A DNA stretch of 64,000 nucleotides from Chromatiales bacterium (GTDB taxonomy: Bacteria; Pseudomonadota; Gammaproteobacteria; JAGRGH01): contig JAGRGH010000037.1 in assembly GCA_020445605.1 (NCBI GenBank), positions 108,354 through 172,353 on the forward strand, in the 5' to 3' direction. Positions within the stretch are counted from its first letter, which is position 1. Each line of letters starts with the position of its first letter. This document shows positions 1-64,000 of the stretch, piece by piece. Below the pieces are notes generated by a model. The model ran no database searches. It was not told where the DNA came from and was given only the letters and a program-made list of their open reading frames with translations. Both the position numbers and the translations under genes were made by a program.

Positions 1-38
1 GCGGGTCTGATCGACCCCGCGGCCCGAACCGCCTCGCC

Positions 39-770
39 ATGAACGCCGACGGTCCCAGTAGTCACACGCCGCGCCGGATTCTCCTGAAGCTCAGCGGCGA
101 GGCCCTGGCCGGCGATGCCGCGAGCGGCATTGAACCCGGCAAACTCCACGACTTTGCCAGTGAGATTGCCGCGCTGGCGACCGACGGGCTGCAGATCGGG
201 CTGGTCGTCGGCGGCGGCAACCTGTTTCGCGGTGCCCAGCTTGCGCGCTCCGGGCTCGACCGTGTGACGGCCGATCACATGGGCATGCTGGCGACCGTCA
301 TGAATGCCCTGGCGCTGTCCGATCAGCTCAATCGCGTCGGCGCGCACGCCCGCGTCATGTCGGCACTGGCAATCGAGGGCGTTTGCGATCGCTATTCACG
401 GGCGCGTGCGCTGGAGGCACTCGATGCCGGCACCGTCGTGCTGTTCGCGGCAGGGACCGGCAACCCGTTCTTCACCACCGACACCGGCGCGGCGCTGCGC
501 GCGATCGAGATCGGCGCCGACCTCATGATCAAGGCGACCCAGGTCGACGGCGTATATTCGGCCGATCCACGCACCGACCCCACCGCGACCCGCTTCGACC
601 GCATCGGCTACAACGAGGCGATCCGGCGCGGACTGGGCTTCATGGACCTGGCGGCCATGGTGCTGGCGCGCGACCACGGGTTGCGCATCTGCGTGATGAA
701 TATCCACGAACGCGGCGCGCTTCGGCGTCTTGCCGCCGGCGAGCCGGTGGGCTCACTGATCGAAGCGTAA
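39..770 (+). CDS. pyrH: UMP kinase
   Basis: 243 aa. It has the amino-acid-kinase fold signature ([30 protein letters not shown]). It sits at the head of the conserved pyrH-frr-uppS-cdsA cluster. Confidence 0.95.
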
Positions 771-783
771 AGGGGACCGTCGA

Positions 784-1341
784 ATGATCGATGACATCAA
801 GAACGACGCCAGCGCGCGCATGCGCAAGAGTCTCGAGGCCCTGAAGGCCGAGCTCGCTAAGCTGCGTGCCGGCCGCGCGCACCCGAGCCTGCTCGAACAC
901 ATCACGGTCAGCTATTACGGCTCCGAGGTTCCGCTGAACCAGGCCGCGAACGTCCATGTCGAGGATGCGCGCACGCTGGCGGTGTCGGCCTGGGACAAGA
1001 CCATGGTGCAGGCCATCGAAAAGGCGATCATGACTTCGGATCTCGGCCTGAATCCGGCCACGGCCGGCACCGTGATCCGGGTGCCGCTGCCGCCGCTGAC
1101 CGAGGAGCGCCGCCGCGAGTTGATCAAGGTCGTGCGTCACGAGGGCGAGAACGCCCGGGTCGCGATTCGCAACATCCGCCGCGATGCCAATCACGGGCTC
1201 AAGGAACTCGTGAAGGAAAAGCTGATCTCTGAAGACGACGAGCGGCGCGGTCAGGAGATCGTGCAGAAGCTGACCGACAAGCATGTCGCCGAAGTCGACG
1301 AAATGCTGGCCGCGAAAGAAGACGATTTGATGCAGGTCTGA
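784..1341 (+). CDS. frr: ribosome recycling factor
   Basis: 185 aa. It has typical RRF sequence ([33 protein letters not shown]) and follows pyrH. Confidence 0.95.
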
Positions 1342-1352
1342 ACCACCCCGCC

Positions 1353-2141
1353 ATGACGCCCCCTGCCAACGCGCCCGTGACCCTCGCGGCGACACCGCCA
1401 CCGCAGCACAAGCTGCCGCGGCACGTCGCGATCATCATGGACGGCAACGGCCGGTGGGCCGAGCGGCGCGGCGCGCCGCGCAACTTGGGGCATCACGCCG
1501 GCGTGGAATCGGTGCGCCGGGTCGTCGAGCGCTGCGTGTCCGAGGGCATCGAGGCCCTGACCCTGTTCGCGTTCTCCAGTGAAAACTGGCGGCGTCCGCG
1601 CCGTGAGGTCAGCCTGCTGTTCGACCTGTTCGTTTCGGCCCTGGCCCGGCACGTCAAACGCCTGCACAACAACGGCGTGCGCCTGCGCGTGATCGGCGCC
1701 CGCGAGGCGCTGCCCGAAAAGCTGCAAAAGCGCATCGACGAAGCCGAGCAGTTGACCGCGAACAACGACCGCCTGACGCTCCAGGTCGCCGCGAACTACG
1801 GCGGACGCTGGGACATCGTCGCCGCGGCGCAGCATCTCGCCCGTGAGGTTGCCGCGGGCCGGCTCGATGCGGACGCCATCGACGAGCCGATGTTCGCGGG
1901 CGCGCTGAGTTTCCCCGGGCTGCCGGAGCCGGACCTGCTGATCCGCACCGGTGGCGAGCGACGCATCAGCAACTTTCTGCTCTGGCAGCTCGCCTACACG
2001 GAGCTGCACTTCACCGACGTGCTGTGGCCGGATTTCGACGAGAACGCGTTTTCGGACGCCCTCGAGGCGTTCCGGCGCCGGCAGCGCCGCTTCGGGCTGA
2101 CCGGCGAACAGATCGAGGCCCTGAAACACGGTCACGCCTGA
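1353..2141 (+). CDS. uppS: ditrans,polycis-undecaprenyl-diphosphate synthase
   Basis: 262 aa. It has cis-prenyltransferase motifs (HVAIIMDGNGRWA, FAFSSENWRRP, IRTGGERRISNFLLWQ). Confidence 0.93.
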   Translation: MTPPANAPVTLAATPPPQHKLPRHVAIIMDGNGRWAERRGAPRNLGHHAGVESVRRVVERCVSEGIEALTLFAFSSENWRRPRREVSLLFDLFVSALARHVKRLHNNGVRLRVIGAREALPEKLQKRIDEAEQLTANNDRLTLQVAANYGGRWDIVAAAQHLAREVAAGRLDADAIDEPMFAGALSFPGLPEPDLLIRTGGERRISNFLLWQLAYTELHFTDVLWPDFDENAFSDALEAFRRRQRRFGLTGEQIEALKHGHA

Positions 2142-2944
2142 TGCTGCGCGACCGCGTGCTGACCGCGCTCGCGCTGGCCGTTCCGCTGGTCTGGGTCACG
2201 CTGGCTGCGCCGCTGGCGGCGTTCACCTCCCTGATTGCACTGATCCTCGTTCTCGCGGCCTGGGAATGGGCGCGGCTGGCCGGTCTGCGCGGCGACGCGC
2301 AGCGCGCGGCCTACGTGGTGTGTGTCGCGATCGTCGGGGCCGCCGCGCTCGCCTGGCAGCAGCGGCGACCGGAACTGTGGGCGTGGCTGGGTCCGACGCT
2401 CGTTCTGTGGCTGCTCTTCACCCTTGCGCTTGGTCGACTTGGACGGATGGCAGCGCCGCTCAAGGCGGCGCTGGGCGTGGCCGTGCTCACTGGGGCGCTG
2501 CTTGCGACCACGAGCATTGCCGCAATCGAAGGTGGCCGGCGCTGGGTGCTGTGGATGTTCGTGCTGGTCTGGGTCGCCGATATCGCCGCGTACTTCGGCG
2601 GGCGTCGCTTCGGTCGCGTGCGGTTGGCGCCATCCATCAGTCCCGGCAAGACGCGTGAAGGACTTTATGCGGCACTTGTGGGCGGCGTGATTGCGGCGCT
2701 CGTCGCGAAACCCCTAGTTGCGCCCGAACATCCGGGCTTCGGCCCGTGGATCGGGCTTGCCATCGTGGTCGTGCTGATTTCGGTCGTTGGCGATCTCACC
2801 GAAAGCGCGTTCAAGCGCGCCGCTGGGCTCAAGGACAGCGGCGCGATCCTGCCCGGTCACGGTGGTGTCCTAGACCGCATCGACAGCGTGCTGGCCGCGG
2901 CGCCGGTCATGGCCGCCGGCGCGGCGCTCGCGGGGCTGCGGTGA
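2141..2944 (+). CDS. cdsA: phosphatidate cytidylyltransferase
   Basis: The track ORF 2024-2944 was trimmed to the ATG at 2141, which overlaps the uppS stop by 1 nt. The protein is polytopic with the CTP-transferase C-terminal motif ([28 protein letters not shown]). Confidence 0.88.
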
Positions 2945-4143
2945 GCCGCGGCCTAACGGTGCTCGGCGCGACCGGTTCGATCGGTCGCAGTACGCTGGAT
3001 GTCGTCAGCCGCAACCCCGACCGCTTCCACGTGCACGCGCTCACGGCGCATCGCGACGTGGACGGGCTTGCGGCGCTGTGCGAGCGATTTCGTCCGGCCG
3101 TGGCGGTCATCGGCCACGCCGAGGCGGCCGCCATGCTCGAGCGCAGGCTTGGGCTCGCCGGGCTGAAAACGCGCGTCGAATACGGCCACGAGCGTCTGGA
3201 GCGCGCCGCGGCGGCGGCCGAGGCACCGCTGGTCATGGCGGCCATCGTGGGTGCGGCTGGGCTGCTGCCTACGCTCGCGGCGGTGCGCGCCGGCAAGACC
3301 GTGCTGCTCGCGAACAAGGAGGCGCTGGTGATGTCCGGTCCGGTGTTCATGCGCGAGCAGGCCCGGTGCGGCGCGACCCTGCTGCCCATCGACTCCGAGC
3401 ACAACGCCGTATTCCAGTGTCTGCCGGCGAACTTTCGCGCCGGACAGACGCCAAACTCCGTACGGCGGATCCTGCTGACCGCCTCGGGCGGACCGTTTCG
3501 CGACTGGCCGGCACAGCGGCTGGCGCTCGCGACCCCTGAGCAGGCCTGCGCGCATCCGAACTGGAACATGGGACGCAAGATTTCGGTCGATTCGGCTACG
3601 CTGATGAATAAGGGGCTCGAGGTCATCGAGGCCGGGTATCTGTTTGCGCTGCCGGTTGAGCAGATCGAAGTCGTGATTCATCGCCAGAGTCTGATTCATT
3701 CGCTGGTCGAGTACGTCGACGGCTCGGTGCTGGCACAGCTCGGACAGCCCGACATGCGCACGCCCATCGCACACGCGATGGCATGGCCGGATCGCATGGA
3801 CTCCGGCGTCGGTCCGCTCGACCTCGCCGCTGCCGGCCGGCTGGACTTCGAGGCGCCGGACGTCGGCCGATTTCCGTGTCTGGCGCTGGCGCGTCAGGCC
3901 GCCGAGGCCGGGGGCAGTGCACCGGCCATGCTGAATGCCGCGAACGAGGTGGCCGTGAAACGATTCCTTGCCGGGGAACTTGCGTTCGATCGCATCCCGC
4001 TACTCATTTCCGACGTGATGGACAGTTTGTCCGTGACCCCGATCGATACGCTCGACGAGGTGCTGGCGGCCGATCGCGAGGCGCGCGAGTCGGCGGTGCG
4101 CTGGCGCGATGTGCCGCGCACGGCCGGCGGGGTGGCGACATGA
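2941..4143 (+). CDS. dxr: 1-deoxy-D-xylulose 5-phosphate reductoisomerase
   Basis: The track ORF was trimmed to the GTG at 2941 (GTGA overlap with the cdsA stop). It has the N-terminal NADPH motif [11 protein letters not shown] and core motifs ([25 protein letters not shown]). Confidence 0.92.
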
Positions 4144-5507
4144 GCGGGGCGGTGGGTTCCATCGTCTGGTTCATCGTTGCGATCGGTGTGCTCGTGACCG
4201 TGCACGAATTCGGGCATTTCTGGGTCGCGCGACGCGCGGGCGTCAAGGTGCTGCGATTTTCGATCGGCTTCGGGCGCCCGCTATGGAAGCGCCGCTTCGG
4301 CGCGGATGGCTGGGAACTCGTAATCGCCGCGATCCCCCTCGGCGGCTACGTGAAAATGCTCGACGAACGCGAGGGTGCGGTCGCCGTTGCCGAGGTCGAT
4401 CGGGCGTTCAACCGCAAGTCGCTCGGCGCGCGCAGTGCGATCGTTGCGGCCGGCCCGATCGCGAACTTTCTGTTCGCGATCGCGGCCTTCTGGCTGCTGC
4501 TGGTCACCGGGGTGAGCGACGTGCGGCCGGTCATCGGCGGGGTGTCGCCGGATACGCCGGCCGAGCGCGCGGGGCTAGTGGCCGGTGACCAGATCATCGC
4601 CGTGGCCGGCGAGGCCACGCCGGGCTGGGAGTCCGTGCTGCTCGGGCTGGTGGCGGCATCGCTGGACGACAATCGCGTGACCCTGACCGTTCGCGACCCG
4701 CAGGGGCGCGAGGCCACGCGCTGGCTTGAGACCGGCGGGCTGGACCGGGTCATGGAACGCGGCGACATCCTATTCAATCTGGGTCTGCGCGGCGAACGGC
4801 CGGACCTGCCGGCCGCGGTCGGCGAGGTCATGCCCGACAGCGCCGCGCTGGCAGGGGGATTGCAGGCCGGCGATCGGGTCATCGCGGTCGACGGCCGGCC
4901 GATCGCGAACTGGTGGGACTGGGTCGATGTGATCGAACGCAGTCCGGGGCGCGCACTCGAGATGCGGGTGGCGCGCGGCGCTGACACGGTTGAACTCCGG
5001 GTGACCCCGCGTGCCGAGAATCAGGACGGCCGGTCCGTCGGCAAGGTCGGCGTGCGCCGGGCCGACGCCGAGATCCGCTTCGAGCCGAATACGGTCATCG
5101 TGCGGGAGGGGCCGGTCGACGCCATCGGTGGTGCGCTCGTGCGCACCTGGGACATGAGCGTGCTGACGGTGCGCATGCTCGGCAAGCTCGTGACCGGGCA
5201 GGCATCGCTGCGCGACAACCTCGCCGGACCGGTGACGATCGCGACCACGGCCGGCAAGGCCGCCGCCGCCGGTCTGGAACCCTACCTGAAGCTGCTTGCG
5301 CTGATCAGCATCAGCCTCGGCGTGCTGAACCTGCTGCCGATTCCCGTCCTTGACGGCGGGCATCTGCTGTATTTCATCGCCGAGGCGCTGCGCGGCCGGC
5401 CCCTGTCCGAAACGGTGCAGCTGCGCGGCCAGCAGCTCGGCATGCTGATTCTGCTGATGCTGATGAGCACGGCGCTGTACGTCGATCTGGAGCGGCTGTT
5501 GCGCTGA
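4140..5507 (+). CDS. rseP: RIP zinc metalloprotease (site-2 protease)
   Basis: The track ORF was trimmed to the ATG at 4140 (ATGA overlap with the dxr stop). It has the HEFGH zinc motif in TM1, PDZ-like middle regions, and the C-terminal motif [12 protein letters not shown]. Confidence 0.9.
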
Positions 5508-5621
5508 CACCGGCCAGCGGCATCGGTTGCGTGGTTCTCAGCCCCGGTGTGCTCCCGTATACTGCGCCGACTTTGCCGCCGGCGACCGCCGAGCGCCGGA
5601 ACTGCAACCTGTATCCCAGTC

Positions 5622-7907
5622 GTGCCCGTTAGTCGTATCCCTGCGATCCTGATCCTGTATGTGCTGCTGGCGGCGACGCCGGCGCGCGCGGCGGATTTCG
5701 TGATCAGCGACATCCGCGTCGAGGGCCTGCAGCGGATTGCCCCCGGTACGGTGTTCAACTACCTGCCGCTGAAGGTCGGCGACGTGCTCGATCGCGCCGC
5801 CTCGCAGCGGGCCTTGCGCGCACTTTTCAAGACCGAGTTCTTCAACGACATTCGCTTCGAGCGCGAAGGCGACGTGCTGGTCGTCGTGGTCGACGAGCGT
5901 CCGTCGGTGTCGGAGATCACGATCACCGGCAACAAGAGCATCGAGTCGGCCGATCTGCTCACCGGGCTCAAGCAGACCGGGCTTGCAACGGGCAACGTAT
6001 TCAACCGGTCGCTGCTCGATCGCATCCAGCAGGAACTTCGCCAGGTCTACTTCTCGCGCGGTCGCTATGGCGTGTCGATCGACGCCACGGCCAAGCCGCT
6101 GTCACGCAATCGCGTCGAGGTCGTGATCGCCATCGACGAGGGCGAGGTGGCAACGATCGAGGGCATCAGCTTTGTCGGCAATCAGGTGTTCAAGGACAAG
6201 GAACTGCGCAAGCAGCTCGGGCTGTCCACCGGCGGCTGGCTGTCGTTCATCAGCAAGGACAACCAGTATTCCAAGCAGAAACTCAGCGCCGGCCTTGAGG
6301 CGCTGCGATCGTTCTATCTCGATCAGGGCTATCTGAACTTCAGGATCGATTCGGCACAGGTCACCATCACCCCGGACCGCCGCGGCATCTACGTGACCGT
6401 GAACATGACCGAGGGCGAGGTCTATCGCCTCGGCGAGGTGAAACTCGCCGGCAATCTGATCCTGCCCGAGGAAGAACTCGTCAAGCTGGTGTTCAGTTCG
6501 ACCGGCGACGTGTTTTCGCGGGCCAGGACCACGGCAACGACCACCGCGATCACCGAAAAGCTCGGCGATCAGGGCTATGCGTTTGCAAACGTGAACGCGA
6601 TTCCGGTCGTCGACGAGGCGGCGAAAACGGTCGCTTTGACCTACTACGTGGATCCGGGCAAGCGCGTGTATGTGCGTCAGGTTTCCGTCGCCGGCAACAC
6701 CAAGACCCGTGACGAGGTCGTGCGTCGCGAGGTTCGCCAGATGGAAGGCGCGCCTATATCCACGAAGCTGGTCAAACTCTCGCGCAGCCGTCTGCGTCGG
6801 CTGAACTATTTCGACGACGTCACGATTGAAACCCCGCCGGTCCCGGGCAGCCCGGACGAGGTTGATCTGAACGTCGGTGTCAAGGAAAAGCCCTCCGGCG
6901 TGCTGCTCGCCGGTATCGGCTTCTCGCAGTCGCAGGGCATCGTCCTCAACGGCTCCATCACGCAGGACAACTTCCTGGGCTCGGGCAAGCGCGTCACGCT
7001 TGCGGCTTCGAATTCGACTGCGGTGCGCAATTACCGGTTCGGCTATACGAACCCCTACTACACGATCGACGGCATCAGTCGCGGTTTCGACCTGCGCTAT
7101 CAGTCGACGAATGCCGACGACATCGATATCGCCGACTACACAACCGACGTGTCGTATGCCGGTGTCAACTTCGGACTGCCGCTGAATGAATTCGATTCGG
7201 TCCGGTTCACCCTGGGGTTCGAGCATTCGGCGATCTCCGCGGGTTCGGGTGCGTCGCAGGAGATCACCGACTACATCGACGAGAACGGTGATTCCTTTGC
7301 CGGTTTCAAGGCGACCGCTTCCTGGCGGCATGACACCCGTGACAGTGCGGTGTTTCCGACCCAGGGCGTGGAACAGCAGTTGGACGTCGAGGTCGGTCTG
7401 CCCGGCAGCGATATCGAGTTCTACAAGGTTCGCTATCGCCATAACTGGTTCCGTCCACTGATCGGCGACTACGTGCTGGTGCTCGGCGGCGACCTTGGCT
7501 ATGCCGATGTCTATGGCCAGGCCGAAGAGTTGCCGTTCTTCGAGAACTTCTTCGCCGGCGGCATTCGCTCGGTACGCGGGTTCGAGGACAACACCCTCGG
7601 GCCGCGCGATTCTCAGGACGACCCGCTGGGCGGTGCCTCGATGATCGTTGGCCGTGCCGAGGTGCAGTTCCCGGTTCCGTTCCGGCTCGATACCAAGAGT
7701 GCGCGTCTCGGTGTGTTTCTTGACGCAGGCGGAGTGTTCTCGCAAGATGCCAGCTTCGACACCGGTGAACTGCGCTATTCCACGGGCGTTTCGGCCCTGT
7801 GGCTTTCACCGCTTGGTGCACTGGCATTCAGTCTCGCACTGCCGCTGAACGCGGATGCGGATGACGATGCGCAGCCATTCCAGTTCACGTTTGGTAATAC
7901 GTTCTGA
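5622..7907 (+). CDS. bamA: outer membrane protein assembly factor BamA
   Basis: A GTG start at 5622 was chosen because it gives a signal peptide (...LLAATPARAADF). POTRA repeats (IRVEGLQR..., ISFVGNQVF, VSVAGNTKTRD) are followed by a C-terminal beta-barrel ending ...FQFTFGNTF. The start codon choice is uncertain. Confidence 0.9.
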   Translation: MPVSRIPAILILYVLLAATPARAADFVISDIRVEGLQRIAPGTVFNYLPLKVGDVLDRAASQRALRALFKTEFFNDIRFEREGDVLVVVVDERPSVSEITITGNKSIESADLLTGLKQTGLATGNVFNRSLLDRIQQELRQVYFSRGRYGVSIDATAKPLSRNRVEVVIAIDEGEVATIEGISFVGNQVFKDKELRKQLGLSTGGWLSFISKDNQYSKQKLSAGLEALRSFYLDQGYLNFRIDSAQVTITPDRRGIYVTVNMTEGEVYRLGEVKLAGNLILPEEELVKLVFSSTGDVFSRARTTATTTAITEKLGDQGYAFANVNAIPVVDEAAKTVALTYYVDPGKRVYVRQVSVAGNTKTRDEVVRREVRQMEGAPISTKLVKLSRSRLRRLNYFDDVTIETPPVPGSPDEVDLNVGVKEKPSGVLLAGIGFSQSQGIVLNGSITQDNFLGSGKRVTLAASNSTAVRNYRFGYTNPYYTIDGISRGFDLRYQSTNADDIDIADYTTDVSYAGVNFGLPLNEFDSVRFTLGFEHSAISAGSGASQEITDYIDENGDSFAGFKATASWRHDTRDSAVFPTQGVEQQLDVEVGLPGSDIEFYKVRYRHNWFRPLIGDYVLVLGGDLGYADVYGQAEELPFFENFFAGGIRSVRGFEDNTLGPRDSQDDPLGGASMIVGRAEVQFPVPFRLDTKSARLGVFLDAGGVFSQDASFDTGELRYSTGVSALWLSPLGALAFSLALPLNADADDDAQPFQFTFGNTF

Positions 7908-7929
7908 TCGCGGGAGGCAGGCGTTTCAA

Positions 7930-8448
7930 ATGATCGCTAAATCGGCGTTTCGGGCATGGGTTGTCTTCGCAGCAGTGGTCTGGTCGGCCGGTGCTGCCGC
8001 GGCGAAGGTGGGTTACGTCAATCTCTCAGACGTGTTGGAGAAATCCCCGCAGGCCGAATCGGCCAGCAAGGATCTCGAGAAGGAATTCCGTCCGCGCGAC
8101 GAGGCGATCGTAAATGCGCAGAAGCGCCTGAAAGCGCTCGAAGAGAAACTCAATCGCGACGGCGCAATCATGAGCGAATCCGAGCGTCGCCAGCTCGAGC
8201 GCGACGTTCATGCGAAAAAGCGTGAAATCAAGCGGGATCAGGACGTGTTCCGCGAGGACTTCAATTTCCGGCGCAACGAGATTCTCGGTCAGCTGCAAAA
8301 GCAGATCGTCGAGGTCGTGCGTGCCCTTGCCAAGGAACAGGCCTACGACCTGATCCTGATCGATGGCGTGCTGTACGCAAACGATCAGGTCGACCTGACC
8401 GACACCGTACTGAAGCGCCTGAATTCCAACACCGGCGGCAAGTCCTAG
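7930..8448 (+). CDS. skp: periplasmic chaperone Skp/OmpH
   Basis: Trimmed to the ATG at 7930. It has a signal peptide followed by a charged coiled-coil-rich body. Its position between bamA and lpxD is conserved. Confidence 0.8.
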   Translation: MIAKSAFRAWVVFAAVVWSAGAAAAKVGYVNLSDVLEKSPQAESASKDLEKEFRPRDEAIVNAQKRLKALEEKLNRDGAIMSESERRQLERDVHAKKREIKRDQDVFREDFNFRRNEILGQLQKQIVEVVRALAKEQAYDLILIDGVLYANDQVDLTDTVLKRLNSNTGGKS

Positions 8449-8481
8449 GCGGACGCCGGCGATCCGCGCGGGCCTCTAGCC

Positions 8482-9528
8482 TTGTCGGCGGGTTTGCGAC
8501 TCGGCGATATCGCCGCCGCCACGGGCGCCGAACTTCGCGGTGATCCGGACCTGCGCGTAACCGGCGTCGGTTCGCTCGAGGCCGCGGGCCCGGACCGGCT
8601 CAGTTTTCTGGCCGACAAGCGATTGCGCGAGCGGCTTGCCCAGACCCGCGCCGCCGCCGTGATCCTGCGCGAGGCCGATGCCGCGGCCTGTCCCGTCGCC
8701 GCGCTGATCAGCGACGATCCGCACTACACCTACGCCCGCGCGGCGCGTCTGCTGCATCCCCTGCCACCCTTGCGCGCCGGCGTTGCAACCGGGGCGGTGG
8801 TCGATGCAAGCGCCGAGATCGATCCGAGTGCCGAAATCGGCGCAAACGCCGTGGTGGGTGCCCGCACCCGGATCGGCGCGCGCGTCCATGTCGGCGCCGG
8901 CTCAGTGATCGGGGCCGATGTCAGCATCGGCGACGACTCGCGGCTGGTCGCGCGCGTGACCCTGTGCGACGGCGTGCGCATTGGCCGGCGCTGCCTGATT
9001 CAGCCCGGCGCGGTGATCGGTGGTGACGGCTTCGGGCTGGCGATGCATGACGGGCAGTGGACGCCGGTGCCACAGGTCGGCACGGTCGTGATCGGCGATG
9101 ACTGCCAGATCGGCGCCAACTCCACGGTCGACCGTGGCGCACTCGCCGATACCGTGCTTGAGGACAACGTCCAGATCGACAATCTCGTGCAGATCGGACA
9201 CAACTGTCGGATTGGCGCGCATACTGCGATGGCCTCTCTGGTGGGGATTGCCGGTTCCACGACAGTTGGGCGGTACTGTTTGCTGGCTGGTCAGGTCGGT
9301 GTCAACGGACACGTCACGATCGGCGACCGCGTCGAGGCGATGGGTAAGGCCGCCATCTTTTCCGATCTGCCGGAGCCCGGCCGCTACTCGAGCACCTTCC
9401 CGGTGATGCCGCACCGCCGTTGGCAGCGCGTGATGGCGGGCCTACGCAACATCGACAAACTGCTTGACCGGGTGCGGGTGCTTGAACGCCGACTCGGCGT
9501 GAAAAACGATCGTTCAACGGATGAGTGA
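8482..9528 (+). CDS. lpxD: UDP-3-O-acylglucosamine N-acyltransferase
   Basis: 348 aa with a TTG start. It contains left-handed beta-helix hexapeptide repeats and sits in the conserved skp-lpxD-fabZ-lpxA context. Confidence 0.92.
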   Translation: MSAGLRLGDIAAATGAELRGDPDLRVTGVGSLEAAGPDRLSFLADKRLRERLAQTRAAAVILREADAAACPVAALISDDPHYTYARAARLLHPLPPLRAGVATGAVVDASAEIDPSAEIGANAVVGARTRIGARVHVGAGSVIGADVSIGDDSRLVARVTLCDGVRIGRRCLIQPGAVIGGDGFGLAMHDGQWTPVPQVGTVVIGDDCQIGANSTVDRGALADTVLEDNVQIDNLVQIGHNCRIGAHTAMASLVGIAGSTTVGRYCLLAGQVGVNGHVTIGDRVEAMGKAAIFSDLPEPGRYSSTFPVMPHRRWQRVMAGLRNIDKLLDRVRVLERRLGVKNDRSTDE

Positions 9529-9592
9529 GCGCGGGTGCGGCAGGGCTTTGCGCCGCATAGACCGCTCGCGCGTCATTGTGTAGGCTGGCGCC

Positions 9593-10036
9593 ATGAATAT
9601 CGACGAGATCAAGAAACGTCTGCCGCATCGCTATCCGTTTTTGCTCGTCGACCGGGTGCTGGAGGTCGAGACCGGAAAGCGCATACTCGCGCTGAAGAAC
9701 GTCACGGCGAACGAGCCGTTTTTCCCCGGACATTTTCCGCAGCAGCCGGTGATGCCCGGCGTGCTGATCGTCGAAGCCCTGGCCCAGGCCACCGGGCTGC
9801 TGGCCTCGGAGACCATCGCACCCGAGGGTCTTGAGGACGGCGCGCTCTATTACTTCGTCGGCATCGACAAGGCGCGGTTCAAGCGCCCGGTGCGCCCCGG
9901 TGATCAACTCATGCTCGAGGCCGAACTGATCGGCCGCCGCCAGGGCATCTGGCGGTTTTCCACCCGTGCGCTGGTCGACGGCAAGCTCGTGGCCAGTGCC
10001 GAAATCATGTGCACGCGCCGGGAACTCAGTAGTTGA
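9593..10036 (+). CDS. fabZ: 3-hydroxyacyl-ACP dehydratase
   Basis: 147 aa. It has the hot-dog fold signature ([31 protein letters not shown]). Confidence 0.95.
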
Positions 10037-10803
10037 TCGATCCGCGCGCCGTCATCGACCCGGCCGCGGAACTCGACACTGAGGTAGAAGTCGGGCCCTT
10101 CGCGATCATAGGCCCCGGTGTGCAGATTGCCGCCGGTGCCCGAATCGGTCCACATGCCGTTCTCAAGGGGCCGACGACGATCGGCCCGCGTACCCATGTC
10201 TACCAGTTTGCCAGCGTCGGCGAAGCCCCCCAGGACAAGAAGTATGCCGGTGAGCCGACGCGGCTGGAGATCGGTGCGGACAATGTGATCCGCGAGTTCG
10301 CGACCCTGCACCGCGGCACCGCCCAGGATTCCGGTCTCACCCGCGTTGGCGATCGCAATCTGCTGATGGCCTACACCCACGTCGCGCACGACTGCATCAT
10401 CGGCAACGACACGATTCTCGCCAATGCCGCCTCCATGGCCGGGCACGTCGCGATCGGCGACTTTGCGATCCTCGGCGGCTTCACGATCGTGCACCAGTTC
10501 GCCTGCATCGGCGCGCATGCCTTCTGTCAGATGGGCAGTGTGGTCACGCGGGACGTGCCGCCCTACGTGCTGGTTGGCGGACATCCGGCCGAACCGCACG
10601 GCATCAACAGCGAAGGCCTGCGCCGTCGCGGGTTCAGCGACGACGCCACCCAGCGCCTGCGCCGCGCCTACAAGCTGCTGTACAAGTCCGGACTGCGCGT
10701 GACCGAGGCGCTGGTCGAAATGGAAGGCCCGCAGGTCATTTGTCCCGAGGTCGAGCATCTGCGCAGTTTCGTGCGCGATTCGCGGCGCGGGATCCTGCGC
10801 TGA
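10033..10803 (+). CDS. lpxA: acyl-ACP--UDP-N-acetylglucosamine O-acyltransferase
   Basis: 256 aa. It has hexapeptide repeats plus the LpxA C-terminal helical domain. There is a 4-nt overlap with fabZ. Confidence 0.95.
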
Positions 10804-10813
10804 CGTCGCGGGT

Positions 10814-11968
10814 TTGGCACTGCGGGTAGCGATCGTCGCCGGCGAGCCGTCCGGCGACCGTCTGGCAGCCGGACTGCTGCGCGCGCTGCGCGAGCGGGTG
10901 GGCGCGATCGAGGCGATCGGTGTCGGTGGTCCGAAGCTGATGGCCGAGGGTCTAGAGTCGGTGTTTCCGATGGAACACCTCTCGCACATCGGGCTTAGCG
11001 AAGTGCTGCACCGCATCCCGGCGCTGCTGCGTGCGCGCCGACGGCTGGCGCGCAAGCTGATCGCGGCGCACCCGGCGGTGTTTGTTGGGGTCGATTCGCC
11101 CGATTTCAATCTCGGACTCGAACAGCGTCTGCGCGACGCAGGCGTGCCGACCGTGCACTACGTAAGCCCCACGATCTGGGCGTGGCGCGCGGGCCGGGTG
11201 CATACCCTGCGCCGGGCCGCCGATCGCGTGCTGTGCATCTTTCCGTTCGAGCCGGCGCTGCTTGCACCACACGGCATCGACGCACGCTATGTCGGTCATC
11301 CGCTCGCCGAGGAGATGGCGCGCGCGCCGACCCGCGCGGCCGCGCGCGCCGGGTTCGGCCTGAACGACGAGGCGGTCATTGCACTGCTGCCTGGCAGCCG
11401 CGGCGGCGAGATCGAGCGGCTTGGCGGGCTGTTCGTCGACACGGCGCGCTGGTGCGCCGATCGTCGCGACGGCTTGGTGTTCCTGCTCGGTGCCGCGAAT
11501 GCCGCGCACGCTGAGCGTCTGCGCGAGTTGATCGGGGCGCGCGCGGCGAACGTGCGAATCGTGGCCGCAACGGGTCAGGCGCGTGCCGCCATGGCAGCCG
11601 CGGACGTCGTGTTGAGCAAGTCCGGCACGACCACGCTCGAGACCATGCTGGCTGGCCGACCGATGGTCGTGGCCTACCGGGTGAGCCTGGTTTCGCAATG
11701 GATCGCGCAGATCGGTCGACTGATCAAGACGCCTTACTTTGCGCTGCCCAACATCCTCGCCGGCGAACGGCTGGTGCCGGAATTCGTGCAGGCCGATGCG
11801 ACGCCTGAACATCTGGGCACGGCGCTGTTCGACTGGCTGGATCGGCCCGCGGCAGTGGCCACGCTGCGCGAGCGTTTTTCCGCGATCTCCGCCGATCTGC
11901 GTCGCGACGCGGATCAGGAGGCGGCCGACGCCGTCGCGGGGCTGATCGCGCAGCGCGCGGCGCCATGA
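10814..11968 (+). CDS. lpxB: lipid-A-disaccharide synthase
   Basis: 384 aa with a TTG start. It has the N-terminal motif [11 protein letters not shown] and follows lpxA. Confidence 0.9.
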
Positions 11969-12537
11969 ACTGGATCGCCGGCATCGACGAGGCCGGCCGC
12001 GGGCCGCTGGCCGGCCCGGTGACGGTCGCGGCCGTCATCCTGCCGCCGGATCACGGTCTGGCCGGACTCGACGATTCCAAACGCCTCAGCGCGGCCCGGC
12101 GCGAGGTGCTGGCCGGGGCGATTCGCGAGCGCGCCGTGGCCTGGACCGTGGTGCACGTCGAGCGCGAGGAGATCGATCGTCTGAACATCCTCGGTGCAAC
12201 GCTGGCGGGCATGCGGCGCAGCGTCGAGGCCTTGGCCGTGCGGCCGGCGCTGGCGCTCGTCGACGGCAATCGTGCGCCGCAGCTACCCTGCGCGGCCGTG
12301 CCGCTGGTGCAGGGCGATCGGCTGGCACCGGTGATCTCGGCCGCGTCGATCCTCGCGAAGGTCGCGCGCGACACCCTGATGCGCGTGCTCGATGACCGTT
12401 ACCCCGGGTACGGATTTGCGCGCCATTTCGGTTATCCGACGGCGGCACACCTCGCTGCCCTGGAGCGCCACGGTCCGTGCGTGGAACACCGGCGCTCGTT
12501 TGCGCCGGTACGACGGCTGATCGAAACTGCGACCTGA
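11965..12537 (+). CDS. rnhB: ribonuclease HII
   Basis: 190 aa. It has the motifs [14 protein letters not shown] and DDSK. There is a 4-nt overlap with lpxB. Confidence 0.92.
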
Positions 12538-12611
12538 TCGGTCCGTCTGGAACGAAACCCGGCCGGCCGGTATCGTTTCGCTGCCCTAACGTCTCCCCCG
12601 GCTCCGAGCGC

Positions 12612-15600
12612 ATGACCCCCAGCTTCGTCCACCTGCGCGTACACACCGAATACTCGCTGGTCGACGGTATCGTGCGTGTCGACGAACTGGCGGATGCCGC
12701 AGCCGCGGCCGGCATGCCGGCCGTCGCGATCACCGATCAGTGCAACCTCTTCGCGCTGGTGAAGTTCGTCCGTGCCGCCGAGCGCCGCGGGCTCAAGCCG
12801 ATTGTCGGCGCCGATCTGCTGATCGCCGACGGCAGCGATGCGCCGACCCGTCTGCCGGTGCTGGTGCAGGACCGCACGGGTTATCTGAATCTGAGCGAGT
12901 TGCTGACCCGCGCGCATCGTGACGGGCAGGCGCGCGGACTGCCGATCATCGCGCGCGAATGGCTGCACGGCCACACCGATGGGCTGATCGCACTGTCCGG
13001 TGCGCGTGAGGGTGATATCGCACAGGCGATCATCGACGGCCATCCGCGCCAGGCGCGGCGCCGGCTGGATGCCTGGCGCAAGCTGTTTGGCGACCGTTTC
13101 TATCTGGAGATCCAGCGCACCGGGCGCGGCGACGAGGCGCAATGGATCGACGCGGCGGTCGAGCTTGCGGTCGCGACCCAGACACCGGTCGTCGCCACCA
13201 ACGATGTGCGCTTCCTGTCGCCGGACGACTTCGAGGCGCACGAGGCGCGCGTGTGCATCAACGCCGGGCGCACGCTCGCCGATCCACGCCGGCCGAAGGC
13301 GTATACGCCCGATCAGTTCCTGCGCTCGCCACCACAGATGGCGGAGCTGTTCGCCGATCTGCCCGAAGCGCTGGAAAACAGCGTGGAGATCGCGCGCCGC
13401 TGCAACCTCAGGCTTGAACTCGGCAAAAGCGTGCTGCCGGACTTTCCCGTGCCCGCCGACGAGTCGCTGGATGGCTTCGTGCGGGCGCAGGCCGGCGCCG
13501 GACTCGATCGTCGCCTGCGGGTGATCGAACCCGTCGCGCCGGTCGAGAAGTATGTCGAACGACTGCGGCGCGAGCTCGACGTCATCGTCGAGATGGGCTT
13601 CGCGGGGTATTTTCTGATCGTTGCGGACTTCATCAACTGGGCGCGCAACAACGGCGTGCCGGTCGGGCCGGGGCGCGGATCGGGCGCCGGCTCGCTCGTT
13701 GCGTATGCGTTGGGCATCACCGATCTCGATCCGCTGGCGTACGACCTGCTGTTCGAGCGGTTCCTGAATCCCGAACGCGTGTCGATGCCGGACTTCGACG
13801 TGGACTTCTGCATGGAAGGCCGCGACCGCGTCATCGATTACGTCGCGCAGCGCTATGGTCGCGAGCGGGTCTCGCAGATCATCACTTATGGCTCCATGGC
13901 CGCACGCGCCGTGGTGCGCGACGTCGGCCGTGTGCTGGGCCACGCCTACGGGTATGTCGACCGGATCGCCAAACTCGTGCCGTTCGAGATCGGCATGACG
14001 CTGGACAAGGCGCTCGAGCAGTCCGAGGATCTGCGCGCCGCGTACGACGCCGAAGAGGAAGTCCAGATGCTCATCGATCTCGCGCGCAAGCTCGAAGGGC
14101 TCGCACGCAATGTCGGCAAGCATGCAGGTGGTGTGGTCATCGCGCCCAGTGCGCTGACCGACTTCACGCCGCTGTACTGTGAGGCGGGCGGCGCGAATCC
14201 GGTCACCCAGCTCGACAAGGACGATGTCGAAGCGATCGGGCTGGTGAAGTTCGACTTTCTCGGTCTTCGCACACTCACGGTCATCGACTGGGCCGTGACG
14301 AATCTCGCGCGCCGCAGTCCGCCGGTCGAGGTCGATATCGGCACGCTGACGCTGGATGATCCGGAGGTCTACGCGCTGTTCTCGCGCGCCGAAACGACTG
14401 CCGTGTTCCAGTTCGAATCGCGCGGCATGAAGGACTATCTGCGCAAGCTGCAACCATCGCGCTTTGACGATCTCATCGCGCTTGCCGCCCTGTACCGGCC
14501 GGGCCCGCTGGGCGCCGGCATGGTCGACGACTACATCGAACGCCGTCACGGCCGCCAGGAAGTCGTCTACCCGCATCCGCTGCTCGAACCGATCCTTGAA
14601 CCGACCTATGGCGTGATCGTCTACCAGGAGCAGGTCATGCAGATCGCGCAGGTGCTGGCCGGCTACACGCTGGGTGGCGCCGATCTGCTGCGCCGTGCGA
14701 TGGGCAAGAAAAAGCCCGAGGAGATGGCCAAGCAGCGCAGCGTCTTCGTGGACGGTGCGACCGCCCGTGGCATCGATGCGCAGCTGGCGTCGGGCATCTT
14801 CGACCTCATGGAGAAGTTTGCCGGCTACGGCTTCAACAAGTCGCACTCGGCCGCATACGCGCTGGTCGCTTATCAGACCGCCTGGCTGAAGGCGCATCAC
14901 CCGGCCGCGTTCATGGCCGCGGTGCTGTCGGCCGACATGGACAACACCGACAAGGTCGTGACGCTGATCGATGAATGCCGCGCGATGCAGCTCGTCATCC
15001 AGCCGCCGGACGTCAATCGTTCCGAATATCGGTTCGTCGTCGGCGCCGATCGCGAGATCGTCTACGGGCTGGGCGCGATCAAGGGCGTCGGTCAGAGTGC
15101 GATCGAGGCGCTGCTCGGCGAGCGCGATCGCGATGGTGGGTTTGCCGATCTGTTCGAGCTATGCCGCCGTGTCGATCTGCAGAAATGCAACCGGCGTGTG
15201 CTCGAGGCCCTGATCCGTGCCGGCGCGCTGGATTCAATCGCCGGCAACCGTGCCGCAGCGCTTACGGCGCTGGACTCCGCGTTGCGCTCCGCCGAGCAGC
15301 ATGCCCAGGCGGCCGACACCGGACAGAGCGACCTGTTCGGCCTGCCCGTCGAACAGGAAACCGTCGCGCAGCCGGTCGTTGCCGAAGCGCTGCCTGATCA
15401 CGACGACGAGGACCTGCGCCTGGCCGGCGAACGCGAGACGCTGGGGCTCTATCTCACCGGGCATCCGCTCGATCGCTGCGCGGATGAACTGCGCGAGATT
15501 GCCGGTCAGCGCATCGCCGACATCAGCGTCGGCCCGCCGGCCGACGGTGGATACACGCGCCGTCAGGACGTGCCCCAGGTCACGATCGCAGGGCTGGCCG

Positions 15601-16172
15601 TGCAGGTGCGTGGCGCAAAGACGCAGCGCGGCGAGCCGGCGCTGTTTCTGACGCTCGACGATCGCAGCGGCCGCGTGGAGGTCGCGGTATTCGGCGAACT
15701 CTACACGCACAATCGTGACTGGCTGGCGCGCGATGCCATCGTGGTGGCGCGTGGCAGCGTCGGCGTCGATGAGTATTCGGGCGGCTATCGCATGCGCGCC
15801 GAATCGCTCATGGAGTTCGAGCGCGCACGCGAGGCCCAGGCGCGCCGTCTGGTGGTCGATCTGCCGGCCGATGCGGGGCAGGCCGCGCAGGACCTGGCCG
15901 GGCTGCTCAATCCGCATCTCGACGGGGAGTGTGAGGTCCGCGTGCGTTGCCGGGTCAACGGTGCGCGCGTGCTGTTGAGCCTCGATCCGCGCTGGCGGGT
16001 GCGCGTCTGCCAGCGCCTGCTCAAGGGCCTGCGGCAGCGCTTCGGTGCGCAGGCGGTTGCAGTTCGCTACGCGCCGTTCGAGAATTCCGCAACAGCAAAG
16101 GCAGGGAACGGCAACCCAACGGCGGGAAATCATCCTCAAAATGGCGGAAGAGAAATACAACCTCATTTTTGA
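12612..16172 (+). CDS. dnaE: DNA polymerase III alpha subunit
   Basis: Trimmed to the ATG at 12612 (MTPSFVHLRVHTEYSL, PHP domain). The polymerase core (GRGSGAGSLVAY, PDFDVDF) and the OB-fold region are recognisable. The C-terminal roughly 30 aa tail is low-complexity. Confidence 0.95.
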   Translation: MTPSFVHLRVHTEYSLVDGIVRVDELADAAAAAGMPAVAITDQCNLFALVKFVRAAERRGLKPIVGADLLIADGSDAPTRLPVLVQDRTGYLNLSELLTRAHRDGQARGLPIIAREWLHGHTDGLIALSGAREGDIAQAIIDGHPRQARRRLDAWRKLFGDRFYLEIQRTGRGDEAQWIDAAVELAVATQTPVVATNDVRFLSPDDFEAHEARVCINAGRTLADPRRPKAYTPDQFLRSPPQMAELFADLPEALENSVEIARRCNLRLELGKSVLPDFPVPADESLDGFVRAQAGAGLDRRLRVIEPVAPVEKYVERLRRELDVIVEMGFAGYFLIVADFINWARNNGVPVGPGRGSGAGSLVAYALGITDLDPLAYDLLFERFLNPERVSMPDFDVDFCMEGRDRVIDYVAQRYGRERVSQIITYGSMAARAVVRDVGRVLGHAYGYVDRIAKLVPFEIGMTLDKALEQSEDLRAAYDAEEEVQMLIDLARKLEGLARNVGKHAGGVVIAPSALTDFTPLYCEAGGANPVTQLDKDDVEAIGLVKFDFLGLRTLTVIDWAVTNLARRSPPVEVDIGTLTLDDPEVYALFSRAETTAVFQFESRGMKDYLRKLQPSRFDDLIALAALYRPGPLGAGMVDDYIERRHGRQEVVYPHPLLEPILEPTYGVIVYQEQVMQIAQVLAGYTLGGADLLRRAMGKKKPEEMAKQRSVFVDGATARGIDAQLASGIFDLMEKFAGYGFNKSHSAAYALVAYQTAWLKAHHPAAFMAAVLSADMDNTDKVVTLIDECRAMQLVIQPPDVNRSEYRFVVGADREIVYGLGAIKGVGQSAIEALLGERDRDGGFADLFELCRRVDLQKCNRRVLEALIRAGALDSIAGNRAAALTALDSALRSAEQHAQAADTGQSDLFGLPVEQETVAQPVVAEALPDHDDEDLRLAGERETLGLYLTGHPLDRCADELREIAGQRIADISVGPPADGGYTRRQDVPQVTIAGLAVQVRGAKTQRGEPALFLTLDDRSGRVEVAVFGELYTHNRDWLARDAIVVARGSVGVDEYSGGYRMRAESLMEFERAREAQARRLVVDLPADAGQAAQDLAGLLNPHLDGECEVRVRCRVNGARVLLSLDPRWRVRVCQRLLKGLRQRFGAQAVAVRYAPFENSATAKAGNGNPTAGNHPQNGGREIQPHF

Positions 16173-16971
16173 GGCCCGCAACTGCGTCGACGCGGACCTC
16201 GCCGGACTGCGCGAACGGCTGCTGGAGCGGTTCAGGCTGGACGAGCGCCAGTTGCAGCGTATGTTCAGCGGTGCCGACGTCGTGCTCAAGCGTGAGCTGA
16301 CGGCCGAGCGCGCGGATCGACTCGCGACCTCCTTGCGCGAGGTCGGCGCGCAATGCCGGCTCGAGCCGGTCGGCGGCGCGATTCGCGACAACGGCGCGCG
16401 CTACAACCTGGTGATCGCCGCGCACGCGAAACCCGACAGTGATCTCGATTTGTTGCGCAAGCGCCTGTCACGCATCATCAGCGTGCCGGCCTTCCATCTG
16501 CACGGTGTGCTGGCCGGCCGGGAGATCGTCGTACGCCGGCGCGTGACGGCTGCCTCCGCCCACACGCTGGCGGCCCGTCTGGCGGCCGCGGGCATTCCGT
16601 ACCGGCTGGAGCCGCTGGACCACGCCGCGGCGCTGAGTCCGGATGCGGCGGCGGTTGCCGCCGCGGCCGCGGCCATGCCGCCGCCAGAGGACGCCGTGAC
16701 TCAGGCGGCCCCGGCGCCGGATGATGGCGTCGGCAGGGATACCACCCAGGTGCTGGAGGCGGCCTCGCGCGTGGGCCTGCCCGAGCGCGATGCGCTGGCC
16801 GAGGTGGTCGCAAGTCTGCCGCTGCCCTCGACACCGGCAAGGCCCACGCAACCGGAGCGCGTCGCGCTGAATCCGCCGCTGCGCGATCCCGGCGGTTCGG
16901 CCGCCCGCGTCGCCTGGCTCGCGGTACTCGTCGTGCTGGCCGTGGCCAGCATCTGGTGGGCGATGAGATGA
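16141..16971 (+). CDS. hypothetical tail-anchored protein with an internally duplicated ~70-aa domain
   Basis: The ATG at 16141 overlaps the dnaE 3' end by 32 nt. Two similar modules begin YNLIFEA... and YNLVIAA..., and each ends ...RLEP(V/L). An Ala/Pro-rich linker and a single C-terminal TM helix (AWLAVLVVLAVASIWWA) follow. Confidence 0.55.
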   Translation: MAEEKYNLIFEARNCVDADLAGLRERLLERFRLDERQLQRMFSGADVVLKRELTAERADRLATSLREVGAQCRLEPVGGAIRDNGARYNLVIAAHAKPDSDLDLLRKRLSRIISVPAFHLHGVLAGREIVVRRRVTAASAHTLAARLAAAGIPYRLEPLDHAAALSPDAAAVAAAAAAMPPPEDAVTQAAPAPDDGVGRDTTQVLEAASRVGLPERDALAEVVASLPLPSTPARPTQPERVALNPPLRDPGGSAARVAWLAVLVVLAVASIWWAMR

Positions 16972-17025
16972 CAGGCTGTGCAGGGACAGTGGTCAACCTG
17001 CCGGCATGGCCAGACCCGTAGCGGG

Positions 17026-17058
17026 CGAAAGAACAAGTCTTTCGGTTTTCTTGTTTTC
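17026..17058. terminator. hairpin plus T-rich tract between convergent genes
   Basis: CGAAAGA (17026-32) pairs with TCTTTCG (17038-44) around the loop ACAAG. The tract GTTTTCTTGTTTTC follows. Confidence 0.5.
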
Positions 17059-17132
17059 AGCCGCCGGCGGGAATTGGACCTGCCTTGGCTTCACGATCCG
17101 CGCCAGGGCGCGGCGGCGCCGCGTGCGCGGCC

Positions 17133-18374
17133 CTACTCGTACCAGTCCATGCGTGCCAGCACGGCGCCGTGATCCGAACGGGTGTGGGCGTGGGCGCCGA
17201 CATCTGCGCTGCGCAGATCGTCGATTTCCGCATCCAGGATGTGATCGTTGAACACGGCGAAGCTGGCGATCTCGCCGATCGCCGCGCGGCCCAGGCCGTC
17301 GCGTGCGTAGCGCGGCACGAAGTGGCTCGACACCAGGATGTGATCGAGCAGGTCGTAGACGCCGTCGTAGATGTGCGAGTAGTAGATGTCGCGATGGATG
17401 CGCTGGGTCTGTAGTCGATAGCTGCTGTACAGGCACAGGTCGGCCACCCGGTCGATGAGTTCCGCGCGCCGCATGGGGTCCGGGCTGACGCTGCGATCCA
17501 CGCGCGGCGGCGACAGCCCGCCAGCGATCTGTGTGGTGACGGCCTGCGGCCCGTCGTTGAGATCGCCGACCACGAACACCGGCACCTCCGGCGCCTCACT
17601 CAGCGTTTGGACCACCCAGGCCCGCAGGGCGGCCGCCTCGATGGCGCGCAGCATCAGCGCGCGCGCCTGACCGATGGCGTGTTCCCGTGCCAGATCGGCC
17701 GCGAGCCGGGCGTCGTTGCCGTTCGGGGCGAGATCAAACAGCGGGCGTTTCGATTTCAGGTGCGCGACAAACACCGTGACGCGCGCGCCCTGCGCCGGGT
17801 CCACGCCCTTGACCCCGGCGAATCGCGGCCCGAGACCCAGCGTTAGCCTGAGCACCGGTCGCGAAAAGCGTCCGAGTGACTCGCCCCCGGCCGTCAGTTC
17901 AAGCTGAAAGCGCCGGCCGGCGGGGTCTTCGACCACGCGGTCGAAGTCGAAACCCGAGGGAAAGGCGTCCAGTACGTCAAAGCGCTCGATCTTCGTCTCG
18001 CCCGTCGCGACGGCGGCGACCAGCGGCGTGTCGTAGACGAACTCGTCGCGCCCGTCGGCGCGCCGGGTGCGCAGCGGTGCGGGCGTGCCGCCGAGTGCGA
18101 TCTCATGCGCCTCGGCCCAGCGTGTGCGGGCCATGACATCGGCCAGTGGCCGTGGGTCGAAGACTTCCTGCAGGCACAGGATGTCGGCGTTCAGTCGGTT
18201 GATCTGGGCCGCAAGCCAGTCGCACTTCTGCCCGTAGCGGTCGGTCGCGGGTTCATCGCGGCTGTCGTAGCGGTGGTGGGAATGCCGCTCGTAGAAGTAA
18301 TGCGCCTCGCGCGGCGTGCTGGGCGGCACGAGGTTGCGGACGTTCAGGCTCGCGATCTGGAACCGCTCGGTCAT
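17133..18374 (-). CDS. endonuclease/exonuclease/phosphatase (EEP) family protein
   Basis: 413 aa. EEP motifs are present (N-terminal IASLNVRNL, ADILCLQEV, C-terminal SDHGAVLA). Confidence 0.75.
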   Translation of the reverse strand: MTERFQIASLNVRNLVPPSTPREAHYFYERHSHHRYDSRDEPATDRYGQKCDWLAAQINRLNADILCLQEVFDPRPLADVMARTRWAEAHEIALGGTPAPLRTRRADGRDEFVYDTPLVAAVATGETKIERFDVLDAFPSGFDFDRVVEDPAGRRFQLELTAGGESLGRFSRPVLRLTLGLGPRFAGVKGVDPAQGARVTVFVAHLKSKRPLFDLAPNGNDARLAADLAREHAIGQARALMLRAIEAAALRAWVVQTLSEAPEVPVFVVGDLNDGPQAVTTQIAGGLSPPRVDRSVSPDPMRRAELIDRVADLCLYSSYRLQTQRIHRDIYYSHIYDGVYDLLDHILVSSHFVPRYARDGLGRAAIGEIASFAVFNDHILDAEIDDLRSADVGAHAHTRSDHGAVLARMDWYE

Positions 18375-18432
18375 CCGGTTGCGATGGGCCGTGGGCGCGA
18401 CAGCCGGCTGGTGCGCCGGCGACCAGGCTGGG

Positions 18433-18903
18433 TCAGGAAACCGCCTGCAGGGCGTCGAGCACCTTGCGCGGGTGTTCGGCCGCGTTGTTCACGCGTTTCC
18501 AGTGTTTGATGACCTTGCCGTCCGGACCGATCCACACCGAGGAGCGAATGACCCCAACGGTGGTTTTGCCGTACAGGGTCTTTTCGCCCCACGCCCCGTA
18601 ACGTTCCATCGTCGAGCGGTCCGGGTCGCTGAGCAGCGGGAAGGGCAGGCGGTATTTCTCGCGAAACGCGCTGTGGGACGCGCCGTCGTCGGGCGAGACG
18701 CCCAGGACGACGGCCTCGTGGGCCTGGATCTCGGCCCACAGGTCGCGGAAGCCGCAGGCCTCCTTGGTGCAGCCCGGGGTGTCGTCCTTCGGGTAGAAAT
18801 AGACGATCACGTGCTTGCCGCGAAAATCCTTCAGCGACACCTTGTTGCCGTCCGCGTCGGTCAGCGTGAACGGTGGCGCGGATTTGCCTTCTTCAACGGC
18901 CAT
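18433..18903 (-). CDS. bcp: thioredoxin-dependent peroxiredoxin (Bcp)
   Basis: 156 aa. It has the motif FYPKDDTPGCTKEACGFRD, typical of Bcp/PrxQ. Confidence 0.9.
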   Translation of the reverse strand: MAVEEGKSAPPFTLTDADGNKVSLKDFRGKHVIVYFYPKDDTPGCTKEACGFRDLWAEIQAHEAVVLGVSPDDGASHSAFREKYRLPFPLLSDPDRSTMERYGAWGEKTLYGKTTVGVIRSSVWIGPDGKVIKHWKRVNNAAEHPRKVLDALQAVS

Positions 18904-19424
18904 TCAAACGGTCCTCTTCAGGGGCGCACGGTCAGAATGGGCCGAAGTGTACCGTTGCAGGCCGAATCCGGCCAGAAATTTTCACGCGCTCCGGCGGCAC
19001 CCGTAGATGGGGCCCAGCCGGCCGCACCAGGGCGAAAACTGTAAATCTCGCTTTACATCCACGTCGGGTATTGGTGCGACAAAAGTTGCGGGCCGGCCCG
19101 GGTTTGCCAGCGCGCTCAGAGACTTGGCGCAACGGAAGCCCCCAAAAACTGGCGAATATCGCGGGTTTTCTCGTTTGGCGGTCCGCTCGGGCCGGTATTG
19201 CGTCCGGTCTGGGACTCGATTCGTCAGAATGTGACGCGGTTCGTCACTTCGTGCGCGCGGCTGGGGTACACGTTCGCGGGCTCACGGGCGCATAATGAGC
19301 CCGAACTTTACAAACGCCGGCTTTTCGGGTCGTCTGGGGTTCGATCCGCAGCGCCGCTGCGAAAGTGCGGGCTTTTGTAACAATCTGTAAATCAGTCACT
19401 TAACGCGACAGGGCGGTACCCGAA

Positions 19425-19440
19425 TGTGACGGACTTCACA
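19425..19440. promoter_or_regulatory. CRP/Clp/Vfr-type box (distal)
   Basis: TGTGAcggactTCACA is a perfect match to the TGTGA-N6-TCACA core. It lies 93 nt upstream of the ATG at 19533. Confidence 0.55.
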
Positions 19441-19472
19441 CATGGCACTGATTTTGCTTGACCAGTGTAAAA

Positions 19473-19488
19473 TGTGAAAGGTGTCACA
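19473..19488. promoter_or_regulatory. CRP/Clp/Vfr-type box (proximal)
   Basis: aaaTGTGAaaggtgTCACAaaa is a perfect core with A/T-rich flanks. Its centre is 48 bp from the distal box and 45 nt upstream of the ATG at 19533. Confidence 0.55.
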
Positions 19489-19532
19489 AAAATCGGCTGG
19501 CCACCCCCACGTTGCCAACTGAGACCTTAAAG

Positions 19533-20270
19533 ATGAAGCATCACACGACGATCTGGATTCGCAACCTGCTGGCCATTGCGGCACTGGCGTTCGTCGGCTC
19601 CGCGCAGGCGGATCTGCTCGACCTCCAGAAGAACGATGCGCCCGACATTTTCGTCGCGGGCACCTCGACCTACACCCAGGACGGCGTGACGGGCAGCTAC
19701 ACGTTCGCCGGCACGGCTGAAAACATCACGCTGTACGACCCCGAGGGCGTCCCTGGCGGTGACAGTTTCTGCTTCGACCTGACGGCGGATTTGGATCGCT
19801 GTTTCATCTTCGACGGACCTGGCTCGTTCACCTTTGGCTCGTGGTCCATGTCCGCGAGCATCGATGTGGCGACGGGCGACCTGCTGAGCGGCAGTTTCAC
19901 GATCACGGGCTACATCGATTCATTGGCTTCGCTTGGGATCGTGTCCGGCGTGCTGCTGACGGGAACGGTGCTTGATTTCGGCTATGCCGAGGATGCCTCC
20001 GGAAGCCTGGAGTTCCTGCTCGAGGTCACCGGTGGCGCGCTCGCACCGCTGTACTACGGCGGTGCGGTCGGCATCCTGATCGGCAACAGCGGTTTCCCGG
20101 GCGGCCTGGCGGGCTTGGCGCAGAACTGGTCCGGTGGTTCGACGCAGGGCGATCTGGCCCGCGTGATGCCGCTGCCCGGCACGCTTGCGCTGCTGGTTGG
20201 GGCACTGTTTTTCATGAGCATTGGTGCGCCGCGCCTGAAGCGGCGTGAGGTGGCCACCGCCACCAGTTAG
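19533..20270 (+). CDS. secreted protein with a PEP-CTERM-like C-terminal sorting signal
   Basis: Trimmed to the ATG at 19533, which gives a signal peptide (...ALAFVGSAQA/DL). The C-terminus, PLPGTLALLVGALFFMSIGAPRLKRRE, has the P-x-P, hydrophobic helix and Arg/Lys cluster pattern of PEP-CTERM. The body shares the ...TG.V..FG......(L/F).....VTGGALA..YY module with the next two genes. Confidence 0.68.
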   Translation: MKHHTTIWIRNLLAIAALAFVGSAQADLLDLQKNDAPDIFVAGTSTYTQDGVTGSYTFAGTAENITLYDPEGVPGGDSFCFDLTADLDRCFIFDGPGSFTFGSWSMSASIDVATGDLLSGSFTITGYIDSLASLGIVSGVLLTGTVLDFGYAEDASGSLEFLLEVTGGALAPLYYGGAVGILIGNSGFPGGLAGLAQNWSGGSTQGDLARVMPLPGTLALLVGALFFMSIGAPRLKRREVATATS

Positions 20271-20371
20271 GACAAGTCGGGGCGGCGGCGCGCGCGTGGG
20301 TGGCGCGTGCCAAGGCTGCCGACAGGAACGAACGGAAGCATAAGCACTGCAACTATTGAGCGAGACGAGCG

Positions 20372-21799
20372 ATGAACACGACGACAAGCAATCTCAGGAC
20401 GCGTGCCGGCGCCGCAATGATCGGCCTGGTACTGGCCGGTGCAGCCCTGCAGGCGCCAGCAGCGCTGTTGGGCGTGAACCCGGGCTATCCACAGATTCAG
20501 GCCAACGGTGCGCCGGGCGGCCTGACCTACGATGCCACGACGGATCTGTTCTCGGCGGTGGCGCCGGGCGGTTCCGCTCGTTTCAGTGCGGCCAACTCTC
20601 CGGTTCCGGTGCTCGGTGGCACGATCACCATGAACATCGTGGTTGATGGCTCGGGGGCCTTGGTCGGCGGTGTTCCGGGCAACGACCTCGTTGTCACCGG
20701 CACGATCCCGGCCGCTGGCGGTTTCCCGATGTCGTTCAGCGGCACCCTGATCACCGGCGAAGTGACCGCGTTCGGCTTCCTGAACAGTGGTGCGACAACC
20801 GACAACTTCGATCTGCGTTTCACGGTCACCGGCGGCGCGCTGGCGACCTATTACGCGAACAAGGACATCGGCGTGAAACTGTTCGTCGAGCAGTCGACGT
20901 TCAACGATTTCACGGTGAACTTCTCCGGTCTGCCGAAGTTCACGATCGGGCCGATTGCTGCGCCGCCGGCGATCCAACTGCTGAAGCAGATCAGCGTGGA
21001 TGGTGGCGCGACCTGGGCGGACGCCGACAACGTCGGTGACCTTGACGTGCCGACCGTGCCTGCACCGAGTGGTGCGCAGTATCGCTTCATTGTCACCAAC
21101 ACCGGTGGCGTGGACCTCGTCGATGTCGTGCTGAACGACGCCACTCTGGGCCTGGTGAACGTGCCGCTGCCGGGTGGTTCGCTGGCGGTCGGTGAGTCCG
21201 TCACGATCGACAGCGGCTATTCGGGCTTCGAGCCGATGGATGTCGCCGAGCGCTGCAACGATGCCGGCGTGTTCATCAACACCGCAGACGTGAGTGGCAG
21301 CTCGTCAGAGGACGGCACGGTCGTGACCGACGAAAACCCGGCCGTGATGGTCTGCACCTACACCCCGCCGTCGGGCGGTGGCGGTGGCCAGGGCTGCACC
21401 CCCGGTTACTGGCGTCAGCCGCAGCACTTCTGGGCTTGGACGGCGCCGTACACCCCGGACACCCTGTTTGGTGATGTGTTCGAGGATGCGTTCCCCGGCC
21501 AGACCCTGCTGGATGTGGTTCGCATCGGCGGCGGCGGTCTGAATGCTCTGGGTCGGCACACGGTTGCGGCGCTGCTGAATGCCGCGATCGGAGATGTGTC
21601 CTACGACCTGACGCCGGCGGAGGTCATCAATGCCTTCAACGACCTGTATCCGGGTTCCAACGGCGACTACGAGCCCTGGAAGAATCAGCTCGACACCTAC
21701 AACAACCAGGGGTGTCCGCTGAACAACGGGACGGGCTTCGTTGAGGACACCTCGACGTTGACGACCGAAACCGGGATCGGAAAAGGCAAGAAGAAGTAG
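20372..21799 (+). CDS. secreted multidomain protein (novel N-module, DUF11-like Ig repeat, Cys-bounded C-terminal domain)
   Basis: 475 aa with a signal peptide (...LQAPAA/LLG). The N-module is about three-quarters identical by eye to that of the next gene. The Ig-like repeat reads ISVDGGATW...YRFIVTNTGGVDL. The C-terminal domain starts GCTPGYWRQPQHFW and ends ...NNQGCP. Confidence 0.75.
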   Translation: MNTTTSNLRTRAGAAMIGLVLAGAALQAPAALLGVNPGYPQIQANGAPGGLTYDATTDLFSAVAPGGSARFSAANSPVPVLGGTITMNIVVDGSGALVGGVPGNDLVVTGTIPAAGGFPMSFSGTLITGEVTAFGFLNSGATTDNFDLRFTVTGGALATYYANKDIGVKLFVEQSTFNDFTVNFSGLPKFTIGPIAAPPAIQLLKQISVDGGATWADADNVGDLDVPTVPAPSGAQYRFIVTNTGGVDLVDVVLNDATLGLVNVPLPGGSLAVGESVTIDSGYSGFEPMDVAERCNDAGVFINTADVSGSSSEDGTVVTDENPAVMVCTYTPPSGGGGGQGCTPGYWRQPQHFWAWTAPYTPDTLFGDVFEDAFPGQTLLDVVRIGGGGLNALGRHTVAALLNAAIGDVSYDLTPAEVINAFNDLYPGSNGDYEPWKNQLDTYNNQGCPLNNGTGFVEDTSTLTTETGIGKGKKK

Positions 21800-21969
21800 C
21801 AGAATGGGCGATGCGGGCCCCGGGACGACCGGGGTCCGCGTCCACCGATAACTGGATGTCACGCCAGGTGCCGGGTGGGCGCGCAGGCGTGAAAGGGAAT
21901 CGCGAACGGACAGCGCGAGAAACAAGAAGCCGGCGGATGAACCGCCCTTTCTCTAAAGCGAGAACTGAA

Positions 21970-23661
21970 ATGAAGACGATTACCAAGTCCACGCACGGTC
22001 TGTTTGCGGCCCTGTTTACATTCATGGCCGCGCTGTCCTGGGTGCCCAGCGCCTCGGCTGCGCTGCTCGGTGTCGTGCCGGGCTTCCCGCAGATCCAGGC
22101 CAACGGCGCGCCCGGCGGCCTGACCTATGACGCCACGACCGACGCATTCACGGTGACCGCTCCATCGGGCTCCGCGCGGTTCACCTCGGCTTCATCGCCG
22201 GCCCCGGTCCTCGCCGGCGGTACCGTCACGATGAGCATCGTCGTGGACGACTTCGGCAACCTCGTTGGCGGCGTTGCCGGCAATGACTTGCAGATCACCG
22301 GGACGATTCCGGCGATCAACGGCTGGCCGATGGCCTTCAATGGCGTGCTGCTGACCGGCGAAGTCACGCAGTTCGGCTTTCTGAACAGCGGCGCGACCAC
22401 CGACAACTTTGATGCCCGCTTCACGGTCACCGGCGGCTCGCTGGCACCGTACTTCGCGAACAAGGACATCGGTCTGACACTGTTTGTCGAACAGTCCACG
22501 TTCAACGGCTTCACGACGAACTTCTCGGGCTTGCCGAAGTTCGTGGTCGGCCCGATTGCTGCTCCGCCTTCAATCGAGATCCTGAAGGAGATCAGCGTTG
22601 ACGGTGGCGTGAACTGGCTGCCGGCCGATAACGTCGGCGATCTGGACGTGCCGGTCATGCCGTCGCCGAGCGATGCACAGTACCGCTTCATCGTGACGAA
22701 CACCGGTGGCACGGCGCTGCAGAACGTCAACATCAGCGACGTGAGCCTCGGCCTGACCGATGTCGCGATCCCGGGTGGCACGCTGGGTGTCGGCGAATCC
22801 GTGATCATCGACAGCGGCACGCTTGGCTTCGAGGTCGTCTACGTGGCTGACCGCTGCAACGGTGCCGCGATCATCACCAACGTGGCGTCCGTCGAGGGCG
22901 ACTCCAACGGCACGACGGTGACCGACGACAACCCGGCGGTGCTGGTCTGCGAAGAACTGCCGCCGGACGAAGTCTGTTCGATCACGGTCGACAAGACTGC
23001 CACCGCGACCTGGACCGACGATTCCGGCAAGGACAAGGACAAGGATTCCGACCGTCGCCGCAGCTACAGCTCCGGTAAGGACAAGGACAAGGATTCCGAC
23101 CGTCGCCGCAGCTACAGCAGCTGGGGCAAGGACAAAGACAAGGACAGCGACGGTGGTTCCAGCAGCGGCTGCCTGAACGTTCAGTACAGCTACCTGGTGA
23201 CCAACCTGGGTGATCCGGTGACCGGCACGCTGGTCGACGACAAGATCGATCTGGGTGGCGCGGGCTTCGTGCTCGGGCTTGGTGAATCGGCAAGCTTCAC
23301 TGCCACGGCCTGCCTGAGCGAGACCACGACGAATGTCGCGACCGCCACGGCGAGCCTGCAGAGCGATGGCGGCATCTCCTGCTCCGCGTCCGATTCCTAC
23401 ACGGTGACCGTGACTCCGCCGGACACCGACAAGGACAAGGACAAGGACAAGGACAAGGACAAGGACAAGGACAAGGACAAGGACAAGGACAAGGACAAGG
23501 ACAAGGACAAGGACAGCGATTCCGGAAAGGACAAAGATAAGGACAGCGACTCCGGCAAGGACAAGGACAGCGATTCCGGCAAGGACAAAGACAAGGACAG
23601 CAGCAAGAGCTACAGCTCGAAGAGCAGCAAGAGCCGCTCACCGTGGAGCTTCTGGAGATGA
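21970..23661 (+). CDS. secreted paralog with two DUF11-like repeats and Asp-Lys/Ser-rich tandem repeats
   Basis: Trimmed to the ATG at 21970 (MKTITKSTHGLFAALFTFMAALSWVPSASA). It has the same N-module and Ig-like repeat as 20372-21799. The second Ig-like repeat is interrupted by GKDKDKDSDRRRSYSS x2. The tail is (DK)14, DSDSGK repeats, then SKSYSSKSSKSRSPWSFWR. Confidence 0.75.
   Translation: MKTITKSTHGLFAALFTFMAALSWVPSASAALLGVVPGFPQIQANGAPGGLTYDATTDAFTVTAPSGSARFTSASSPAPVLAGGTVTMSIVVDDFGNLVGGVAGNDLQITGTIPAINGWPMAFNGVLLTGEVTQFGFLNSGATTDNFDARFTVTGGSLAPYFANKDIGLTLFVEQSTFNGFTTNFSGLPKFVVGPIAAPPSIEILKEISVDGGVNWLPADNVGDLDVPVMPSPSDAQYRFIVTNTGGTALQNVNISDVSLGLTDVAIPGGTLGVGESVIIDSGTLGFEVVYVADRCNGAAIITNVASVEGDSNGTTVTDDNPAVLVCEELPPDEVCSITVDKTATATWTDDSGKDKDKDSDRRRSYSSGKDKDKDSDRRRSYSSWGKDKDKDSDGGSSSGCLNVQYSYLVTNLGDPVTGTLVDDKIDLGGAGFVLGLGESASFTATACLSETTTNVATATASLQSDGGISCSASDSYTVTVTPPDTDKDKDKDKDKDKDKDKDKDKDKDKDKDKDSDSGKDKDKDSDSGKDKDSDSGKDKDKDSSKSYSSKSSKSRSPWSFWR
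23026..23121 (+). repeat. 48-nt tandem duplication (2 units) inside the CDS
   Basis: Unit 1 (23026-23073) and unit 2 (23074-23121) differ only at their ends. Each encodes GKDKDKDSDRRRSYSS. Confidence 0.95.
23428..23511 (+). repeat. (GACAAG)14 hexanucleotide microsatellite inside the CDS
   Basis: There are 14 uninterrupted GACAAG units, 84 nt, encoding (Asp-Lys)14. Degenerate GACAAG/GACAGC/GATTCC units continue to about 23600. Confidence 0.97.
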
Positions 23662-23695
23662 CGGCAGGCGGCCGCTGAGGCCGCCGACCGGAAAC

Positions 23696-23724
23696 AAAAA
23701 AACCCGCCACTGGCGGGTTTTTTT
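23696..23724. terminator. rho-independent terminator (bidirectional type)
   Basis: The sequence is AAAAAAACCCGCCactGGCGGGTTTTTTT: a GC stem flanked by an A-tract and a T-tract, 35 nt after the stop at 23661. A second hairpin, GGCGGCCgctgaGGCCGCC, lies at 23667-23685. Confidence 0.8.
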
Positions 23725-23834
23725 GTGTCTGCACGAAAGCCGGCCGACCGGTTCTCAAACCTCGGCGCACCGGTCTGTTATCAGCTAGGCAGGTTCGCTC
23801 TCGGGTAGTAGGATGCCCACAATCGATTGCCGGC

Positions 23835-25391
23835 ATGGCAAGCCATGACCGGATCGAACTGGCCGGCCGACTCTTACGCATCGTTCCGAAACAATCACCC
23901 AGAATGCTGACCCGGATTACGCTGTACCTCGTCGGGCTTGCGCTGAGCATCGCGCAGTTCGTGATGATTCGGGATTTCGTCTCGATCCTCTACGGCGAAG
24001 AGATTGTGATCGTGCTGGTTACCGCCTCGTTCTTCGTCGGGCTGTCGGCCGGGTACCTGTTGTCGTTGCGGCTGTCGGATCAGGTGTTTCGGGCGCTGCT
24101 GGTGATCTCGGTGTTTCTGCACCTGAGCTTCCCGTTCTCGTATCGGTACCTGGCCTCGTGGTTCGCGGCCATCGAGGTTTCGGGCTACCTGTATCTGTGG
24201 CTGCTGTTCATCTATGCGCTGCTGTTCAATGCCGCCTTTGCGACCTTCCTGCCACGGCTGGTGTCGGATGCGGCCGGTGCCTCCGCGGCCGGCGGTGTCA
24301 CCGAGGAGCAGCGACTGAAGGTGTTCTACGGGCTGGAACTGGCCGGATTCATGTCCGGGTTCCTGATCGTCGCGGCGAGCTGGAGCCGGCCGCTCGTCGA
24401 TCTGATGACCGCGTACTGGGTGGCGATCGGCGTGATCGTCTGGCTGACCCTGCGGCGCTGGTCCGTGACCGCGGTCTACATCGTTGCGGCGGCCGTGGTC
24501 GTGTACTGGTTTCCGACCCTGGACTATCACAGCACGGCATTGCTGTACGAGAAGAAGCACGGTCTCGGCGAGGCCGAGGTGCTGTTCTCGGTCAACTCGC
24601 CGTATCAGCGTGTCGAAGTCATCGAGACACCGGATGGCGATCGGCGTCTGTACCTGGATGGGCTGCTGAACCTGAATTCCAGCGATCTGAGTTCGCTGAA
24701 CTTCTATATCGCGGAAGTGCCGGCCCGGCTCATGAACCCGGAGCGCACGCTGATCATCGGCAACGGCACCCTGTCCTCGGTGCCGAAAGTCCATCAATAC
24801 ACGCGCGAGCTGACCTCCGTCGAGCTGGACGGCGGCGTGCTGAAGGCCGGCCAGCAGTTCTACACCACGGCCGAGGACCTGAAGGGGATCGAGAACTGGT
24901 CACTGCACACCGACGACGGCAAGCATTTTCTGCTGACCTCCAAGGAACAGTTCGATCTCGTCGTTGTGGACGTGCCATCGCCGCTGACGATCCAGGAGGC
25001 CTACCTGCATTCGAAGGAGTTCTATGGGCTGGTCGCGCGGCGCCTGGGGCCGAATGGCGTCGTCGCCGTGCAGCTCAGCGGGCCGCTGCAACGCAATGAC
25101 CGCACGCCGGCGCGCGTGACAAAGGCGTTGCGCGCCGCGTTTCCTGAAGTCATGGCGATCTACAGCGAGCGTGCGGACCGCGGTTTCGCCTACGCCTCGA
25201 AGTCGCTGCCGTTCAGCGTCGCGGATGTCCAGGGCATCGCGAAGGGTTACGAGAAGGGCGGTGACTTCGAGGTGGTCGGTCCCGAGACGATCGATTCCTA
25301 TCTGGACGAAACCGTTGCGCTGTCCGTCAACTCCATGGACCTGGTGCTGCGCCGCGGCTGGGAACGTTTCACCGAACGGTATTTCCGCTGA
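23835..25391 (+). CDS. membrane-fused spermidine-synthase-like (aminopropyltransferase-fold) protein
   Basis: 518 aa (an alternative start lies at 23904). A polytopic N-terminal half of about 240 aa is followed by a SpeE-like C-terminal half (SPYQRVEVIE, LYLDG, SVELDGGV, HTDDGKHFL, FDLVVVDVPSP). The canonical GGGDGG motif reads IIGNGT, and D-x-x-D-P reads DVPSP. Confidence 0.72.
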   Translation: MASHDRIELAGRLLRIVPKQSPRMLTRITLYLVGLALSIAQFVMIRDFVSILYGEEIVIVLVTASFFVGLSAGYLLSLRLSDQVFRALLVISVFLHLSFPFSYRYLASWFAAIEVSGYLYLWLLFIYALLFNAAFATFLPRLVSDAAGASAAGGVTEEQRLKVFYGLELAGFMSGFLIVAASWSRPLVDLMTAYWVAIGVIVWLTLRRWSVTAVYIVAAAVVVYWFPTLDYHSTALLYEKKHGLGEAEVLFSVNSPYQRVEVIETPDGDRRLYLDGLLNLNSSDLSSLNFYIAEVPARLMNPERTLIIGNGTLSSVPKVHQYTRELTSVELDGGVLKAGQQFYTTAEDLKGIENWSLHTDDGKHFLLTSKEQFDLVVVDVPSPLTIQEAYLHSKEFYGLVARRLGPNGVVAVQLSGPLQRNDRTPARVTKALRAAFPEVMAIYSERADRGFAYASKSLPFSVADVQGIAKGYEKGGDFEVVGPETIDSYLDETVALSVNSMDLVLRRGWERFTERYFR

Positions 25392-26650
25392 TGCACGGGC
25401 CGGCATTGTTTGGATCGCTAACGGGTTTGCACCTGGCCCTGCTGCAGTTCTGTTACTTCTTTCTGCTGCTCGTCAACGTGACATCGACGTATGTCACTTA
25501 CATGTCGATCGTCGTGTCGTGGATGCTCGGCACACTGCTCGGCCTGTGGATCGGATGGCTCAGGCCATTGCCGATGTTCGTTGCGGGGGGCGTCGCGTAC
25601 TACCTGGTCTATGCGCTGGTGATTGCCCAGCCGCTGTGGCCATTGACGCTGCCGATCGCCTGCGTGGGCGTGGTGATCACCGGCCTGTGGGCCGGGCGGT
25701 TTTTCGTCGAGATGCGGCCGTATTTCCGCGGCGTCGATCGCCTGTTCTTTCACGAGAACAACGGTTTCCTGTTCGGCGTGATCGCCGTGTTTGTCGGGTT
25801 CTCGCTCGGTGGCCTGCCGTTCCTGCTGGGCGCCCCGCTGGTTTCGGCGATCGTGCTGTTCGTGTATCTGCGCTGGCTGCTGTCGCGGCGCGACGCGCTG
25901 GCGCAGGCGATCGCTGGCGTGGATTCGTCCGCGGCTGCGGATCACGCAGCCTCGGGTCGCCTGGCCGGATCGCTCGCGGGCGCGTTCAATGGGCTCGTCG
26001 CGGCGGCGGGGCTCGGCGCATTCGGCCTGCCGCTGGTCTATCTGCTCGCGTTTGCAACCAGCGGTCGCACGATGATGGTTTCCGTGCTCGCCGAAGGCAG
26101 CGGCGTCGTATGGCTGGCGGTGGCGTGCTGGCTCGCTGCCGCGCTGGTCGCGGCCTTTGAGCTCACATCGACTACCCGGGCGCGCTCCACGTGGCCCCTG
26201 TGGCTGTTCGCGCTGTGGGCGGTGCTCGCGGCGATTCACCGTGCCCTGGGCTGGCAGCCGTTCGCTCTGCTCTCGATCTCTGAAACGTCGTCGGCCCTGC
26301 TCTGGGTGTTCGCAAGCCTCGCCGTCCTGGCCTCGCTGGTACTAGGCACGGCCGCGCGCCGACCGCGTATGTATCTCGGCCTCGGTCTGCTTCTCGTTGC
26401 GCTGGCACTGGTACTTTCCTCCGGCGTTGCAGTGCCCGATGACGAAGAGCGCGATTCGCTAGAGGCATTGGCGCGGCTCGCGGAGATGTTCGGTGCCTGG
26501 CTCACGCTGGCCGGGGGTGTGAGCCGACTTACCGATACGGCGCGGTCAGCTCCAGAAGTGACGTCTGAGCCGGAGCCTGAGCCAGCGTCTGACTCCGAAC
26601 CTGCTCCCGAGCCGGACCTTCCCGACGCCGTGACACCCGCCAACGCATGA
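25391..26650 (+). CDS. polytopic membrane protein, function unknown
   Basis: 419 aa. The TGATG junction overlaps the previous stop by 1 nt. It has roughly 10 or more hydrophobic helices and an acidic Pro/Glu-rich C-terminal tail (SEPEPEPASDSEPAPEPDLP). Confidence 0.62.
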   Translation: MHGPALFGSLTGLHLALLQFCYFFLLLVNVTSTYVTYMSIVVSWMLGTLLGLWIGWLRPLPMFVAGGVAYYLVYALVIAQPLWPLTLPIACVGVVITGLWAGRFFVEMRPYFRGVDRLFFHENNGFLFGVIAVFVGFSLGGLPFLLGAPLVSAIVLFVYLRWLLSRRDALAQAIAGVDSSAAADHAASGRLAGSLAGAFNGLVAAAGLGAFGLPLVYLLAFATSGRTMMVSVLAEGSGVVWLAVACWLAAALVAAFELTSTTRARSTWPLWLFALWAVLAAIHRALGWQPFALLSISETSSALLWVFASLAVLASLVLGTAARRPRMYLGLGLLLVALALVLSSGVAVPDDEERDSLEALARLAEMFGAWLTLAGGVSRLTDTARSAPEVTSEPEPEPASDSEPAPEPDLPDAVTPANA

Positions 26651-27432
26651 TCGACCCGAACCTGCCGCAACCGCACGCCCCGGCGGATACCGCTACGCTG
26701 CATGCGCTCGGTCGCCATGCGCGCCTGCTCATGTTTGTTATCGTTGTCGTGAATGTTGCGCTTCCGCTCGGCAACTGGGCCTGGTCGGCGCTGCACGATC
26801 GTCCGCTGTGGACGATGTATCGCGGCGATCTGACGCCGGTCGAATGGTGGTCGAGCATGCAGCTGTTGCTGGTCGCGTGGATTGCCCTGCTGGTCGGCAT
26901 GCTCGGACGGCATGCTCGCGATGCCGGTGTTGGCGCGGACATCGCGCCGCACAATGCACTGTGGGGGCTTGTCGCGATTGGTTTTGTCGTGCTGTCGCTC
27001 GACGAGGCCTTCGACGTTCACGAGGCGATCCGTGACGAATTCATCGCCCCGTCCGGCTGGTTCACGCACTACGACTGGCTGCTGAATGGCGACATCGTGC
27101 TGCTGGCCGTGTTCGCGATTGCGCTTCTGCTGCTACCGGTGTTTTTCCGGGCGTTCGGTGATCGACGGACCCGCGGCTTTCTTTTGCTGCTGCTCGCGTT
27201 GGTGGTGGTGTTGCCGGCCCTGGTCATCGATGCGATGGCCGATAGCCATATCGTCAGGCTGCCCGACTGGCGGTTCTGGGACTACGTCTACGAGGAACAG
27301 GCCGAAGCCGTCGCGGCGGGCCTCATCGCACTGGCATTCCTCGATGTTCTGCGTGCCCGGGCGCGCGAATTGCTGGGCTTGCTCGGCAACGACGACGGAG
27401 ACCCTGCGGGGCAGGCCGCCGAATCACACTAG
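26647..27432 (+). CDS. polytopic membrane protein, function unknown
   Basis: 261 aa with an ATGA overlap with the previous gene. It has about 6 helices and contains LSLDEAFDVHEAIRDEF. Its TAG stop (27430-27432) lies inside the terminal CTAG of the downstream repeat element. Confidence 0.62.
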   Translation: MIDPNLPQPHAPADTATLHALGRHARLLMFVIVVVNVALPLGNWAWSALHDRPLWTMYRGDLTPVEWWSSMQLLLVAWIALLVGMLGRHARDAGVGADIAPHNALWGLVAIGFVVLSLDEAFDVHEAIRDEFIAPSGWFTHYDWLLNGDIVLLAVFAIALLLLPVFFRAFGDRRTRGFLLLLLALVVVLPALVIDAMADSHIVRLPDWRFWDYVYEEQAEAVAAGLIALAFLDVLRARARELLGLLGNDDGDPAGQAAESH

Positions 27433-27865
27433 GGCCTGTTCACACTACGCTTGGCGCAGCGTTGCTGCCCCAAAATACGTCAGGCAAGGCGCGAGGAGAG
27501 AGGTTTGGCGTGTCTAACAGGTCGCTGAAAAAGGCCCATCCCTGGCCTTTTCAACGTCGCAACCGAAAAGCGCGGTTTTCGGTTGCTCACGAAAATCAAA
27601 CACTTGAGTGTTCGATTTTCGGGCGAGACGTCCCTGTCTCGCGATGTCAGGCTGTTGAGATGAGAATTTCAACAGCCTGCTCAATGAACGACGAACAACG
27701 CAGCATGACGGATTTTGGGGCGCAACCCCTCGGGACGGGGCCGTTGTGGTGGCCAACCGCGTTGCGGTTCGCTGATGTACGTCAAGTACACTGCGCTCAC
27801 AGCGCCTTGTTGGCCACAACAACGGCCACCGTCGCTGCGTCACCCGTAGTGTGAACAGGCCCTAG
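27429..27865 (+). mobile_element. MITE-like, TIR-bounded multi-hairpin element (full-length copy A)
   Basis: It has perfect 21-nt inverted termini (27429-27449 and 27845-27865) and nested inverted repeats. Five consecutive hairpins lie at 27526-27678 and a long hairpin joins 27739-27756 with 27810-27827. There is no credible ORF. Partial copies occur at 37538-37719 and 53424-53577. Confidence 0.7.
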
Positions 27866-27872
27866 GAATCCC

Positions 27873-28607
27873 ATGCGGCAGATCGTTCTGGATACCGAGA
27901 CCACGGGGCTTGATACGCAACAGGGTCACCGCATCATCGAGATCGGTTGCGTGGAACTGGTTTCGCGGCGTCCGACCGGCAACGATTTTCATCAGTACCT
28001 GAATCCGGAGCGCGAGATCGACGCCGGCGCCGCGGAGGTGCATGGCATCACGCTGGCGGACCTCGCCGGCAAGCCGCGCTTTTCGGACATTGCCCCGGAA
28101 CTGGTCAAGTATCTCGCGGGCGCCGAGGTCATCATCCACAACGCGCCGTTCGATGTGGGATTTCTCGACCATGAGTTCCACCACTGCGGTCTGTCCGAGC
28201 GCATCGCGAGCCTGTGCACGGTCGTCGATACACTGACGCTGGCACGCGAGATCCATCCCGGCCAGCGCAACAGCCTGGATGCGCTGTGCAAGCGCTACGC
28301 GGTGGACAACACCGGTCGCGATCTGCACGGCGCGCTGCTCGACGCACGCCTGCTGGCCGATGTCTATCTGGCGATGACCGGCGGTCAGGTTGCGCTGAGT
28401 TTCGACCAGCCCGCGGAGTCGACCGGCGGTGCCGTGGCGAATGCCGTGCCGGATCCCGCTGCGCAAGGCACGCACCGAGTGACATCGCGTGCGCGACTCA
28501 CGGTGGTCCGCCCGACCGCTGTCGAGTTGGAGGCCCATGAGCGAAGGCTCGACGAGATCGAAAAATCCAGCGGTGCCGTGGTGTGGAGACAGATTGAGCC
28601 TGTTTAG
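27873..28607 (+). CDS. dnaQ: DNA polymerase III epsilon subunit (3'-5' proofreading exonuclease)
   Basis: 244 aa. It has the DEDDh exonuclease motifs (IVLDTETTGL, IIHNAPFDVGFL, HGALLDARLLADVYL). Confidence 0.92.
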   Translation: MRQIVLDTETTGLDTQQGHRIIEIGCVELVSRRPTGNDFHQYLNPEREIDAGAAEVHGITLADLAGKPRFSDIAPELVKYLAGAEVIIHNAPFDVGFLDHEFHHCGLSERIASLCTVVDTLTLAREIHPGQRNSLDALCKRYAVDNTGRDLHGALLDARLLADVYLAMTGGQVALSFDQPAESTGGAVANAVPDPAAQGTHRVTSRARLTVVRPTAVELEAHERRLDEIEKSSGAVVWRQIEPV

Positions 28608-28652
28608 CCGGACGCCGCCAAATCACGCGGCCTCCGGTATTGCCCGGGCGGA

Positions 28653-30368
28653 TCAACCGCCGTGCAGATAGCTGAACAGCAACAGCAGTCCCATCAGCGC
28701 GACGATCATCAGCACGACATGGCTGATTGCCCAGGTGCGGGCGATGACGCCGCCCTCGCCATGCGTGCGACGCAGCCAGAACTCCACGCTGCCGAGCAGC
28801 CGTTCAGCCATCGCCCAAAGCTGCGCATTCAATCGTGACGCCAGGGCGGCCCCGGCTCGATAGGCGCGCAGACCCGCGCGACGCGTAAGCCAGTCCGCAT
28901 CCAGGTTCGTCGACCGCAGTTCCGGCGGGTAGATGCCCCGGAGGTTCAGCCACACGAATGCAGCGGCCGAGAAGAACAGCAGTTGCAGCTGCGCGAGCAC
29001 ATGCGTTGCGTCGTACGGCGTGTAGTTCATCTCGAACGGCAACAGCGCATAAAGCGCCTGCGGATACACGCCGATCCCGATGCACAGCGCGGCAGCAAGT
29101 CCCATGGCCGCGAGCATGTGACCGGGCGCCTCCTGCGGACGCTTGCCGGAGTCGTGCGCAAAAAATGCGAAGTACGGAATCTTGATGCCCGCGTGATGGA
29201 ACACACCGGCCGAGGCGAACAGCAGCGCCGGCCATACCCAGACATGCCCGGTGTCGAGCAGCGCAACCATGACCAGCGATTTGCTGACGAAACCCGAAAA
29301 CAGCGGGAAGGCCGAAATCGATGCCGCGCCGACAATGCAAAGTCCGGTCGTCTTCGGCATGGTTTTCCAGAGCCCGCCGAGTTCAGAGCCACGAATGTCG
29401 CCGGTACGGAACAGCACGGCGCCCATCGACATCATCAGCAGGCCCTTGAACAGGACATCGTTGAATGCGTGCGCGACCGCGCCGTTCACGGCCATCGCGG
29501 TGCCGATGCCGATGCCGACGACCATGAATCCGATCTGGTTGATCATCGAATAGGCGAGAACCCGCCGCAGGTCGTTTTCGATCACGGCGTAGAAGATCGG
29601 AAAGCAGGTCATGACCGCGCCGATGTAGATCAGCACTTCGGTTCCGGCGAATGCGCGCGCCAGCGCATAGACCGCGACCTTGGTCGTGAACGCGGACAGG
29701 AAAACCGTGCCGGTGGCGGTTGCCTCGGGATAGGCATCGGTCAGCCAGGTGTGCACGAACGGAAACGCGCTCTTGATGCCGAAGGCCGCAAGAATCAGCC
29801 AGCCGCCGGGTGCGTCGGTGCCGATGTGCCCGAATGCGATGTCGCCACGGTCGGCGAACCACAGGATGGCGCCTGCCAGAAGCAGCAGACCCGAGCTGAT
29901 CTGAAACGCCAGATAGCGGATGCCCGCGCGCAAGGCACGCTCGCCGCCGCGCGCAAAGATCAGCCAGACCGATGCGAGCGCCATGCACTCCCAGGCAACG
30001 AACAGGCTGATCAGATCGCCGGCGAACACCGCGCCCAGCGCGGCGGCAATGTAGATCTGCGAGCTGGCCTGTTGCAGCGTGTCGCGCTCGTCACGTCCGA
30101 TTCGAAGGGCGAACAGATTCGCGACCAGCGCGGCAATGTGGAACAGGTAGCCGAAGAGCAGGCTGAGCCGGTCGACGCGGTAGAGTTCGAGTTGCTGGCC
30201 GATCAGCGAGATCGCGTAATGCTCGCCGTGTTCGATGCCGAGCAGTCGCCAGAAACCGTAGATCGGCACGCCTAGCAACACCAGGGTGCGCCACGGACCG
30301 CGTACCAGCAGCGGCAGCAACATGCCCGCGAGCAGAAACGGCAGGAACGGTGGCAGCTCAGTCGGCAT
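28653..30368 (-). CDS. NuoL/MrpD-type proton-conducting antiporter-like subunit (third D-like paralog)
   Basis: 571 aa. It is polytopic with the PF00361-type core (WECMALASV..., ...AHAFNDVLFKGLLMMSMGAV...). It overlaps the upstream small ORF by 11 nt. Confidence 0.8.
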   Translation of the reverse strand: MPTELPPFLPFLLAGMLLPLLVRGPWRTLVLLGVPIYGFWRLLGIEHGEHYAISLIGQQLELYRVDRLSLLFGYLFHIAALVANLFALRIGRDERDTLQQASSQIYIAAALGAVFAGDLISLFVAWECMALASVWLIFARGGERALRAGIRYLAFQISSGLLLLAGAILWFADRGDIAFGHIGTDAPGGWLILAAFGIKSAFPFVHTWLTDAYPEATATGTVFLSAFTTKVAVYALARAFAGTEVLIYIGAVMTCFPIFYAVIENDLRRVLAYSMINQIGFMVVGIGIGTAMAVNGAVAHAFNDVLFKGLLMMSMGAVLFRTGDIRGSELGGLWKTMPKTTGLCIVGAASISAFPLFSGFVSKSLVMVALLDTGHVWVWPALLFASAGVFHHAGIKIPYFAFFAHDSGKRPQEAPGHMLAAMGLAAALCIGIGVYPQALYALLPFEMNYTPYDATHVLAQLQLLFFSAAAFVWLNLRGIYPPELRSTNLDADWLTRRAGLRAYRAGAALASRLNAQLWAMAERLLGSVEFWLRRTHGEGGVIARTWAISHVVLMIVALMGLLLLFSYLHGG

Positions 30369-30621
30369 CGTAATAGTCTTCGCGACGCATGACGACCTTG
30401 CGCATTTCCTTGGCGATCACCACCAGCAGCACGCAGGCGACAAAACCGAACAGCGCGTAGAAGCTCCACAGGCGTTCCCATGGATGCGCGATGTGGCGAT
30501 GCACGACGAACTCCAGTGCCACGAGAATCGCGCAGATCGCGTAGAACACGCGCAGGATGCGCCGGACGTTCTTCGGTTGGTCGAAGAAGTCTGGAAGATT
30601 CTTGCCCTGTGGATGTTTCAT
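30358..30621 (-). CDS. small two-helix membrane protein, function unknown
   Basis: Trimmed to the ATG at 30621 (MKHPQGKNLPDFFDQ...), giving 87 aa with two hydrophobic helices. It is wedged between the NhaD-type gene and the third D-like gene. Confidence 0.5.
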   Translation of the reverse strand: MKHPQGKNLPDFFDQPKNVRRILRVFYAICAILVALEFVVHRHIAHPWERLWSFYALFGFVACVLLVVIAKEMRKVVMRREDYYDAD

Positions 30622-30631
30622 GATGCCGGCG

Positions 30632-32041
30632 CTAGAACAGTGCGCTGTTGATCCAGAAATGCACTGCGATGCTCGCCGCATAGCCGAGCGCAATCACGGG
30701 CGTCCACTTCAGGTGACCGAAGAACGTGTACTTGCCGTGGGCCTGCCCCATCAGTGCGACACCGGCGGCCGAGCCCACTGACAACAGGCTGCCGCCGACG
30801 CCGGCCGTCAGTGTGACCAGCAGCCACTGGCCGGTCGGCATCTCAGGCCCCATGCTGAGAACCGCGAACATCACCGGGATGTTGTCGATGACCGAGGACA
30901 GCAGCCCGACGACGATATTGGCCGTGGTCGCCCCCCACTGGTTGTACATCACATCCGAAACCAGCGTCAGATAGCCGAGAAAACCGAGCCCGCCCACGCA
31001 CAGAACCACCCCGTAGAAAAACAGCAGGGTGTCCCACTCCGCCTGGGCGATCTTGCTGAACACATTGAAGGGCACGACACTGCCGACCGGCGTGGCCGCA
31101 TCGGATTGTTCGAGGGCCCAGCGCAGGCAGGTCTTCTTCAGATAGAACCCGAATACTTGCAGATATCCGAGCCCGGTCAGCATGCCGATGACCGGCGGCA
31201 GGCCGAGGAAGTTGTGGAACGCAACGGCCGTGGCGATGGTGAGCAGGAACAGTGCGATGATTCGCCGCGCGCCGCGTTTCATCGCGACTGCATGACCCTG
31301 GGTCGACGGCCGCTCGTTCGGGACCGCGAAATGCATGATCGCGGCAGGAACGACAAAGTTCACGACCGCTGGCACGAACAGTGCGAGAAAGGTCCAGAAT
31401 TCAACCACGCCTTTCTGCCAGACCATCAGCGTGGTGATGTCGCCGAACGGGCTGAAGGCCCCGCCGGCATTCGCGCCGATCACGATGTTGATACAAGCGA
31501 GCAGCACGAAGCGGGTGTTCTGGCCGCCGACCGCGAGCACCACCGCGCACATGAGCAGCGCGGTCGTCAGGTTGTCGGCGATCGGGGAGATGAAAAACGC
31601 TAGGGTGCCGGTGAACCAGAACAGCGTTCGAAAGCCGAATCCGCGTCGTATCAGCCATGCGCGCAGCGCATCGAAGACCTGACGTTCCTGCATCGCGTTG
31701 ATGTAGGTCATCGCGACCAGCAGGAACAGCATCAGCTCGGCGAATTCGAGAAAGCTGTGGCGTACCGCGTGCTCGGCCAGTTCCGGTATGCCGTGCTGCA
31801 CGTAGTACCAGCCGATCATGCTCCAGATGATGCCCGCCGCGAGGATCACGGGTTTGGACTTGCGCAGCTCCGTGTACTCCTCGGCCATGACCAGCAGGTA
31901 GGCGATCACAAAGATCGCGAGTGCCGCTATTCCGACGCCGCTGGTGGTGAGGTCCAGCGGCTGTGAAGATTCCGTGGCGGCAAGGACAGTAGTGGCGGGC
32001 CAGAGCAGCGCCGGGATGAGCAGCGCCAAACGCGTAAGCAT
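30632..32041 (-). CDS. nhaD: NhaD-type Na+/H+ antiporter (ArsB/NhaD permease superfamily)
   Basis: Trimmed to the ATG at 32041, giving 469 aa. An N-terminal signal-like helix is followed by about 12 TM helices. The overall pattern (...EYTELRKSKPVILAAGIIW..., ...SPIADNLTTALLM...) is typical of NhaD-family proteins. Confidence 0.72.
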   Translation of the reverse strand: MLTRLALLIPALLWPATTVLAATESSQPLDLTTSGVGIAALAIFVIAYLLVMAEEYTELRKSKPVILAAGIIWSMIGWYYVQHGIPELAEHAVRHSFLEFAELMLFLLVAMTYINAMQERQVFDALRAWLIRRGFGFRTLFWFTGTLAFFISPIADNLTTALLMCAVVLAVGGQNTRFVLLACINIVIGANAGGAFSPFGDITTLMVWQKGVVEFWTFLALFVPAVVNFVVPAAIMHFAVPNERPSTQGHAVAMKRGARRIIALFLLTIATAVAFHNFLGLPPVIGMLTGLGYLQVFGFYLKKTCLRWALEQSDAATPVGSVVPFNVFSKIAQAEWDTLLFFYGVVLCVGGLGFLGYLTLVSDVMYNQWGATTANIVVGLLSSVIDNIPVMFAVLSMGPEMPTGQWLLVTLTAGVGGSLLSVGSAAGVALMGQAHGKYTFFGHLKWTPVIALGYAASIAVHFWINSALF

Positions 32042-32129
32042 GTACAGGGTTCTCTCGGTTACGGGTGGGTGGGTGCGCAAAGGTGTGCGCTATGGAAGCA
32101 GACTTCTTCGACGTCCGGACTTTGTGTGC

Positions 32130-33596
32130 TCATCGTGCCGCGATTGCCGTCTGCTGTGCCAGGTCCGCGGCCGGCCCGGGAACGAAGAACATCGCGATGC
32201 TGAGCAGGGCAGTCAGGCTGAGCGCGGTCGCCGCGGGCCATGGTGCCTCGCGAATCGCAATGCCGTGCTCGCCGGCCGGTCGGCGCAGAAACGCGCGCAG
32301 CGGAATCACCATCAGGTAACTCAGGTTCAGCAGCGAACTGATCAGCAACACCGCGAGCAGCAACAGGTCGCCGGCCTCGATCGTGCCCAGCGCAAGATAC
32401 CACTTGCTCCACAGGCCGCCGCCGGGCGGCAGCCCGACGAGACTCAGGCTTGCCAGCAGGAACGCGGTCATCGTGATGGGCATGGCTCGGCCGAGGCCGT
32501 CGAGCTGGCTGACTTCGGTGCGGTGCGTGGTGATCATGATCGCGCCGGCGCAGAAGAACAGGGTGATCTTCGCGAACGCGTGCATGGCGATATGCAGGGT
32601 GCCCCCGAAGACGCCAGCCTGTGTCGCAAGCATTGCACCGAGCACGACATAGGAGAGCTGGCTGACCGTGGAGTACGCGAGCCGTCGCTTCAGGTTGTCC
32701 TGGCGCAGCGCGATCAGCGAGGCGATGAGGATCGTCGCCGCGGCGATCCAGGTCAGCCATTGCTGTGCCGGCAGATCCGCGATCCGGTCGATCCCGAAGA
32801 TGTACACGACGACCTTCATGATGGAGAACACGCCGGCCTTGACCACGGCGACTGCGTGCAGCAGGGCGCTGACCGGCGTCGGTGCGACCATCGCCGCGGG
32901 CAGCCAGCGGTGCAGGGGCATCAGCGCGGCCTTGCCGATCCCGTAGGCATACAGAAACAGCAGAATGCCAAGGGTTGTTGCGCCGATCGCGCCGGGAAAG
33001 ATGCCACCGGCCTGAAAGTCCGTGGTTCCGGCCAGCCAGTGGGTCGCGACGATCGCAATCAGTTGCAGCCCGATCGAGCTGCCGAGCAGCAGCCCGAGGT
33101 AGGTGCGCCCGCCGGCACGCGCGGCATCCGTGCCACTGTGCGTGACCAGCGGATAGGTCGACAGGGTCAGCGCCTCATAAAACAGGAACAGCGTGTACAG
33201 GTTTGCCGCGAATGCGATGCCCATTACGGCGGCGATCGCGATTGCGAAATATGCATAGAACCGGGTCTGATGCTGCTCGCCGTGGGCGCGCATGTAACCG
33301 ATGGAGTACAGCGTGGTGACCGGCCACAGGGTCGCCGCAATCAGTGCGAACAGCACGCCCAGCGGCTCGGCGCGAAACGCCAGCGAGATGCCCGGCAATG
33401 GTTCGGCGAGCACGAGCGTGGTCATCGCGCCGGCGTCGAATCCCGAGTAGAGATTCGCGACCGTCAGAAAAACGATGCCGCCGGTGATCAGTGAAACCGC
33501 CTCGCGACCGTTGGGACGGGCGCCGGTCAACAGCACGCCGAGCGCGCCTGCCGCGGGCAGCAGCATCGCCAGCAACATCGCCGCGTGTGTGCTCAT
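32130..33596 (-). CDS. mrpD: Mrp/Mnh antiporter subunit D (paralog 2)
   Basis: Trimmed to the ATG at 33596 (ATGA overlap with the upstream gene), giving 488 aa. It has the NuoM/N-like core (...KAALMPLHRWLPAAMVAPTPVSALLHA...). Confidence 0.85.
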   Translation of the reverse strand: MSTHAAMLLAMLLPAAGALGVLLTGARPNGREAVSLITGGIVFLTVANLYSGFDAGAMTTLVLAEPLPGISLAFRAEPLGVLFALIAATLWPVTTLYSIGYMRAHGEQHQTRFYAYFAIAIAAVMGIAFAANLYTLFLFYEALTLSTYPLVTHSGTDAARAGGRTYLGLLLGSSIGLQLIAIVATHWLAGTTDFQAGGIFPGAIGATTLGILLFLYAYGIGKAALMPLHRWLPAAMVAPTPVSALLHAVAVVKAGVFSIMKVVVYIFGIDRIADLPAQQWLTWIAAATILIASLIALRQDNLKRRLAYSTVSQLSYVVLGAMLATQAGVFGGTLHIAMHAFAKITLFFCAGAIMITTHRTEVSQLDGLGRAMPITMTAFLLASLSLVGLPPGGGLWSKWYLALGTIEAGDLLLLAVLLISSLLNLSYLMVIPLRAFLRRPAGEHGIAIREAPWPAATALSLTALLSIAMFFVPGPAADLAQQTAIAAR

Positions 33597-35086
33597 GGCA
33601 GCGGGCCCGAGAGGGCGGCGGCCGCCGAGCGCGCCGTTTCGAGTGGCAGATCGGTCGCCAGTCCGAACCAGATCCCCGCGCCAGCCAATACCCACAGCGG
33701 CAGCAGGATCGACAGCGGGGCGTCTGCAATGTTCGCGTGACCGGGCGCCGGCATACGAAAGTATGCGCGTTCCACGATGCGGCCGACGTAAAAGACCGCG
33801 ATGACCGAACTCGCAATCACCACGATCGCCGCAACGATGCCGGCTGCGCCGGATTCGAGCGCCGCCTCGAGCAGCAGCCACTTGCTGACGAACCCGGCCG
33901 TCGGCGGTACGCCGATCAGGCTGAGCCCGGCGGCGACGAACGCGGCCATCGTCCAGGGCATGCGTCGACCGATGCCGTTGAACTGGTCCAGAGAGCTGCT
34001 GCCGACACGCAGCACCACGGCACCGACCGCGAGAAACAGCGCGGTCTTCATCATTGCGTGATTGAACAGATGCAGCAGGCTTGCCGCCAGCCCGGCGGCA
34101 CTCGCCAGGGCGATGCCCAGCACCATATAGCCGATCTGCGCGACCGATGAATAGGCCAGTACGGCCTTGGCGTCCTTCTGGTAGAGCGCCACGAGCGAAG
34201 GGATGAGGGCGCCCGCGAGCGCAATTGGCAACAGTGCGTCGCCCAGTTCGAGATTTCCGAAGCTGAAGTCGCCGCCGAACAGTCCAAAGACAAAGCGCAC
34301 GAGTATGTAGATCGAAACCTTCGTCGCCGTGCCGGCGAGAAACGCCGCGACCGGGTTAGGCGCAAACCCATACGCGTTCGGCAGCCAGGCATGCAGCGGA
34401 AAGATCGCCGCCTTGATCGCAAGCCCGATCACGACGAATGCCAGTGCCACGCGAATCGTGCGTGTGTCCTGTACGGCGTCGATGCGTTCGGCGAGATCGG
34501 CCATGTTCAGCGTGCCGGTCATCATGTACATGAGACCGATGCCGATCAGCAGAAACGTCGCGCCAATGGTGCCCTGCACGAGGTAGTGAAATGCGGCTCG
34601 CAGCGCGCGGCGCTGTCGTCCGAGCGCGATCAGGAAGTAGCTCGACAGGGACGAGATTTCCAGGAACACGAAGACGTTGAACGCGTCACCGGTCACGGTC
34701 ATGCCGAGCAGGCCGGTCAGACACAGCAGCCAGCCGGTGTAGAAGAGTTCAGTGCGTGACTGCGGGATGTCGGCGGCGATGCCGGCCGGGGCCGAGATCA
34801 GCACGATGGTCGAGATGGATGAAACGACCAGCAGAACGAGGGCGTTCGCGAGATCGACCCGATACTCGATGCCGAACGGTGCCGGCCAGCCGCCCAGTGC
34901 GTAGGAGATCGTTCCGCCCTGTTGCACCTGGTTGAGCAGGGCAAATGCGATCAGCATGCTCGCAAGGCTCGCCAGTGTTGCGATCGGCCATGCCAGCCGG
35001 CGCGCGCCGGGTAGCATGCAGACCGGCGCCGCGATCAGCGGCACCACGACCTGCAATGCCGGCAGATGGGTCATCAGGCTGCTCAC
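33593..35086 (-). CDS. mrpD: Mrp/Mnh antiporter subunit D (paralog 1)
   Basis: 497 aa. It has the NuoM/N-like core (...KAAIFPLHAWLPNAYGFAP..., ...HLFNHAMMKTALFL...). Confidence 0.85.
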   Translation of the reverse strand: MSSLMTHLPALQVVVPLIAAPVCMLPGARRLAWPIATLASLASMLIAFALLNQVQQGGTISYALGGWPAPFGIEYRVDLANALVLLVVSSISTIVLISAPAGIAADIPQSRTELFYTGWLLCLTGLLGMTVTGDAFNVFVFLEISSLSSYFLIALGRQRRALRAAFHYLVQGTIGATFLLIGIGLMYMMTGTLNMADLAERIDAVQDTRTIRVALAFVVIGLAIKAAIFPLHAWLPNAYGFAPNPVAAFLAGTATKVSIYILVRFVFGLFGGDFSFGNLELGDALLPIALAGALIPSLVALYQKDAKAVLAYSSVAQIGYMVLGIALASAAGLAASLLHLFNHAMMKTALFLAVGAVVLRVGSSSLDQFNGIGRRMPWTMAAFVAAGLSLIGVPPTAGFVSKWLLLEAALESGAAGIVAAIVVIASSVIAVFYVGRIVERAYFRMPAPGHANIADAPLSILLPLWVLAGAGIWFGLATDLPLETARSAAAALSGPLP

Positions 35087-35433
35087 GTGTCTGCGCCCAG
35101 GTCCTGCCGGTCGTCAATATCGCCATAGGCGCTGTGGATGCGCGCGGTCAGCGCGAGCGCCAGGGCGGTGGTTGCAACGCCCACGACGATCGCCGTCAGG
35201 ATCAGCACGTGGGGCAACGGGTTCGAGTAGGGTGCGGCGCCGTCCTGCAGGATCGGAGCCGTGCCGTCGTGGACCTTGCCCATGGAAATAAACAGCATGA
35301 ACACCGAGATCTGAAACAGGTTCAGGCCGATGATCTTGCGAATCAGGTTACGGCTGCCGATCACGATATAAAACCCGGTCATCATCAGAACGATGACCGC
35401 CCAGTAGTTGTACAGTCCGAGGGCGAGTTCCAT
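35083..35433 (-). CDS. mrpC: Mrp/Mnh antiporter subunit C (NuoK-like)
   Basis: 116 aa with three helices. It has the motif NLIRKIIGLNLFQ. Confidence 0.88.
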   Translation of the reverse strand: MELALGLYNYWAVIVLMMTGFYIVIGSRNLIRKIIGLNLFQISVFMLFISMGKVHDGTAPILQDGAAPYSNPLPHVLILTAIVVGVATTALALALTARIHSAYGDIDDRQDLGADT

Positions 35434-35858
35434 CAGTCCGGCTCGCCGTAGCCCGTGAACGCGTAGAACAGACCGATCATCACACTTGCAACGGTGATGC
35501 CGACGCCGAGTTCGATCAGCAGTATTCCAAGATGCTGGCCCTGTACCGGGTTATGGGCGAGTACTGCGTAGTCGAGATACTGCCCGCCGAGCAACATGCC
35601 GGCGACACCCACACCGGCGTACAGCAGCACGCCGGATGCGCTCAGCACCCGAATGGCGGCGCGTGGAACGACACGGATCAGCGCATCGACTCCGTACACG
35701 AGGCCGTAGAGGATCATTCCGGCGGCGAAAATCACGCCGGCCTGAAAGCCGCCGCCCGGGCCATAGTCGCCATGGAACTGCACGTACAGTGCGAACAGCA
35801 GGATCAGCGGGATCAAGAGCTTCGCGACCAGGCGAACGATCAGGTGGTGTTCCATCAC
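35433..35858 (-). CDS. mrpB: Mrp/Mnh antiporter subunit B
   Basis: 141 aa. It has the motif HGDYGPGGGFQAGVI, typical of the MnhB domain. Confidence 0.85.
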   Translation of the reverse strand: MMEHHLIVRLVAKLLIPLILLFALYVQFHGDYGPGGGFQAGVIFAAGMILYGLVYGVDALIRVVPRAAIRVLSASGVLLYAGVGVAGMLLGGQYLDYAVLAHNPVQGQHLGILLIELGVGITVASVMIGLFYAFTGYGEPD

Positions 35859-36400
35859 TCGGTCTCGTGATCGAACTCGCAGTCGGGGCGTCGACGGCGA
35901 CCGCGGTGCAGGCCGATCAGGCCGAGCACGCTGATGCCGGCCGTGAAGATGACGGTGACCTCGCCCAGCGTGTCATAGCCGCGATAGCTCGCAAGCACGG
36001 AGGTCACGATGTTCGGGATGCCGATCTCCGTGCCGGACGCTTCCACGTAGCGCGGAACGACATGCTGCATGGCCGGCGCGTCCGGGTCGCCGTAGTGCGG
36101 CATGTCCAGCGTGCCGTAGATCAGCAGGGCGCCAGTCAGCACGACCGCCAGCAGGCGCGGCAGTGAGTGCTGGAAGGGCATCGCGCGTGCGCATCCGGTG
36201 ATCCCGAGGGTCGCCAGCATGAGGATCGTCGAGACGCCTGCGCCGACGGCGGCCTCGGTGAAGGCGACGTCCACTGCATCCATGACCACGAACAGCGACG
36301 CCGACAACAGGCTGAACAGCCCGAGCAGCATCGTCGCGGTGAACAGGTTGCGCTGCCACATCACCGCAAGTGCGGTCACCGCGAGCAGGGCGAACAGCAC
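35855..36400 (-). CDS. DUF4040/MrpA-C-terminal-like plus MnhB-related membrane protein
   Basis: This is the C-terminal part of track ORF 35855-36784. It contains MDAVDVAFTEAAVGAGVS (DUF4040-like) and NIVTSVLASYRGYDTLGEV (MnhB-related). The start is uncertain: a GTG at 36400 lies 8 nt after the mrpG stop, and the next in-frame ATG is at 36361. Confidence 0.65.
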   Translation of the reverse strand: MLFALLAVTALAVMWQRNLFTATMLLGLFSLLSASLFVVMDAVDVAFTEAAVGAGVSTILMLATLGITGCARAMPFQHSLPRLLAVVLTGALLIYGTLDMPHYGDPDAPAMQHVVPRYVEASGTEIGIPNIVTSVLASYRGYDTLGEVTVIFTAGISVLGLIGLHRGRRRRPDCEFDHETE

Positions 36401-36408
36401 AATGTCGA

Positions 36409-36744
36409 TCAGCAGTTCGATGGCTGCGACTCCCCACTGCGCTCGCCAACCACAGGCCGCAGTCCGCCGTGCGCCGCCGCCTTTGCCAGCGCATGGGTTG
36501 CCGTGGGGCCGGTGAGCAGCAGAAACACACCGATCAGGACCAGCTTCACGGCGGTCAGCCAGTCGTCGCTTTGCAGCAGCATGGCCATCAGCAGCGGCAG
36601 GGTGCCGCCGGTATCGATGATGCTGGCGGCATGCACGCGCGTGAAAAATTCCGGAAAACGCAGCAGTCCCACGCCGCCCGAAATCAGAAAAATCCCCGCG
36701 GTCACGATCAGCAGCCATGCAGCGACATCGAAGGCGACGCTCAC
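36409..36744 (-). CDS. mrpG: Mrp/Mnh antiporter subunit G
   Basis: 111 aa. It has the motif GLLRFPEFFTRVHAASIIDTGG, typical of MnhG. Confidence 0.85.
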   Translation of the reverse strand: MSVAFDVAAWLLIVTAGIFLISGGVGLLRFPEFFTRVHAASIIDTGGTLPLLMAMLLQSDDWLTAVKLVLIGVFLLLTGPTATHALAKAAAHGGLRPVVGERSGESQPSNC

Positions 36745-37034
36745 GACGCGTTCCCGTCGTGATGACCCTGGCGCGACGGAACACCCAGATCGCGTGACTC
36801 GAAGAACTTCAGCACGGCGAGCGTGCCGATGAAATTGATCAGCGCGTAGACCAGCGCGATGTCCAGAAAGGCGGGGCGGCCGGTCATGAAACCGAACAGC
36901 GCGATCAGCAGCACGGTCTTGGTGCCGAAGGCATTGAGCGCGAGCAGGCGGTCGTAGACCGTTGGTCCGGCCAGCGCGCGGACCAGCCCCATGGCCATGG
37001 CGATCAGGACCGCGATCAATGCCGCCACGAACAT
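36741..37034 (-). CDS. mrpF: Mrp/Mnh antiporter subunit F
   Basis: Trimmed to the ATG at 37034 (1-nt overlap with the mrpE stop), giving 97 aa. It contains ...VYDRLLALNAFGTKTV...DIALVYALINFIGTLA. Confidence 0.85.
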   Translation of the reverse strand: MFVAALIAVLIAMAMGLVRALAGPTVYDRLLALNAFGTKTVLLIALFGFMTGRPAFLDIALVYALINFIGTLAVLKFFESRDLGVPSRQGHHDGNAS

Positions 37035-37510
37035 CAGCGTTCGCCCTCGACCGCGCAGATGCGGCGGTTCATCTCGCCCGCCCGCAGGGTCTCGAGTCCA
37101 GCGGCCGTCAGCGCGTGCACGCGCAGTCGTTGGTCGACGAGGTCCAGCGTGACCGTGCCCGGTGTCAGGGTGATGGAGTTTCCGTAGATCGTGCGCCCGG
37201 CCGGGGTGCGCTGGCCGGCCTCGAGCCAGCCGACCGCGGGCCTTGGGCGTCGGCGCGACCATACGACCCGCAGCACGTCGACGTTGGATGACGCGATTTC
37301 GCGGGCGAGCCAGGCCCAGTACGCCAGCAGACGCAGGGGGCGCAGATGCAGCGGGTAGGACTCACCGTCGACCACGTCCATGCGATAGGCGAGCCAAGTC
37401 ACCAGCGCCACGGAGACGGCGCCCAGGCCGAGCAGCAGTGGGTCGGTCATTCCCGAAAGAAGCCACCACAGTACCGAGAGCACCACAATCAGGCCAAGCA
37501 GGTGTTTCAT
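37034..37510 (-). CDS. mrpE: Mrp/Mnh antiporter subunit E
   Basis: 158 aa with two N-terminal helices. It contains ...SNVDVLRVVW...GNSITLTPGTVTLDL..., typical of MnhE. Confidence 0.85.
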   Translation of the reverse strand: MKHLLGLIVVLSVLWWLLSGMTDPLLLGLGAVSVALVTWLAYRMDVVDGESYPLHLRPLRLLAYWAWLAREIASSNVDVLRVVWSRRRPRPAVGWLEAGQRTPAGRTIYGNSITLTPGTVTLDLVDQRLRVHALTAAGLETLRAGEMNRRICAVEGER

Positions 37511-37537
37511 AGATCGCGCGATGATACCCGAGCGCCG

Positions 37538-37719
37538 CTTGGGCCTGAAATTCCCGCGCCTTGCGGCCCGGGCCGCCTGCGCGGATCAGAGCTTTCCGCG
37601 GCACGGGGAAGTGCCGCCACAACGACGGCTGCAAGCCGTTGAGAATGAAAGAAAACGAAAAATCACATTTCTTTGTTTTCGGTGCTCTGGCAATCCGGGG
37701 CAGACTGAACAGGCCCTAA
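37538..37719 (-). repeat. short degenerate copy (C) of the multi-hairpin element
   Basis: On the minus strand it starts TTAGGGCCTGTTCAGTCTGCCCC (compare copy A, CTAGGGCCTGTTCAC...CTGCCCC). The other end, CTTGGGCCTGAAA, is a degenerate TIR. Internal landmarks (CCGCCACAACGACGGC, a GAAAACGAAAAA hairpin) are collinear with copy A in reverse orientation. Confidence 0.5.
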
Positions 37720-38573
37720 TTCAGCCGCGCAACGCTGTGCTTGAGATTCGCCACCCGCTGGCGAATCTCGGTGTGATCGCCAATGTCGTGGGATACCAGC
37801 AGATAGCGTTCGTAGTCCGCGAGTGCCGCACGGGCACATTCCATCTGCTCGTAGATGACACCGCGGTCGCGGATCTCGATCGGCAGGTCCGGCGTGAGCG
37901 CGAAGATCATTGTGCTGATTTCCAGCGCCTTGCCGTAGAGGTGCTGGTGGAAATAGATGCCCTTCAGGTTGCGCAGCCAGCGCAACAGCAGATCGCGTTT
38001 CGAACAGGCCCTCAGGAGATCCGGCAGCGTTTCCGGGTCGAACTCGGATTGACTCTCGTTTTCGCCGTCCTCGACGAGCAGGGCGATGAGGGCGTCGTCG
38101 TCCAGCATGCGTCCCTCGCCGAACGGATCGATGATGATCTCGCCGGCGGGTGATACATGTTTGACGAGAAAACGCTGCGGAAACGAGATCCCGGCCAGCG
38201 GCAGTCCGAGTCGCATGCCGACTTCTAGATAGACGAGCGAAAGCGAGATCGGGATCCCTTCGCGCCGATCCAGCACCTCGTTCAGATAGCTGTTGCGTGG
38301 ATCGTAATAGGCGTTCTGCGCGGGGTGAAATCCGTTTTCGCGAAACAGGTATCGCGACAGTGTCTGCACCTGCATGACCGGTGGCAGGGTGTCGCGAAAC
38401 ACCGGTGCGAGTCCGTCGGCGAGTCGGTCCAGCTCCGCGAGGTAGTGGGCCGGGTCGATCTCCGGGTATGCGTGCCGGGCGATTTCGAGCGCGGCGCGGG
38501 CCAGATCGATCTGCGCGTCCGCAGCGGCAACCACTTCGCGAAAGCCGTCCAAGGCCCGCTCGGCGGGCTTCAT
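37716..38573 (-). CDS. sirB1: SirB1/YchA-like transglutaminase-core plus TPR protein
   Basis: 285 aa. An N-terminal UPF0162-like region (...[26 protein letters not shown]...) is followed by C-terminal TPR-like helices. Confidence 0.72.
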
Positions 38574-40012
38574 TCGGCGGTGCTCGCGGCCGCGTCGCGG
38601 CTCAGGAATGCCGCGCCCGCGGTTGCCGGCGCGCGGTACCAGTCCAGCTTATCGCGCAGTTCGACCACGCGGCCGACGATCAGCAGGGTTGGTGGTTGCG
38701 GCCGGGTCTGTTCAATGACCCTCTCGAGCGTCCCGAGCGTGGCGACATGTACGCGCTGCGCCGGGGTCGTGCCCTGTTCGACGAGCGCGGCCGGCAGGTC
38801 GGCGGGTGCGCCATGGGCAATCAGCTGGCGCGCGATCTCGGCAATGCCGACCAGCCCCATGTAGAACACCACGGTCTGGTCGGGTTGCGCCAGCATCGGC
38901 CAGTTGAGTTCGATGCTGCCGTCCTTGCGATGCCCGGTGACGAAGCTGCACGACTGGGCATAGTCGCGGTGGGTCAGCGGGATGCCCGCATACGCCGCGC
39001 AGCCGCTGGCCGCGGTAATGCCCGGCACGACTTGGAACGGGATGCCTTCGCGGGCCAGCGTGTCGATCTCCTCGCCGCCGCGGCCAAAAATGAACGGGTC
39101 GCCGCCCTTGAGCCGCAGGACGCGCTTGCCCTCGCGGGCCAGGCGCACGAGCGTCGCGTTGATCTGCTCCTGGCGCATGGCGTGGTCCGAGCGTGCCTTT
39201 CCGACGTAGATGCGCTCGGCATCGCGCCGCACCATGTCCAGCACCGCGGGCGCGACCAGCCGGTCGTAGAGCACGACATCGGCCTGCTGCATCAGGCGGA
39301 AGGCCTTGAAGGTCAGCAAGTCCGGGTCGCCCGGGCCGCCGCCGACCAGGTAGACCTCACCGGTCTCCGGTCCTTCGCCGGCCGTACGGTCGATCGCGAG
39401 ATTGAGTTCGGCCTCGGCTTCGGCGTCGTGACCGGCGAACACGCGCTCGGCAATCGGTCCGCTCAGCACGCGCTCCCAGAAGTGGCGTCTGCGTGCGGGG
39501 TCGATGATTTTTGCGGCGACGTGTTCGCGGAACTTCCCGGCAAGTGTCGCCAGTCGTCCATAGGCGGCGGGGATCAGCGTCTCGAGGCGCGCGCGAATCT
39601 GACGCGCGAGCACCGGGGAGGCGCCGCCCGTGCCGACGGCGATGATGACCGGCGAGCGGTCGACGATCGACGGCACCGCCACGTCACCGGCTGCGACGTC
39701 GTCGACGACATTGACGGGAATCCCGCGCGCTTTGGCTTCTGCGGCGACCGTCCGGTTGACCCCGGCGTCGTCGGTCGCCGCGATGATCAGGCGGGCGCCG
39801 TCGAGGTCGCCCGACGCATACGGCCGCGGCAACAGTTCAATCTGGCCCTCGGCGGCACACTGGCGCAGGCCCGGGTGCGGATCGGGGCCAATCACGATAA
39901 TTCGCGCCCGCGCGCGGCGCAGCAATGCGCACTTGCGGGTTGCGACCGCGCCGGCGCCGACCACCACGCAGCGGCGATCGCGCAGATCGAGAAAAACCGG
40001 GAAAAAATCCAA
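38570..40012 (-). CDS. cysG: siroheme synthase (precorrin-2 dehydrogenase/ferrochelatase plus uroporphyrinogen-III C-methyltransferase)
   Basis: 480 aa. It has an N-terminal Rossmann motif ([12 protein letters not shown]) and a C-terminal SUMT domain ([31 protein letters not shown]). Confidence 0.92.
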
Positions 40013-40121
40013 GGAATCAGACCGTTAAGGGTGGGGTTTCGGGCGGCAATCGCTTGTTATTTTAGCAAAGACTAATATACAATGGCGCCTATTGTAACGG
40101 CCCGTCCACCGAGGTCATCCG

Positions 40122-40460
40122 ATGTTCATCAAAGAGATCGATGCGCGCAGTCTGGCCGACCGCCTGAACGCGGGTGACGACCTCATGCTGATCGATGTCC
40201 GCAGCGGCCCGGAGGTCGCGCAGGGCATGATCGAGGGTGGCCAGCACGTGCCCATGCACCTGCTGCCGTTGCGCCTTGCCGATATCCCTCGCAACAAGGA
40301 CGTCGTGTTCTACTGCCGCAGCGGTGCGCGTTCCGCGCAGGTCTGCATGTGGCTCGGTCAGCAGGGTTTCGACAACGTCGTGAACCTGCGCGGCGGGGTG
40401 ATTGCCTGGGCGCGCGAGGGTCTGTCTTTCGTGTTGCCCGACCAGCGCATGTACGCCTGA
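40122..40460 (+). CDS. rhodanese-domain sulfurtransferase (GlpE-like)
   Basis: 112 aa. The active-site loop is FYCRSGARS. Confidence 0.85.
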   Translation: MFIKEIDARSLADRLNAGDDLMLIDVRSGPEVAQGMIEGGQHVPMHLLPLRLADIPRNKDVVFYCRSGARSAQVCMWLGQQGFDNVVNLRGGVIAWAREGLSFVLPDQRMYA

Positions 40461-40747
40461 CAGGTTCTCCGCCGTCGCTGCGCGGCGGAGGTCATCGCCC
40501 GCGGCGCGGTCTGTCCCCCGCGTTTGATCGACGTAGAGATCGGGCCAGTTTCGCGAATTTCCCAGCTATTTCCTGCCCGTTGAGCGGGCAAACCTTCCGG
40601 TCATCTGAAACCCTTTCCGCAGCATGCGGATTTCGCGCCCCGACCTGGTGCGTGGGCACGCCTTGCTCAATTTCTGCTTCGGTCGATCGCTCGACGTGCG
40701 ACTCAGGGACGCGCGCCCTTGCATTTCTGATCTAAACTAGCGTTTAA

Positions 40748-40765
40748 TTCAAACGTTCGTTTGAA
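40748..40765. promoter_or_regulatory. PsrA-type operator palindrome
   Basis: TTCAAACGttCGTTTGAA has perfect 8-bp arms. Its core, CAAAC-N4-GTTTG, matches the described Pseudomonas PsrA motif (G/C)AAAC-N2-4-GTTT(G/C). It lies 75 nt upstream of the TetR start and just downstream of a possible -35 TTGCAT (40719-24) / -10 TTTAAT (40743-48) pair. Confidence 0.55.
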
Positions 40766-40839
40766 ACGAGCGATTGAGCGCGGCGGTGGCGGTCTTGTGC
40801 GCCTGTGTCGGCCGCTCTGCTCCAGGGTGTGAACCACTG

Positions 40840-41514
40840 ATGTCGGATCTGTCCGCGACCAAGAACCGCATTCTCGATGCCGCCGAGGCCCTGTTCGCCG
40901 AGCAGGGAATCGGGCGCACCTCCCTGCGCCAGATCACGACGACGGCGGAGGTCAATCTTGCCGCCGTCAATTATCACTTCGGGTCCAAGGATGAACTGCT
41001 GGACGCCGTGTACGCGCGCCGCCTCAAGCCCATGAACGAGGAACGCCTGCGTCGGCTGGAAAGCCTTGAACATGCCGCGGGGGAGGCAGCCGTCGGTGTG
41101 GCGGAACTCATTGAAGCGTTCGTGGCCCCCGCGCTCGAACTGGTCCACGATCGAAGCCGCGGCGGCGCGCAGTTCATTCAACTGCTGGGGCGGACATTCA
41201 CCGAACCGCAATCGTCACGCCAGGAGGCGGTACGAAATCTCTACCAGCCAGTCATCAAACGTTTCCGGGCGGCATTTGCACGCGCGTTGCCCGACCTTCC
41301 TGACCACGAACTGTATTGGCGCATGCACTTCCTGGTTGGCACGCTGGCCTACTGCATGACCGGCTCCGACCTGATGCGGCTGATTGCGTCCTGCCGCATG
41401 TGCAACCCGCTCGATCATGACGAGATGACGCGCCGTCTCACCGAGTTTTTTGCCGCCGGGATGACTGCGCCCGCGCGGCCCGAACCCGTCCAGCTGCAAC
41501 GCCAGGTCGGCTGA
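40840..41514 (+). CDS. TetR-family transcriptional regulator (PsrA/FadR-like, fatty-acid responsive)
   Basis: Trimmed to the ATG at 40840. It has the N-terminal HTH (ILDAAEALFAEQGIGRTSLRQITTTAEVNLAAVNYHFGSKDEL) and heads a beta-oxidation operon. Confidence 0.85.
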   Translation: MSDLSATKNRILDAAEALFAEQGIGRTSLRQITTTAEVNLAAVNYHFGSKDELLDAVYARRLKPMNEERLRRLESLEHAAGEAAVGVAELIEAFVAPALELVHDRSRGGAQFIQLLGRTFTEPQSSRQEAVRNLYQPVIKRFRAAFARALPDLPDHELYWRMHFLVGTLAYCMTGSDLMRLIASCRMCNPLDHDEMTRRLTEFFAAGMTAPARPEPVQLQRQVG

Positions 41515-41545
41515 TCCGGTCCTGGTGTTCGAGGAGGATACGAAC

Positions 41546-43987
41546 ATGACGATTCTGTTCTGGCTCGCGATCTGGCTGATCGCGGTTTATCTCCTGTCCC
41601 GTACCCGTTTCGGGCTGCGCGCATGGACGGTCGGCGTGGGCGTGCTCTTGATCGTCGCGACTGCGCTGGGGCTGGCCCGCGGTATTCCCGGCGTGGTGGC
41701 CTGGGCCGCGTATGCCCTGCTGCTCGTGCCATTGAATATCGACATCCTGCGCCGCAACGCGCTGAGCGAGCCGATGATGCGTCGCATACGCGCCATGCTG
41801 CCGCCGATGTCGCAGACCGAACGCGACGCAATCGAGGCCGGCACCGTGGGTTGGGACGCAGAGCTGTTCAGCGGGCACCCGGACTGGAACCGGTTGTTCG
41901 CGACACCAGCCAGTTCGCTCAGCGCCGACGAGCAGGCATTCATCGACGGGCCGGTCGATGAACTCTGCGCGATGCTCGACGACTGGCAGATCACCGCCGA
42001 GCGCAACGATCTGCCACCCGAAGTCTGGACGTTCCTGAAGCGTAACCGCTTCTTCGGCATGATCATTCCGAAGGCCTATGGGGGCCTTGGTTTCAGCGCG
42101 CGCGCACATTCGGATGTGGTCATGAAGGTGTCCGCGCGAAGTGGCACCGCTGCCGTCACTGTGATGGTGCCGAACTCCCTTGGACCTGCGGAGCTGCTGC
42201 TACATTACGGCACGGAAGCACAGAAGAATCACTATCTGCCGCGGCTTGCGCGCGGCGAAGAAATCCCATGCTTTGCGCTGACCGGCCCGACCGCCGGTTC
42301 GGACGCCGCGTCAATGCCGGACTACGGCCTTGTGTGCAAGGGCGAGCACGACGGACGTGAAGTGCTTGGAATGCGCGTGACCTGGGAGAAGCGCTACATC
42401 ACGCTCGGACCGGTCGCGACCGTGCTGGGTCTGGCGTTCCGTGTGTACGACCCGGATCACCTGCTTGGCGAGCAGGAAGATCTCGGCATCACCTGTGCGC
42501 TCATCCCGACCTCGACGCCGGGTGTCGAGATCGGCGATCGGCACTACCCCTTGAACGCCGCGTTCCAGAACGGTCCCAATCGCGGTCAGGACGTGTTCGT
42601 GCCGATGGACTGGGTCATCGGCGGGCGCGAGCAGATCGGCAACGGCTGGCGCATGCTCATGGACAGCCTGTCGGCCGGTCGGGGTATTTCGCTGCCTTCG
42701 CTTGGCGCGGGTGCCGGCAAGTACGCTGCAATGACCTCCGGCGCGTATGCCGCAGTGCGCCGTCAGTTCAACGTGGCGATTGGCAAGTTCGAAGGGATCG
42801 AGGAACCGCTGGCCCGCATCGGCGGGCTCGCCTATGCGATGGATGCGGCACGGCTGTTGACGGTGGCCGTCCTGGATGCGGGCGAAAAGCCGTCGGTGAT
42901 TTCGGCGATCATGAAGTACAACAACACCGAAGGCATGCGTCAGGTGTTGAACGATGCAATGGACATTCATGGTGGCCGCGGCATCAGCATGGGCCCGCGC
43001 AACTATCTGGCGCGTGCGTATCAGCAGATCCCGATCTCGATCACCGTGGAAGGCGCGAACATTCTCACGCGTTCGCTGATCATCTTCGGGCAGGGCGCGA
43101 TGCGTTGCCATCCGTATCTGCTCAAGGAAATCGAGACCGCCACCGCTGGAAATGTCGCTGCATTCGACACCGCGCTTTGGGGCCATATCGGCCACGTGAT
43201 CCACAACAAGGCGCGTGCGTTTGTGTTCGGCATCAGCAACCTGTTCGCCGATTCGCCGGTCCGCGGTCCGACCGCCGGTTACTATCGTGCCGTCGAACGT
43301 TACAGCGCCGCGTTTGCGTTCCTCGCCGACAATGCGTTTCTTCTCCAGGGTGGCGAACTCAAGCGCCGCGAAAAACTCTCCGGCCGGTTCGCCGATGCAC
43401 TCGGTCAACTGTTTTACGTGACGGCCGTGCTGAAACGTTTCGAGGACACCGGTCGTCCGGCCGATGATCTGCCGCTGGTGCACTGGGCCGCGCGGGACGG
43501 GCTGTTGAAAATCGAGTCTGCGCTCGATGGCATACTCGACAACTTTCCCATGCGCTGGTACGGCCGCCTGCTGCGCATCGTGGTGTTTCCGCTCGGTCGG
43601 CGCCAGCGTCGCCCCGATGACCGGCTTGGTCACCAGGTGGCGAACCTGTTGCAGAAACCGGGTTCGGCGCGCGATCGCCTGCTGGCCGGGTTGTATGTCT
43701 CGACCGATCCGAATGACGTTACCGGTCGGCTGGAGAATGCGTACCGTCTGGTCATGGACGCCGCCGCGGCCGAGCACGCCCTGCGCGAGGCCGGGCACCG
43801 GCCGCGGACGCGCCTCGGCGCGGACGATGGTCTGGACGAATTCGTTGCCAAGGGTGTTGTGACCGCCGCACAGGTCGAACAGGTGCGTGCCGCGCGCGCG
43901 GCAGTCGCCGATGTCGTGCAGGTCGACGCCTTCGCGCCGGACACGTCGGCCGCGGCCGCGTCCGCGGCACGTGACGAGGCGGCCTGA
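41546..43987 (+). CDS. fadE: acyl-CoA dehydrogenase, large FadE type
   Basis: The ATG at 41546 follows a GAGGAGGA RBS. The protein is about 813 aa with N-terminal TM helices, an ACAD core and the long C-terminal domain seen in E. coli-type FadE. Confidence 0.9.
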   Translation: MTILFWLAIWLIAVYLLSRTRFGLRAWTVGVGVLLIVATALGLARGIPGVVAWAAYALLLVPLNIDILRRNALSEPMMRRIRAMLPPMSQTERDAIEAGTVGWDAELFSGHPDWNRLFATPASSLSADEQAFIDGPVDELCAMLDDWQITAERNDLPPEVWTFLKRNRFFGMIIPKAYGGLGFSARAHSDVVMKVSARSGTAAVTVMVPNSLGPAELLLHYGTEAQKNHYLPRLARGEEIPCFALTGPTAGSDAASMPDYGLVCKGEHDGREVLGMRVTWEKRYITLGPVATVLGLAFRVYDPDHLLGEQEDLGITCALIPTSTPGVEIGDRHYPLNAAFQNGPNRGQDVFVPMDWVIGGREQIGNGWRMLMDSLSAGRGISLPSLGAGAGKYAAMTSGAYAAVRRQFNVAIGKFEGIEEPLARIGGLAYAMDAARLLTVAVLDAGEKPSVISAIMKYNNTEGMRQVLNDAMDIHGGRGISMGPRNYLARAYQQIPISITVEGANILTRSLIIFGQGAMRCHPYLLKEIETATAGNVAAFDTALWGHIGHVIHNKARAFVFGISNLFADSPVRGPTAGYYRAVERYSAAFAFLADNAFLLQGGELKRREKLSGRFADALGQLFYVTAVLKRFEDTGRPADDLPLVHWAARDGLLKIESALDGILDNFPMRWYGRLLRIVVFPLGRRQRRPDDRLGHQVANLLQKPGSARDRLLAGLYVSTDPNDVTGRLENAYRLVMDAAAAEHALREAGHRPRTRLGADDGLDEFVAKGVVTAAQVEQVRAARAAVADVVQVDAFAPDTSAAAASAARDEAA

Positions 43988-44048
43988 TGCCGAGGACCGT
44001 GATCGCTGCTCGAATGCCTGTTTCCATCCGGCTTGCGTGCCCCCGTCC

Positions 44049-45887
44049 ATGACGAATTCCAACGTGTATCCGCCGGACGCTCTGGCTGGTCGCACCGACA
44101 TCGATGTCATCGACCGCGACGAAGCCCCCACGCTTGCCGCGTTGTTTCGCACCCGCGTGGCGCGCAGCGCCGAGCGGATTGCATACCGCGAGTACGATCC
44201 GGCGACCGGACACTGGGTCGGCTGGACCTGGAAGGCGGTCGCCGCGGAAGTCGCGCGCTGGCAGCGCGTGATCGAAGCGTATGGACTGTCACCGGGCGAT
44301 CGTCTGGGGCTGCGTCTGCGCACGCGTCTGAGCTGGGCGGTCATCGACCAGGCCGCACTCGGGCTCGGGCTGGTCGTCGTACCCCTGTATGTCGACGACC
44401 GCGGCGAGAACTGTGCCTATGTCGCCGAGCATTCCGGCATCCGGCTGCTGATTCTCGAACGCCACGAGCAGTGGCTTGAGATGCGCGGGGCGGACTGTGA
44501 GCTGGGGGCGATCGAGCGCGTGATTCTGCTCGACGAAGCGCCGCCGCCGGACGCCGATACCTGCGTGGTGCATGCGGCGGAGCTGCTGGGCGCCGATGCG
44601 CCCGGTGCGTTGATCACGCACCCCGGCGAGCCCGACGAGCTTGCGACCATCATGTACACCTCCGGTACCACCGGCCGGCCGAAGGGCGTGATGCTCACGC
44701 ACGGCAATCTGCTGTCGAATGCGCGCGATTCGCTGCACAGCGTGGCGGTATTTCCGACCGACTCGGCCCTGGCCTTCCTGCCGTGGTCGCATACGCTTGG
44801 CCGCACGACGGACTGTTATCTGGCGATGACCGGCGGTGTCGAGATCGCATTCTGTCGCTCGATTCCGGATCTGCCCGAAGACCTGCGCGCGATCCGACCG
44901 ACGATGATGGTGGCGGTGCCGCGCATCTTCGAGCGGGTCTACCAGCGGCTGACCGAGAAGCTGGACGCGGGCCCGCGCTACGCGCGCTGGCTGTTCGATC
45001 GCGCGGTGTCGGTCGGAACCCGGCGCTTCGAGCATCAACAGGGACGCGCGCCCTGGCGCTGGTCGCTCTTGCTGTGGCCGCTGCTGGACCGTCTGGTTGC
45101 ATCCAAGCTGCGCGCCGGCTTCGGCGGGCGCATCCGCCTGGCCGTGTCGGGTGGTGCGCCACTGCCGGTCCAGGTCGGTCGCGTATTCACGGCGCTGGGC
45201 ATCAATGTCCTGCAGGGGTACGGGCTCACTGAATCCAGCCCGGTGATCACGATCAATCCGATTCAGGACAACAAACCCGATAGCATCGGGCTGCCGATCC
45301 GCAACGTGGAGATTCGCATCGGCGAGGGCGGCGAGCTGCTCGCGCGCGGACCGAACATCATGCGCGGCTATTGGCGAAACGACGAAGCCACTGCGGCCGC
45401 GATTGATTCGGACGGCTGGCTGCACACGGGCGATACCGCACGCATCGATCCCGATGGACATGTGTACATCACCGGCCGCATCAAGGACATCATCGTGCTC
45501 GCCAACGGCGAAAAACTGCCGCCGGTGGACATGGAGGCCGCGATCGGTGAAGACCCGCTGATCACTCAGGTGCTCATCGTCGGCGAAGGGCGGCCGTATC
45601 TGAGCGCCATTCTGGTCCTGCATCGCGATCGCTGGACGCAGTTCGCCCGGCAGAACGGACTGGATGCGGATGACCCGAATGCAGAGAACGCCCGTGAGCA
45701 ACTCACAACGCGCGTCGCGGCGCGCATGCGCGCGTTTCCGGGTTATGCGCAGATCCATCAGGTGAGCGCGACCTTCGATGAATGGACGATCGACAATGGC
45801 CTGCTGACGCCGACGCTCAAGGTGAAGCGACCCAAGGCCATGGAGCGATACGCCGCGGAGATCGAGCAGATGTACGCGGGCCATTGA
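44049..45887 (+). CDS. long-chain fatty acid--CoA ligase (AMP-forming)
   Basis: Trimmed to the ATG at 44049. It has the AMP-binding motif MYTSGTTGRPKGV and also ...GYGLTESSP... and ...GWLHTGD.... Confidence 0.88.
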   Translation: MTNSNVYPPDALAGRTDIDVIDRDEAPTLAALFRTRVARSAERIAYREYDPATGHWVGWTWKAVAAEVARWQRVIEAYGLSPGDRLGLRLRTRLSWAVIDQAALGLGLVVVPLYVDDRGENCAYVAEHSGIRLLILERHEQWLEMRGADCELGAIERVILLDEAPPPDADTCVVHAAELLGADAPGALITHPGEPDELATIMYTSGTTGRPKGVMLTHGNLLSNARDSLHSVAVFPTDSALAFLPWSHTLGRTTDCYLAMTGGVEIAFCRSIPDLPEDLRAIRPTMMVAVPRIFERVYQRLTEKLDAGPRYARWLFDRAVSVGTRRFEHQQGRAPWRWSLLLWPLLDRLVASKLRAGFGGRIRLAVSGGAPLPVQVGRVFTALGINVLQGYGLTESSPVITINPIQDNKPDSIGLPIRNVEIRIGEGGELLARGPNIMRGYWRNDEATAAAIDSDGWLHTGDTARIDPDGHVYITGRIKDIIVLANGEKLPPVDMEAAIGEDPLITQVLIVGEGRPYLSAILVLHRDRWTQFARQNGLDADDPNAENAREQLTTRVAARMRAFPGYAQIHQVSATFDEWTIDNGLLTPTLKVKRPKAMERYAAEIEQMYAGH

Positions 45888-45911
45888 TCTATCGTTTTTG
45901 CGGGACACTTT

Positions 45912-48296
45912 ATGTTGAGCTATACCGACGAACGTCGTTCGATTCGCCGCGTGGCGGTGCTGGGCGCGGGGGTCATGGGCGCGCAGATCGCCGCGCATCT
46001 GGCCAATGCCTCGATCGGCGTGATCCTGTATGACCTGCCGGGTGACGGCGCGAATCGCAATGCGAATGTCGAACGCGCGATCGCCGGGCTCGCAAAGCTG
46101 CACCCGGCGCCACTGGCCCTGCCGGAATTGGCGCGGTTGATCGCCCCGGCAAACTACGATGACGATCTTGCCCGGCTTGCCGACTGCGATCTAGTGATCG
46201 AGGCGGTCAGTGAACGCATCGAGATCAAGCGTTTGCTGTATTCGCGCATCGTGAGCCACCTCAAGCCGAACGCGATCCTCGCGAGCAACACCTCGGGGCT
46301 CGGCATCGCGCGACTCGCGGCCGATCTTCCGGACGCGCTTCGGCCACGATTCTGTGGCGTGCACTTCTTCAACCCGCCGCGCTACATGCACCTCGTGGAA
46401 CTGATCGGTCATCCCGGTACCGCGGCGGCCGTGCTGGATCGCCTCGAGGGCTTCTGCACCCAGGTGCTCGGCAAGGGCGTCGTGCGCGCAAAGGACCGGC
46501 CGAATTTCGTCGCCAACCGCATCGGTGTGTTCGCGATGCTGTCGGTGATTCATCACGCCGGTCGGCTCGGACTGCCGCTGGACCTCGTCGACCGGCTCAC
46601 CGGTCCCGGCATCGGTCGACCGAAGAGTGCGACCTTCCGTACGGCTGATGTCGTAGGGCTGGACACCTTCGCGCACATCGTCGCCGAACTCCACGCGACA
46701 TTGCCCGATGATCCCTGGCGATCGGTCTACCAGATGCCGGACTGGGCCAAAGCGCTGATCGATGCCGGCAACATCGGGCAGAAATCCGGCGCCGGCATCT
46801 ATCGGAAGAACGGCAAGGACCTGCAGGTGTTCGACCCGGTGAGCGGCGACTACCGGCGTGTGCGCTCGGCGATGACCGATGCCACGCGCGAACTGCTCAA
46901 CGAACGCGATCCAGTGGCGAAGTTCGAGCGCCTGCTGGCGCTCGACCATCCGCATGGCGAATTTCTGCGCGCGGTGCTCGCTGATCTGTTGCACTACAGC
47001 GCGGTATGGCTTGGCGACATCGCGGCCAATGCCCGAGACCTCGATCTGGCCATGCGCTGGGGTTACGGCTGGCGTCTTGGGCCGTTCGAAATCTGGCAGG
47101 CGATCGGTTTCCAGCGCGTCGCGCAGTGGCTCAGCGTCGAGATTGCGGAGGGTCGAACGCTCGCGTCGGTTGCGTTGCCGGATTGGGCGCGGGACCCGGC
47201 GCGGACCGGCGTGCATTTCCCCGCTGGCTCCTATTCCGCCGCGACCGGGCTCGACGAGCCGCCGTCCGCGCATCCCGTCTATCGGCGCCAGGCCGTGCGC
47301 GAGGGCGTGCTGGGCGCGGCGCAGGATGGCGGCACATCGGTGTTCGAGATGCCGGACGCGCGTCTGTGGCACGCCGGTGACGACATCGCGGTATTGAGTT
47401 TCAGGACCAAGATGCACACCGTCACGCCTGGTGTGATCGAGGCCGGACTGCGTGCCATCGAGGAAACCACGCGTGGGTTCAAAGGGCTGATCCTGTGGCA
47501 GGACAGCGATCCATTCTCGGCCGGCGCCAATCTCAAGGGCGCGATCGAGGCAACCGGGCGCGGAGACCTGGACTATGTGCGGCGGCTGATCGAGGACTTC
47601 CAGCAACTCACCATGGCGCTGAAACATTCGCCGGTGCCGACGGTGGCCGCCACGCGCGGGCTTGCGCTTGGTGGCGGCTGCGAACTGGTGCTGCATTGCG
47701 ACCGCACCGTTGCTGCGTTCGAGACCTACATCGGCCTGGTCGAAACCGGCGTCGGATTGATCCCGGCTGCCGGTGGCAGCAAGGAACTCGCGCGCCGCGC
47801 GTCCGAGCAGACGCCGGATGGCAACGTTCTGCCGTATCTGCGCAGGGTATTCGAACAGGTGGCGATGGCGAAGGTGGCCGGCAATGCGATCGAGGCGCGC
47901 CGGTTTGGCTATCTGCGCGCGACCGATCCAATCGTGTTCAACGTGCACGAGCTGTTGCACGTCGCCCGCGCCGAGGTCAATTCTCTGTACGAAGCCGGCT
48001 ATGTGCCGCCACCGCTGTCGAGTGAAATCGTCGTGGCTGGCGAGACCGGCCTTGGCATCTTCAACGCATTTCTGGCGAACATGCAGGCAGGCGGTTTCAT
48101 TTCCGAGCACGATTACCTGATCGGGTCACGGCTGGCGCGCGTGCTCTGTGGCGGCGAGTTGCCAGAAGGCGCGCGTGTGGACGATGCCTGGCTGCTGCGC
48201 CTGGAACTCGAAACCTTCCTTGAACTCGCGGCCACGCCAAAGACGCAGGCGCGCATCGCGCATACGCTTTCGACCGGCAAACCGCTGCGGAACTGA
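45912..48296 (+). CDS. bifunctional 3-hydroxyacyl-CoA dehydrogenase / enoyl-CoA hydratase (N-terminal dehydrogenase, C-terminal crotonase)
   Basis: 794 aa. It has an N-terminal Rossmann motif (VAVLGAGVMGAQIAAHLA) and a crotonase-fold segment near residue 580 (GLALGGGCELVLHCD). The domain order is reversed relative to E. coli FadB. Confidence 0.88.
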   Translation: MLSYTDERRSIRRVAVLGAGVMGAQIAAHLANASIGVILYDLPGDGANRNANVERAIAGLAKLHPAPLALPELARLIAPANYDDDLARLADCDLVIEAVSERIEIKRLLYSRIVSHLKPNAILASNTSGLGIARLAADLPDALRPRFCGVHFFNPPRYMHLVELIGHPGTAAAVLDRLEGFCTQVLGKGVVRAKDRPNFVANRIGVFAMLSVIHHAGRLGLPLDLVDRLTGPGIGRPKSATFRTADVVGLDTFAHIVAELHATLPDDPWRSVYQMPDWAKALIDAGNIGQKSGAGIYRKNGKDLQVFDPVSGDYRRVRSAMTDATRELLNERDPVAKFERLLALDHPHGEFLRAVLADLLHYSAVWLGDIAANARDLDLAMRWGYGWRLGPFEIWQAIGFQRVAQWLSVEIAEGRTLASVALPDWARDPARTGVHFPAGSYSAATGLDEPPSAHPVYRRQAVREGVLGAAQDGGTSVFEMPDARLWHAGDDIAVLSFRTKMHTVTPGVIEAGLRAIEETTRGFKGLILWQDSDPFSAGANLKGAIEATGRGDLDYVRRLIEDFQQLTMALKHSPVPTVAATRGLALGGGCELVLHCDRTVAAFETYIGLVETGVGLIPAAGGSKELARRASEQTPDGNVLPYLRRVFEQVAMAKVAGNAIEARRFGYLRATDPIVFNVHELLHVARAEVNSLYEAGYVPPPLSSEIVVAGETGLGIFNAFLANMQAGGFISEHDYLIGSRLARVLCGGELPEGARVDDAWLLRLELETFLELAATPKTQARIAHTLSTGKPLRN

Positions 48297-49510
48297 TGAT
48301 GACAGCCATGGCCAAAACAATCTCTGACGCATATATCGTGGATGCCGTCCGTACACCCGTGGGCAAGGCGCCACGTGGCGGGCTGCGGCACACGCGTCCC
48401 GACGACCTGCTCGTGCATTGCCTGCGCGGATTGCTGGCGCGCAACGAAGGCGTCGACCCCGCTGCGATCGGCGATGTCATCGTCGGCTGCGCGATGCCCG
48501 AGGGCGAACAGGGCATGAACGTCGCGCGCATCGCGCTGTTGATGGCGGGGCTGCCGGAGTCGGTTCCGGGCGTCACGGTCAATCGTTTCTGCGCATCGGG
48601 TTTGCAGGCCGTCGCCTGGGCGGCGGACCGCATTCGTCTCGGCGAGGTCGACCTGATGATTGCCGCCGGCACCGAGAGCATGAGTCTCGTGCCCATGGGT
48701 GGTGCGAAGCCGGCCTACAATCCCGCGGTATTCGACGGCGATCACGATCTGGCGATCGCCTACGGCATGGGCATCACCGCCGAACGCGTCGCCGAGCGCT
48801 GGAAGGTCGACCGCGCGATGCAGGATGCGTTCGCACTGCAAAGCCACCAGCGCGCAGTCGCCGCGCAGGCTGCCGGTGCATTCGGCGCCGAGATCCTGCC
48901 GGTGACCGTGCGCGATGCGCGTCCGGACCGACATTCGGCGACGGTCGCCATCGCCGAACGCACCATCGCCCAGGACGAGGGCCCGCGTGCCGACACCTCG
49001 ATCGATGTGCTGGCAAAACTGCGCAGCGTGTTTGCCGCGCGCGGCAGTGTCACGGCCGGCAACAGTTCGCAGACCAGCGACGGGGCGGGCGCCGTGTTGC
49101 TCGCGAGCGAAGCAGGGCTGAAACGGTTTGGACTTCGGCCGCGAGCACGGTTCCTGGGTTATGCCGTGTCCGGCGTGGCGCCGGAAGTCATGGGCATCGG
49201 TCCGGTGCGTGCGATTCCGCAGGCGCTCGCGCTGACAGGCGTACGTCAGGCCGATCTCGACTGGATCGAACTCAACGAGGCGTTCGCCGCGCAGAGCGTC
49301 GCGGTGATCAACGAACTCGGACTGGACCCGACGCGGGTCAATCCGCTCGGCGGCGCGATTGCGCTGGGACATCCGCTGGGCGCGACCGGGGCGATCCGCG
49401 CAGCGACACTGGTGCACGCGCTGGAGCGTGAGAAGCTGCGTTACGGCATGCTGACGATGTGCATCGGCACCGGCATGGGCGCGGCCGGTGTGTTCGAGCG
49501 GGTCAGCTGA
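48296..49510 (+). CDS. fadA: acetyl-CoA C-acyltransferase (3-ketoacyl-CoA thiolase)
   Basis: 404 aa. It has thiolase motifs (VNRFCASGLQA, NEAFAAQ, GGAIALGHPLGATG, CIGTGMG). Confidence 0.93.
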   Translation: MMTAMAKTISDAYIVDAVRTPVGKAPRGGLRHTRPDDLLVHCLRGLLARNEGVDPAAIGDVIVGCAMPEGEQGMNVARIALLMAGLPESVPGVTVNRFCASGLQAVAWAADRIRLGEVDLMIAAGTESMSLVPMGGAKPAYNPAVFDGDHDLAIAYGMGITAERVAERWKVDRAMQDAFALQSHQRAVAAQAAGAFGAEILPVTVRDARPDRHSATVAIAERTIAQDEGPRADTSIDVLAKLRSVFAARGSVTAGNSSQTSDGAGAVLLASEAGLKRFGLRPRARFLGYAVSGVAPEVMGIGPVRAIPQALALTGVRQADLDWIELNEAFAAQSVAVINELGLDPTRVNPLGGAIALGHPLGATGAIRAATLVHALEREKLRYGMLTMCIGTGMGAAGVFERVS

Positions 49511-49527
49511 TTCGGCGTCAAGGTCGC

Positions 49528-50100
49528 GTGGCATCGTCTGCGACGAAACGAAATTCCGCGCGCACACCTGTGCGCAAACCGCCACTCATTTGGCGGTTGC
49601 TGGGCATTGCACTGATCATCGTTGAGCTTTTCGTGCTTCCACCACTGATTTGGGGAAACACTTGGGTCAATTTGCCCGCGGCGGGAATCTGGTTTAACCG
49701 CGATGGTTACCGACCCGCAAGCTTCGAGGTTCAGAAATTCCACGTAGATATCGTCCCGAGCGGCGAAGCGTCCAAAACGAGGAGGTATTTCACCGGCGCG
49801 GTGGATGGCAAGCCCTTTTCAATGAAGACCACTTTCGCGGCCTACCTGCCGGAATTGGTGCCGGTCTTGCAGGTTCAGGAGACCGGTATGCATTCCCTGA
49901 ACACCCGCGTGGACGTGTGGGTCAACCCGGCCATGAGCGGTTCGTGGTTCGCCCGTGAACACGGGCTTGTTCCGCGCGTCCCGGGTTTCTTTGACTCGAT
50001 GCGGGACCGGCTTCTTGTCTATGTGGGTCTCTGGGCGGCGTTTGTTGGGATTCTGCTCGTGATGTGGTGGCTGCCGCGCCGCGCTCGACGAAGGATCTGA
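49528..50100 (+). CDS. hypothetical membrane-anchored protein (orphan)
   Basis: This is track ORF 49459-50100. The GTG at 49528 was chosen to avoid overlapping fadA, so the start is uncertain. Hydrophobic helices occur near both termini. The sequence is visibly more AT-rich than its neighbours. No recognisable family. Confidence 0.4.
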   Translation: MASSATKRNSARTPVRKPPLIWRLLGIALIIVELFVLPPLIWGNTWVNLPAAGIWFNRDGYRPASFEVQKFHVDIVPSGEASKTRRYFTGAVDGKPFSMKTTFAAYLPELVPVLQVQETGMHSLNTRVDVWVNPAMSGSWFAREHGLVPRVPGFFDSMRDRLLVYVGLWAAFVGILLVMWWLPRRARRRI

Positions 50101-50303
50101 ACTTGCGTGAGCCTGTTCATTCAGCAGTGCCAGGCGCACATCGTGGGAACGAACCTGGCAGCCGGATGCTGATCGATCATCGCGTATCGTTCGATTTCGA
50201 ACACATCGTTCAGGCGAGAACGGCTGAAGTCGGTCTCGATGGCGACGACACGTATCCTTTGGGCAACTCTGAATAATCCAGAGTATGCCGCCTCACGAGA
50301 TTG

Positions 50304-51194
50304 CTACCCGGGTTCGGTCCGACGCATCATCACGATGGCCTGCGGCTGTCGCTGCGTGACATAGCCCAACGGCATCTGCGGCGTATTGTGGGCGATGCCG
50401 ATCTCGGCGTCGGCATTCACGGCGATGAGGCCGATTTCTGTGCAGCCGGCGCTCAGCAGATCGCGAACTGCAAGGTCGACGGCCGCTTGCGCGCCTGATC
50501 CGACAGCGATCCGATCAGCCACGCGACGGGCGCTGGCAAGGCGGATCATGTACTCGCCGCGCCCGGTGGCGGAAACCGCAGCGCGGCGGTCGGCGTAGGT
50601 GCCGGCACCCGGGATCGGGCTGTCACCGATGCGTCCCGGCAGCTTGTCGTGCACTCCACCGGTGGAGGTCGCCGCGGCGAGTCGGCCGGTATGATCCAGC
50701 GCCACCGCGCCGACGGTGTTGCCAGCGGTCCGCCCGCCGCCGTCGCTTTGTGCCGCTGCGGCGCGGCGTGCCTGCGTGATCGGGTCGTGATCGGCATGGC
50801 CGTGCTCGCGCGCGAAGCGCTGCGCGCCGGGGCCGGCGAGCAGTACGTGATCGGTGTGGCGCATGACGTCGCGCGCGACCAGGATCGGATTGCGCACGCG
50901 CTGGATCGCCGCCACGGCGCCAGCCTGCATGCCGTCGCCCAGCATCAATGCGGCATCCATTTCGACTTCACCGGCGCGGTTCAGCACTGACCCGGTGCCG
51001 GCGTTGAACAGCGGGTCGTCTTCGAGCACCACAACCGCGGCGACCACCGCGTCGTCCGCGCAGCCGCCGCCAGCAAGGACATTGCGACCCGCCTCGAGCG
51101 CGGTGCGGATGCCATCCAGCACCGCGTCCGGATCCGCATCCCGCCATTGGCCGGCACCGCCATGCACGGCGATCGCCCAGCCGCAGCCGGTCAT
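50304..51194 (-). CDS. isoaspartyl peptidase / L-asparaginase (Ntn hydrolase)
   Basis: Trimmed to the ATG at 51194, giving 296 aa. It contains AIAVHGGAG, LFNAGTGS, the nucleophile region GNTVGAVALD, and GDSPIPGAGTYA. Confidence 0.85.
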   Translation of the reverse strand: MTGCGWAIAVHGGAGQWRDADPDAVLDGIRTALEAGRNVLAGGGCADDAVVAAVVVLEDDPLFNAGTGSVLNRAGEVEMDAALMLGDGMQAGAVAAIQRVRNPILVARDVMRHTDHVLLAGPGAQRFAREHGHADHDPITQARRAAAAQSDGGGRTAGNTVGAVALDHTGRLAAATSTGGVHDKLPGRIGDSPIPGAGTYADRRAAVSATGRGEYMIRLASARRVADRIAVGSGAQAAVDLAVRDLLSAGCTEIGLIAVNADAEIGIAHNTPQMPLGYVTQRQPQAIVMMRRTEPG

Positions 51195-51201
51195 TCGGCT
51201 G

Positions 51202-52653
51202 CTACTCGATGAGCCAGAGCTCGACGAACGCCGGCACCGGCGTGGACGCGAGACGTTCGGCATCCGCGCACAGCCGCGAGATCTTGTCGACCTGGCTCGC
51301 GGACATGCGCCCGGCCAGCGCGCGCTGAAACTTGTCGAGCAGATGCGGGATGCCCTCGGCGCGACGGCGGCGATGACCGATCGGGTAGTCGATGGCGATG
51401 CGTTCGGTCTTGGTCCCGTCAGCAAAGAACACCTGGATCGCATTGCCGATTGCACGCTTGTCCGCATCCAGATAGTCGCGGCTGAAGTCCGCGTTCTCGC
51501 AGACCTGCATCTTCGCGCGCAGCGTGTCGATGCGTGGATCGCCTGCGACTTCGTCCTCGTAGTCCGCCGCGGTGAGCCGGCCGAAGATCATCGGCACCGC
51601 TACCATGTACTGGATGCAGTGATCGCGATCCGCGGGGTTTGCGAGCGGACCGGTCTTGTCGATGATGCGCACACCGGCCTCCTGCGTCTCGATCACGATC
51701 CGGTCGATGTCGCTGAGCCGATCCGCGACCTCGGTGTGCAATGCGAGCGCGGCTTCCACCGCGGTCTGTGCGTGAAATTCCGCCGGGAACGAGATCTTGA
51801 ACAGCACGTTTTCCATCACGTAGCTGCCGAAGTCCTGCGCGAGCTTGAGCGGTTTGCCCTTGAACAGCACGTCCTGCCAGCCCCAGTTCGATGCCGACAG
51901 CGCGGACGGATAACCCATCTCGCCGGTCATCGCGATCAGCGCGAGACGCACGCCGCGCGCGGTGGCGTCGCCAGCGGCCCAGCTCTTGCGCGAGCCGGTA
52001 TTCGGCGCGTGCCGGTAGGTGCGCAGGGCGCCGCCGTCGATCCAGGCGTTGGATACTGCGTTGATGATCTGCTCGCGGTTGCCGCCGAGCATCTGCGCGA
52101 CGACCGCGGTCGTCGCGATGCGCACCAGCAGCACGTGATCCAGCCCGACGCGGTTGAAGCTGTTCTCCAGTGCCAGCACGCCCTGTATCTCGTGTGCCTT
52201 GATCATGGCGCCCAGCACGTCGCCCATCGTCAGTGGGGCCGCGCCGGCGGCCATGCGGGTGCGTGACAGCCAGTCGGCCACGGCCAGAATGCCGCCCAGA
52301 TTGTCCGACGGATGCCCCCATTCGGCCGCCAGCCAGGTGTCGTTGAAATCCAGCCAGCGGATCATCGCACCGAGGTTGAACGCGGCCTGCACGGGGTCGA
52401 GCTCAAAGGCGGTGCCGGGCACGCGCGCACCGCCGCTCATGCCCGCGCCGGGAACCAGCGGCCCGAGCAGCTTGGTGCACGCGGGGTAGTCGAGCGCGAG
52501 CATCGCGCAGGCGAGCGAATCCATCAGGCAGTAACGCGCCGTGTCGCGCGCGAGTTCCGAGTCGACCGGATGCGAGCTGACGTAGTCGGCGATCCGGGTC
52601 AGCAGTTCGTCCGGGTCGGGGCGGGTGGCATCGCGGGTACCGATGTGGCTCAT
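51202..52653 (-). CDS. prpD: 2-methylcitrate dehydratase
   Basis: Trimmed to the ATG at 52653, giving 483 aa. It has the diagnostic block [36 protein letters not shown]. Confidence 0.9.
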
Positions 52654-52816
52654 GGGGTGCTCGCTGATTTCAGAAAAAACGGGATGACGGGAGGGCTCCC
52701 TGCAACAGGGCGCGCCGCGGGGACTACCGTAACGGATCGACCGTCCGCCCGGCATCACAAATTTCAATAGCCACTATGGCGGGGCTCGGCGCGCAGGCCG
52801 GCCCGCGGCGGGGCGG

Positions 52817-53302
52817 TCAGTAACGACCGTGGGTCTTGGTGATGTAGTTGTTGAGTTCGACGAACTGCGAATTCATGCGGTGCAGGATGTCGTGCACCGA
52901 GCGCGCGATGTTCTGCATCAGGCGGTAGACCAGCCAGGGGTCGCGGTCGACGAGTTGTTCGACACTGGCGCGGTCGATGCTGCAAACCGCTGTCGGTTCC
53001 ATCGCGCGCAGGCTCGCCGAATGTGCGTGATCGTCGACAAAGCCAAGCGCACCCGCCATGTCGCCGGGTTTGAGCATGGCCAGGGTCAGGCCCTGGCCGC
53101 CACCGGTATCGCGGGTCACGGCGAGACAGCCGGTGACGACGACATGCACGCTTGCGTCGACCTCGCCTTCGGTCAGCAGCACCTCGTCGCGGACCAGATC
53201 ACGGTGACAGGCGAGCTCTGCGAGCGCCGCCACCTGTGCGTCGGTCAATCGGGCGGTCAGGGGTGAGTGCCGCAGGGCCTCGATCGTAGCCGTCGTATCC
53301 AT
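52817..53302 (-). CDS. cyclic-nucleotide-binding domain protein (no DNA-binding domain)
   Basis: 161 aa. It has a cNMP-binding beta-roll (...GDMAGALGFVDDHAHSASLRA...) and no C-terminal HTH. Confidence 0.78.
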   Translation of the reverse strand: MDTTATIEALRHSPLTARLTDAQVAALAELACHRDLVRDEVLLTEGEVDASVHVVVTGCLAVTRDTGGGQGLTLAMLKPGDMAGALGFVDDHAHSASLRAMEPTAVCSIDRASVEQLVDRDPWLVYRLMQNIARSVHDILHRMNSQFVELNNYITKTHGRY

Positions 53303-53423
53303 GGGATTGGTTCCAGGGGATCAAACCGATCCCCATGCTACCGGGCTACGGCCGGCACGCATTGATCCAGCGCATGCGCAACTCCGGCCAGCCGGGACGG
53401 ACGGACAGGGGCGCGACCTGACG

Positions 53424-53577
53424 GGCTGTTGAATTCTCATTTCAACCGCCTGATCACGCGAGACCGGGACGTCTCGCCCGAAAATCTAACATGCAAGTGT
53501 TTGATTTTCGTGAGCAACCGAAAACCACCCTTTTCGGTCGCGAGGTTGAAAAGGCCATGGAAACGCCTTTTTCAACA
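53424..53577 (-). repeat. core-only copy (B) of the multi-hairpin element
   Basis: The reverse complement aligns along its length with 27524-27678 of copy A, covering the same five hairpins. It begins 6 nt after the recN stop codon. No terminal inverted repeats are present. Confidence 0.72.
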
Positions 53578-53582
53578 ACCCG

Positions 53583-55247
53583 CTAATGCGGATGCGCACG
53601 TTCGAGCATCTCGGCCGCATGTGCGCGGGTCTGCTCGGTGATTTCCGCGCCGCCGAGCATGCGTGCGATTTCACCCGTACGCTGCTCGGGTTCGAGCGTC
53701 TGCACGCTGGTTTCGGTACGACCATCGCGCACCTGCTTGTCGACCCGCAGGTGGGCGTGTCCATGCACCGCGACCTGCGGCAGGTGGGTGACGCACAGGA
53801 CCTGGCGGTTCGCGCCGAGCCGTCGCAGCAGGCGCCCGACCTGTTCGGCGACGCGCCCGCCGACGCCGGCGTCGACCTCGTCGAAGATCAGGGTCGGCAC
53901 GCTCGAGGCCGCCACGGTCGCGACCTGCAACGCGAGGCTGATGCGGGAGAGTTCGCCGCCCGAGGCGATCTTGTGGATCGGACCCGGCGCGTGACCGGGA
54001 TTGGTGGCGACCATGAAGCGCGCCCGCTCGGTGCCGGTCGCGCTGCGCTCGGCGCGCGGTTCGAACTCGATCGCAAGCCGCGCCTGGGACATGCCGAGTT
54101 CGCCGAGCAGTGCCTCGACTTCGGCGCTCAGGCCGAGCGCGGCTTCGCGCCGCCGCCGTCCGAGCGCGGCTGCGAGACCATCGTATTGCTTCGCCAGGGC
54201 TTCGACCTGCGCGCGCAGGGTGTCCAGGCCCTGTTCGCCGGCGTCCAGGTCCGCCAGTTCCGCAGCGAGTTCCGCATGCCGCGCGAACAGATCGCCGGCC
54301 CGCACGCGATGTTTGCGCGCCAGGGTGTGGATGCAGTCCAGCCGCTGTTCTACGGTCTGGATGCGGGCGTCGTCGGTTTCCAGGCGGTCGAGATAACGAC
54401 GCAGGTCGGAGCCGGCCTCATCGAGCGCAATGACTGCGCCATTGACGGTCTGCGCGATGTCTTCGAGCCCGGCATCCAGCCCGGCCAGCTCGCGCAGCCG
54501 CTCCGCCAGGGTTGCGAGCTGCCCGCGCGGGCCGTCGTCCGCGTCCAGCGCGTCCATGGATTGTCCGCCCTCGCTGAGCAGCCGCTCGAGGTTCGACAGC
54601 CGGGCATGCTCCGCACCGAGCTGCTCGAATTCATCGGTGCCGAGGGCCAGTTCGTCGAGTTCGTCGACCTGGAAGCGCAGCAGGTCGCGATGTTCGGCGC
54701 GCGCTTGGGCGGACTGTTCGCGCCTCTGAAGCAGCTCGTTCGCCTGAGCCCACTCGGCAAAGCAGTCGGCGAGTGCCCGGGCTTCGCCCTGCAGCGCGCC
54801 GTAGTGATCGAGGCGACGCAGTTGCTCGACCGGTGCGGCCAGCGACTGGTGGGTGTTCTGGCCGTGGATGTCGACGAGCAGCGCGCCGAGTTCGGTCAGT
54901 GTGGCGATCGGTACCGGCGCACCATTGACGAATCCGCGCGAACGCCCATCGGCGCCGACCACGCGACGCAGCAGGCATTCGCCCTGGGCATCCAGTTCGC
55001 GGGCGGCGAGCCAGTCGAGGATGCCGGACCGCTCGCTGATGTCGAAGACCGCGCTGATGTCGGCGCGCGCGGCGCCGGTGCGCACCGTCGTGCGGTCGGC
55101 GCGCGCGCCCATCGCCAGCAGCAGCGCGTCGATCAGGATCGACTTGCCGGCACCGGTTTCGCCCGACAGCACCGTGAGCCCTGGGCCGAGTTCCAGACTC
55201 TGGCTGCTGACCACGGCCAGATCGCGGATTGCGAGACTGATCAGCAT
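53583..55247 (-). CDS. recN: DNA repair protein RecN
   Basis: Trimmed to the ATG at 55247, giving 554 aa. It has the Walker A motif GETGAGKSILIDAL, a long coiled coil, and the C-terminal SMC signature (SGGELSRISLAL, FDEVDAGVGG). Confidence 0.93.
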   Translation of the reverse strand: MLISLAIRDLAVVSSQSLELGPGLTVLSGETGAGKSILIDALLLAMGARADRTTVRTGAARADISAVFDISERSGILDWLAARELDAQGECLLRRVVGADGRSRGFVNGAPVPIATLTELGALLVDIHGQNTHQSLAAPVEQLRRLDHYGALQGEARALADCFAEWAQANELLQRREQSAQARAEHRDLLRFQVDELDELALGTDEFEQLGAEHARLSNLERLLSEGGQSMDALDADDGPRGQLATLAERLRELAGLDAGLEDIAQTVNGAVIALDEAGSDLRRYLDRLETDDARIQTVEQRLDCIHTLARKHRVRAGDLFARHAELAAELADLDAGEQGLDTLRAQVEALAKQYDGLAAALGRRRREAALGLSAEVEALLGELGMSQARLAIEFEPRAERSATGTERARFMVATNPGHAPGPIHKIASGGELSRISLALQVATVAASSVPTLIFDEVDAGVGGRVAEQVGRLLRRLGANRQVLCVTHLPQVAVHGHAHLRVDKQVRDGRTETSVQTLEPEQRTGEIARMLGGAEITEQTRAHAAEMLERAHPH

Positions 55248-55308
55248 TGGGTGTGAATCGTTGCGGTGAATCGTGAACGGGCCCGTCCGGCCGGGGACCG
55301 GGCGTCGC

Positions 55309-56178
55309 TCAGCCCCAGCGCAGCTTCGCGCGCAGGACCGAGAAGTAGTCGTACTCCGGCAGGTGCAGCAGGCGCACCCGCTCGCGCTTGCGCACGACCC
55401 GCACGCGGGCGCCCGTCGGGACTTCGAATCCGGTCTGGCCGTCACAGGTCACGCGCGCGGTGTTCGCCATGGCGTCCGCGACTGTGATCTCGATGGGTTC
55501 ATCGCCGCTCACGACCAGTGGCCGGTTGCTGAGTGTGTGCGGGCAGATCGGCACCAGCAGCGTCGCGTCGAGCTGCGGTTCGAGGATCGGGCCGCCACCG
55601 GACAGCGCATAGGCCGTCGACCCGGTCGGGGTCGAAACGATCAGTCCGTCGGCGCGCTGGCGATTCAGGAACCGTCCGCCGATGGTGGTTTCCAGTTCGA
55701 TCATCCGCGCCGTGCCCCACTTGTGCACGACCACGTCGTTGAAGGCGTCGGCACGGCTCACCGCGTGACCCTCGTGCTCGATCTCGCAGGCGAGGATGGA
55801 GCGACGTTCCTCCAGGAATTCGCCGTCGAGGATGCGTTCGAGGCTGGTTTGCATGTCGCCAGCCGAGATCTCGGCGAGAAATCCGAGGCGACCCAGGTTG
55901 ACGCCCACCAGCGGCACGTCCGTCGCGAGCATCGCCCGTGCGCAGTGCAGCAGCGTGCCGTCGCCACCCAGTACGATGGCGAGGTCCACACGCCGGGCGA
56001 GTTCATCGATTGGCAGACCGGTCGTGCCGGCCTGCGCACAGCAGGCGGCCGTGGTCTCCTCGAACAGGACCTTGGGCACGCGCGTGCCCAGCCAGCCGGC
56101 GAGCGCGGCCAGCGCGCCGCTGACACGCGGGTCCTCCGGTTTTCCGATCAGCCCGATGCTTTGAAAGCGTGACGCCAT
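55309..56178 (-). CDS. nadK: NAD+ kinase
   Basis: Trimmed to the ATG at 56178, giving 289 aa. It has the motifs GGDGTLL and ...STPTGSTAYALSGGGPI.... Confidence 0.9.
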   Translation of the reverse strand: MASRFQSIGLIGKPEDPRVSGALAALAGWLGTRVPKVLFEETTAACCAQAGTTGLPIDELARRVDLAIVLGGDGTLLHCARAMLATDVPLVGVNLGRLGFLAEISAGDMQTSLERILDGEFLEERRSILACEIEHEGHAVSRADAFNDVVVHKWGTARMIELETTIGGRFLNRQRADGLIVSTPTGSTAYALSGGGPILEPQLDATLLVPICPHTLSNRPLVVSGDEPIEITVADAMANTARVTCDGQTGFEVPTGARVRVVRKRERVRLLHLPEYDYFSVLRAKLRWG

Positions 56179-56251
56179 GGCTTGATTTCCCGAGATGTTC
56201 CAGACACTAGCACGGCGATCCGGTCGTTCCAACTGTGCGCACGGAGGCGTT

Positions 56252-56761
56252 TCAGTCGGGATTCGGACGGCAGGCCGCAGGGTCGGTCAGGTGGGTTCTG
56301 GAAGGGTCGACGACGAACTCGTCGGCGAGCGCCGAGCGTCCGAGCAGCAGTGGATAGTCGAGGCCGCTGCGATCCACCAGATTCGCTTCGATCGTGCGCG
56401 TCACGCCGCCGACACAGACCTCCAGACGGATCACGGGCCTGCGCTGGACCGCACCAAAGTGCCGGCGGATGGTCACATAGCGCAGGATCGGCCGTTCGAG
56501 GATCACGGGGCGCGCCGAGCCGGCGCCGATTTCGAGCTGTACCCAGTCGACGCCATCGCGGCTGAAGTACCGGGGGTACGCCGCATGCAGCGAGGCCGTG
56601 TCGGCGCCGGTATCGAGCTTGGCCTGCAACGGCACCCGCTGCGGACCGAGGAATACGGGCTCGACCCAGCCCGCTGTCTTCGCGGCATTCGCGCTGGATG
56701 CGATCAGCAGGGCGGCAAGCGGCGCCGCAAGCCGGTTCCGCCACGACGCTGGCCTTGACAC
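56252..56761 (-). CDS. retropepsin-like / putative ATP-dependent zinc protease family (DUF785) protein with a signal peptide
   Basis: This is the 3' 510 nt of artefactual track ORF 56252-58036, with a GTG start at 56761. It has a signal-like N-terminus (LAAPLAALLIASSANAA). It also contains LQAKLDTGADTASLHA and ...DYPLLLGRS..., typical of the PF05618-type fold. Confidence 0.62.
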   Translation of the reverse strand: MSRPASWRNRLAAPLAALLIASSANAAKTAGWVEPVFLGPQRVPLQAKLDTGADTASLHAAYPRYFSRDGVDWVQLEIGAGSARPVILERPILRYVTIRRHFGAVQRRPVIRLEVCVGGVTRTIEANLVDRSGLDYPLLLGRSALADEFVVDPSRTHLTDPAACRPNPD

Positions 56762-56842
56762 CTGCGTCGCTGCTCGGTAGCGTGCCCTGAGCGATCCGGG
56801 TTCGATCGCTAAGCGGCTGTTTTCCAAGGAATCATCACGCAT

Positions 56843-57895
56843 TTGTCGAATCTGAGGCCAACACTCACGGATCGTCAGCAGCACCTGCTGAAGGTGCTGG
56901 TCGAGCGTTATATCGAAGACGCGCAGCCGGTCGGATCGCGCTCGCTCGCGCGCGATTCCGGGCTTGATCTCAGCCCCGCGACGATACGCAACGTCATGGC
57001 CGATCTGGAAGACCTCGGCCTGGTCAGTTCGCCGCACACCTCGGCGGGGCGCATTCCCACGGTTGCCGGCTACCGGATCTTTGTCGATTCTCTGGTGACC
57101 TGCCGGCCGGTCGACGATGCATCGGTGCGTGAGCTCCGCTCCGTGCTGCGGGCCGACATCATTTCGTCCGGCGAGCTGCTCGCGCGTGCCTCGCAGATGC
57201 TCTCGGGCGTGACGAACCTGGCCGGTCTGGTCATGGTGCCACGCCGATCGCGCGTTGCGTTCCGGCATATCGAGTTTCTGCCGCTGGCCGGTAACCGCGT
57301 GCTGGCGATCCTCGTGACCGACGAGCGCGAGGTCCATAACCGCATCCTGCATACCGATCGTGACTACGCCGCCGCCGAGCTGGAGCAGGCGGCAAATTTC
57401 CTGAATCAGCAGTACGCCGGTCGCGACCTGAACAGCGCGCGGGAGCAGCTGATTCGGGAACTGCGCGCCACGCGCGAGCACATGAACGAACGCATGGCCT
57501 CGATCATCGCGATGGCCGAGCAGGTCATGGGTGTCGAAGGCGAGGCCGATTCCGGCGACTATGTGCTGAGCGGTCAGACCAACCTCATGCAGATCGAGGA
57601 CCTCGCCGACATGCGGCGCCTGCGCGATCTGTTCGAGGCCTTCACCGAGAAACAGCAGATCCTGCACCTGCTGGAGAAATGCGTGCAGGCGAACGGCGTG
57701 AAGGTGTTCATCGGCGAGGAATCCGGCTACCAGCCGCTCGATGGATGCAGCGTGGTCGCCTCGCAGTACCAGGTCGACGGCGAGGTCATCGGCGTGCTCG
57801 GCGTGATCGGGCCGACGCGCATGGCCTACGATCGGGTCATCCCGGTCGTCGACATAACCGCGCGCCTGCTCAGCGCGGCCTTGAAACAACCCTAG
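56843..57895 (+). CDS. hrcA: heat-inducible transcription repressor HrcA
   Basis: 350 aa with a TTG start. It has the N-terminal winged helix (LLKVLVERYIEDAQPVGSRSLA...SPATIRNVMADLEDLGL) and lies upstream of grpE-dnaK. Confidence 0.92.
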   Translation: MSNLRPTLTDRQQHLLKVLVERYIEDAQPVGSRSLARDSGLDLSPATIRNVMADLEDLGLVSSPHTSAGRIPTVAGYRIFVDSLVTCRPVDDASVRELRSVLRADIISSGELLARASQMLSGVTNLAGLVMVPRRSRVAFRHIEFLPLAGNRVLAILVTDEREVHNRILHTDRDYAAAELEQAANFLNQQYAGRDLNSAREQLIRELRATREHMNERMASIIAMAEQVMGVEGEADSGDYVLSGQTNLMQIEDLADMRRLRDLFEAFTEKQQILHLLEKCVQANGVKVFIGEESGYQPLDGCSVVASQYQVDGEVIGVLGVIGPTRMAYDRVIPVVDITARLLSAALKQP

Positions 57896-57971
57896 CCGGC
57901 CCCAGCTTCCCGCAAACCCGTTTTCCGCCGGCCGTCGTGCCGTGCGCCCGTGTATTTCTCTGGAGGAACGA

Positions 57972-58529
57972 ATGCCGGACCAGGACCCCACCGCGGTCGA
58001 TCCGTCGAGATCCAATGCGAGCCCCGCCGACGCCACGCCGTTCGATACGCCGGCCGGGGCCGAGGCCGCCGATGCCCGACTCGCCGCCGCCGAGCAGGAG
58101 GCCGCCGATCTGCGTGATCAGCTGCTGCGGCTGCGTGCCGAAATGGACAATCTGCGCAAGCGCCAGCAGCGCGAGCTGGACGCGGCGCACAAGTACGCCG
58201 GCGAGCGTTTTGCCAGCGAGCTGCTGCCGGTGCGCGATTCCATGGAACTCGGCTGGCTGACCATCGCGGACGACGCCGCGGACATCACCAAGGTGCGCGA
58301 GGGCTACGAGCTGACCATCCGCCAGCTCGACGTCATGATGGAGAAGGTCGGGCTGGAGCCGGTCGACCCCGAGGGTCTGCCCTTCGACCCGGAGCGGCAC
58401 CAGGCAATGGCGACCGAGCCGAGCGCGGAACTCGCGCCGAACACGGTCGTGAAGGTCTACCAGAAGGGCTGGCTGCTGCACGACCGGCTGCTGCGCCCGG
58501 CCATGGTCGTGGTCTCGACCCGGCCATGA
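57972..58529 (+). CDS. grpE: nucleotide exchange factor GrpE
   Basis: The ATG at 57972 follows a GGAGGA RBS. It contains a coiled coil (LRAEMDNLRKRQQRE) and the C-terminal beta domain (...KGWLLHDRLLRPAMV). Confidence 0.9.
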   Translation: MPDQDPTAVDPSRSNASPADATPFDTPAGAEAADARLAAAEQEAADLRDQLLRLRAEMDNLRKRQQRELDAAHKYAGERFASELLPVRDSMELGWLTIADDAADITKVREGYELTIRQLDVMMEKVGLEPVDPEGLPFDPERHQAMATEPSAELAPNTVVKVYQKGWLLHDRLLRPAMVVVSTRP

Positions 58530-58539
58530 GGCGTGCCGG

Positions 58540-58567
58540 GTTGAAAGAGCAAGCCTAAACCCCAGAT
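58540..58567 (+). promoter_or_regulatory. sigma32-type heat-shock promoter for dnaK
   Basis: GTTGAAA (58540-46), a 13-nt spacer, then CCCCAGAT (58560-67). This compares with the consensus CTTGAAA-N13-17-CCCCATNT. It lies about 77 nt upstream of the dnaK ATG. Confidence 0.6.
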
Positions 58568-58643
58568 TCCGTGGCATTGGTGTCATCCGAACCGACACCG
58601 CCCAAGACACATAATCAGTTAATTTCAGGAGCTGACGAAGCAC

Positions 58644-60560
58644 ATGGCCAAGATCATCGGTATCGACCTCGGCACCACGAACTCGTGCGTGGCCGTGATG
58701 GAGGGCGACAAGCCCCGCGTCATCGAAAACAGCGAAGGCGCCCGTACGACGCCCTCGATCGTCGCGTTTACCGACGACGACGTGCTCGTCGGCCAGTCGG
58801 CCAAGCGTCAGGCGGTCACCAACCCGACCAACACCCTGTTCGCGATCAAGCGACTGATTGGCCGGCGCTTCACCGACGATGTCGTGCAGCGCGACATCAA
58901 GATGGTGCCCTACAAGATTGCCAAGGCCGACAACGGCGACGCGTGGGTCGAGGTCAAAGGCAAGAAGATGGCGCCGCCGGAGGTCTCAGCGCGCGTGCTC
59001 ATGAAGATGAAGAAGACCGCCGAGGACTATCTCGGCGAGACCGTCAGCGAGGCCGTGATCACGGTGCCGGCGTATTTCAACGACGCCCAGCGCCAGGCGA
59101 CCAAGGACGCCGGCAAGATCGCCGGGCTGACGGTCAAGCGCATCATCAACGAGCCGACCGCCGCCGCACTGGCCTACGGCATGGACAAGAAGCGCGGCGA
59201 TGCCAAGATTGCCGTGTACGACCTGGGCGGCGGCACCTTCGACATCTCGATCATCGAGATTGCCGAGATTGACGGTGAGCACCAGTTCGAGGTGCTGTCG
59301 ACCAATGGCGACACCTTCCTTGGTGGTGAGGACTTCGACCTGCGCATCATCGACTACCTCGCCGACACGTTTAACAAGGAACAGGGCGTTGATCTGCGCG
59401 GTGACCCGCTCGCGATGCAGCGCCTCAAGGAGGCCGCGGAAAAGGCCAAGATCGAGCTGTCGTCGAGCCAGCAGACCGACATCAATCTGCCGTACATCAC
59501 GGCGGACAAGTCCGGTCCGAAGCACCTCAATGTCAAGCTTACGCGTGCGAAGCTGGAGTCCCTGGTCGAGGACCTGATCGCGCGCACGATCGAGCCGTGC
59601 AAGATCGCCGTGAAGGATGCCGGCCTGTCCATGTCCGAGATCGACGACATCATTCTCGTCGGCGGTCAGACGCGCATGCCCAAGGTTCAGGAGATCGCGA
59701 AGAACTTCTTCGGCAAGGAACCGCGCAAGGACGTGAATCCGGATGAGGCCGTTGCTGTGGGCGCCGCGGTGCAGGCCGCCGTGCTGTCCGGCGAGGTCAA
59801 GGACGTGCTGCTGCTTGATGTCACGCCGCTGTCGCTCGGGATCGAGACCCTCGGTGGTGTCATGACCAAGCTCATCGAGAAAAACACGACCATCCCGACC
59901 AAGGCCCAGCAGGTCTTTTCGACCGCTGACGACAGCCAGACGGCGGTCACCGTGCATGTGCTCCAGGGTGAGCGCGAGCGTGCGGCCGACAACAAGTCGC
60001 TCGGGCGCTTCGATCTCTCGGACATCCCGCCGGCGCCGCGCGGCGTGCCGCAGATCGAGGTGACTTTCGATATCGATGCAAACGGCATCCTGAACGTGTC
60101 CGCGAAGGACAAGGCCACTGGCAAGGAGCAGAACATCGTGATCAAGGCCTCGTCCGGGCTTTCGGACGACGAGGTCGAACGCATGGTGCGCGATGCCGAG
60201 TCGCATGCCGAGGAAGACCGCAAGTTCCACGAGCTGGTCACTGCGCGCAACCAGGCCGACAATCTCGTGCATGCGACCCGCAAGTCGCTGAAAGACCTGG
60301 GCGACAAGGTCGCCGCTGCCGAAATGGCCGAGGCCGAGGATGCGATCAAGGCGCTCGAGGAAGTCCTCAAGGGCGACGACAAGGACCAGATCGACGCCAA
60401 GGCCCAGGCGCTCGCAACAATTGCCGGCAAGCTCGCCGAACAGGCGTATGCGAAAGCCGGCGGCGATGGCGCCGAAACTGAAACGGCCGGCGCGAAGAAG
60501 GCTGCCGGCGACGATGTCGTCGACGCGGAGTTCGAGGAGGTCGACGACCGCAAGTCCTGA
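58644..60560 (+). CDS. dnaK: molecular chaperone DnaK (Hsp70)
   Basis: 638 aa with unmistakable Hsp70 signatures ([29 protein letters not shown]). Confidence 0.98.
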
Positions 60561-60581
60561 ACCGAGCGGACGCGCGAAACC

Positions 60582-60628
60582 GGCCCCCGGTTGCCGAGCC
60601 ATCTGGCTCGGTGGCCGGGGGCCTTTTT
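60582..60628 (+). terminator. rho-independent terminator after dnaK
   Basis: An outer stem, GGCCCCCGG...CCGGGGGCC, encloses CCGAGCCatctGGCTCGG. TTTTT follows. Confidence 0.78.
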
Positions 60629-60709
60629 GTGCGCCCTGCGGTTCGCGGCTATGATTCCACGGCAGACTATGGCGGGCGGGGCGATGGACTGCGGAGTGTC
60701 CGATCACTG

Positions 60710-62749
60710 ATGAGCGTTTCCGGTCGCATCGAAACCGCGTCGAGTCCCGAGACAGCGCCGGCGCTCTCGCCGCTGGCGCGGATCATCTATGCGCACCTCG
60801 ATGCGCAAGGTGTGGTGCGTGTCGCTTCGGACGGATTCGCGCACTGGTTCCAGCGCAGCGTTCGCGGGATCACCGGGCTGCCGCTCGACAAGGTCGTGGA
60901 CCGCCGCCATTTCGATGCCGTGCGCGGTTTTCTGCACGATCCGGTCACCCTGGGCAGGGTCGAGGTCGACGAGCCGCTGCCGCGTCCGGTCGGATCGAAC
61001 CGTCGTGCACGGTTTACCTACCTTCCTCAGTTCGCGTCCGGTTCGTGTTTTGGTTTCCTCGTCATCGCCGCCGATGTCTCGGCGCCGGCCGAGCCGGAAA
61101 CGGATGCCGCCTGGGGGCCCGATTTCGAACATTGCGCGGCGGTGCCGACCGTGGTGCTGCGGCGCGGGGCGCCGGATTCCCAGGTGCTGCATGCGAACGC
61201 CGCGTTCGGCGCCCTGAGTGGCCTGGACCCGGCGCGCCTGGGCGGCATGAGACTCGACCCCGGCGCCTGCCGCTGGCTCACTGCGGAGTCCACCGAGCGC
61301 CTGTGCGCGGCCGTGTCCCAGGGCCAGGCAACGAGCCTGGTGCTGCGCGCGCGCCAGTTCGGAACCGGCATTCCGCAATGGGTCGAGGCCGATCTGCTGC
61401 CACACCCCGAGGCCGGTGACCTCGTGTTCGCGGGCGTGCGCGACAGCTCGCGCGAACGTGAGCTCGTGCTGATTCAGCAGGACCTAGAGCGGCGGGTCAG
61501 CGAACGCACCAGCAAGCTCATGCAGACCACCCGCCGGTTGCAGACCGAGATCGCCGAGCGCGAGCGCGCCGAGCAGCGCGGCCGCCAGACCGAGGCGCGG
61601 GCCCGCGAGGCCGAGCGGCGTGCGCAGCTCGGCACTTGGACCTGGCTGGTCAGTTCCGATGAGATCTACTGGTCGAATGAGATCTATCAGCTGCTCGGTA
61701 TGAACGTCGAGCAGTTCGACCGCCGGTTTCGGGCGCTGGTGGATGCCGCGCAAGCCGACGACCGCGGGCGCGTGGATGCCGCCATCACGGCCCTCATCAA
61801 CGAGCAGCGCGGCTTTGATCTGGAATTTCGCATCGTCCGACCGGACGGCGAGGAGCGCACCCTGCGTGCGACGGCGGTGCGGGACGATGGTGCGGCCGGC
61901 GCGATCGAAATGACTGGCACGGTGCAGGATGTGACCTACCACCGCCGGCTCGAGGAGCAGGCCGCGTTGCAGCAGGCGCAGCTGGTGCAGGCCAATCGGC
62001 TCACGGCGCTCGGTACGCTGGTGTCGTCCATGGCGCACGAGGTCAACAACCCGAACAGCATGATCGCGATCAACGCACGCATCATCGCCACGGCCTTGAA
62101 CGATCTTGAACCCGCGCTGGTGGCCTGGGCGGGACAGCACCCGGACTGGCAGATCGCCGGCATTCCGCACGCCGAGCTGCGCGACCAGCTGCCCGGGCTG
62201 GTCGGCGATATCGTCGAGGGCGCGCGGCGCATCTCGGCGCTGGTCGAAAATCTGCGCGGCTTCACACGGCCGCAGCCCGAGCGCGCATTCGCGCTGTTCG
62301 ATGTCAACGAATCGGTGCACGGCGCCGTGCGGTTGCTCGATCGTGCGATCCGTGAGGCAACCGATGACTTTGCACTCGGGCTCGATGACGCACTTCCGCC
62401 GCTGCTCGGCGATCGCCTGCAGATCGAACAGGTGCTGGTCAATCTCATGATGAATGCGCTGGAGTCGCTGCCGGCGCGCGATTGCGCGGTGCGGGTGGAG
62501 ACCGCAATCGAGGCCGGCCGGCTGATGCTGCGCGTGCGCGACCGCGGAATTGGTCTGCCGCAGGCGCTGGGGCTGCGGGTGTTCGACCCGTTTGTGACGA
62601 CCAAGGCGGAGCGGGGCGGCACGGGGCTGGGACTGTCGATTTCGCGCACCATCGTCGAGGCACACGGCGGCAGCCTGAGTCTGAGCCCGGATGCGGCGGG
62701 TGGCACGCTCGCCGAGGTGACGCTGCCACACGCGGAGACGAGGCAATGA
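60710..62749 (+). CDS. PAS-domain sensor histidine kinase
   Basis: Trimmed to the ATG at 60710, downstream of the dnaK terminator. It has PAS-like segments (...GTWTWLVSSDEIYWSNEIYQLLG...), the H-box SSMAHEVNNP, the N-box NLMMNALES and the G-box GTGLGLSISRTIVEAHGG. Confidence 0.85.
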   Translation: MSVSGRIETASSPETAPALSPLARIIYAHLDAQGVVRVASDGFAHWFQRSVRGITGLPLDKVVDRRHFDAVRGFLHDPVTLGRVEVDEPLPRPVGSNRRARFTYLPQFASGSCFGFLVIAADVSAPAEPETDAAWGPDFEHCAAVPTVVLRRGAPDSQVLHANAAFGALSGLDPARLGGMRLDPGACRWLTAESTERLCAAVSQGQATSLVLRARQFGTGIPQWVEADLLPHPEAGDLVFAGVRDSSRERELVLIQQDLERRVSERTSKLMQTTRRLQTEIAERERAEQRGRQTEARAREAERRAQLGTWTWLVSSDEIYWSNEIYQLLGMNVEQFDRRFRALVDAAQADDRGRVDAAITALINEQRGFDLEFRIVRPDGEERTLRATAVRDDGAAGAIEMTGTVQDVTYHRRLEEQAALQQAQLVQANRLTALGTLVSSMAHEVNNPNSMIAINARIIATALNDLEPALVAWAGQHPDWQIAGIPHAELRDQLPGLVGDIVEGARRISALVENLRGFTRPQPERAFALFDVNESVHGAVRLLDRAIREATDDFALGLDDALPPLLGDRLQIEQVLVNLMMNALESLPARDCAVRVETAIEAGRLMLRVRDRGIGLPQALGLRVFDPFVTTKAERGGTGLGLSISRTIVEAHGGSLSLSPDAAGGTLAEVTLPHAETRQ

Positions 62750-64000
62750 ATCTGCAAGTCGCGGCCAATCCGTCGGGTCCGGTGGCCCCGATTCTGCTGG
62801 TCGACGACGAGCCGGCGCTGCTCAAGGGCCTGGCGCTGACCCTGCGCAGTGCCGGGTTCGAACGGGTCGACACCATCGAGGACTCGCGCCTGGTCGTCGC
62901 GCGGCTCGAGGCGGCGCCGGTCGCGGCCGTCGTGCTCGATCTCACGATGCCCTATCTCGACGGCGAGACGCTTTTGCGACGCATCGTCGAACGGCACCCC
63001 GAGGTGCCGGTCGTGATCGTCACGGCCACCAACGATGTCGATACGGCGGTGCGCTGCATCCGTGCCGGGGCGGTGGACTACCTCGTCAAACCGGTGGAGC
63101 CCGACCGGCTCATTGCCGCGGTCGCGCGTACGCTGGAACTGCGCGAACTGCGCGGTGAGGTCGAACGCCTGCGGTCGAGCCTGCTCGAGGAGCGAGAGGC
63201 GCGGCCCGCGGCGTTCGCGCCGATCCTGACCCGCGACCCGGTGTTGGATCGACTGCTGCGCTACGTCGAGGCGATTGCGCCCTCGGCACAGCCCGTGCTG
63301 ATCACCGGCGAGACCGGGGTCGGCAAAGAACTGATCGCGCGGGCCGTGCATGAACTGTCCGGACGTGCGGGCCCGCTGGTCAGCGTGAACGTCGCGGGCA
63401 TCGACGATCAGGTGTTCGGCGATACGCTGTTCGGGCATCAGCGCGGTGCATTCACGGGGGCGGATGCAAACCGGCGCGGACTGATCCGTGAGGCCGGCGA
63501 GGGCACCGTGTTCCTCGACGAGATCGGCGATCTCGGCGCGGCCTCACAGGTCAAGCTGCTGCGTCTGCTTCAGGACGGCCAGTTCTATCCGCTCGGCGCG
63601 GATCGGCCGGAGCGCAGTCGGGCCCGGTTTGTCGTTGCGACGAATCGGCCGCTGGACGACTCCGGAGAGCAGTGGATGCGTCGGGATTTGTATTTCCGGC
63701 TGCGCACCCACCGGGTGCATGTGCCGCCGCTACGCGAACGGCGCGACGATCTGAAACTGCTCGTCCCGGCCATGCTCGCGCGCGCAGCACGCGAACTCGG
63801 CCGCACGGTGCCGGTGGTGCCGCCGGAGATCTTTGCGCTGCTCGGGGCCTATGAGTTTCCGGGCAATGTGCGCGAACTCGAATCGCTGCTGCACGACGCC
63901 GTTGCGCGCCACGAGCGCGGGGTACTGTCGCTCGAGAGTCTGCGTGCGGCGATCGGAGGACGGGCCGACAGCGAGCTGGGCGAACACCCGGCTGCATGGG
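62746..64000 (+). CDS. sigma54-dependent response regulator (NtrC family), 3'-truncated by the window edge
   Basis: This is not in the ORF track because there is no stop before the window end; the translation is my own. The start has an ATGA overlap with the kinase stop. It has a receiver domain (ILLVDDEP, DLTMPYLDG, VKP), AAA+ Walker A (GETGVGKELIARAVH) and the sigma54-contact motif GAFTGA at 63445-63462. Confidence 0.88.
   Translation, partial: MNLQVAANPSGPVAPILLVDDEPALLKGLALTLRSAGFERVDTIEDSRLVVARLEAAPVAAVVLDLTMPYLDGETLLRRIVERHPEVPVVIVTATNDVDTAVRCIRAGAVDYLVKPVEPDRLIAAVARTLELRELRGEVERLRSSLLEEREARPAAFAPILTRDPVLDRLLRYVEAIAPSAQPVLITGETGVGKELIARAVHELSGRAGPLVSVNVAGIDDQVFGDTLFGHQRGAFTGADANRRGLIREAGEGTVFLDEIGDLGAASQVKLLRLLQDGQFYPLGADRPERSRARFVVATNRPLDDSGEQWMRRDLYFRLRTHRVHVPPLRERRDDLKLLVPAMLARAARELGRTVPVVPPEIFALLGAYEFPGNVRELESLLHDAVARHERGVLSLESLRAAIGGRADSELGEHPAAW

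Follow-up and report, generated by a model that had tools for sequence, protein, structure and literature searches.

The window, i.e., the whole 64-kb stretch of DNA analyzed here, harbors a 437-bp region (27429–27865) between an ORF for a predicted membrane protein and dnaQ, encoding the epsilon subunit of DNA polymerase III (Table 1). Full-length homologs of the dnaQ product (identity of at most 65%) carry the name DNA polymerase III subunit epsilon. The upstream ORF, by comparison with 5.8 billion proteins, had no relatives outside its own cluster. In 68 of 80 relatives, dnaQ is immediately preceded by a same-strand rnhA, and no rnhA-like gene was found in the 64-kb window. The initial annotation was right in that rnhA is missing from the window, whereas the divergent arrangement it took as the norm does not agree with the same-strand order in most relatives.

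Table 1. Annotated features of the dnaQ locus and the second copy of the nested element (positions refer to the window).
Feature	Position	Strand	Evidence or remark
Upstream 261-aa ORF, predicted membrane protein	26647–27432	+	No Pfam family
Left TA target-site duplication, inside CTAG 27429–27432	27430–27431	.	Family flank analysis
Outer MITE with nested insert, 431 nt, no transposase	27432–27862	+	Alignment to relatives
Left 18-nt TIR, GGGCCTGTTCACACTACG	27432–27449	+	Same as ~170 termini in at least 120 genome stretches
Subterminal helix extension, partner 27833–27840	27454–27461	+	Sides change together between family members
Helix 2, 5' arm of left hairpin, partner 27703–27721	27467–27485	+	19 nt, 89%
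CTAA, probable target of nested element; imperfect repeat CTCA at 27680–27683	27514–27517	+	
Nested hairpin-rich repeat, 162 nt, own short TIR CAGGTCGCTGAA...TTCAACAGCCTG	27518–27679	+	
Helix 2, 3' arm of left hairpin	27703–27721	+	
Right hairpin (helices 3 and 4), arms 27739–27757 and 27809–27827	27739–27827	+	19 nt, 95%
Right 18-nt TIR	27845–27862	-	Window sequence, shuffle test
Right TA duplication; the AGGA Shine–Dalgarno sequence (27864–27867) starts with its A (A27864)	27863–27864	.	
dnaQ, DNA polymerase III epsilon, 244 aa, intact	27873–28607	+	Pfam RNase_T, 134.6 bits
Second copy of nested element, 161 nt, flanks TTAG/TCAG	53422–53582	-	87% identity over 158 nt

The region is bounded by CTAGGGCCTGTTCACACTACG (27429–27449) and its exact reverse complement (27845–27865), i.e., by the perfect 21-nt inverted termini described in the initial annotation. 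Terminal pairing was prolonged to 42 nt at 83% by an inverted-repeat finder, and the extension previously noted between 27454–61 and 27833–40 is part of this longer pairing. Two occurrences of the 18-mer terminus were counted in the window compared to 0.06 expected, and two or more were reached in 0 of 100 shuffles. Both ends overlap signals of the neighboring genes. The left CTAG holds the TAG stop codon (27430–27432) of the upstream ORF, which is made up of the TA duplication and the first G of the element, and the right CTAG overlaps the AGGA sequence. These overlaps had been recognized before; however, the gap between AGGA and the ATG of dnaQ (27873) is 5 nt and not 7 nt. No homology to the partner transposase described below was detected in the 64-kb window by tblastn, and a 130-aa ORF across the element had no homologs, which agrees with the earlier view that a transposase is missing and that the internal ORFs are not protein-like. 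A consensus scan revealed neither promoter-like nor terminator-like sites inside 27429–27865 (0 each), and a tRNA/tmRNA scan gave no hits.

The 437 bp are composed of two nested elements and not of one, as judged by alignment. After removal of positions 27517–27682, the outer element could be aligned end to end with ~271-nt elements from a Chromatiales metagenome-assembled genome (MAG) and a gammaproteobacterial MAG (78–84% identity), and it comprises 265 nt without the insert plus 166 inserted bases. The nested element is missing from all four closest relatives of the miniature inverted-repeat transposable element (MITE), which act as empty sites: they carry a single CTAA at the respective point, compared to 162 nt plus four extra CTAA-like bases in the window. 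Its later insertion is inferred because these related MITEs lack it. Furthermore, a second copy begins right after the TAG stop codon of an ORF with a RecF/RecN/SMC domain (53583–55445, minus strand). In total, two copies of the nested element are known, and the flanking repeats of both are imperfect (3/4 bases). The initial annotation had treated the 437 bp as a single element, which does not hold in view of the related MITEs without the central 162 nt and the second copy elsewhere in the window. The five back-to-back hairpins listed there do exist, i.e., four hairpins in 27526–27679 were found by the repeat finder and the one at 27623–42 appeared in the fold; however, they belong to the separate inserted repeat.

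The outer MITE is a member of a large family. A 20-mer of its terminus was present in at least 120 genome stretches, mostly as inverted pairs ~264 nt apart, and among 172 listed ends, the terminus was flanked by CTAG in 120 and by TTAG in 29 cases. Among those listed, termini were located on six contigs of one Chromatiales MAG, which carries the closest subfamily, and on four to five contigs each of other MAGs. Both orientations occur among the copies, the contexts of which are unrelated. A profile built from 29 family members had its sole match in the 64-kb window at the outer MITE. Regarding the number of copies, for which the initial annotation had proposed a count, the window contains one MITE copy and many genomes are multi-copy. 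In three metagenome contigs of the organism that the window comes from, the assembly breaks off within the element. A plasmid collection yielded no ~265-nt derivative with either the window element or a Burkholderiales MITE as the query, and the terminus did not occur in viral contigs. As our literature search for the terminal sequence or an IS427-derived, CTAG-targeting MITE returned no paper, this MITE family of ~265 nt appears to be undescribed. It is widespread.

The family was also used to delimit the target-site duplication. In the window alone, duplications of 2 and 4 bp are indistinguishable, CTAG being palindromic. TA...TA flanks were found in 46 of 57 complete family elements (an analysis that also took in the 811–815-nt elements described below), the bases outside of them differed, and the adjacent G and C are the element's own. 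According to these flanks, the outer MITE has a perfect terminal inverted repeat (TIR) of 18 nt, which amounts to 21 nt when the flanking TA and the outer base are counted, and a duplication of 2 bp (TA). A 4-bp YTAR duplication of the outer MITE is ruled out by the same family flank statistics.

Ends identical to those of the MITE over 17–18 nt also bound full-length elements of ~815 bp (811–815 nt with both 17-nt cores included) from hosts in other phyla. These elements have terminal repeats of 15–18 nt and TA duplications, and contain two reading frames, OrfA and, in the −1 frame, OrfB. The two share an A7/A8 run where they overlap, so that a frameshift is predicted. The fused OrfA–OrfB protein scored 242 bits with the NCBIfam model for IS5 family transposases (NF033580; cutoff 110), 80 bits with Pfam DUF4096, and 69 bits with DDE_Tnp_1. 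Apart from the terminal 17–18 nt, the MITE has nothing in common with these insertion sequences (ISs), and its interior is unrelated. Among the matches listed, none from Proteobacteria was a full-length IS with exactly these ends. Relatives with near-identical ends and 64–70% protein identity were present on Burkholderia, Polaromonas, and Pseudomonas plasmids. Elements of this kind, designated "IS5 family transposase" in Burkholderia thailandensis, B. gladioli, Polaromonas JS666, and Pseudomonas aeruginosa (65–70% protein identity to the partner transposase), are CTAG-flanked, with CTAG followed by GGCGTGTTCACACTAC or GGCCTGTTAACGCTAA at their ends. They differ from the MITE by one to three bases in the terminal repeat and by being autonomous.

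Members of the IS427 group are ~830–865 bp in size, have terminal repeats of 13–21 bp and mostly 2-bp direct repeats, and contain two overlapping ORFs that are joined via programmed frameshifting (PMC3281130). Based on these features and the NF033580 match, we infer that the autonomous partner belongs to the IS5 family, IS427 group; the fit to the group follows from size, 2-bp repeats, and frameshifting. Size, 2-bp repeats, and overlapping ORFs of members such as IS1248, ISPpa2, and ISPaes1 match those of the autonomous partners, whereas the likeness to the window MITE is confined to its terminal 17–18 nt, with an unrelated interior. For IS870 and ISMt1, PMC13630536 (citing Fournier et al. 1993) describes a required 5'-CTAG-3' target, the TAG of which supplies the stop codon of the transposase. 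Insertion into CTAG and a target-supplied stop, as described there for IS870 of Agrobacterium vitis and ISMt1 of Mycobacterium tuberculosis, are also seen in the full-length copies from Dehalococcoidia, where the transposase ORF ends at the TAG of the target. The window MITE lacks a transposase and has one third of the size, and it is likened to these two elements by description only. The initial annotation had pointed to IS5-family ends and a CTAG/YTAR target, both of which were confirmed; the specific relatives, however, are IS427-group elements such as IS870 and not IS5 proper. Its main reading as a non-autonomous, MITE-like element is borne out by the transposase-coding ~815-bp elements with the same ends, by the multiple copies of the family in many genomes, and by a related empty site of another member (see below).

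The fold of the region was calculated to have an energy of −249.8 kcal/mol compared to −156.7 ± 6.0 kcal/mol for shuffled sequences (z = −15.6), a value reached by 0 of 100 shuffles. The corresponding z-scores were −12.6 for the opposite strand and −16.0 with DNA parameters. In the family fold, a small CCC-loop-GGG hairpin is surrounded by the terminal stem plus a pair of long hairpins. The nested pair at 27467–82 and 27706–21 as well as the hairpin joining 27739–56 with 27810–27, both known from the initial annotation, were recovered with slightly longer arms (19 nt each). When the region was folded in its context, the terminal helix took in the first two bases of AGGA, A27864 and G27865. Comparison of 29 diverged copies revealed both-side changes at 58 of 82 pairs, including nine pairs in helix 1, 20 of 23 in helix 2, 21 of 24 in helix 3, and all eight in helix 4. 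Paired cells amounted to 92.5% compared to 67.9% after shuffling and 35–39% with slid partners, and the covariation score was 0.60 versus 0.16. Covariation between the aligned copies strongly supports the predicted three-helix fold. Wobble pairs were counted separately, with 52 G–T compared to 56 A–C combinations and 88% Watson–Crick pairs. No Rfam family matched the window or ten MITE loci at the gathering score, and the best matches by E-value were far below the cutoffs; with the element as the query, even a permissive threshold brought up no meaningful match. Of the structured RNA that had been proposed as an alternative, the covarying fold is retained, whereas a strand-specific RNA is not favored because pairing lacks a strand bias (G–U about as frequent as A–C) and Rfam gave no match.

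Of 37 short elements of the family, 21 have on one side an ORF that ends at the flanking TAG and on the other a same-strand ORF that starts within 60 nt. The position between a stop codon and a ribosome-binding site is a habit of the family, many members of which occupy it next to unrelated genes, and is no peculiarity of dnaQ. Where the flanking genes were confidently co-directional, all elements had the same orientation (7 of 7; p = 0.016; strands assigned by a GC3 heuristic). A purely selfish, orientation-neutral element does not predict such a bias. An alteration of dnaQ dosage by the element, as considered in the initial annotation, has no direct support.

A related empty site was found for another family member, which is present in L012 and absent from L021 exactly at the TA of a TAG stop codon upstream of AGGAG, and empty sites of the nested element are provided by the related MITEs (see above). 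For the dnaQ site, no empty allele was found, and the predicted junction was absent from metagenome contigs. All contigs spanning the dnaQ site in this organism (L001, L003, and L005) carry the insertion with 100% identity. The nearest dnaQ relatives are 60–65% identical and not syntenic, having rnhA upstream in place of the genes that precede dnaQ in the window, and the missing empty site is explained by the organism having no close relatives in the collections.

These data suggest the following history. An IS427-group-like transposase, acting in trans, would have recognized both ends of the MITE, which probably inserted at a CTAG shared by the TAG stop codon of the upstream ORF and the Shine–Dalgarno sequence of dnaQ, with ...CAC TAG GAATCCC ATG as the putative ancestral junction. 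As the MITE starts with G and ends with C, its first and last base would have rebuilt the TAG stop codon (TA+G) and AGGA, respectively, leaving both genes intact. Later, the second hairpin-rich repeat presumably inserted into CTAA in the apical part of the left hairpin of the MITE. The partner ISs are predicted to produce a DDE transposase via −1 frameshifting on the A7/A8 run and to insert into CTAG with duplication of TA. The location next to dnaQ follows from target choice, with TAG stop codons often providing the CTAG, and dnaQ is probably still transcribed by read-through of the element. The fold is kept by compensatory change, acting either on the DNA itself or on both strands alike, and most likely serves the propagation or persistence of the element and not a host function.

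We consider it highly probable that the 437-bp region represents an IS5/IS427-type MITE into which a second, small repeat has inserted. It is an ordinary class of selfish DNA, yet with an unusually well-conserved fold, and other explanations were weighed against this background. The MITE might be mobile in origin and have been retained as an intercistronic module of the transcript, acting by orientation-dependent attenuation, processing, or insulation, and here setting the dnaQ message or partly masking its ribosome-binding site. This would fit the 21 of 37 elements between a TAG-ending ORF and a nearby same-strand ORF, the single orientation in 7 of 7 cases (p = 0.016) despite identical TIRs and a palindromic target that predict no bias, the compensatory changes, the two AGGA bases in the terminal helix, and the insertion in all three contigs with 100% identity. 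We nevertheless regard such retention as unlikely: G–U pairs are no more common than A–C (52 versus 56), unlike in RNAs selected on one strand, promoter-like and terminator-like sites as well as an Rfam match are missing, the orientation sample is small with strands derived from the GC3 heuristic, and the position can be explained by CTAG occurring mainly at TAG stop codons. A broader proposal assigns a function to the three-helix junction, which compensatory change has kept in Burkholderiales, Chromatiales-like Gammaproteobacteria, and Acidobacteriota. It would either be recognized by its structure in transposition, e.g., as a fold-back or cruciform DNA substrate, or be an intercistronic RNA module working in one orientation and gating dnaQ here; this we hold to be rather improbable.

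A large, strand-specific, structured non-coding RNA, e.g., a riboregulator or ribozyme-like RNA closed by the inverted ends as a helix, could account for the very stable fold (z = −15.6) and the extensive covariation in homologous elements. It is very improbable nonetheless, as the element shares its ends with transposase-bearing ISs and is flanked by TA duplications, both strands and DNA fold about equally well, wobble pairs show no strand bias, Rfam gave no match, and copies occur in unrelated contexts and both orientations. Moreover, such an RNA would be disrupted by the unrelated insertion that makes up the central third of the window's element. Members of the IS630/Tc1-mariner superfamily likewise target CTAG and duplicate TA. 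A MITE of that superfamily would share these two properties with the window element; however, autonomous elements with the same ends code for an IS5-family transposase (NF033580 with 242 bits, DUF4096, and DDE_Tnp_1), and no IS630-type model was among the matches listed at E ≤ 0.001. The transposase family of the same-ended elements rules out an IS630-type origin, the probability of which is next to nil. The same applies to the view that palindromes have clustered by chance or that the assembly is at fault, for which only the high GC content of the region speaks: repeats and fold energy were reached by 0 of 100 shuffles, the identical sequence was present in independent metagenome assemblies, and homologs exist in many genomes, which together refute it.

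Regarding the outer MITE, classical MITEs of bacteria with stable hairpin folds, e.g., the Correia elements of Neisseria, provide a parallel. These are short, transposase-less, and bounded by inverted repeats, duplicate TA, are frequent beside or between genes, and can fold once transcribed. The family described here has a different sequence and size, and, unlike Correia elements, a nameable autonomous partner, a CTAG target, and a three-helix junction with compensatory change across genera.

The long gap before dnaQ would accordingly consist of two nested selfish elements and not of a regulatory region built by the host. If it were true that the insertion lowered dnaQ expression, the mutation rate could rise, which is hypothetical. 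Beyond this locus, the MITE family is common in Burkholderiales from the environment and in other phyla, with Pelomonas, Piscinibacter defluvii, Variovorax, and Inhella among its cultured carriers. It is relevant to annotation and assembly pipelines, as it habitually hits TAG stop codons inside operons and breaks metagenome assemblies. Given its strongly covarying fold and possible orientation bias, the family may be well suited to studying whether selection acts on MITE secondary structure through transposition or through an effect on the transcript.

The element between the 261-aa ORF and dnaQ is an IS5/IS427-type MITE that carries a second, nested repeat element. The sequence description given in the initial annotation was borne out, in that the inverted ends, the nested pair, the long hairpin and the five central hairpins were all recovered (the repeat finder returned four of the five central hairpins, and the fifth, at 27623-42, was seen in the predicted fold). 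The terminus occurs twice in the window, compared to 0.06 expected occurrences. We scanned TARGGCCTGTTCACACTACG in one genome per species, and at least 120 stretches matched; hosts among the matches listed include Burkholderiales, Chromatiales-like and other Gammaproteobacteria, Acidobacteriota, Dehalococcoidia, Gemmatimonadota, Bacteroidota, Treponema, and Desulfovibrio. Judged from sequence, the ends of the window element belong to a widespread mobile family, for which end pairing yielded several size classes. Among the matches listed, many unpaired ends sit no more than about 250 nt from a contig end, the signature of an assembly-breaking repeat, and three contigs of the window's own organism begin inside the element.

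Coordinates and loci of the outer and nested elements and of related elements (size classes refer to the matches listed)
Feature	Position or locus	Description	Basis
Left terminus	27429-27449	CTAGGGCCTGTTCACACTACG	direct reading
Right terminus	27845-27865	exact reverse complement of left terminus	direct reading
Outer element proper	27432-27862	TA copies at 27430-31 and 27863-64	
Extended terminal pairing		42 nt, 83%	repeat finder
Nested pair	27467-85 with 27703-21		repeat finder
Long hairpin	27739-57 with 27809-27		repeat finder
Nested element	27518-27679	162 nt	
Second copy of nested element	53422-53582	minus strand; 87% identity over 158 nt	
ORFs upstream of dnaQ	26647-27432; 25391-26650	261 aa; 419 aa	
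Dehalococcoidia IS copies	L011, L034, L047, L072; also L030, L038, L087, L121	first four on one 3.6-Mb contig	
Size class ~264 nt		29 elements	end pairing
Size class 811-815 nt		12 elements	end pairing
Size class 145-173 nt			end pairing
Size class ~45 nt			end pairing
Minimal ~45-nt elements	L036 4028-4075; L051 649-693; L068 3122-3167; L085 5718-5765; L090 4486-4530; L119 6156-6200		

The 811-815-nt elements encode OrfA (MELTQAHYQLIEPYLP...), followed by an A7 or A8 run and a -1-frame OrfB with a DDE region. The fused OrfA-OrfB protein scored 242 bits on NCBIfam NF033580, IS5 family transposase (cutoff 110), and also matched Pfam DUF4096 and DDE_Tnp_1. Since the window element has its ends in common with these transposase-bearing elements, the main interpretation of the initial annotation, a MITE-like element with IS5-family ends, was right. 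Size, short repeats, 2-bp duplication, and paired ORFs (with predicted frameshifting) are typical of the IS427 group within the IS5 family, whose two ORFs are frameshift-linked (PMC3281130). Annotated relatives on Burkholderia, Polaromonas, and Pseudomonas plasmids share 65-70% protein identity, near-identical ends, and CTAG flanks. In the Dehalococcoidia copies, the reading frame crosses the terminal repeat and ends at the TAG of the flanking CTAG, like the transposase frames of IS870 and ISMt1, which stop at the target TAG according to the passage of PMC13630536 that cites Fournier et al. 1993. Transposase-bearing copies among the matches listed were found only in Dehalococcoidia, Acidobacteriota, and Treponema, with the Acidobacteriota holding both ISs and MITEs; no transposase was found in the 64-kb window. 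Full-length IS copies, nearly identical and numbering four or more per genome, occur in several Dehalococcoidia MAGs, which suggests that the autonomous element was recently active there.

Shorter derivatives were also present. Elements of the 145-173-nt class (L061, L064, L097, L103, L120, L125; one Desulfovibrio MAG) have the same ends and different interiors, and may represent independent MITE lineages using the same transposase. The ~45-nt elements, with CTAG or CTAA flanks, have nothing but a short loop between their two terminal repeats and look like MITEs with everything between the stem bases deleted, an outcome that hairpin extrusion in DNA would favor.

Among the matches listed, the flank was CTAG at 120 of 172 ends and TTAG at 29, making CTAG the preferred target. 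Of 57 complete elements, 34 have flanks that are not both CTAG; the two flanking 4-mers differ in every one of these, and the 17-nt core is bordered by G on its left side in 33 and by C on its right side in all 34. Together with TA...TA in 46 of the 57 complete elements, this sets the repeat at 18 nt and the duplication as TA. The left CTAG contains the TAG stop of the 261-aa ORF, which now consists of TA and the first G of the element; the right CTAG overlaps the AGGA located 5 nt before the dnaQ ATG at 27873, and this AGGA begins with the A of the second TA. Before insertion, the junction would have read ...CAC TAG GAATCCC ATG.

The search for empty sites yielded none at dnaQ and one related site for the family. 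The predicted junction was absent from the metagenome contigs, and every contig of the window's organism spanning the site carries the identical insertion. Identity to the closest dnaQ proteins is 60-65%, and their gene context is different; with the nearest at only ~65%, the organism is phylogenetically isolated. Among 5.8 billion proteins, the only relatives of the upstream 261-aa protein were in its own cluster. For the Piscinibacter copy (L012 1416-1679), fusing the two flanks at TA gives a sequence that aligns without a break, at 77% identity, to L021 from another betaproteobacterial genome; in L021 the upstream gene ends in ...AAATAG, and the spacer and the next gene's AGGAG come immediately afterwards. 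A nearly identical MITE occurs in a MAG labelled Chitinophaga pinensis (Bacteroidota; L010 3859-4122, L096), which may mean that a betaproteobacterial contig was mis-binned or that the element was transferred recently.

The closest relatives of the window element, ~271-nt MITEs of a Chromatiales MAG (termini on six contigs) and another gammaproteobacterial MAG, align with it over their full length at 78-84% identity, apart from a 166-nt block present in the window only. This block holds exactly the five back-to-back hairpins and comprises the 162-nt element, which is bounded by short inverted ends of its own (CAGGTCGCTGAA...TTCAACAGCCTG), and four further bases, CTCA, resembling the preceding CTAA. 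The relatives have a single CTAA at this point and thus serve as empty sites; by this alignment, the window feature is two elements, one inside the other. The second copy is bordered by TTAG and TCAG; it begins right where a RecF/RecN/SMC-domain ORF has ended in TAG, and a cNMP-binding-domain ORF lies downstream of it. Each of the two copies is preceded by a YTAR motif and has the orientation of its upstream gene, and no copy besides these two was found.

The predicted fold of the window element is far more stable than its shuffles (-249.8 versus -156.7 ± 6.0 kcal/mol; z = -15.6). Similar values for the opposite strand (z = -12.6) and with DNA parameters (z = -16.0) are expected of palindromes at the DNA level. 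Beyond the ends and the motifs AAGGCGC, GCAACGC/GCGTTGC, and CAAC-CCC-loop-GGG-AACG, 29 copies have little common sequence; invariance of the repeats is partly ascertainment, as the search pattern selected at least one end of every locus. All 29 are nevertheless predicted to fold alike, with two long hairpins and a small central one in addition to a terminal stem. RNAalifold gave 82 pairs, 58 with changes on both sides. On this structure, derived from the same alignment that was scored, 92.5% of cells were paired (shuffles 67.9%, slid partners 35-39%), and the covariation score was 0.60 (shuffles 0.16, slid ~0.1; 0 of 500 shuffles as high). Watson-Crick pairs filled 1687 of 1912 cells, and G-T wobbles (52) were no commoner than A-C (56), which is the wobble on the other strand. 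No Rfam family matches the window, the element or ten related loci. The structured RNA proposed as an alternative in the initial annotation is therefore not favored, as the fold covaries, yet without strand bias or Rfam family. In our reading, complementarity is maintained at the DNA level, or equally on both strands; selection on a fold-back or cruciform substrate could account for it, as could template-switch repair within quasi-palindromes.

A transcript-level role, with the MITE retained as an orientation-dependent module between cistrons, is kept alive by orientation. Among ~30 short elements (L009-L126) and the window element, with flank coding strands called from third-position GC, MITEs between co-directional genes shared one orientation relative to the genes in 7/7 cases (p = 0.016; ~15 versus 3 in a looser hand count). 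With identical ends and a palindromic target, no bias would be expected at insertion, so that an orientation-dependent effect after insertion is possible; we consider retention as such a module improbable.

As for dnaQ, the gene is intact. Its lack of a usual divergent rnhA partner had been remarked upon; no rnhA-like gene was found in the window (1-64000), but the usual arrangement is same-strand, directly upstream of dnaQ, in 68 of 80 gammaproteobacterial relatives (L130-L209). The two ORFs upstream of dnaQ are membrane-protein-like, match no Pfam family, and come after a spermidine-synthase-domain ORF. Among the matches listed, 87 of 172 ends have at least 100 open codons in frame with the flanking TAG (other frames 61 and 31), and 21 of 37 short elements lie between a TAG-ending ORF and a same-strand ORF starting within 60 nt. 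Stop-to-start placement is thus typical of the family, so the position is due to target choice and nothing about it is dnaQ-specific; the proposed tuning of dnaQ dosage is unsupported. No promoter-like or terminator-like sites were found inside the element. When 27400-27910 is folded, the terminal helix is still predicted and includes the first two bases of the AGGA, so the element could possibly affect dnaQ translation or read-through.

Follow-up and report, generated by a model that had tools for sequence, protein, structure and literature searches.

A short, strongly structured segment that lies directly downstream of recN raises the question of whether it is retained by the host as part of the transcript of its upstream gene, or whether it is a mobile element whose place next to recN follows from its own choice of targets. 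The first-pass annotation of the window (by which we mean the whole 64,000-nt stretch of DNA analysed) favoured the former possibility: it described three copies, A, B and C, of a five-hairpin core, each in its own sense orientation immediately 3' of a co-oriented gene, and suggested a role as a terminator, an RNase barrier or a 3'-UTR-derived sRNA. The analyses described in this work point to the latter. With a probability that we put at about 0.85, and judging from sequence comparisons, copy B, the one adjacent to recN, would represent a resident copy of a high-copy, non-coding, non-autonomous MITE with IS5-family ends.

Copy B proved to be somewhat longer than the interval originally assigned to it (53424-53577). 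It comprises the 161 nt listed in Table 1 and matches the covariance model R1 over model positions 1-162 with a score of 142.7 bits. The 6-nt gap reported after recN does not exist, for copy B begins directly after the stop codon TAG (53585-53583), and these three bases are the last three of the left flank TTAG. The terminal inverted repeats that copy B had been said to lack are present as well: an inverted-repeat search returned CGGGTTGTTGAA and TTCAACAGCCCG (12-13 nt), and in context the element reads TTAG[CGGG...CCCG]TCAG. On the other hand, the recN call and the co-directional arrangement of the genes around copies A and B are as initially described, according to both ORFs and profile matches. 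RecN is full length (positions 1-552 of 553 in profile NF008121), and the gene on the other side of copy B (52817-53302) encodes a cyclic-nucleotide-binding-domain protein. The source of the DNA is an uncultured gammaproteobacterium-like lineage from activated sludge, and the best RecN among the GTDB species representatives is only 50% identical to that of the source.

Table 1. Coordinates of the elements, their parts and the neighbouring genes in the window.
Feature	Position	Strand	Description
nadK	55309-56232	(-)	first gene in the order nadK, recN, copy B, 52817-53302, prpD
recN	53583-55247	(-)	upstream neighbour of copy B
Left 4-nt flank of copy B, TTAG	53583-53586	(-)	YTAR target, read from sequence
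Copy B of the five-hairpin element (putative MITE)	53422-53582	(-)	161 nt, between recN and the cNMP-binding-domain gene
5' terminal inverted repeat of copy B, CGGGTTGTTGAAA	53570-53582	(-)	family consensus CAGGYTGTTGAAA
Hairpin 1, TTGAAAAAGGC / GCCTTTTCAA	53546-53575	(-)	folds; loop contains TCCAT
Hairpin 2, GCGACCGAAAA-GGGTGG-TTTTCGGTTGC	53514-53541	(-)	folds
Hairpin 3, CGAAAATCAAACA...TGTTAGATTTTCG	53479-53510	(-)	folds
IHF-consensus match, AATCAAACACTTG	53494-53506	(-)	in hairpin 3 of copy B
Hairpin 4, GCGAGAC-GTCCCG-GTCTCGC	53458-53477	(-)	folds
Hairpin 5	53422-53452	(-)	internal direct copy of the terminal repeat, CAGGCGGTTGAAA, pairs with the 3' repeat TTCAACAGCCCG
Right flank of copy B, TCAG	53418-53421	(-)	second copy of the target duplication, one mismatch to TTAG
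cNMP-binding-domain gene	52817-53302	(-)	downstream neighbour of copy B
prpD		(-)	last gene in the order
Copy A	27518-27679	(+)	162 nt; covariance model 165.3 bits
Outer MITE-like element	27433-27861		ends GGCCTGTTCACACTACG...; host of the nested copy A
'Copy C'	37542-37715 (right boundary approximate)	(-)	related element, end type GGCCTGTTCAG

That the element is highly repetitive in its source is evident from the alignment of contigs from four sludge runs to the copies (119-235 contigs per region). The depth rises from ~10 in the flanks of copy B to 1000-1900 between 53432 and 53580, and from ~11 in the flank of copy A to 1000-3000 in the five-hairpin element, i.e. to ~90-270 times that of the flank, with sharp edges at the terminal repeats. 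Taken as summed contig word depth at an identity of at least 80%, a measure that may include related elements of other sludge organisms, the copy number amounts to roughly a hundred or more. The flank consensus of the other copies in the source metagenome is CTTAG followed by CAGGTTGT (CTTAG/CAGG) at one end and CCTG followed by CTAA or TTAA at the other. Many contigs and assemblies end inside the element, which explains the assembly breaks at these sites in the source organism.

Copy A, to which the family consensus is nearer than to copy B, is flanked by CTAA (27514-27517) and CTCA (27680-27683), with one mismatch between them. Its neighbours on the (+) strand are an ORF of 261 aa (26647-27432), which has no assigned function and a coding-type GC3, and a gene for an RNase T-like exonuclease (27873-28607). 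The long inverted repeats at 27429-27470 and 27824-27865, previously credited to copy A, belong instead to an outer element with a 42-nt inverted repeat (83% complementary) and with a CTAG at each border (27429-27432 and 27862-27865); the stop codon of the 261-aa ORF lies in the left one. In the source-metagenome contigs the depth over this outer element is ~11-28 times that of the flank, as opposed to the 1000-3000 inside copy A; we conclude that copy A is nested in a second repeat of lower copy number. Two contigs of the source metagenome, at a depth of ~4-5 genome equivalents, join position 27516 to 27683, skipping 166 nt (162 + 4) and leaving GTGT-CTAA-ATGAAC with a single CTAA where the filled site reads CTAA[CAGG...CCTG]CTCA. 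This joint is the outer repeat without copy A, that is, an empty site attesting the 4-bp duplication. The empty site and the nested insertion are indirect signs of mobility.

Of the three copies originally counted in the window, only A and B carry the core, according to blastn and nhmmer searches of all 64 kb (the nhmmer profile having been built from copies A and B). 'Copy C' has modules that resemble hairpins 2-4, a score of 24.4 bits with the covariance model and a fold with z -3.9; its end is of the outer-element type, unlike the ends of copies A and B, and the stop codon of the gene at 37716-38573 (-) lies in its left flank TTAG (37716-37719).

The comparison between copies A and B, from which the idea of a maintained structure arose, was confirmed. 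The reverse complement of ~53424-53580 aligns with 27520-27678 at 87.3% identity over 158 nt (blastn, E 1e-51), and the same five hairpins are present in both copies, with folds far better than those of dinucleotide shuffles: -80.5 kcal/mol (z -8.2) for the RNA of copy A, -78.3 kcal/mol (z -7.7) for the sense RNA of copy B, -66.2 kcal/mol (z -5.9) for its antisense RNA, and z -6.8 for copy B folded as single-stranded DNA. The stems are indeed kept while the loops diverge, seven of the 22 differences falling on the 110 paired positions and 15 on the 52 unpaired ones (odds ratio 0.17, p 3e-4). Hairpin 1 takes in the inner part of the 5' terminal repeat, and the loops of hairpins 1 and 4 have the motif (A/G)TCC(A/G)T in common.

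No gene was called over the element in the window, and two of its reading frames, compared with a protein database, had no homologue. A search for the invariant 22-mer TTTTCGGTTGCTCACGAAAATC gave 0 matches in species-representative genomes, JGI metagenomes and IMG/VR; a gapped hairpin pattern gave chance matches only, the family-specific core was not found in a plasmid collection, and the 8.7 kb beyond the window contained no further copy.

A pattern that describes the ends only, CAGGYTGTTGAAA-N120-150-TTCAACAGCCTG, retrieved at least 120 loci from other genomes. They contain at least 123 elements in the range of 145-175 bp, and the matches listed are for the most part 150-152 or 160-162 bp long. 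Among these same matches, identical 4-nt flanks are present in 82 of 123 elements (chance ~0.4%) and conform to YTAR in 73 of the 82 cases (CTAG 35, TTAG 19, CTAA 15, TTAA 4), while another 26 of the 123 have flanks with one mismatch, as do both window copies. The two flanks of an element vary together at positions 1 and 4; thus, the duplication is of 4 bp and not of TA.

The same ends delimit complete insertion sequences. When a Pseudomonas copy was compared with plasmids by blastn, it matched one end of an IS in Ensifer canadensis pT173b (NZ_CP083372.1, 49730-51269), which is 1540 bp long, has CTAG on both sides, and ends in CAGGCTGTTGAAAAAGGCCC... and ...CTTCAACGGCCTG. The IS codes for an IS5-family transposase of 367 aa (NF033581, 265 bits with a cut-off of 140; DUF772 and DDE_Tnp_1) and has a second ORF of 114 aa with no family assigned. 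Loci encoding relatives of this transposase number 79 in our set; in 49 of them, both ends are found ~1.50-1.53 kb apart, and 44 of these 49 IS have identical flanks (CTAG 36, CTAA 5, TTAG 3); the ~1.5-kb relatives come from Hyphomicrobiales. The MITE loci also contain terminal repeats paired at 0.6-4 kb, which were considered as IS and rejected, as they correspond to neighbouring MITEs. The consensus ends of the small elements, CAGGYTGTTGAAA(AAGGCC) and TTCAACAGCCTG, are those of the Ensifer IS and of the 49 related IS, and it is because the ends and the YTAR duplication are common to both that we regard the small element as a MITE with IS5-family ends; it is also small, non-coding and present in many dispersed copies. 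Duplication of YTAR is known for IS5 itself (PMC5009759). No IS5-family transposase bounded by such ends was seen within the window and its 8.7-kb extension (73 kb of the source genome). None of hairpins 1-5 occurs in the subterminal regions of the Ensifer IS, the terminal repeats alone being shared. Therefore, the core is not a simple deletion derivative, as in a classical type I MITE, and this marks it as apparently separate in origin from the parent IS; classification as a MITE does not depend on such a derivation.

The covariance model R1 gave at least 63 strong matches (53.6 bits or more) among the elements listed, in one orientation, with ~20-40 bits on the opposite strand. All of them come from Gammaproteobacteria or unclassified Proteobacteria, the sources being, by record title, Microbulbifer, Saccharospirillum, Steroidobacteraceae, Lysobacteraceae/Lysobacterales, Pseudomonas, Candidatus Muproteobacteria, Candidatus Azotimanducaceae and several unclassified Gamma- or Proteobacteria; one unclassified source (loci L214 and L001) is the MAG with the closest RecN, and the cultured isolate Microbulbifer sp. 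TYP-18 has about 30 or more copies. The cores are different in elements of other phyla that share the terminal repeats. When the window copies are aligned with divergent relatives (MAFFT), the same modules recur with different stem sequences, and in 40 R1 matches from other genomes, in an alignment fitted to the covariance model, compensatory double changes are found in 41 of 55 pairs, which bears out the suggestion that structure is what is maintained. In the same alignment 81.6% of the cells pair (shuffles: 67.4%), and covariation scores 0.312, compared with 0.107 in shuffles and 0.045-0.122 with slid partners. In particular, all 11 pairs of helix 2 and all 7 of hairpin 4 (model helix 5, 92% paired) have compensatory changes; helix 1 is 82% paired with double changes in 6 of 10 pairs, and hairpin 5 (model helix 6) is 94% paired. 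When 59 distinct copies are folded independently as single sequences, 44 form five hairpins, no more and no fewer (median z -7.6). A perfect match to the IHF consensus WATCAANNNNTTR is present in 32 of 60 distinct family members at a relative position of 0.47-0.56, on one strand only and never on the other, where 0.2 would be expected by chance. The five hairpins and the central IHF-consensus site are thus the conserved core of a class of MITEs in Gammaproteobacteria. This class was not found in the literature searched, in which the terminal-repeat sequences gave unrelated primers only. Although kept by compensatory change across several gammaproteobacterial orders, the five hairpins are also absent from Rfam: release 15 has no match in the window at the gathering score, RT-19 (E 4.4) is the only hit around copy B at E <=10, and 15 loci with related elements gave none.

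The position of the copies can be understood from the target. The source genome has a G+C content of 66%, at which YTAR is scarce: the window contains 48 such sites in 64 kb (0.75 per kb), 26 of them in coding sequences, 7 in stop codons and 15 intergenic. Stop codons therefore make up a large share of the harmless targets (7 of about 19 non-disruptive sites in the window), and three of the seven, at 27429, 37716 and 53583, carry such elements. Around 63 related copies, 24 of 124 directions have an ORF of at least 100 codons whose end falls exactly within the duplicated site, compared with 6.6% of the control YTAR sites from the same loci (odds ratio 3.4, p 4e-6). We attribute the location of the copies directly 3' of genes to the choice of YTAR as a target, combined with the removal of disruptive insertions.

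This bears on the explanation closest to the original suggestion, namely that the element is a host RNA module (terminator, barrier to 3'-exonucleases or 3'-UTR-derived sRNA), which is transcribed with the upstream gene and retained for that reason. Each of the three elements of the window does directly follow a co-oriented gene on its 3' side, and the spacers that contain them separate co-directional genes; their RNA folds are very stable, hairpin 1 combines an A-tract, a G+C stem and a T-tract, and effects of MITEs and REPs on mRNA have been described (review: PMC10969869). However, the position is explained by the target, and the window offers just two or three cases of the co-orientation. 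Across the 63 related copies, incoming genes show a random orientation: of those whose end falls in the duplicated site, 9 enter the element at its 5' end and 15 at its 3' end (p 0.31), and for ORFs arriving from within 150 nt the counts at three minimum ORF lengths are 15 vs 18, 13 vs 16 and 12 vs 12. Moreover, both strands of 53250-53700 and 27400-27900, as well as the related copy of locus L185, gave no terminator-like site, and no promoter-like site was detected in or near copies A and B or a related copy. Hairpin 1 uses up its T-run in the stem, where it is paired with the A-run; an intrinsic terminator was rejected because no G+C-rich hairpin directly followed by a U-run was called. Rare or private variants disrupt stems as often as loops, an outcome that the first-pass annotation had itself named as evidence against its reading; common ones avoid stems. 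In 27 Microbulbifer copies (110 paired and 51 unpaired positions) the rare variants number 54 in stems and 13 in loops, compared with 18 and 20 for the common, subfamily-defining ones (odds ratio 0.30, p 0.0025), and in the source metagenome the low-frequency variants number ~10 in stems and 6 in loops, compared with 2 and 7 for those at 10% or more (p 0.005). This difference between common and rare variants suggests that the fold is filtered in multiplying lineages rather than at each locus. Furthermore, G-U and A-C mismatches are equally frequent in the stems (31 vs 31), hence there is no sign of a privileged RNA strand; an excess of A-C over G-U (98 vs 53) was discarded, as it disappeared with one representative per genome. 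The antisense strand has the lower MFE in 53 of 59 copies, and we make no strand claim. Given that the target explains the position, the orientation is random, the signals are absent and private mutations hit stems, a 3'-UTR role is not supported as the reason for position and orientation, and we consider it unlikely.

Some of the same observations are open to another reading, in which the element is architectural DNA exapted by the host, its IHF-binding, cruciform-prone sites organising the nucleoid or insulating supercoiling domains, and transposition is only the means of its spread; for BIMEs of the RIB/RIP type in E. coli, such a nucleoid or supercoiling role has been put forward. The perfect, central, single-strand IHF consensus and the high copy number would suit it, as would the fold, which is predicted equally in DNA, and the symmetry of the G-U and A-C mismatches, which fits a structure of two-stranded DNA. 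On the other hand, the IHF site is predicted from sequence and is equally expected for the assembly of a transpososome, ends of IS and MITEs often making use of IHF; private stem mutations have not been removed, which argues against selection on resident copies, and the copy number of the class is very different between genomes. We regard this reading as very unlikely. Finally, palindromic units in intergenic positions and at high copy number, just after ORFs, call to mind a REP/REPIN moved by a RAYT (HUH) transposase or an integron attC site. Yet the element possesses terminal inverted repeats and co-varying 4-bp duplications, neither of which is found in REP or attC and which led us to reject REP/REPIN, and its ends are identical to those of DDE IS of the IS5 family. 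As for attC, which we also rejected, the copies are 26 kb apart beside housekeeping genes (recN and the RNase T-like gene) with no cassette array, the hairpins are five separate ones, and the ends do not fit RYYYAAC/GTTRRRY. Such an origin is improbable in the extreme.

For the MITE with IS5-family ends, to which we now return, the family rules suggest the following scenario. An IS5-family DDE transposase, acting in trans, would bind the CAGGYTGTTGAAA ends, make a 4-bp staggered cut at YTAR, and insert the 161-162-bp element with duplication of the target, which at copy B is the TTAG containing the recN stop codon. The fold would be kept by selection on the lineages that still transpose and not on each resident copy, and IHF bending, together with compaction by hairpins or a cruciform, may help an element of only 160 bp to bring its ends together. 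In view of the random orientation, the absence of predicted terminator and promoter signals and the private mutations in stems, the structure looks necessary for the spread of the element and not for recN, and no function in recN expression is needed to explain the data.

It is tantalizing to consider what the structure is for, as DDE cut-and-paste transposition gives no ready reason for intrastrand pairing that is kept by compensatory change. One possibility, which we put forward tentatively and at clearly less than even odds, is that the core with its IHF site is an obligatory, folded cis-acting module of its own origin, which became attached to IS5-type ends and spreads horizontally among gammaproteobacterial orders. 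Such a module might act as single-stranded DNA, as a cruciform or as RNA, its fold rather than its sequence being read by the transposition machinery or by a host factor; we hold both parts together to be just as speculative. If true, this would be an undescribed requirement for a derivative of a DDE transposon, and the element would be a structured non-coding parasite of IS5-family transposases. In any case, it offers a tractable system in which to study the role of structure in a DDE-type MITE, be it IHF-assisted synapsis, a cruciform or an RNA. In genome annotation, it should be masked as a repeat and not treated as a regulatory element specific to recN. More generally, the occurrence of YTAR at stop codons in a GC-rich genome produces a pattern that is easily mistaken for a 3'-UTR function.

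The family described here is new, but its kind is already known, and it can be placed among several groups of mobile and repetitive elements. With the IS5-family IS it shares the terminal repeats, CAGGCTGTTGAAAAAGGCC... and ...TTCAACAGCCTG, and the 4-bp duplication (CTAG/CTAA/TTAG), but it is devoid of a transposase, measures 161-162 bp and possesses its own five-hairpin core. It resembles REP/BIME (including the IHF-binding RIB/RIP type) and ERIC in being composed of dispersed intergenic palindromic units, mostly 3' of genes, some of which in those families have an IHF site between the palindromes, and in stems that are conserved more than the loops. However, REPs lack terminal inverted repeats, do not duplicate their target and are thought to be moved by RAYT (HUH) enzymes, whereas the element described here has both terminal repeats and target duplications. 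The Correia elements of Neisseria (CREE/NEMIS) are likewise high-copy MITEs of ~100-155 bp; they have an IHF site at their centre, are often located near genes and form strong secondary structure in the transcript (PMC10969869). They differ in their TA duplication, unrelated 26-bp ends, promoter elements and restriction to Neisseria (see also PMC10969869); we rejected an assignment to them, as the duplication here is the 4-bp YTAR, the ends are unrelated and the central IHF consensus alone is shared. The SPRITE, BOX and RUP repeats of Streptococcus pneumoniae are small, structured and intergenic and insert into one another (PMC10969869), and copy A is nested in a similar manner; their sequences are unrelated, and SPRITE has a canonical terminator-like hairpin, which is missing from our element. 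MITEPsy1 of Pseudomonas syringae is shorter (100 vs 161 nt), differs in the details of its terminal sequence, has no reported five-hairpin core and occurs in a handful of copies, as opposed to roughly 100 or more here. Nonetheless, it too is non-autonomous, its end is of the IS5 type (GGAAGGTCTGAAAAAGCC, where our element has CAGGTTGTTGAAAAAGGCC), and its target duplication spans 4 nt (CTAG or YTAA); it is related to the IS5-family element ISPsy2, and its transposition has been demonstrated (PMC3189936).

The repeat that hosts copy A, one of the two 161-162 bp copies of the five-hairpin element, is itself MITE-like, measures approximately 263 bp when the copy A insert is subtracted, and occupies the entire 440-nt intergenic space. 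Its left CTAG supplies the stop codon of the preceding ORF (26647-27432), and in the source-metagenome contigs its depth reaches ~11-28 times that of the flank. Internally deleted forms of the five-hairpin element also occur in source-metagenome contigs that align over 27575-27650 and 53433-53585; they skip 40, 52 or 58 nt at short repeats such as TTTTCGG. A head-to-tail junction (53585->53433) was found once in other source-metagenome contigs.

The sequence counted in the first-pass annotation as a third copy of the five-hairpin element, "copy C", contains modules that resemble hairpins 2-4 of that element and scores only 24 bits against its covariance model. The stop codon of the gene at 37716-38573 (-) lies inside the TTAG flank of this sequence. 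Together with an end of the outer element's type, these features suggest that "copy C" represents a sister MITE family of related architecture.

The tetranucleotides of the YTAR type, which IS5 duplicates upon insertion, are very rare in the window (48 in 64 kb), and TGA serves as the stop in 38 of the 50 crude gene calls. Therefore, the remaining 12 stops, which are TAG or TAA, constitute a large share of the possible IS5-type targets.

Features of the window and of related loci
Feature	Position	Strand	Remarks
Outer MITE-like repeat, host of copy A	27433-27861		ends GGCCTGTTCACACTACG...; CTAG on either side
"Copy C"	~37542-37715	-	end GGCCTGTTCAG, same type as in the outer repeat
Second ORF, 114 aa	L298 (Ensifer canadensis pT173b) 4192-4536		directly after the transposase gene of the matching-ended IS5-family insertion sequence
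Heat-shock cluster	56800-64000 and L174 (DNA just beyond the window) 12037-15187		hrcA-grpE-dnaK, PAS histidine kinase, sigma-54 response regulator, ~600-nt gap, dnaJ
Long (GACAAG)n-type tandem array	23373-23629		within ORF 21745-23661; encodes Asp-Lys repeats

The gap ahead of dnaJ falls immediately beyond the window and contains no five-hairpin copy. The ORF that carries the tandem array and the adjoining ORF 20360-21799 are paralogous (~71-75% identity over 460 nt).

In the Ensifer insertion sequence, the 114-aa ORF extends almost to the right end and has no match in Pfam or NCBIfam. Among the matches listed, elements with the same ends and other cores occur in Planctomycetota (L199, L236, L238 and L270), Nitrospirota, Desulfobacterota, Myxococcota, Alpha- and Betaproteobacteria, Spirochaetota and Fibrobacterota; two Paenibacillus matches are flanked on both sides by AAAAGT instead of YTAR. 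In some of the other-core elements, the 5' end is directly followed by its own inverted copy (CAGGCTGTTGAAAAACAGCCTG).
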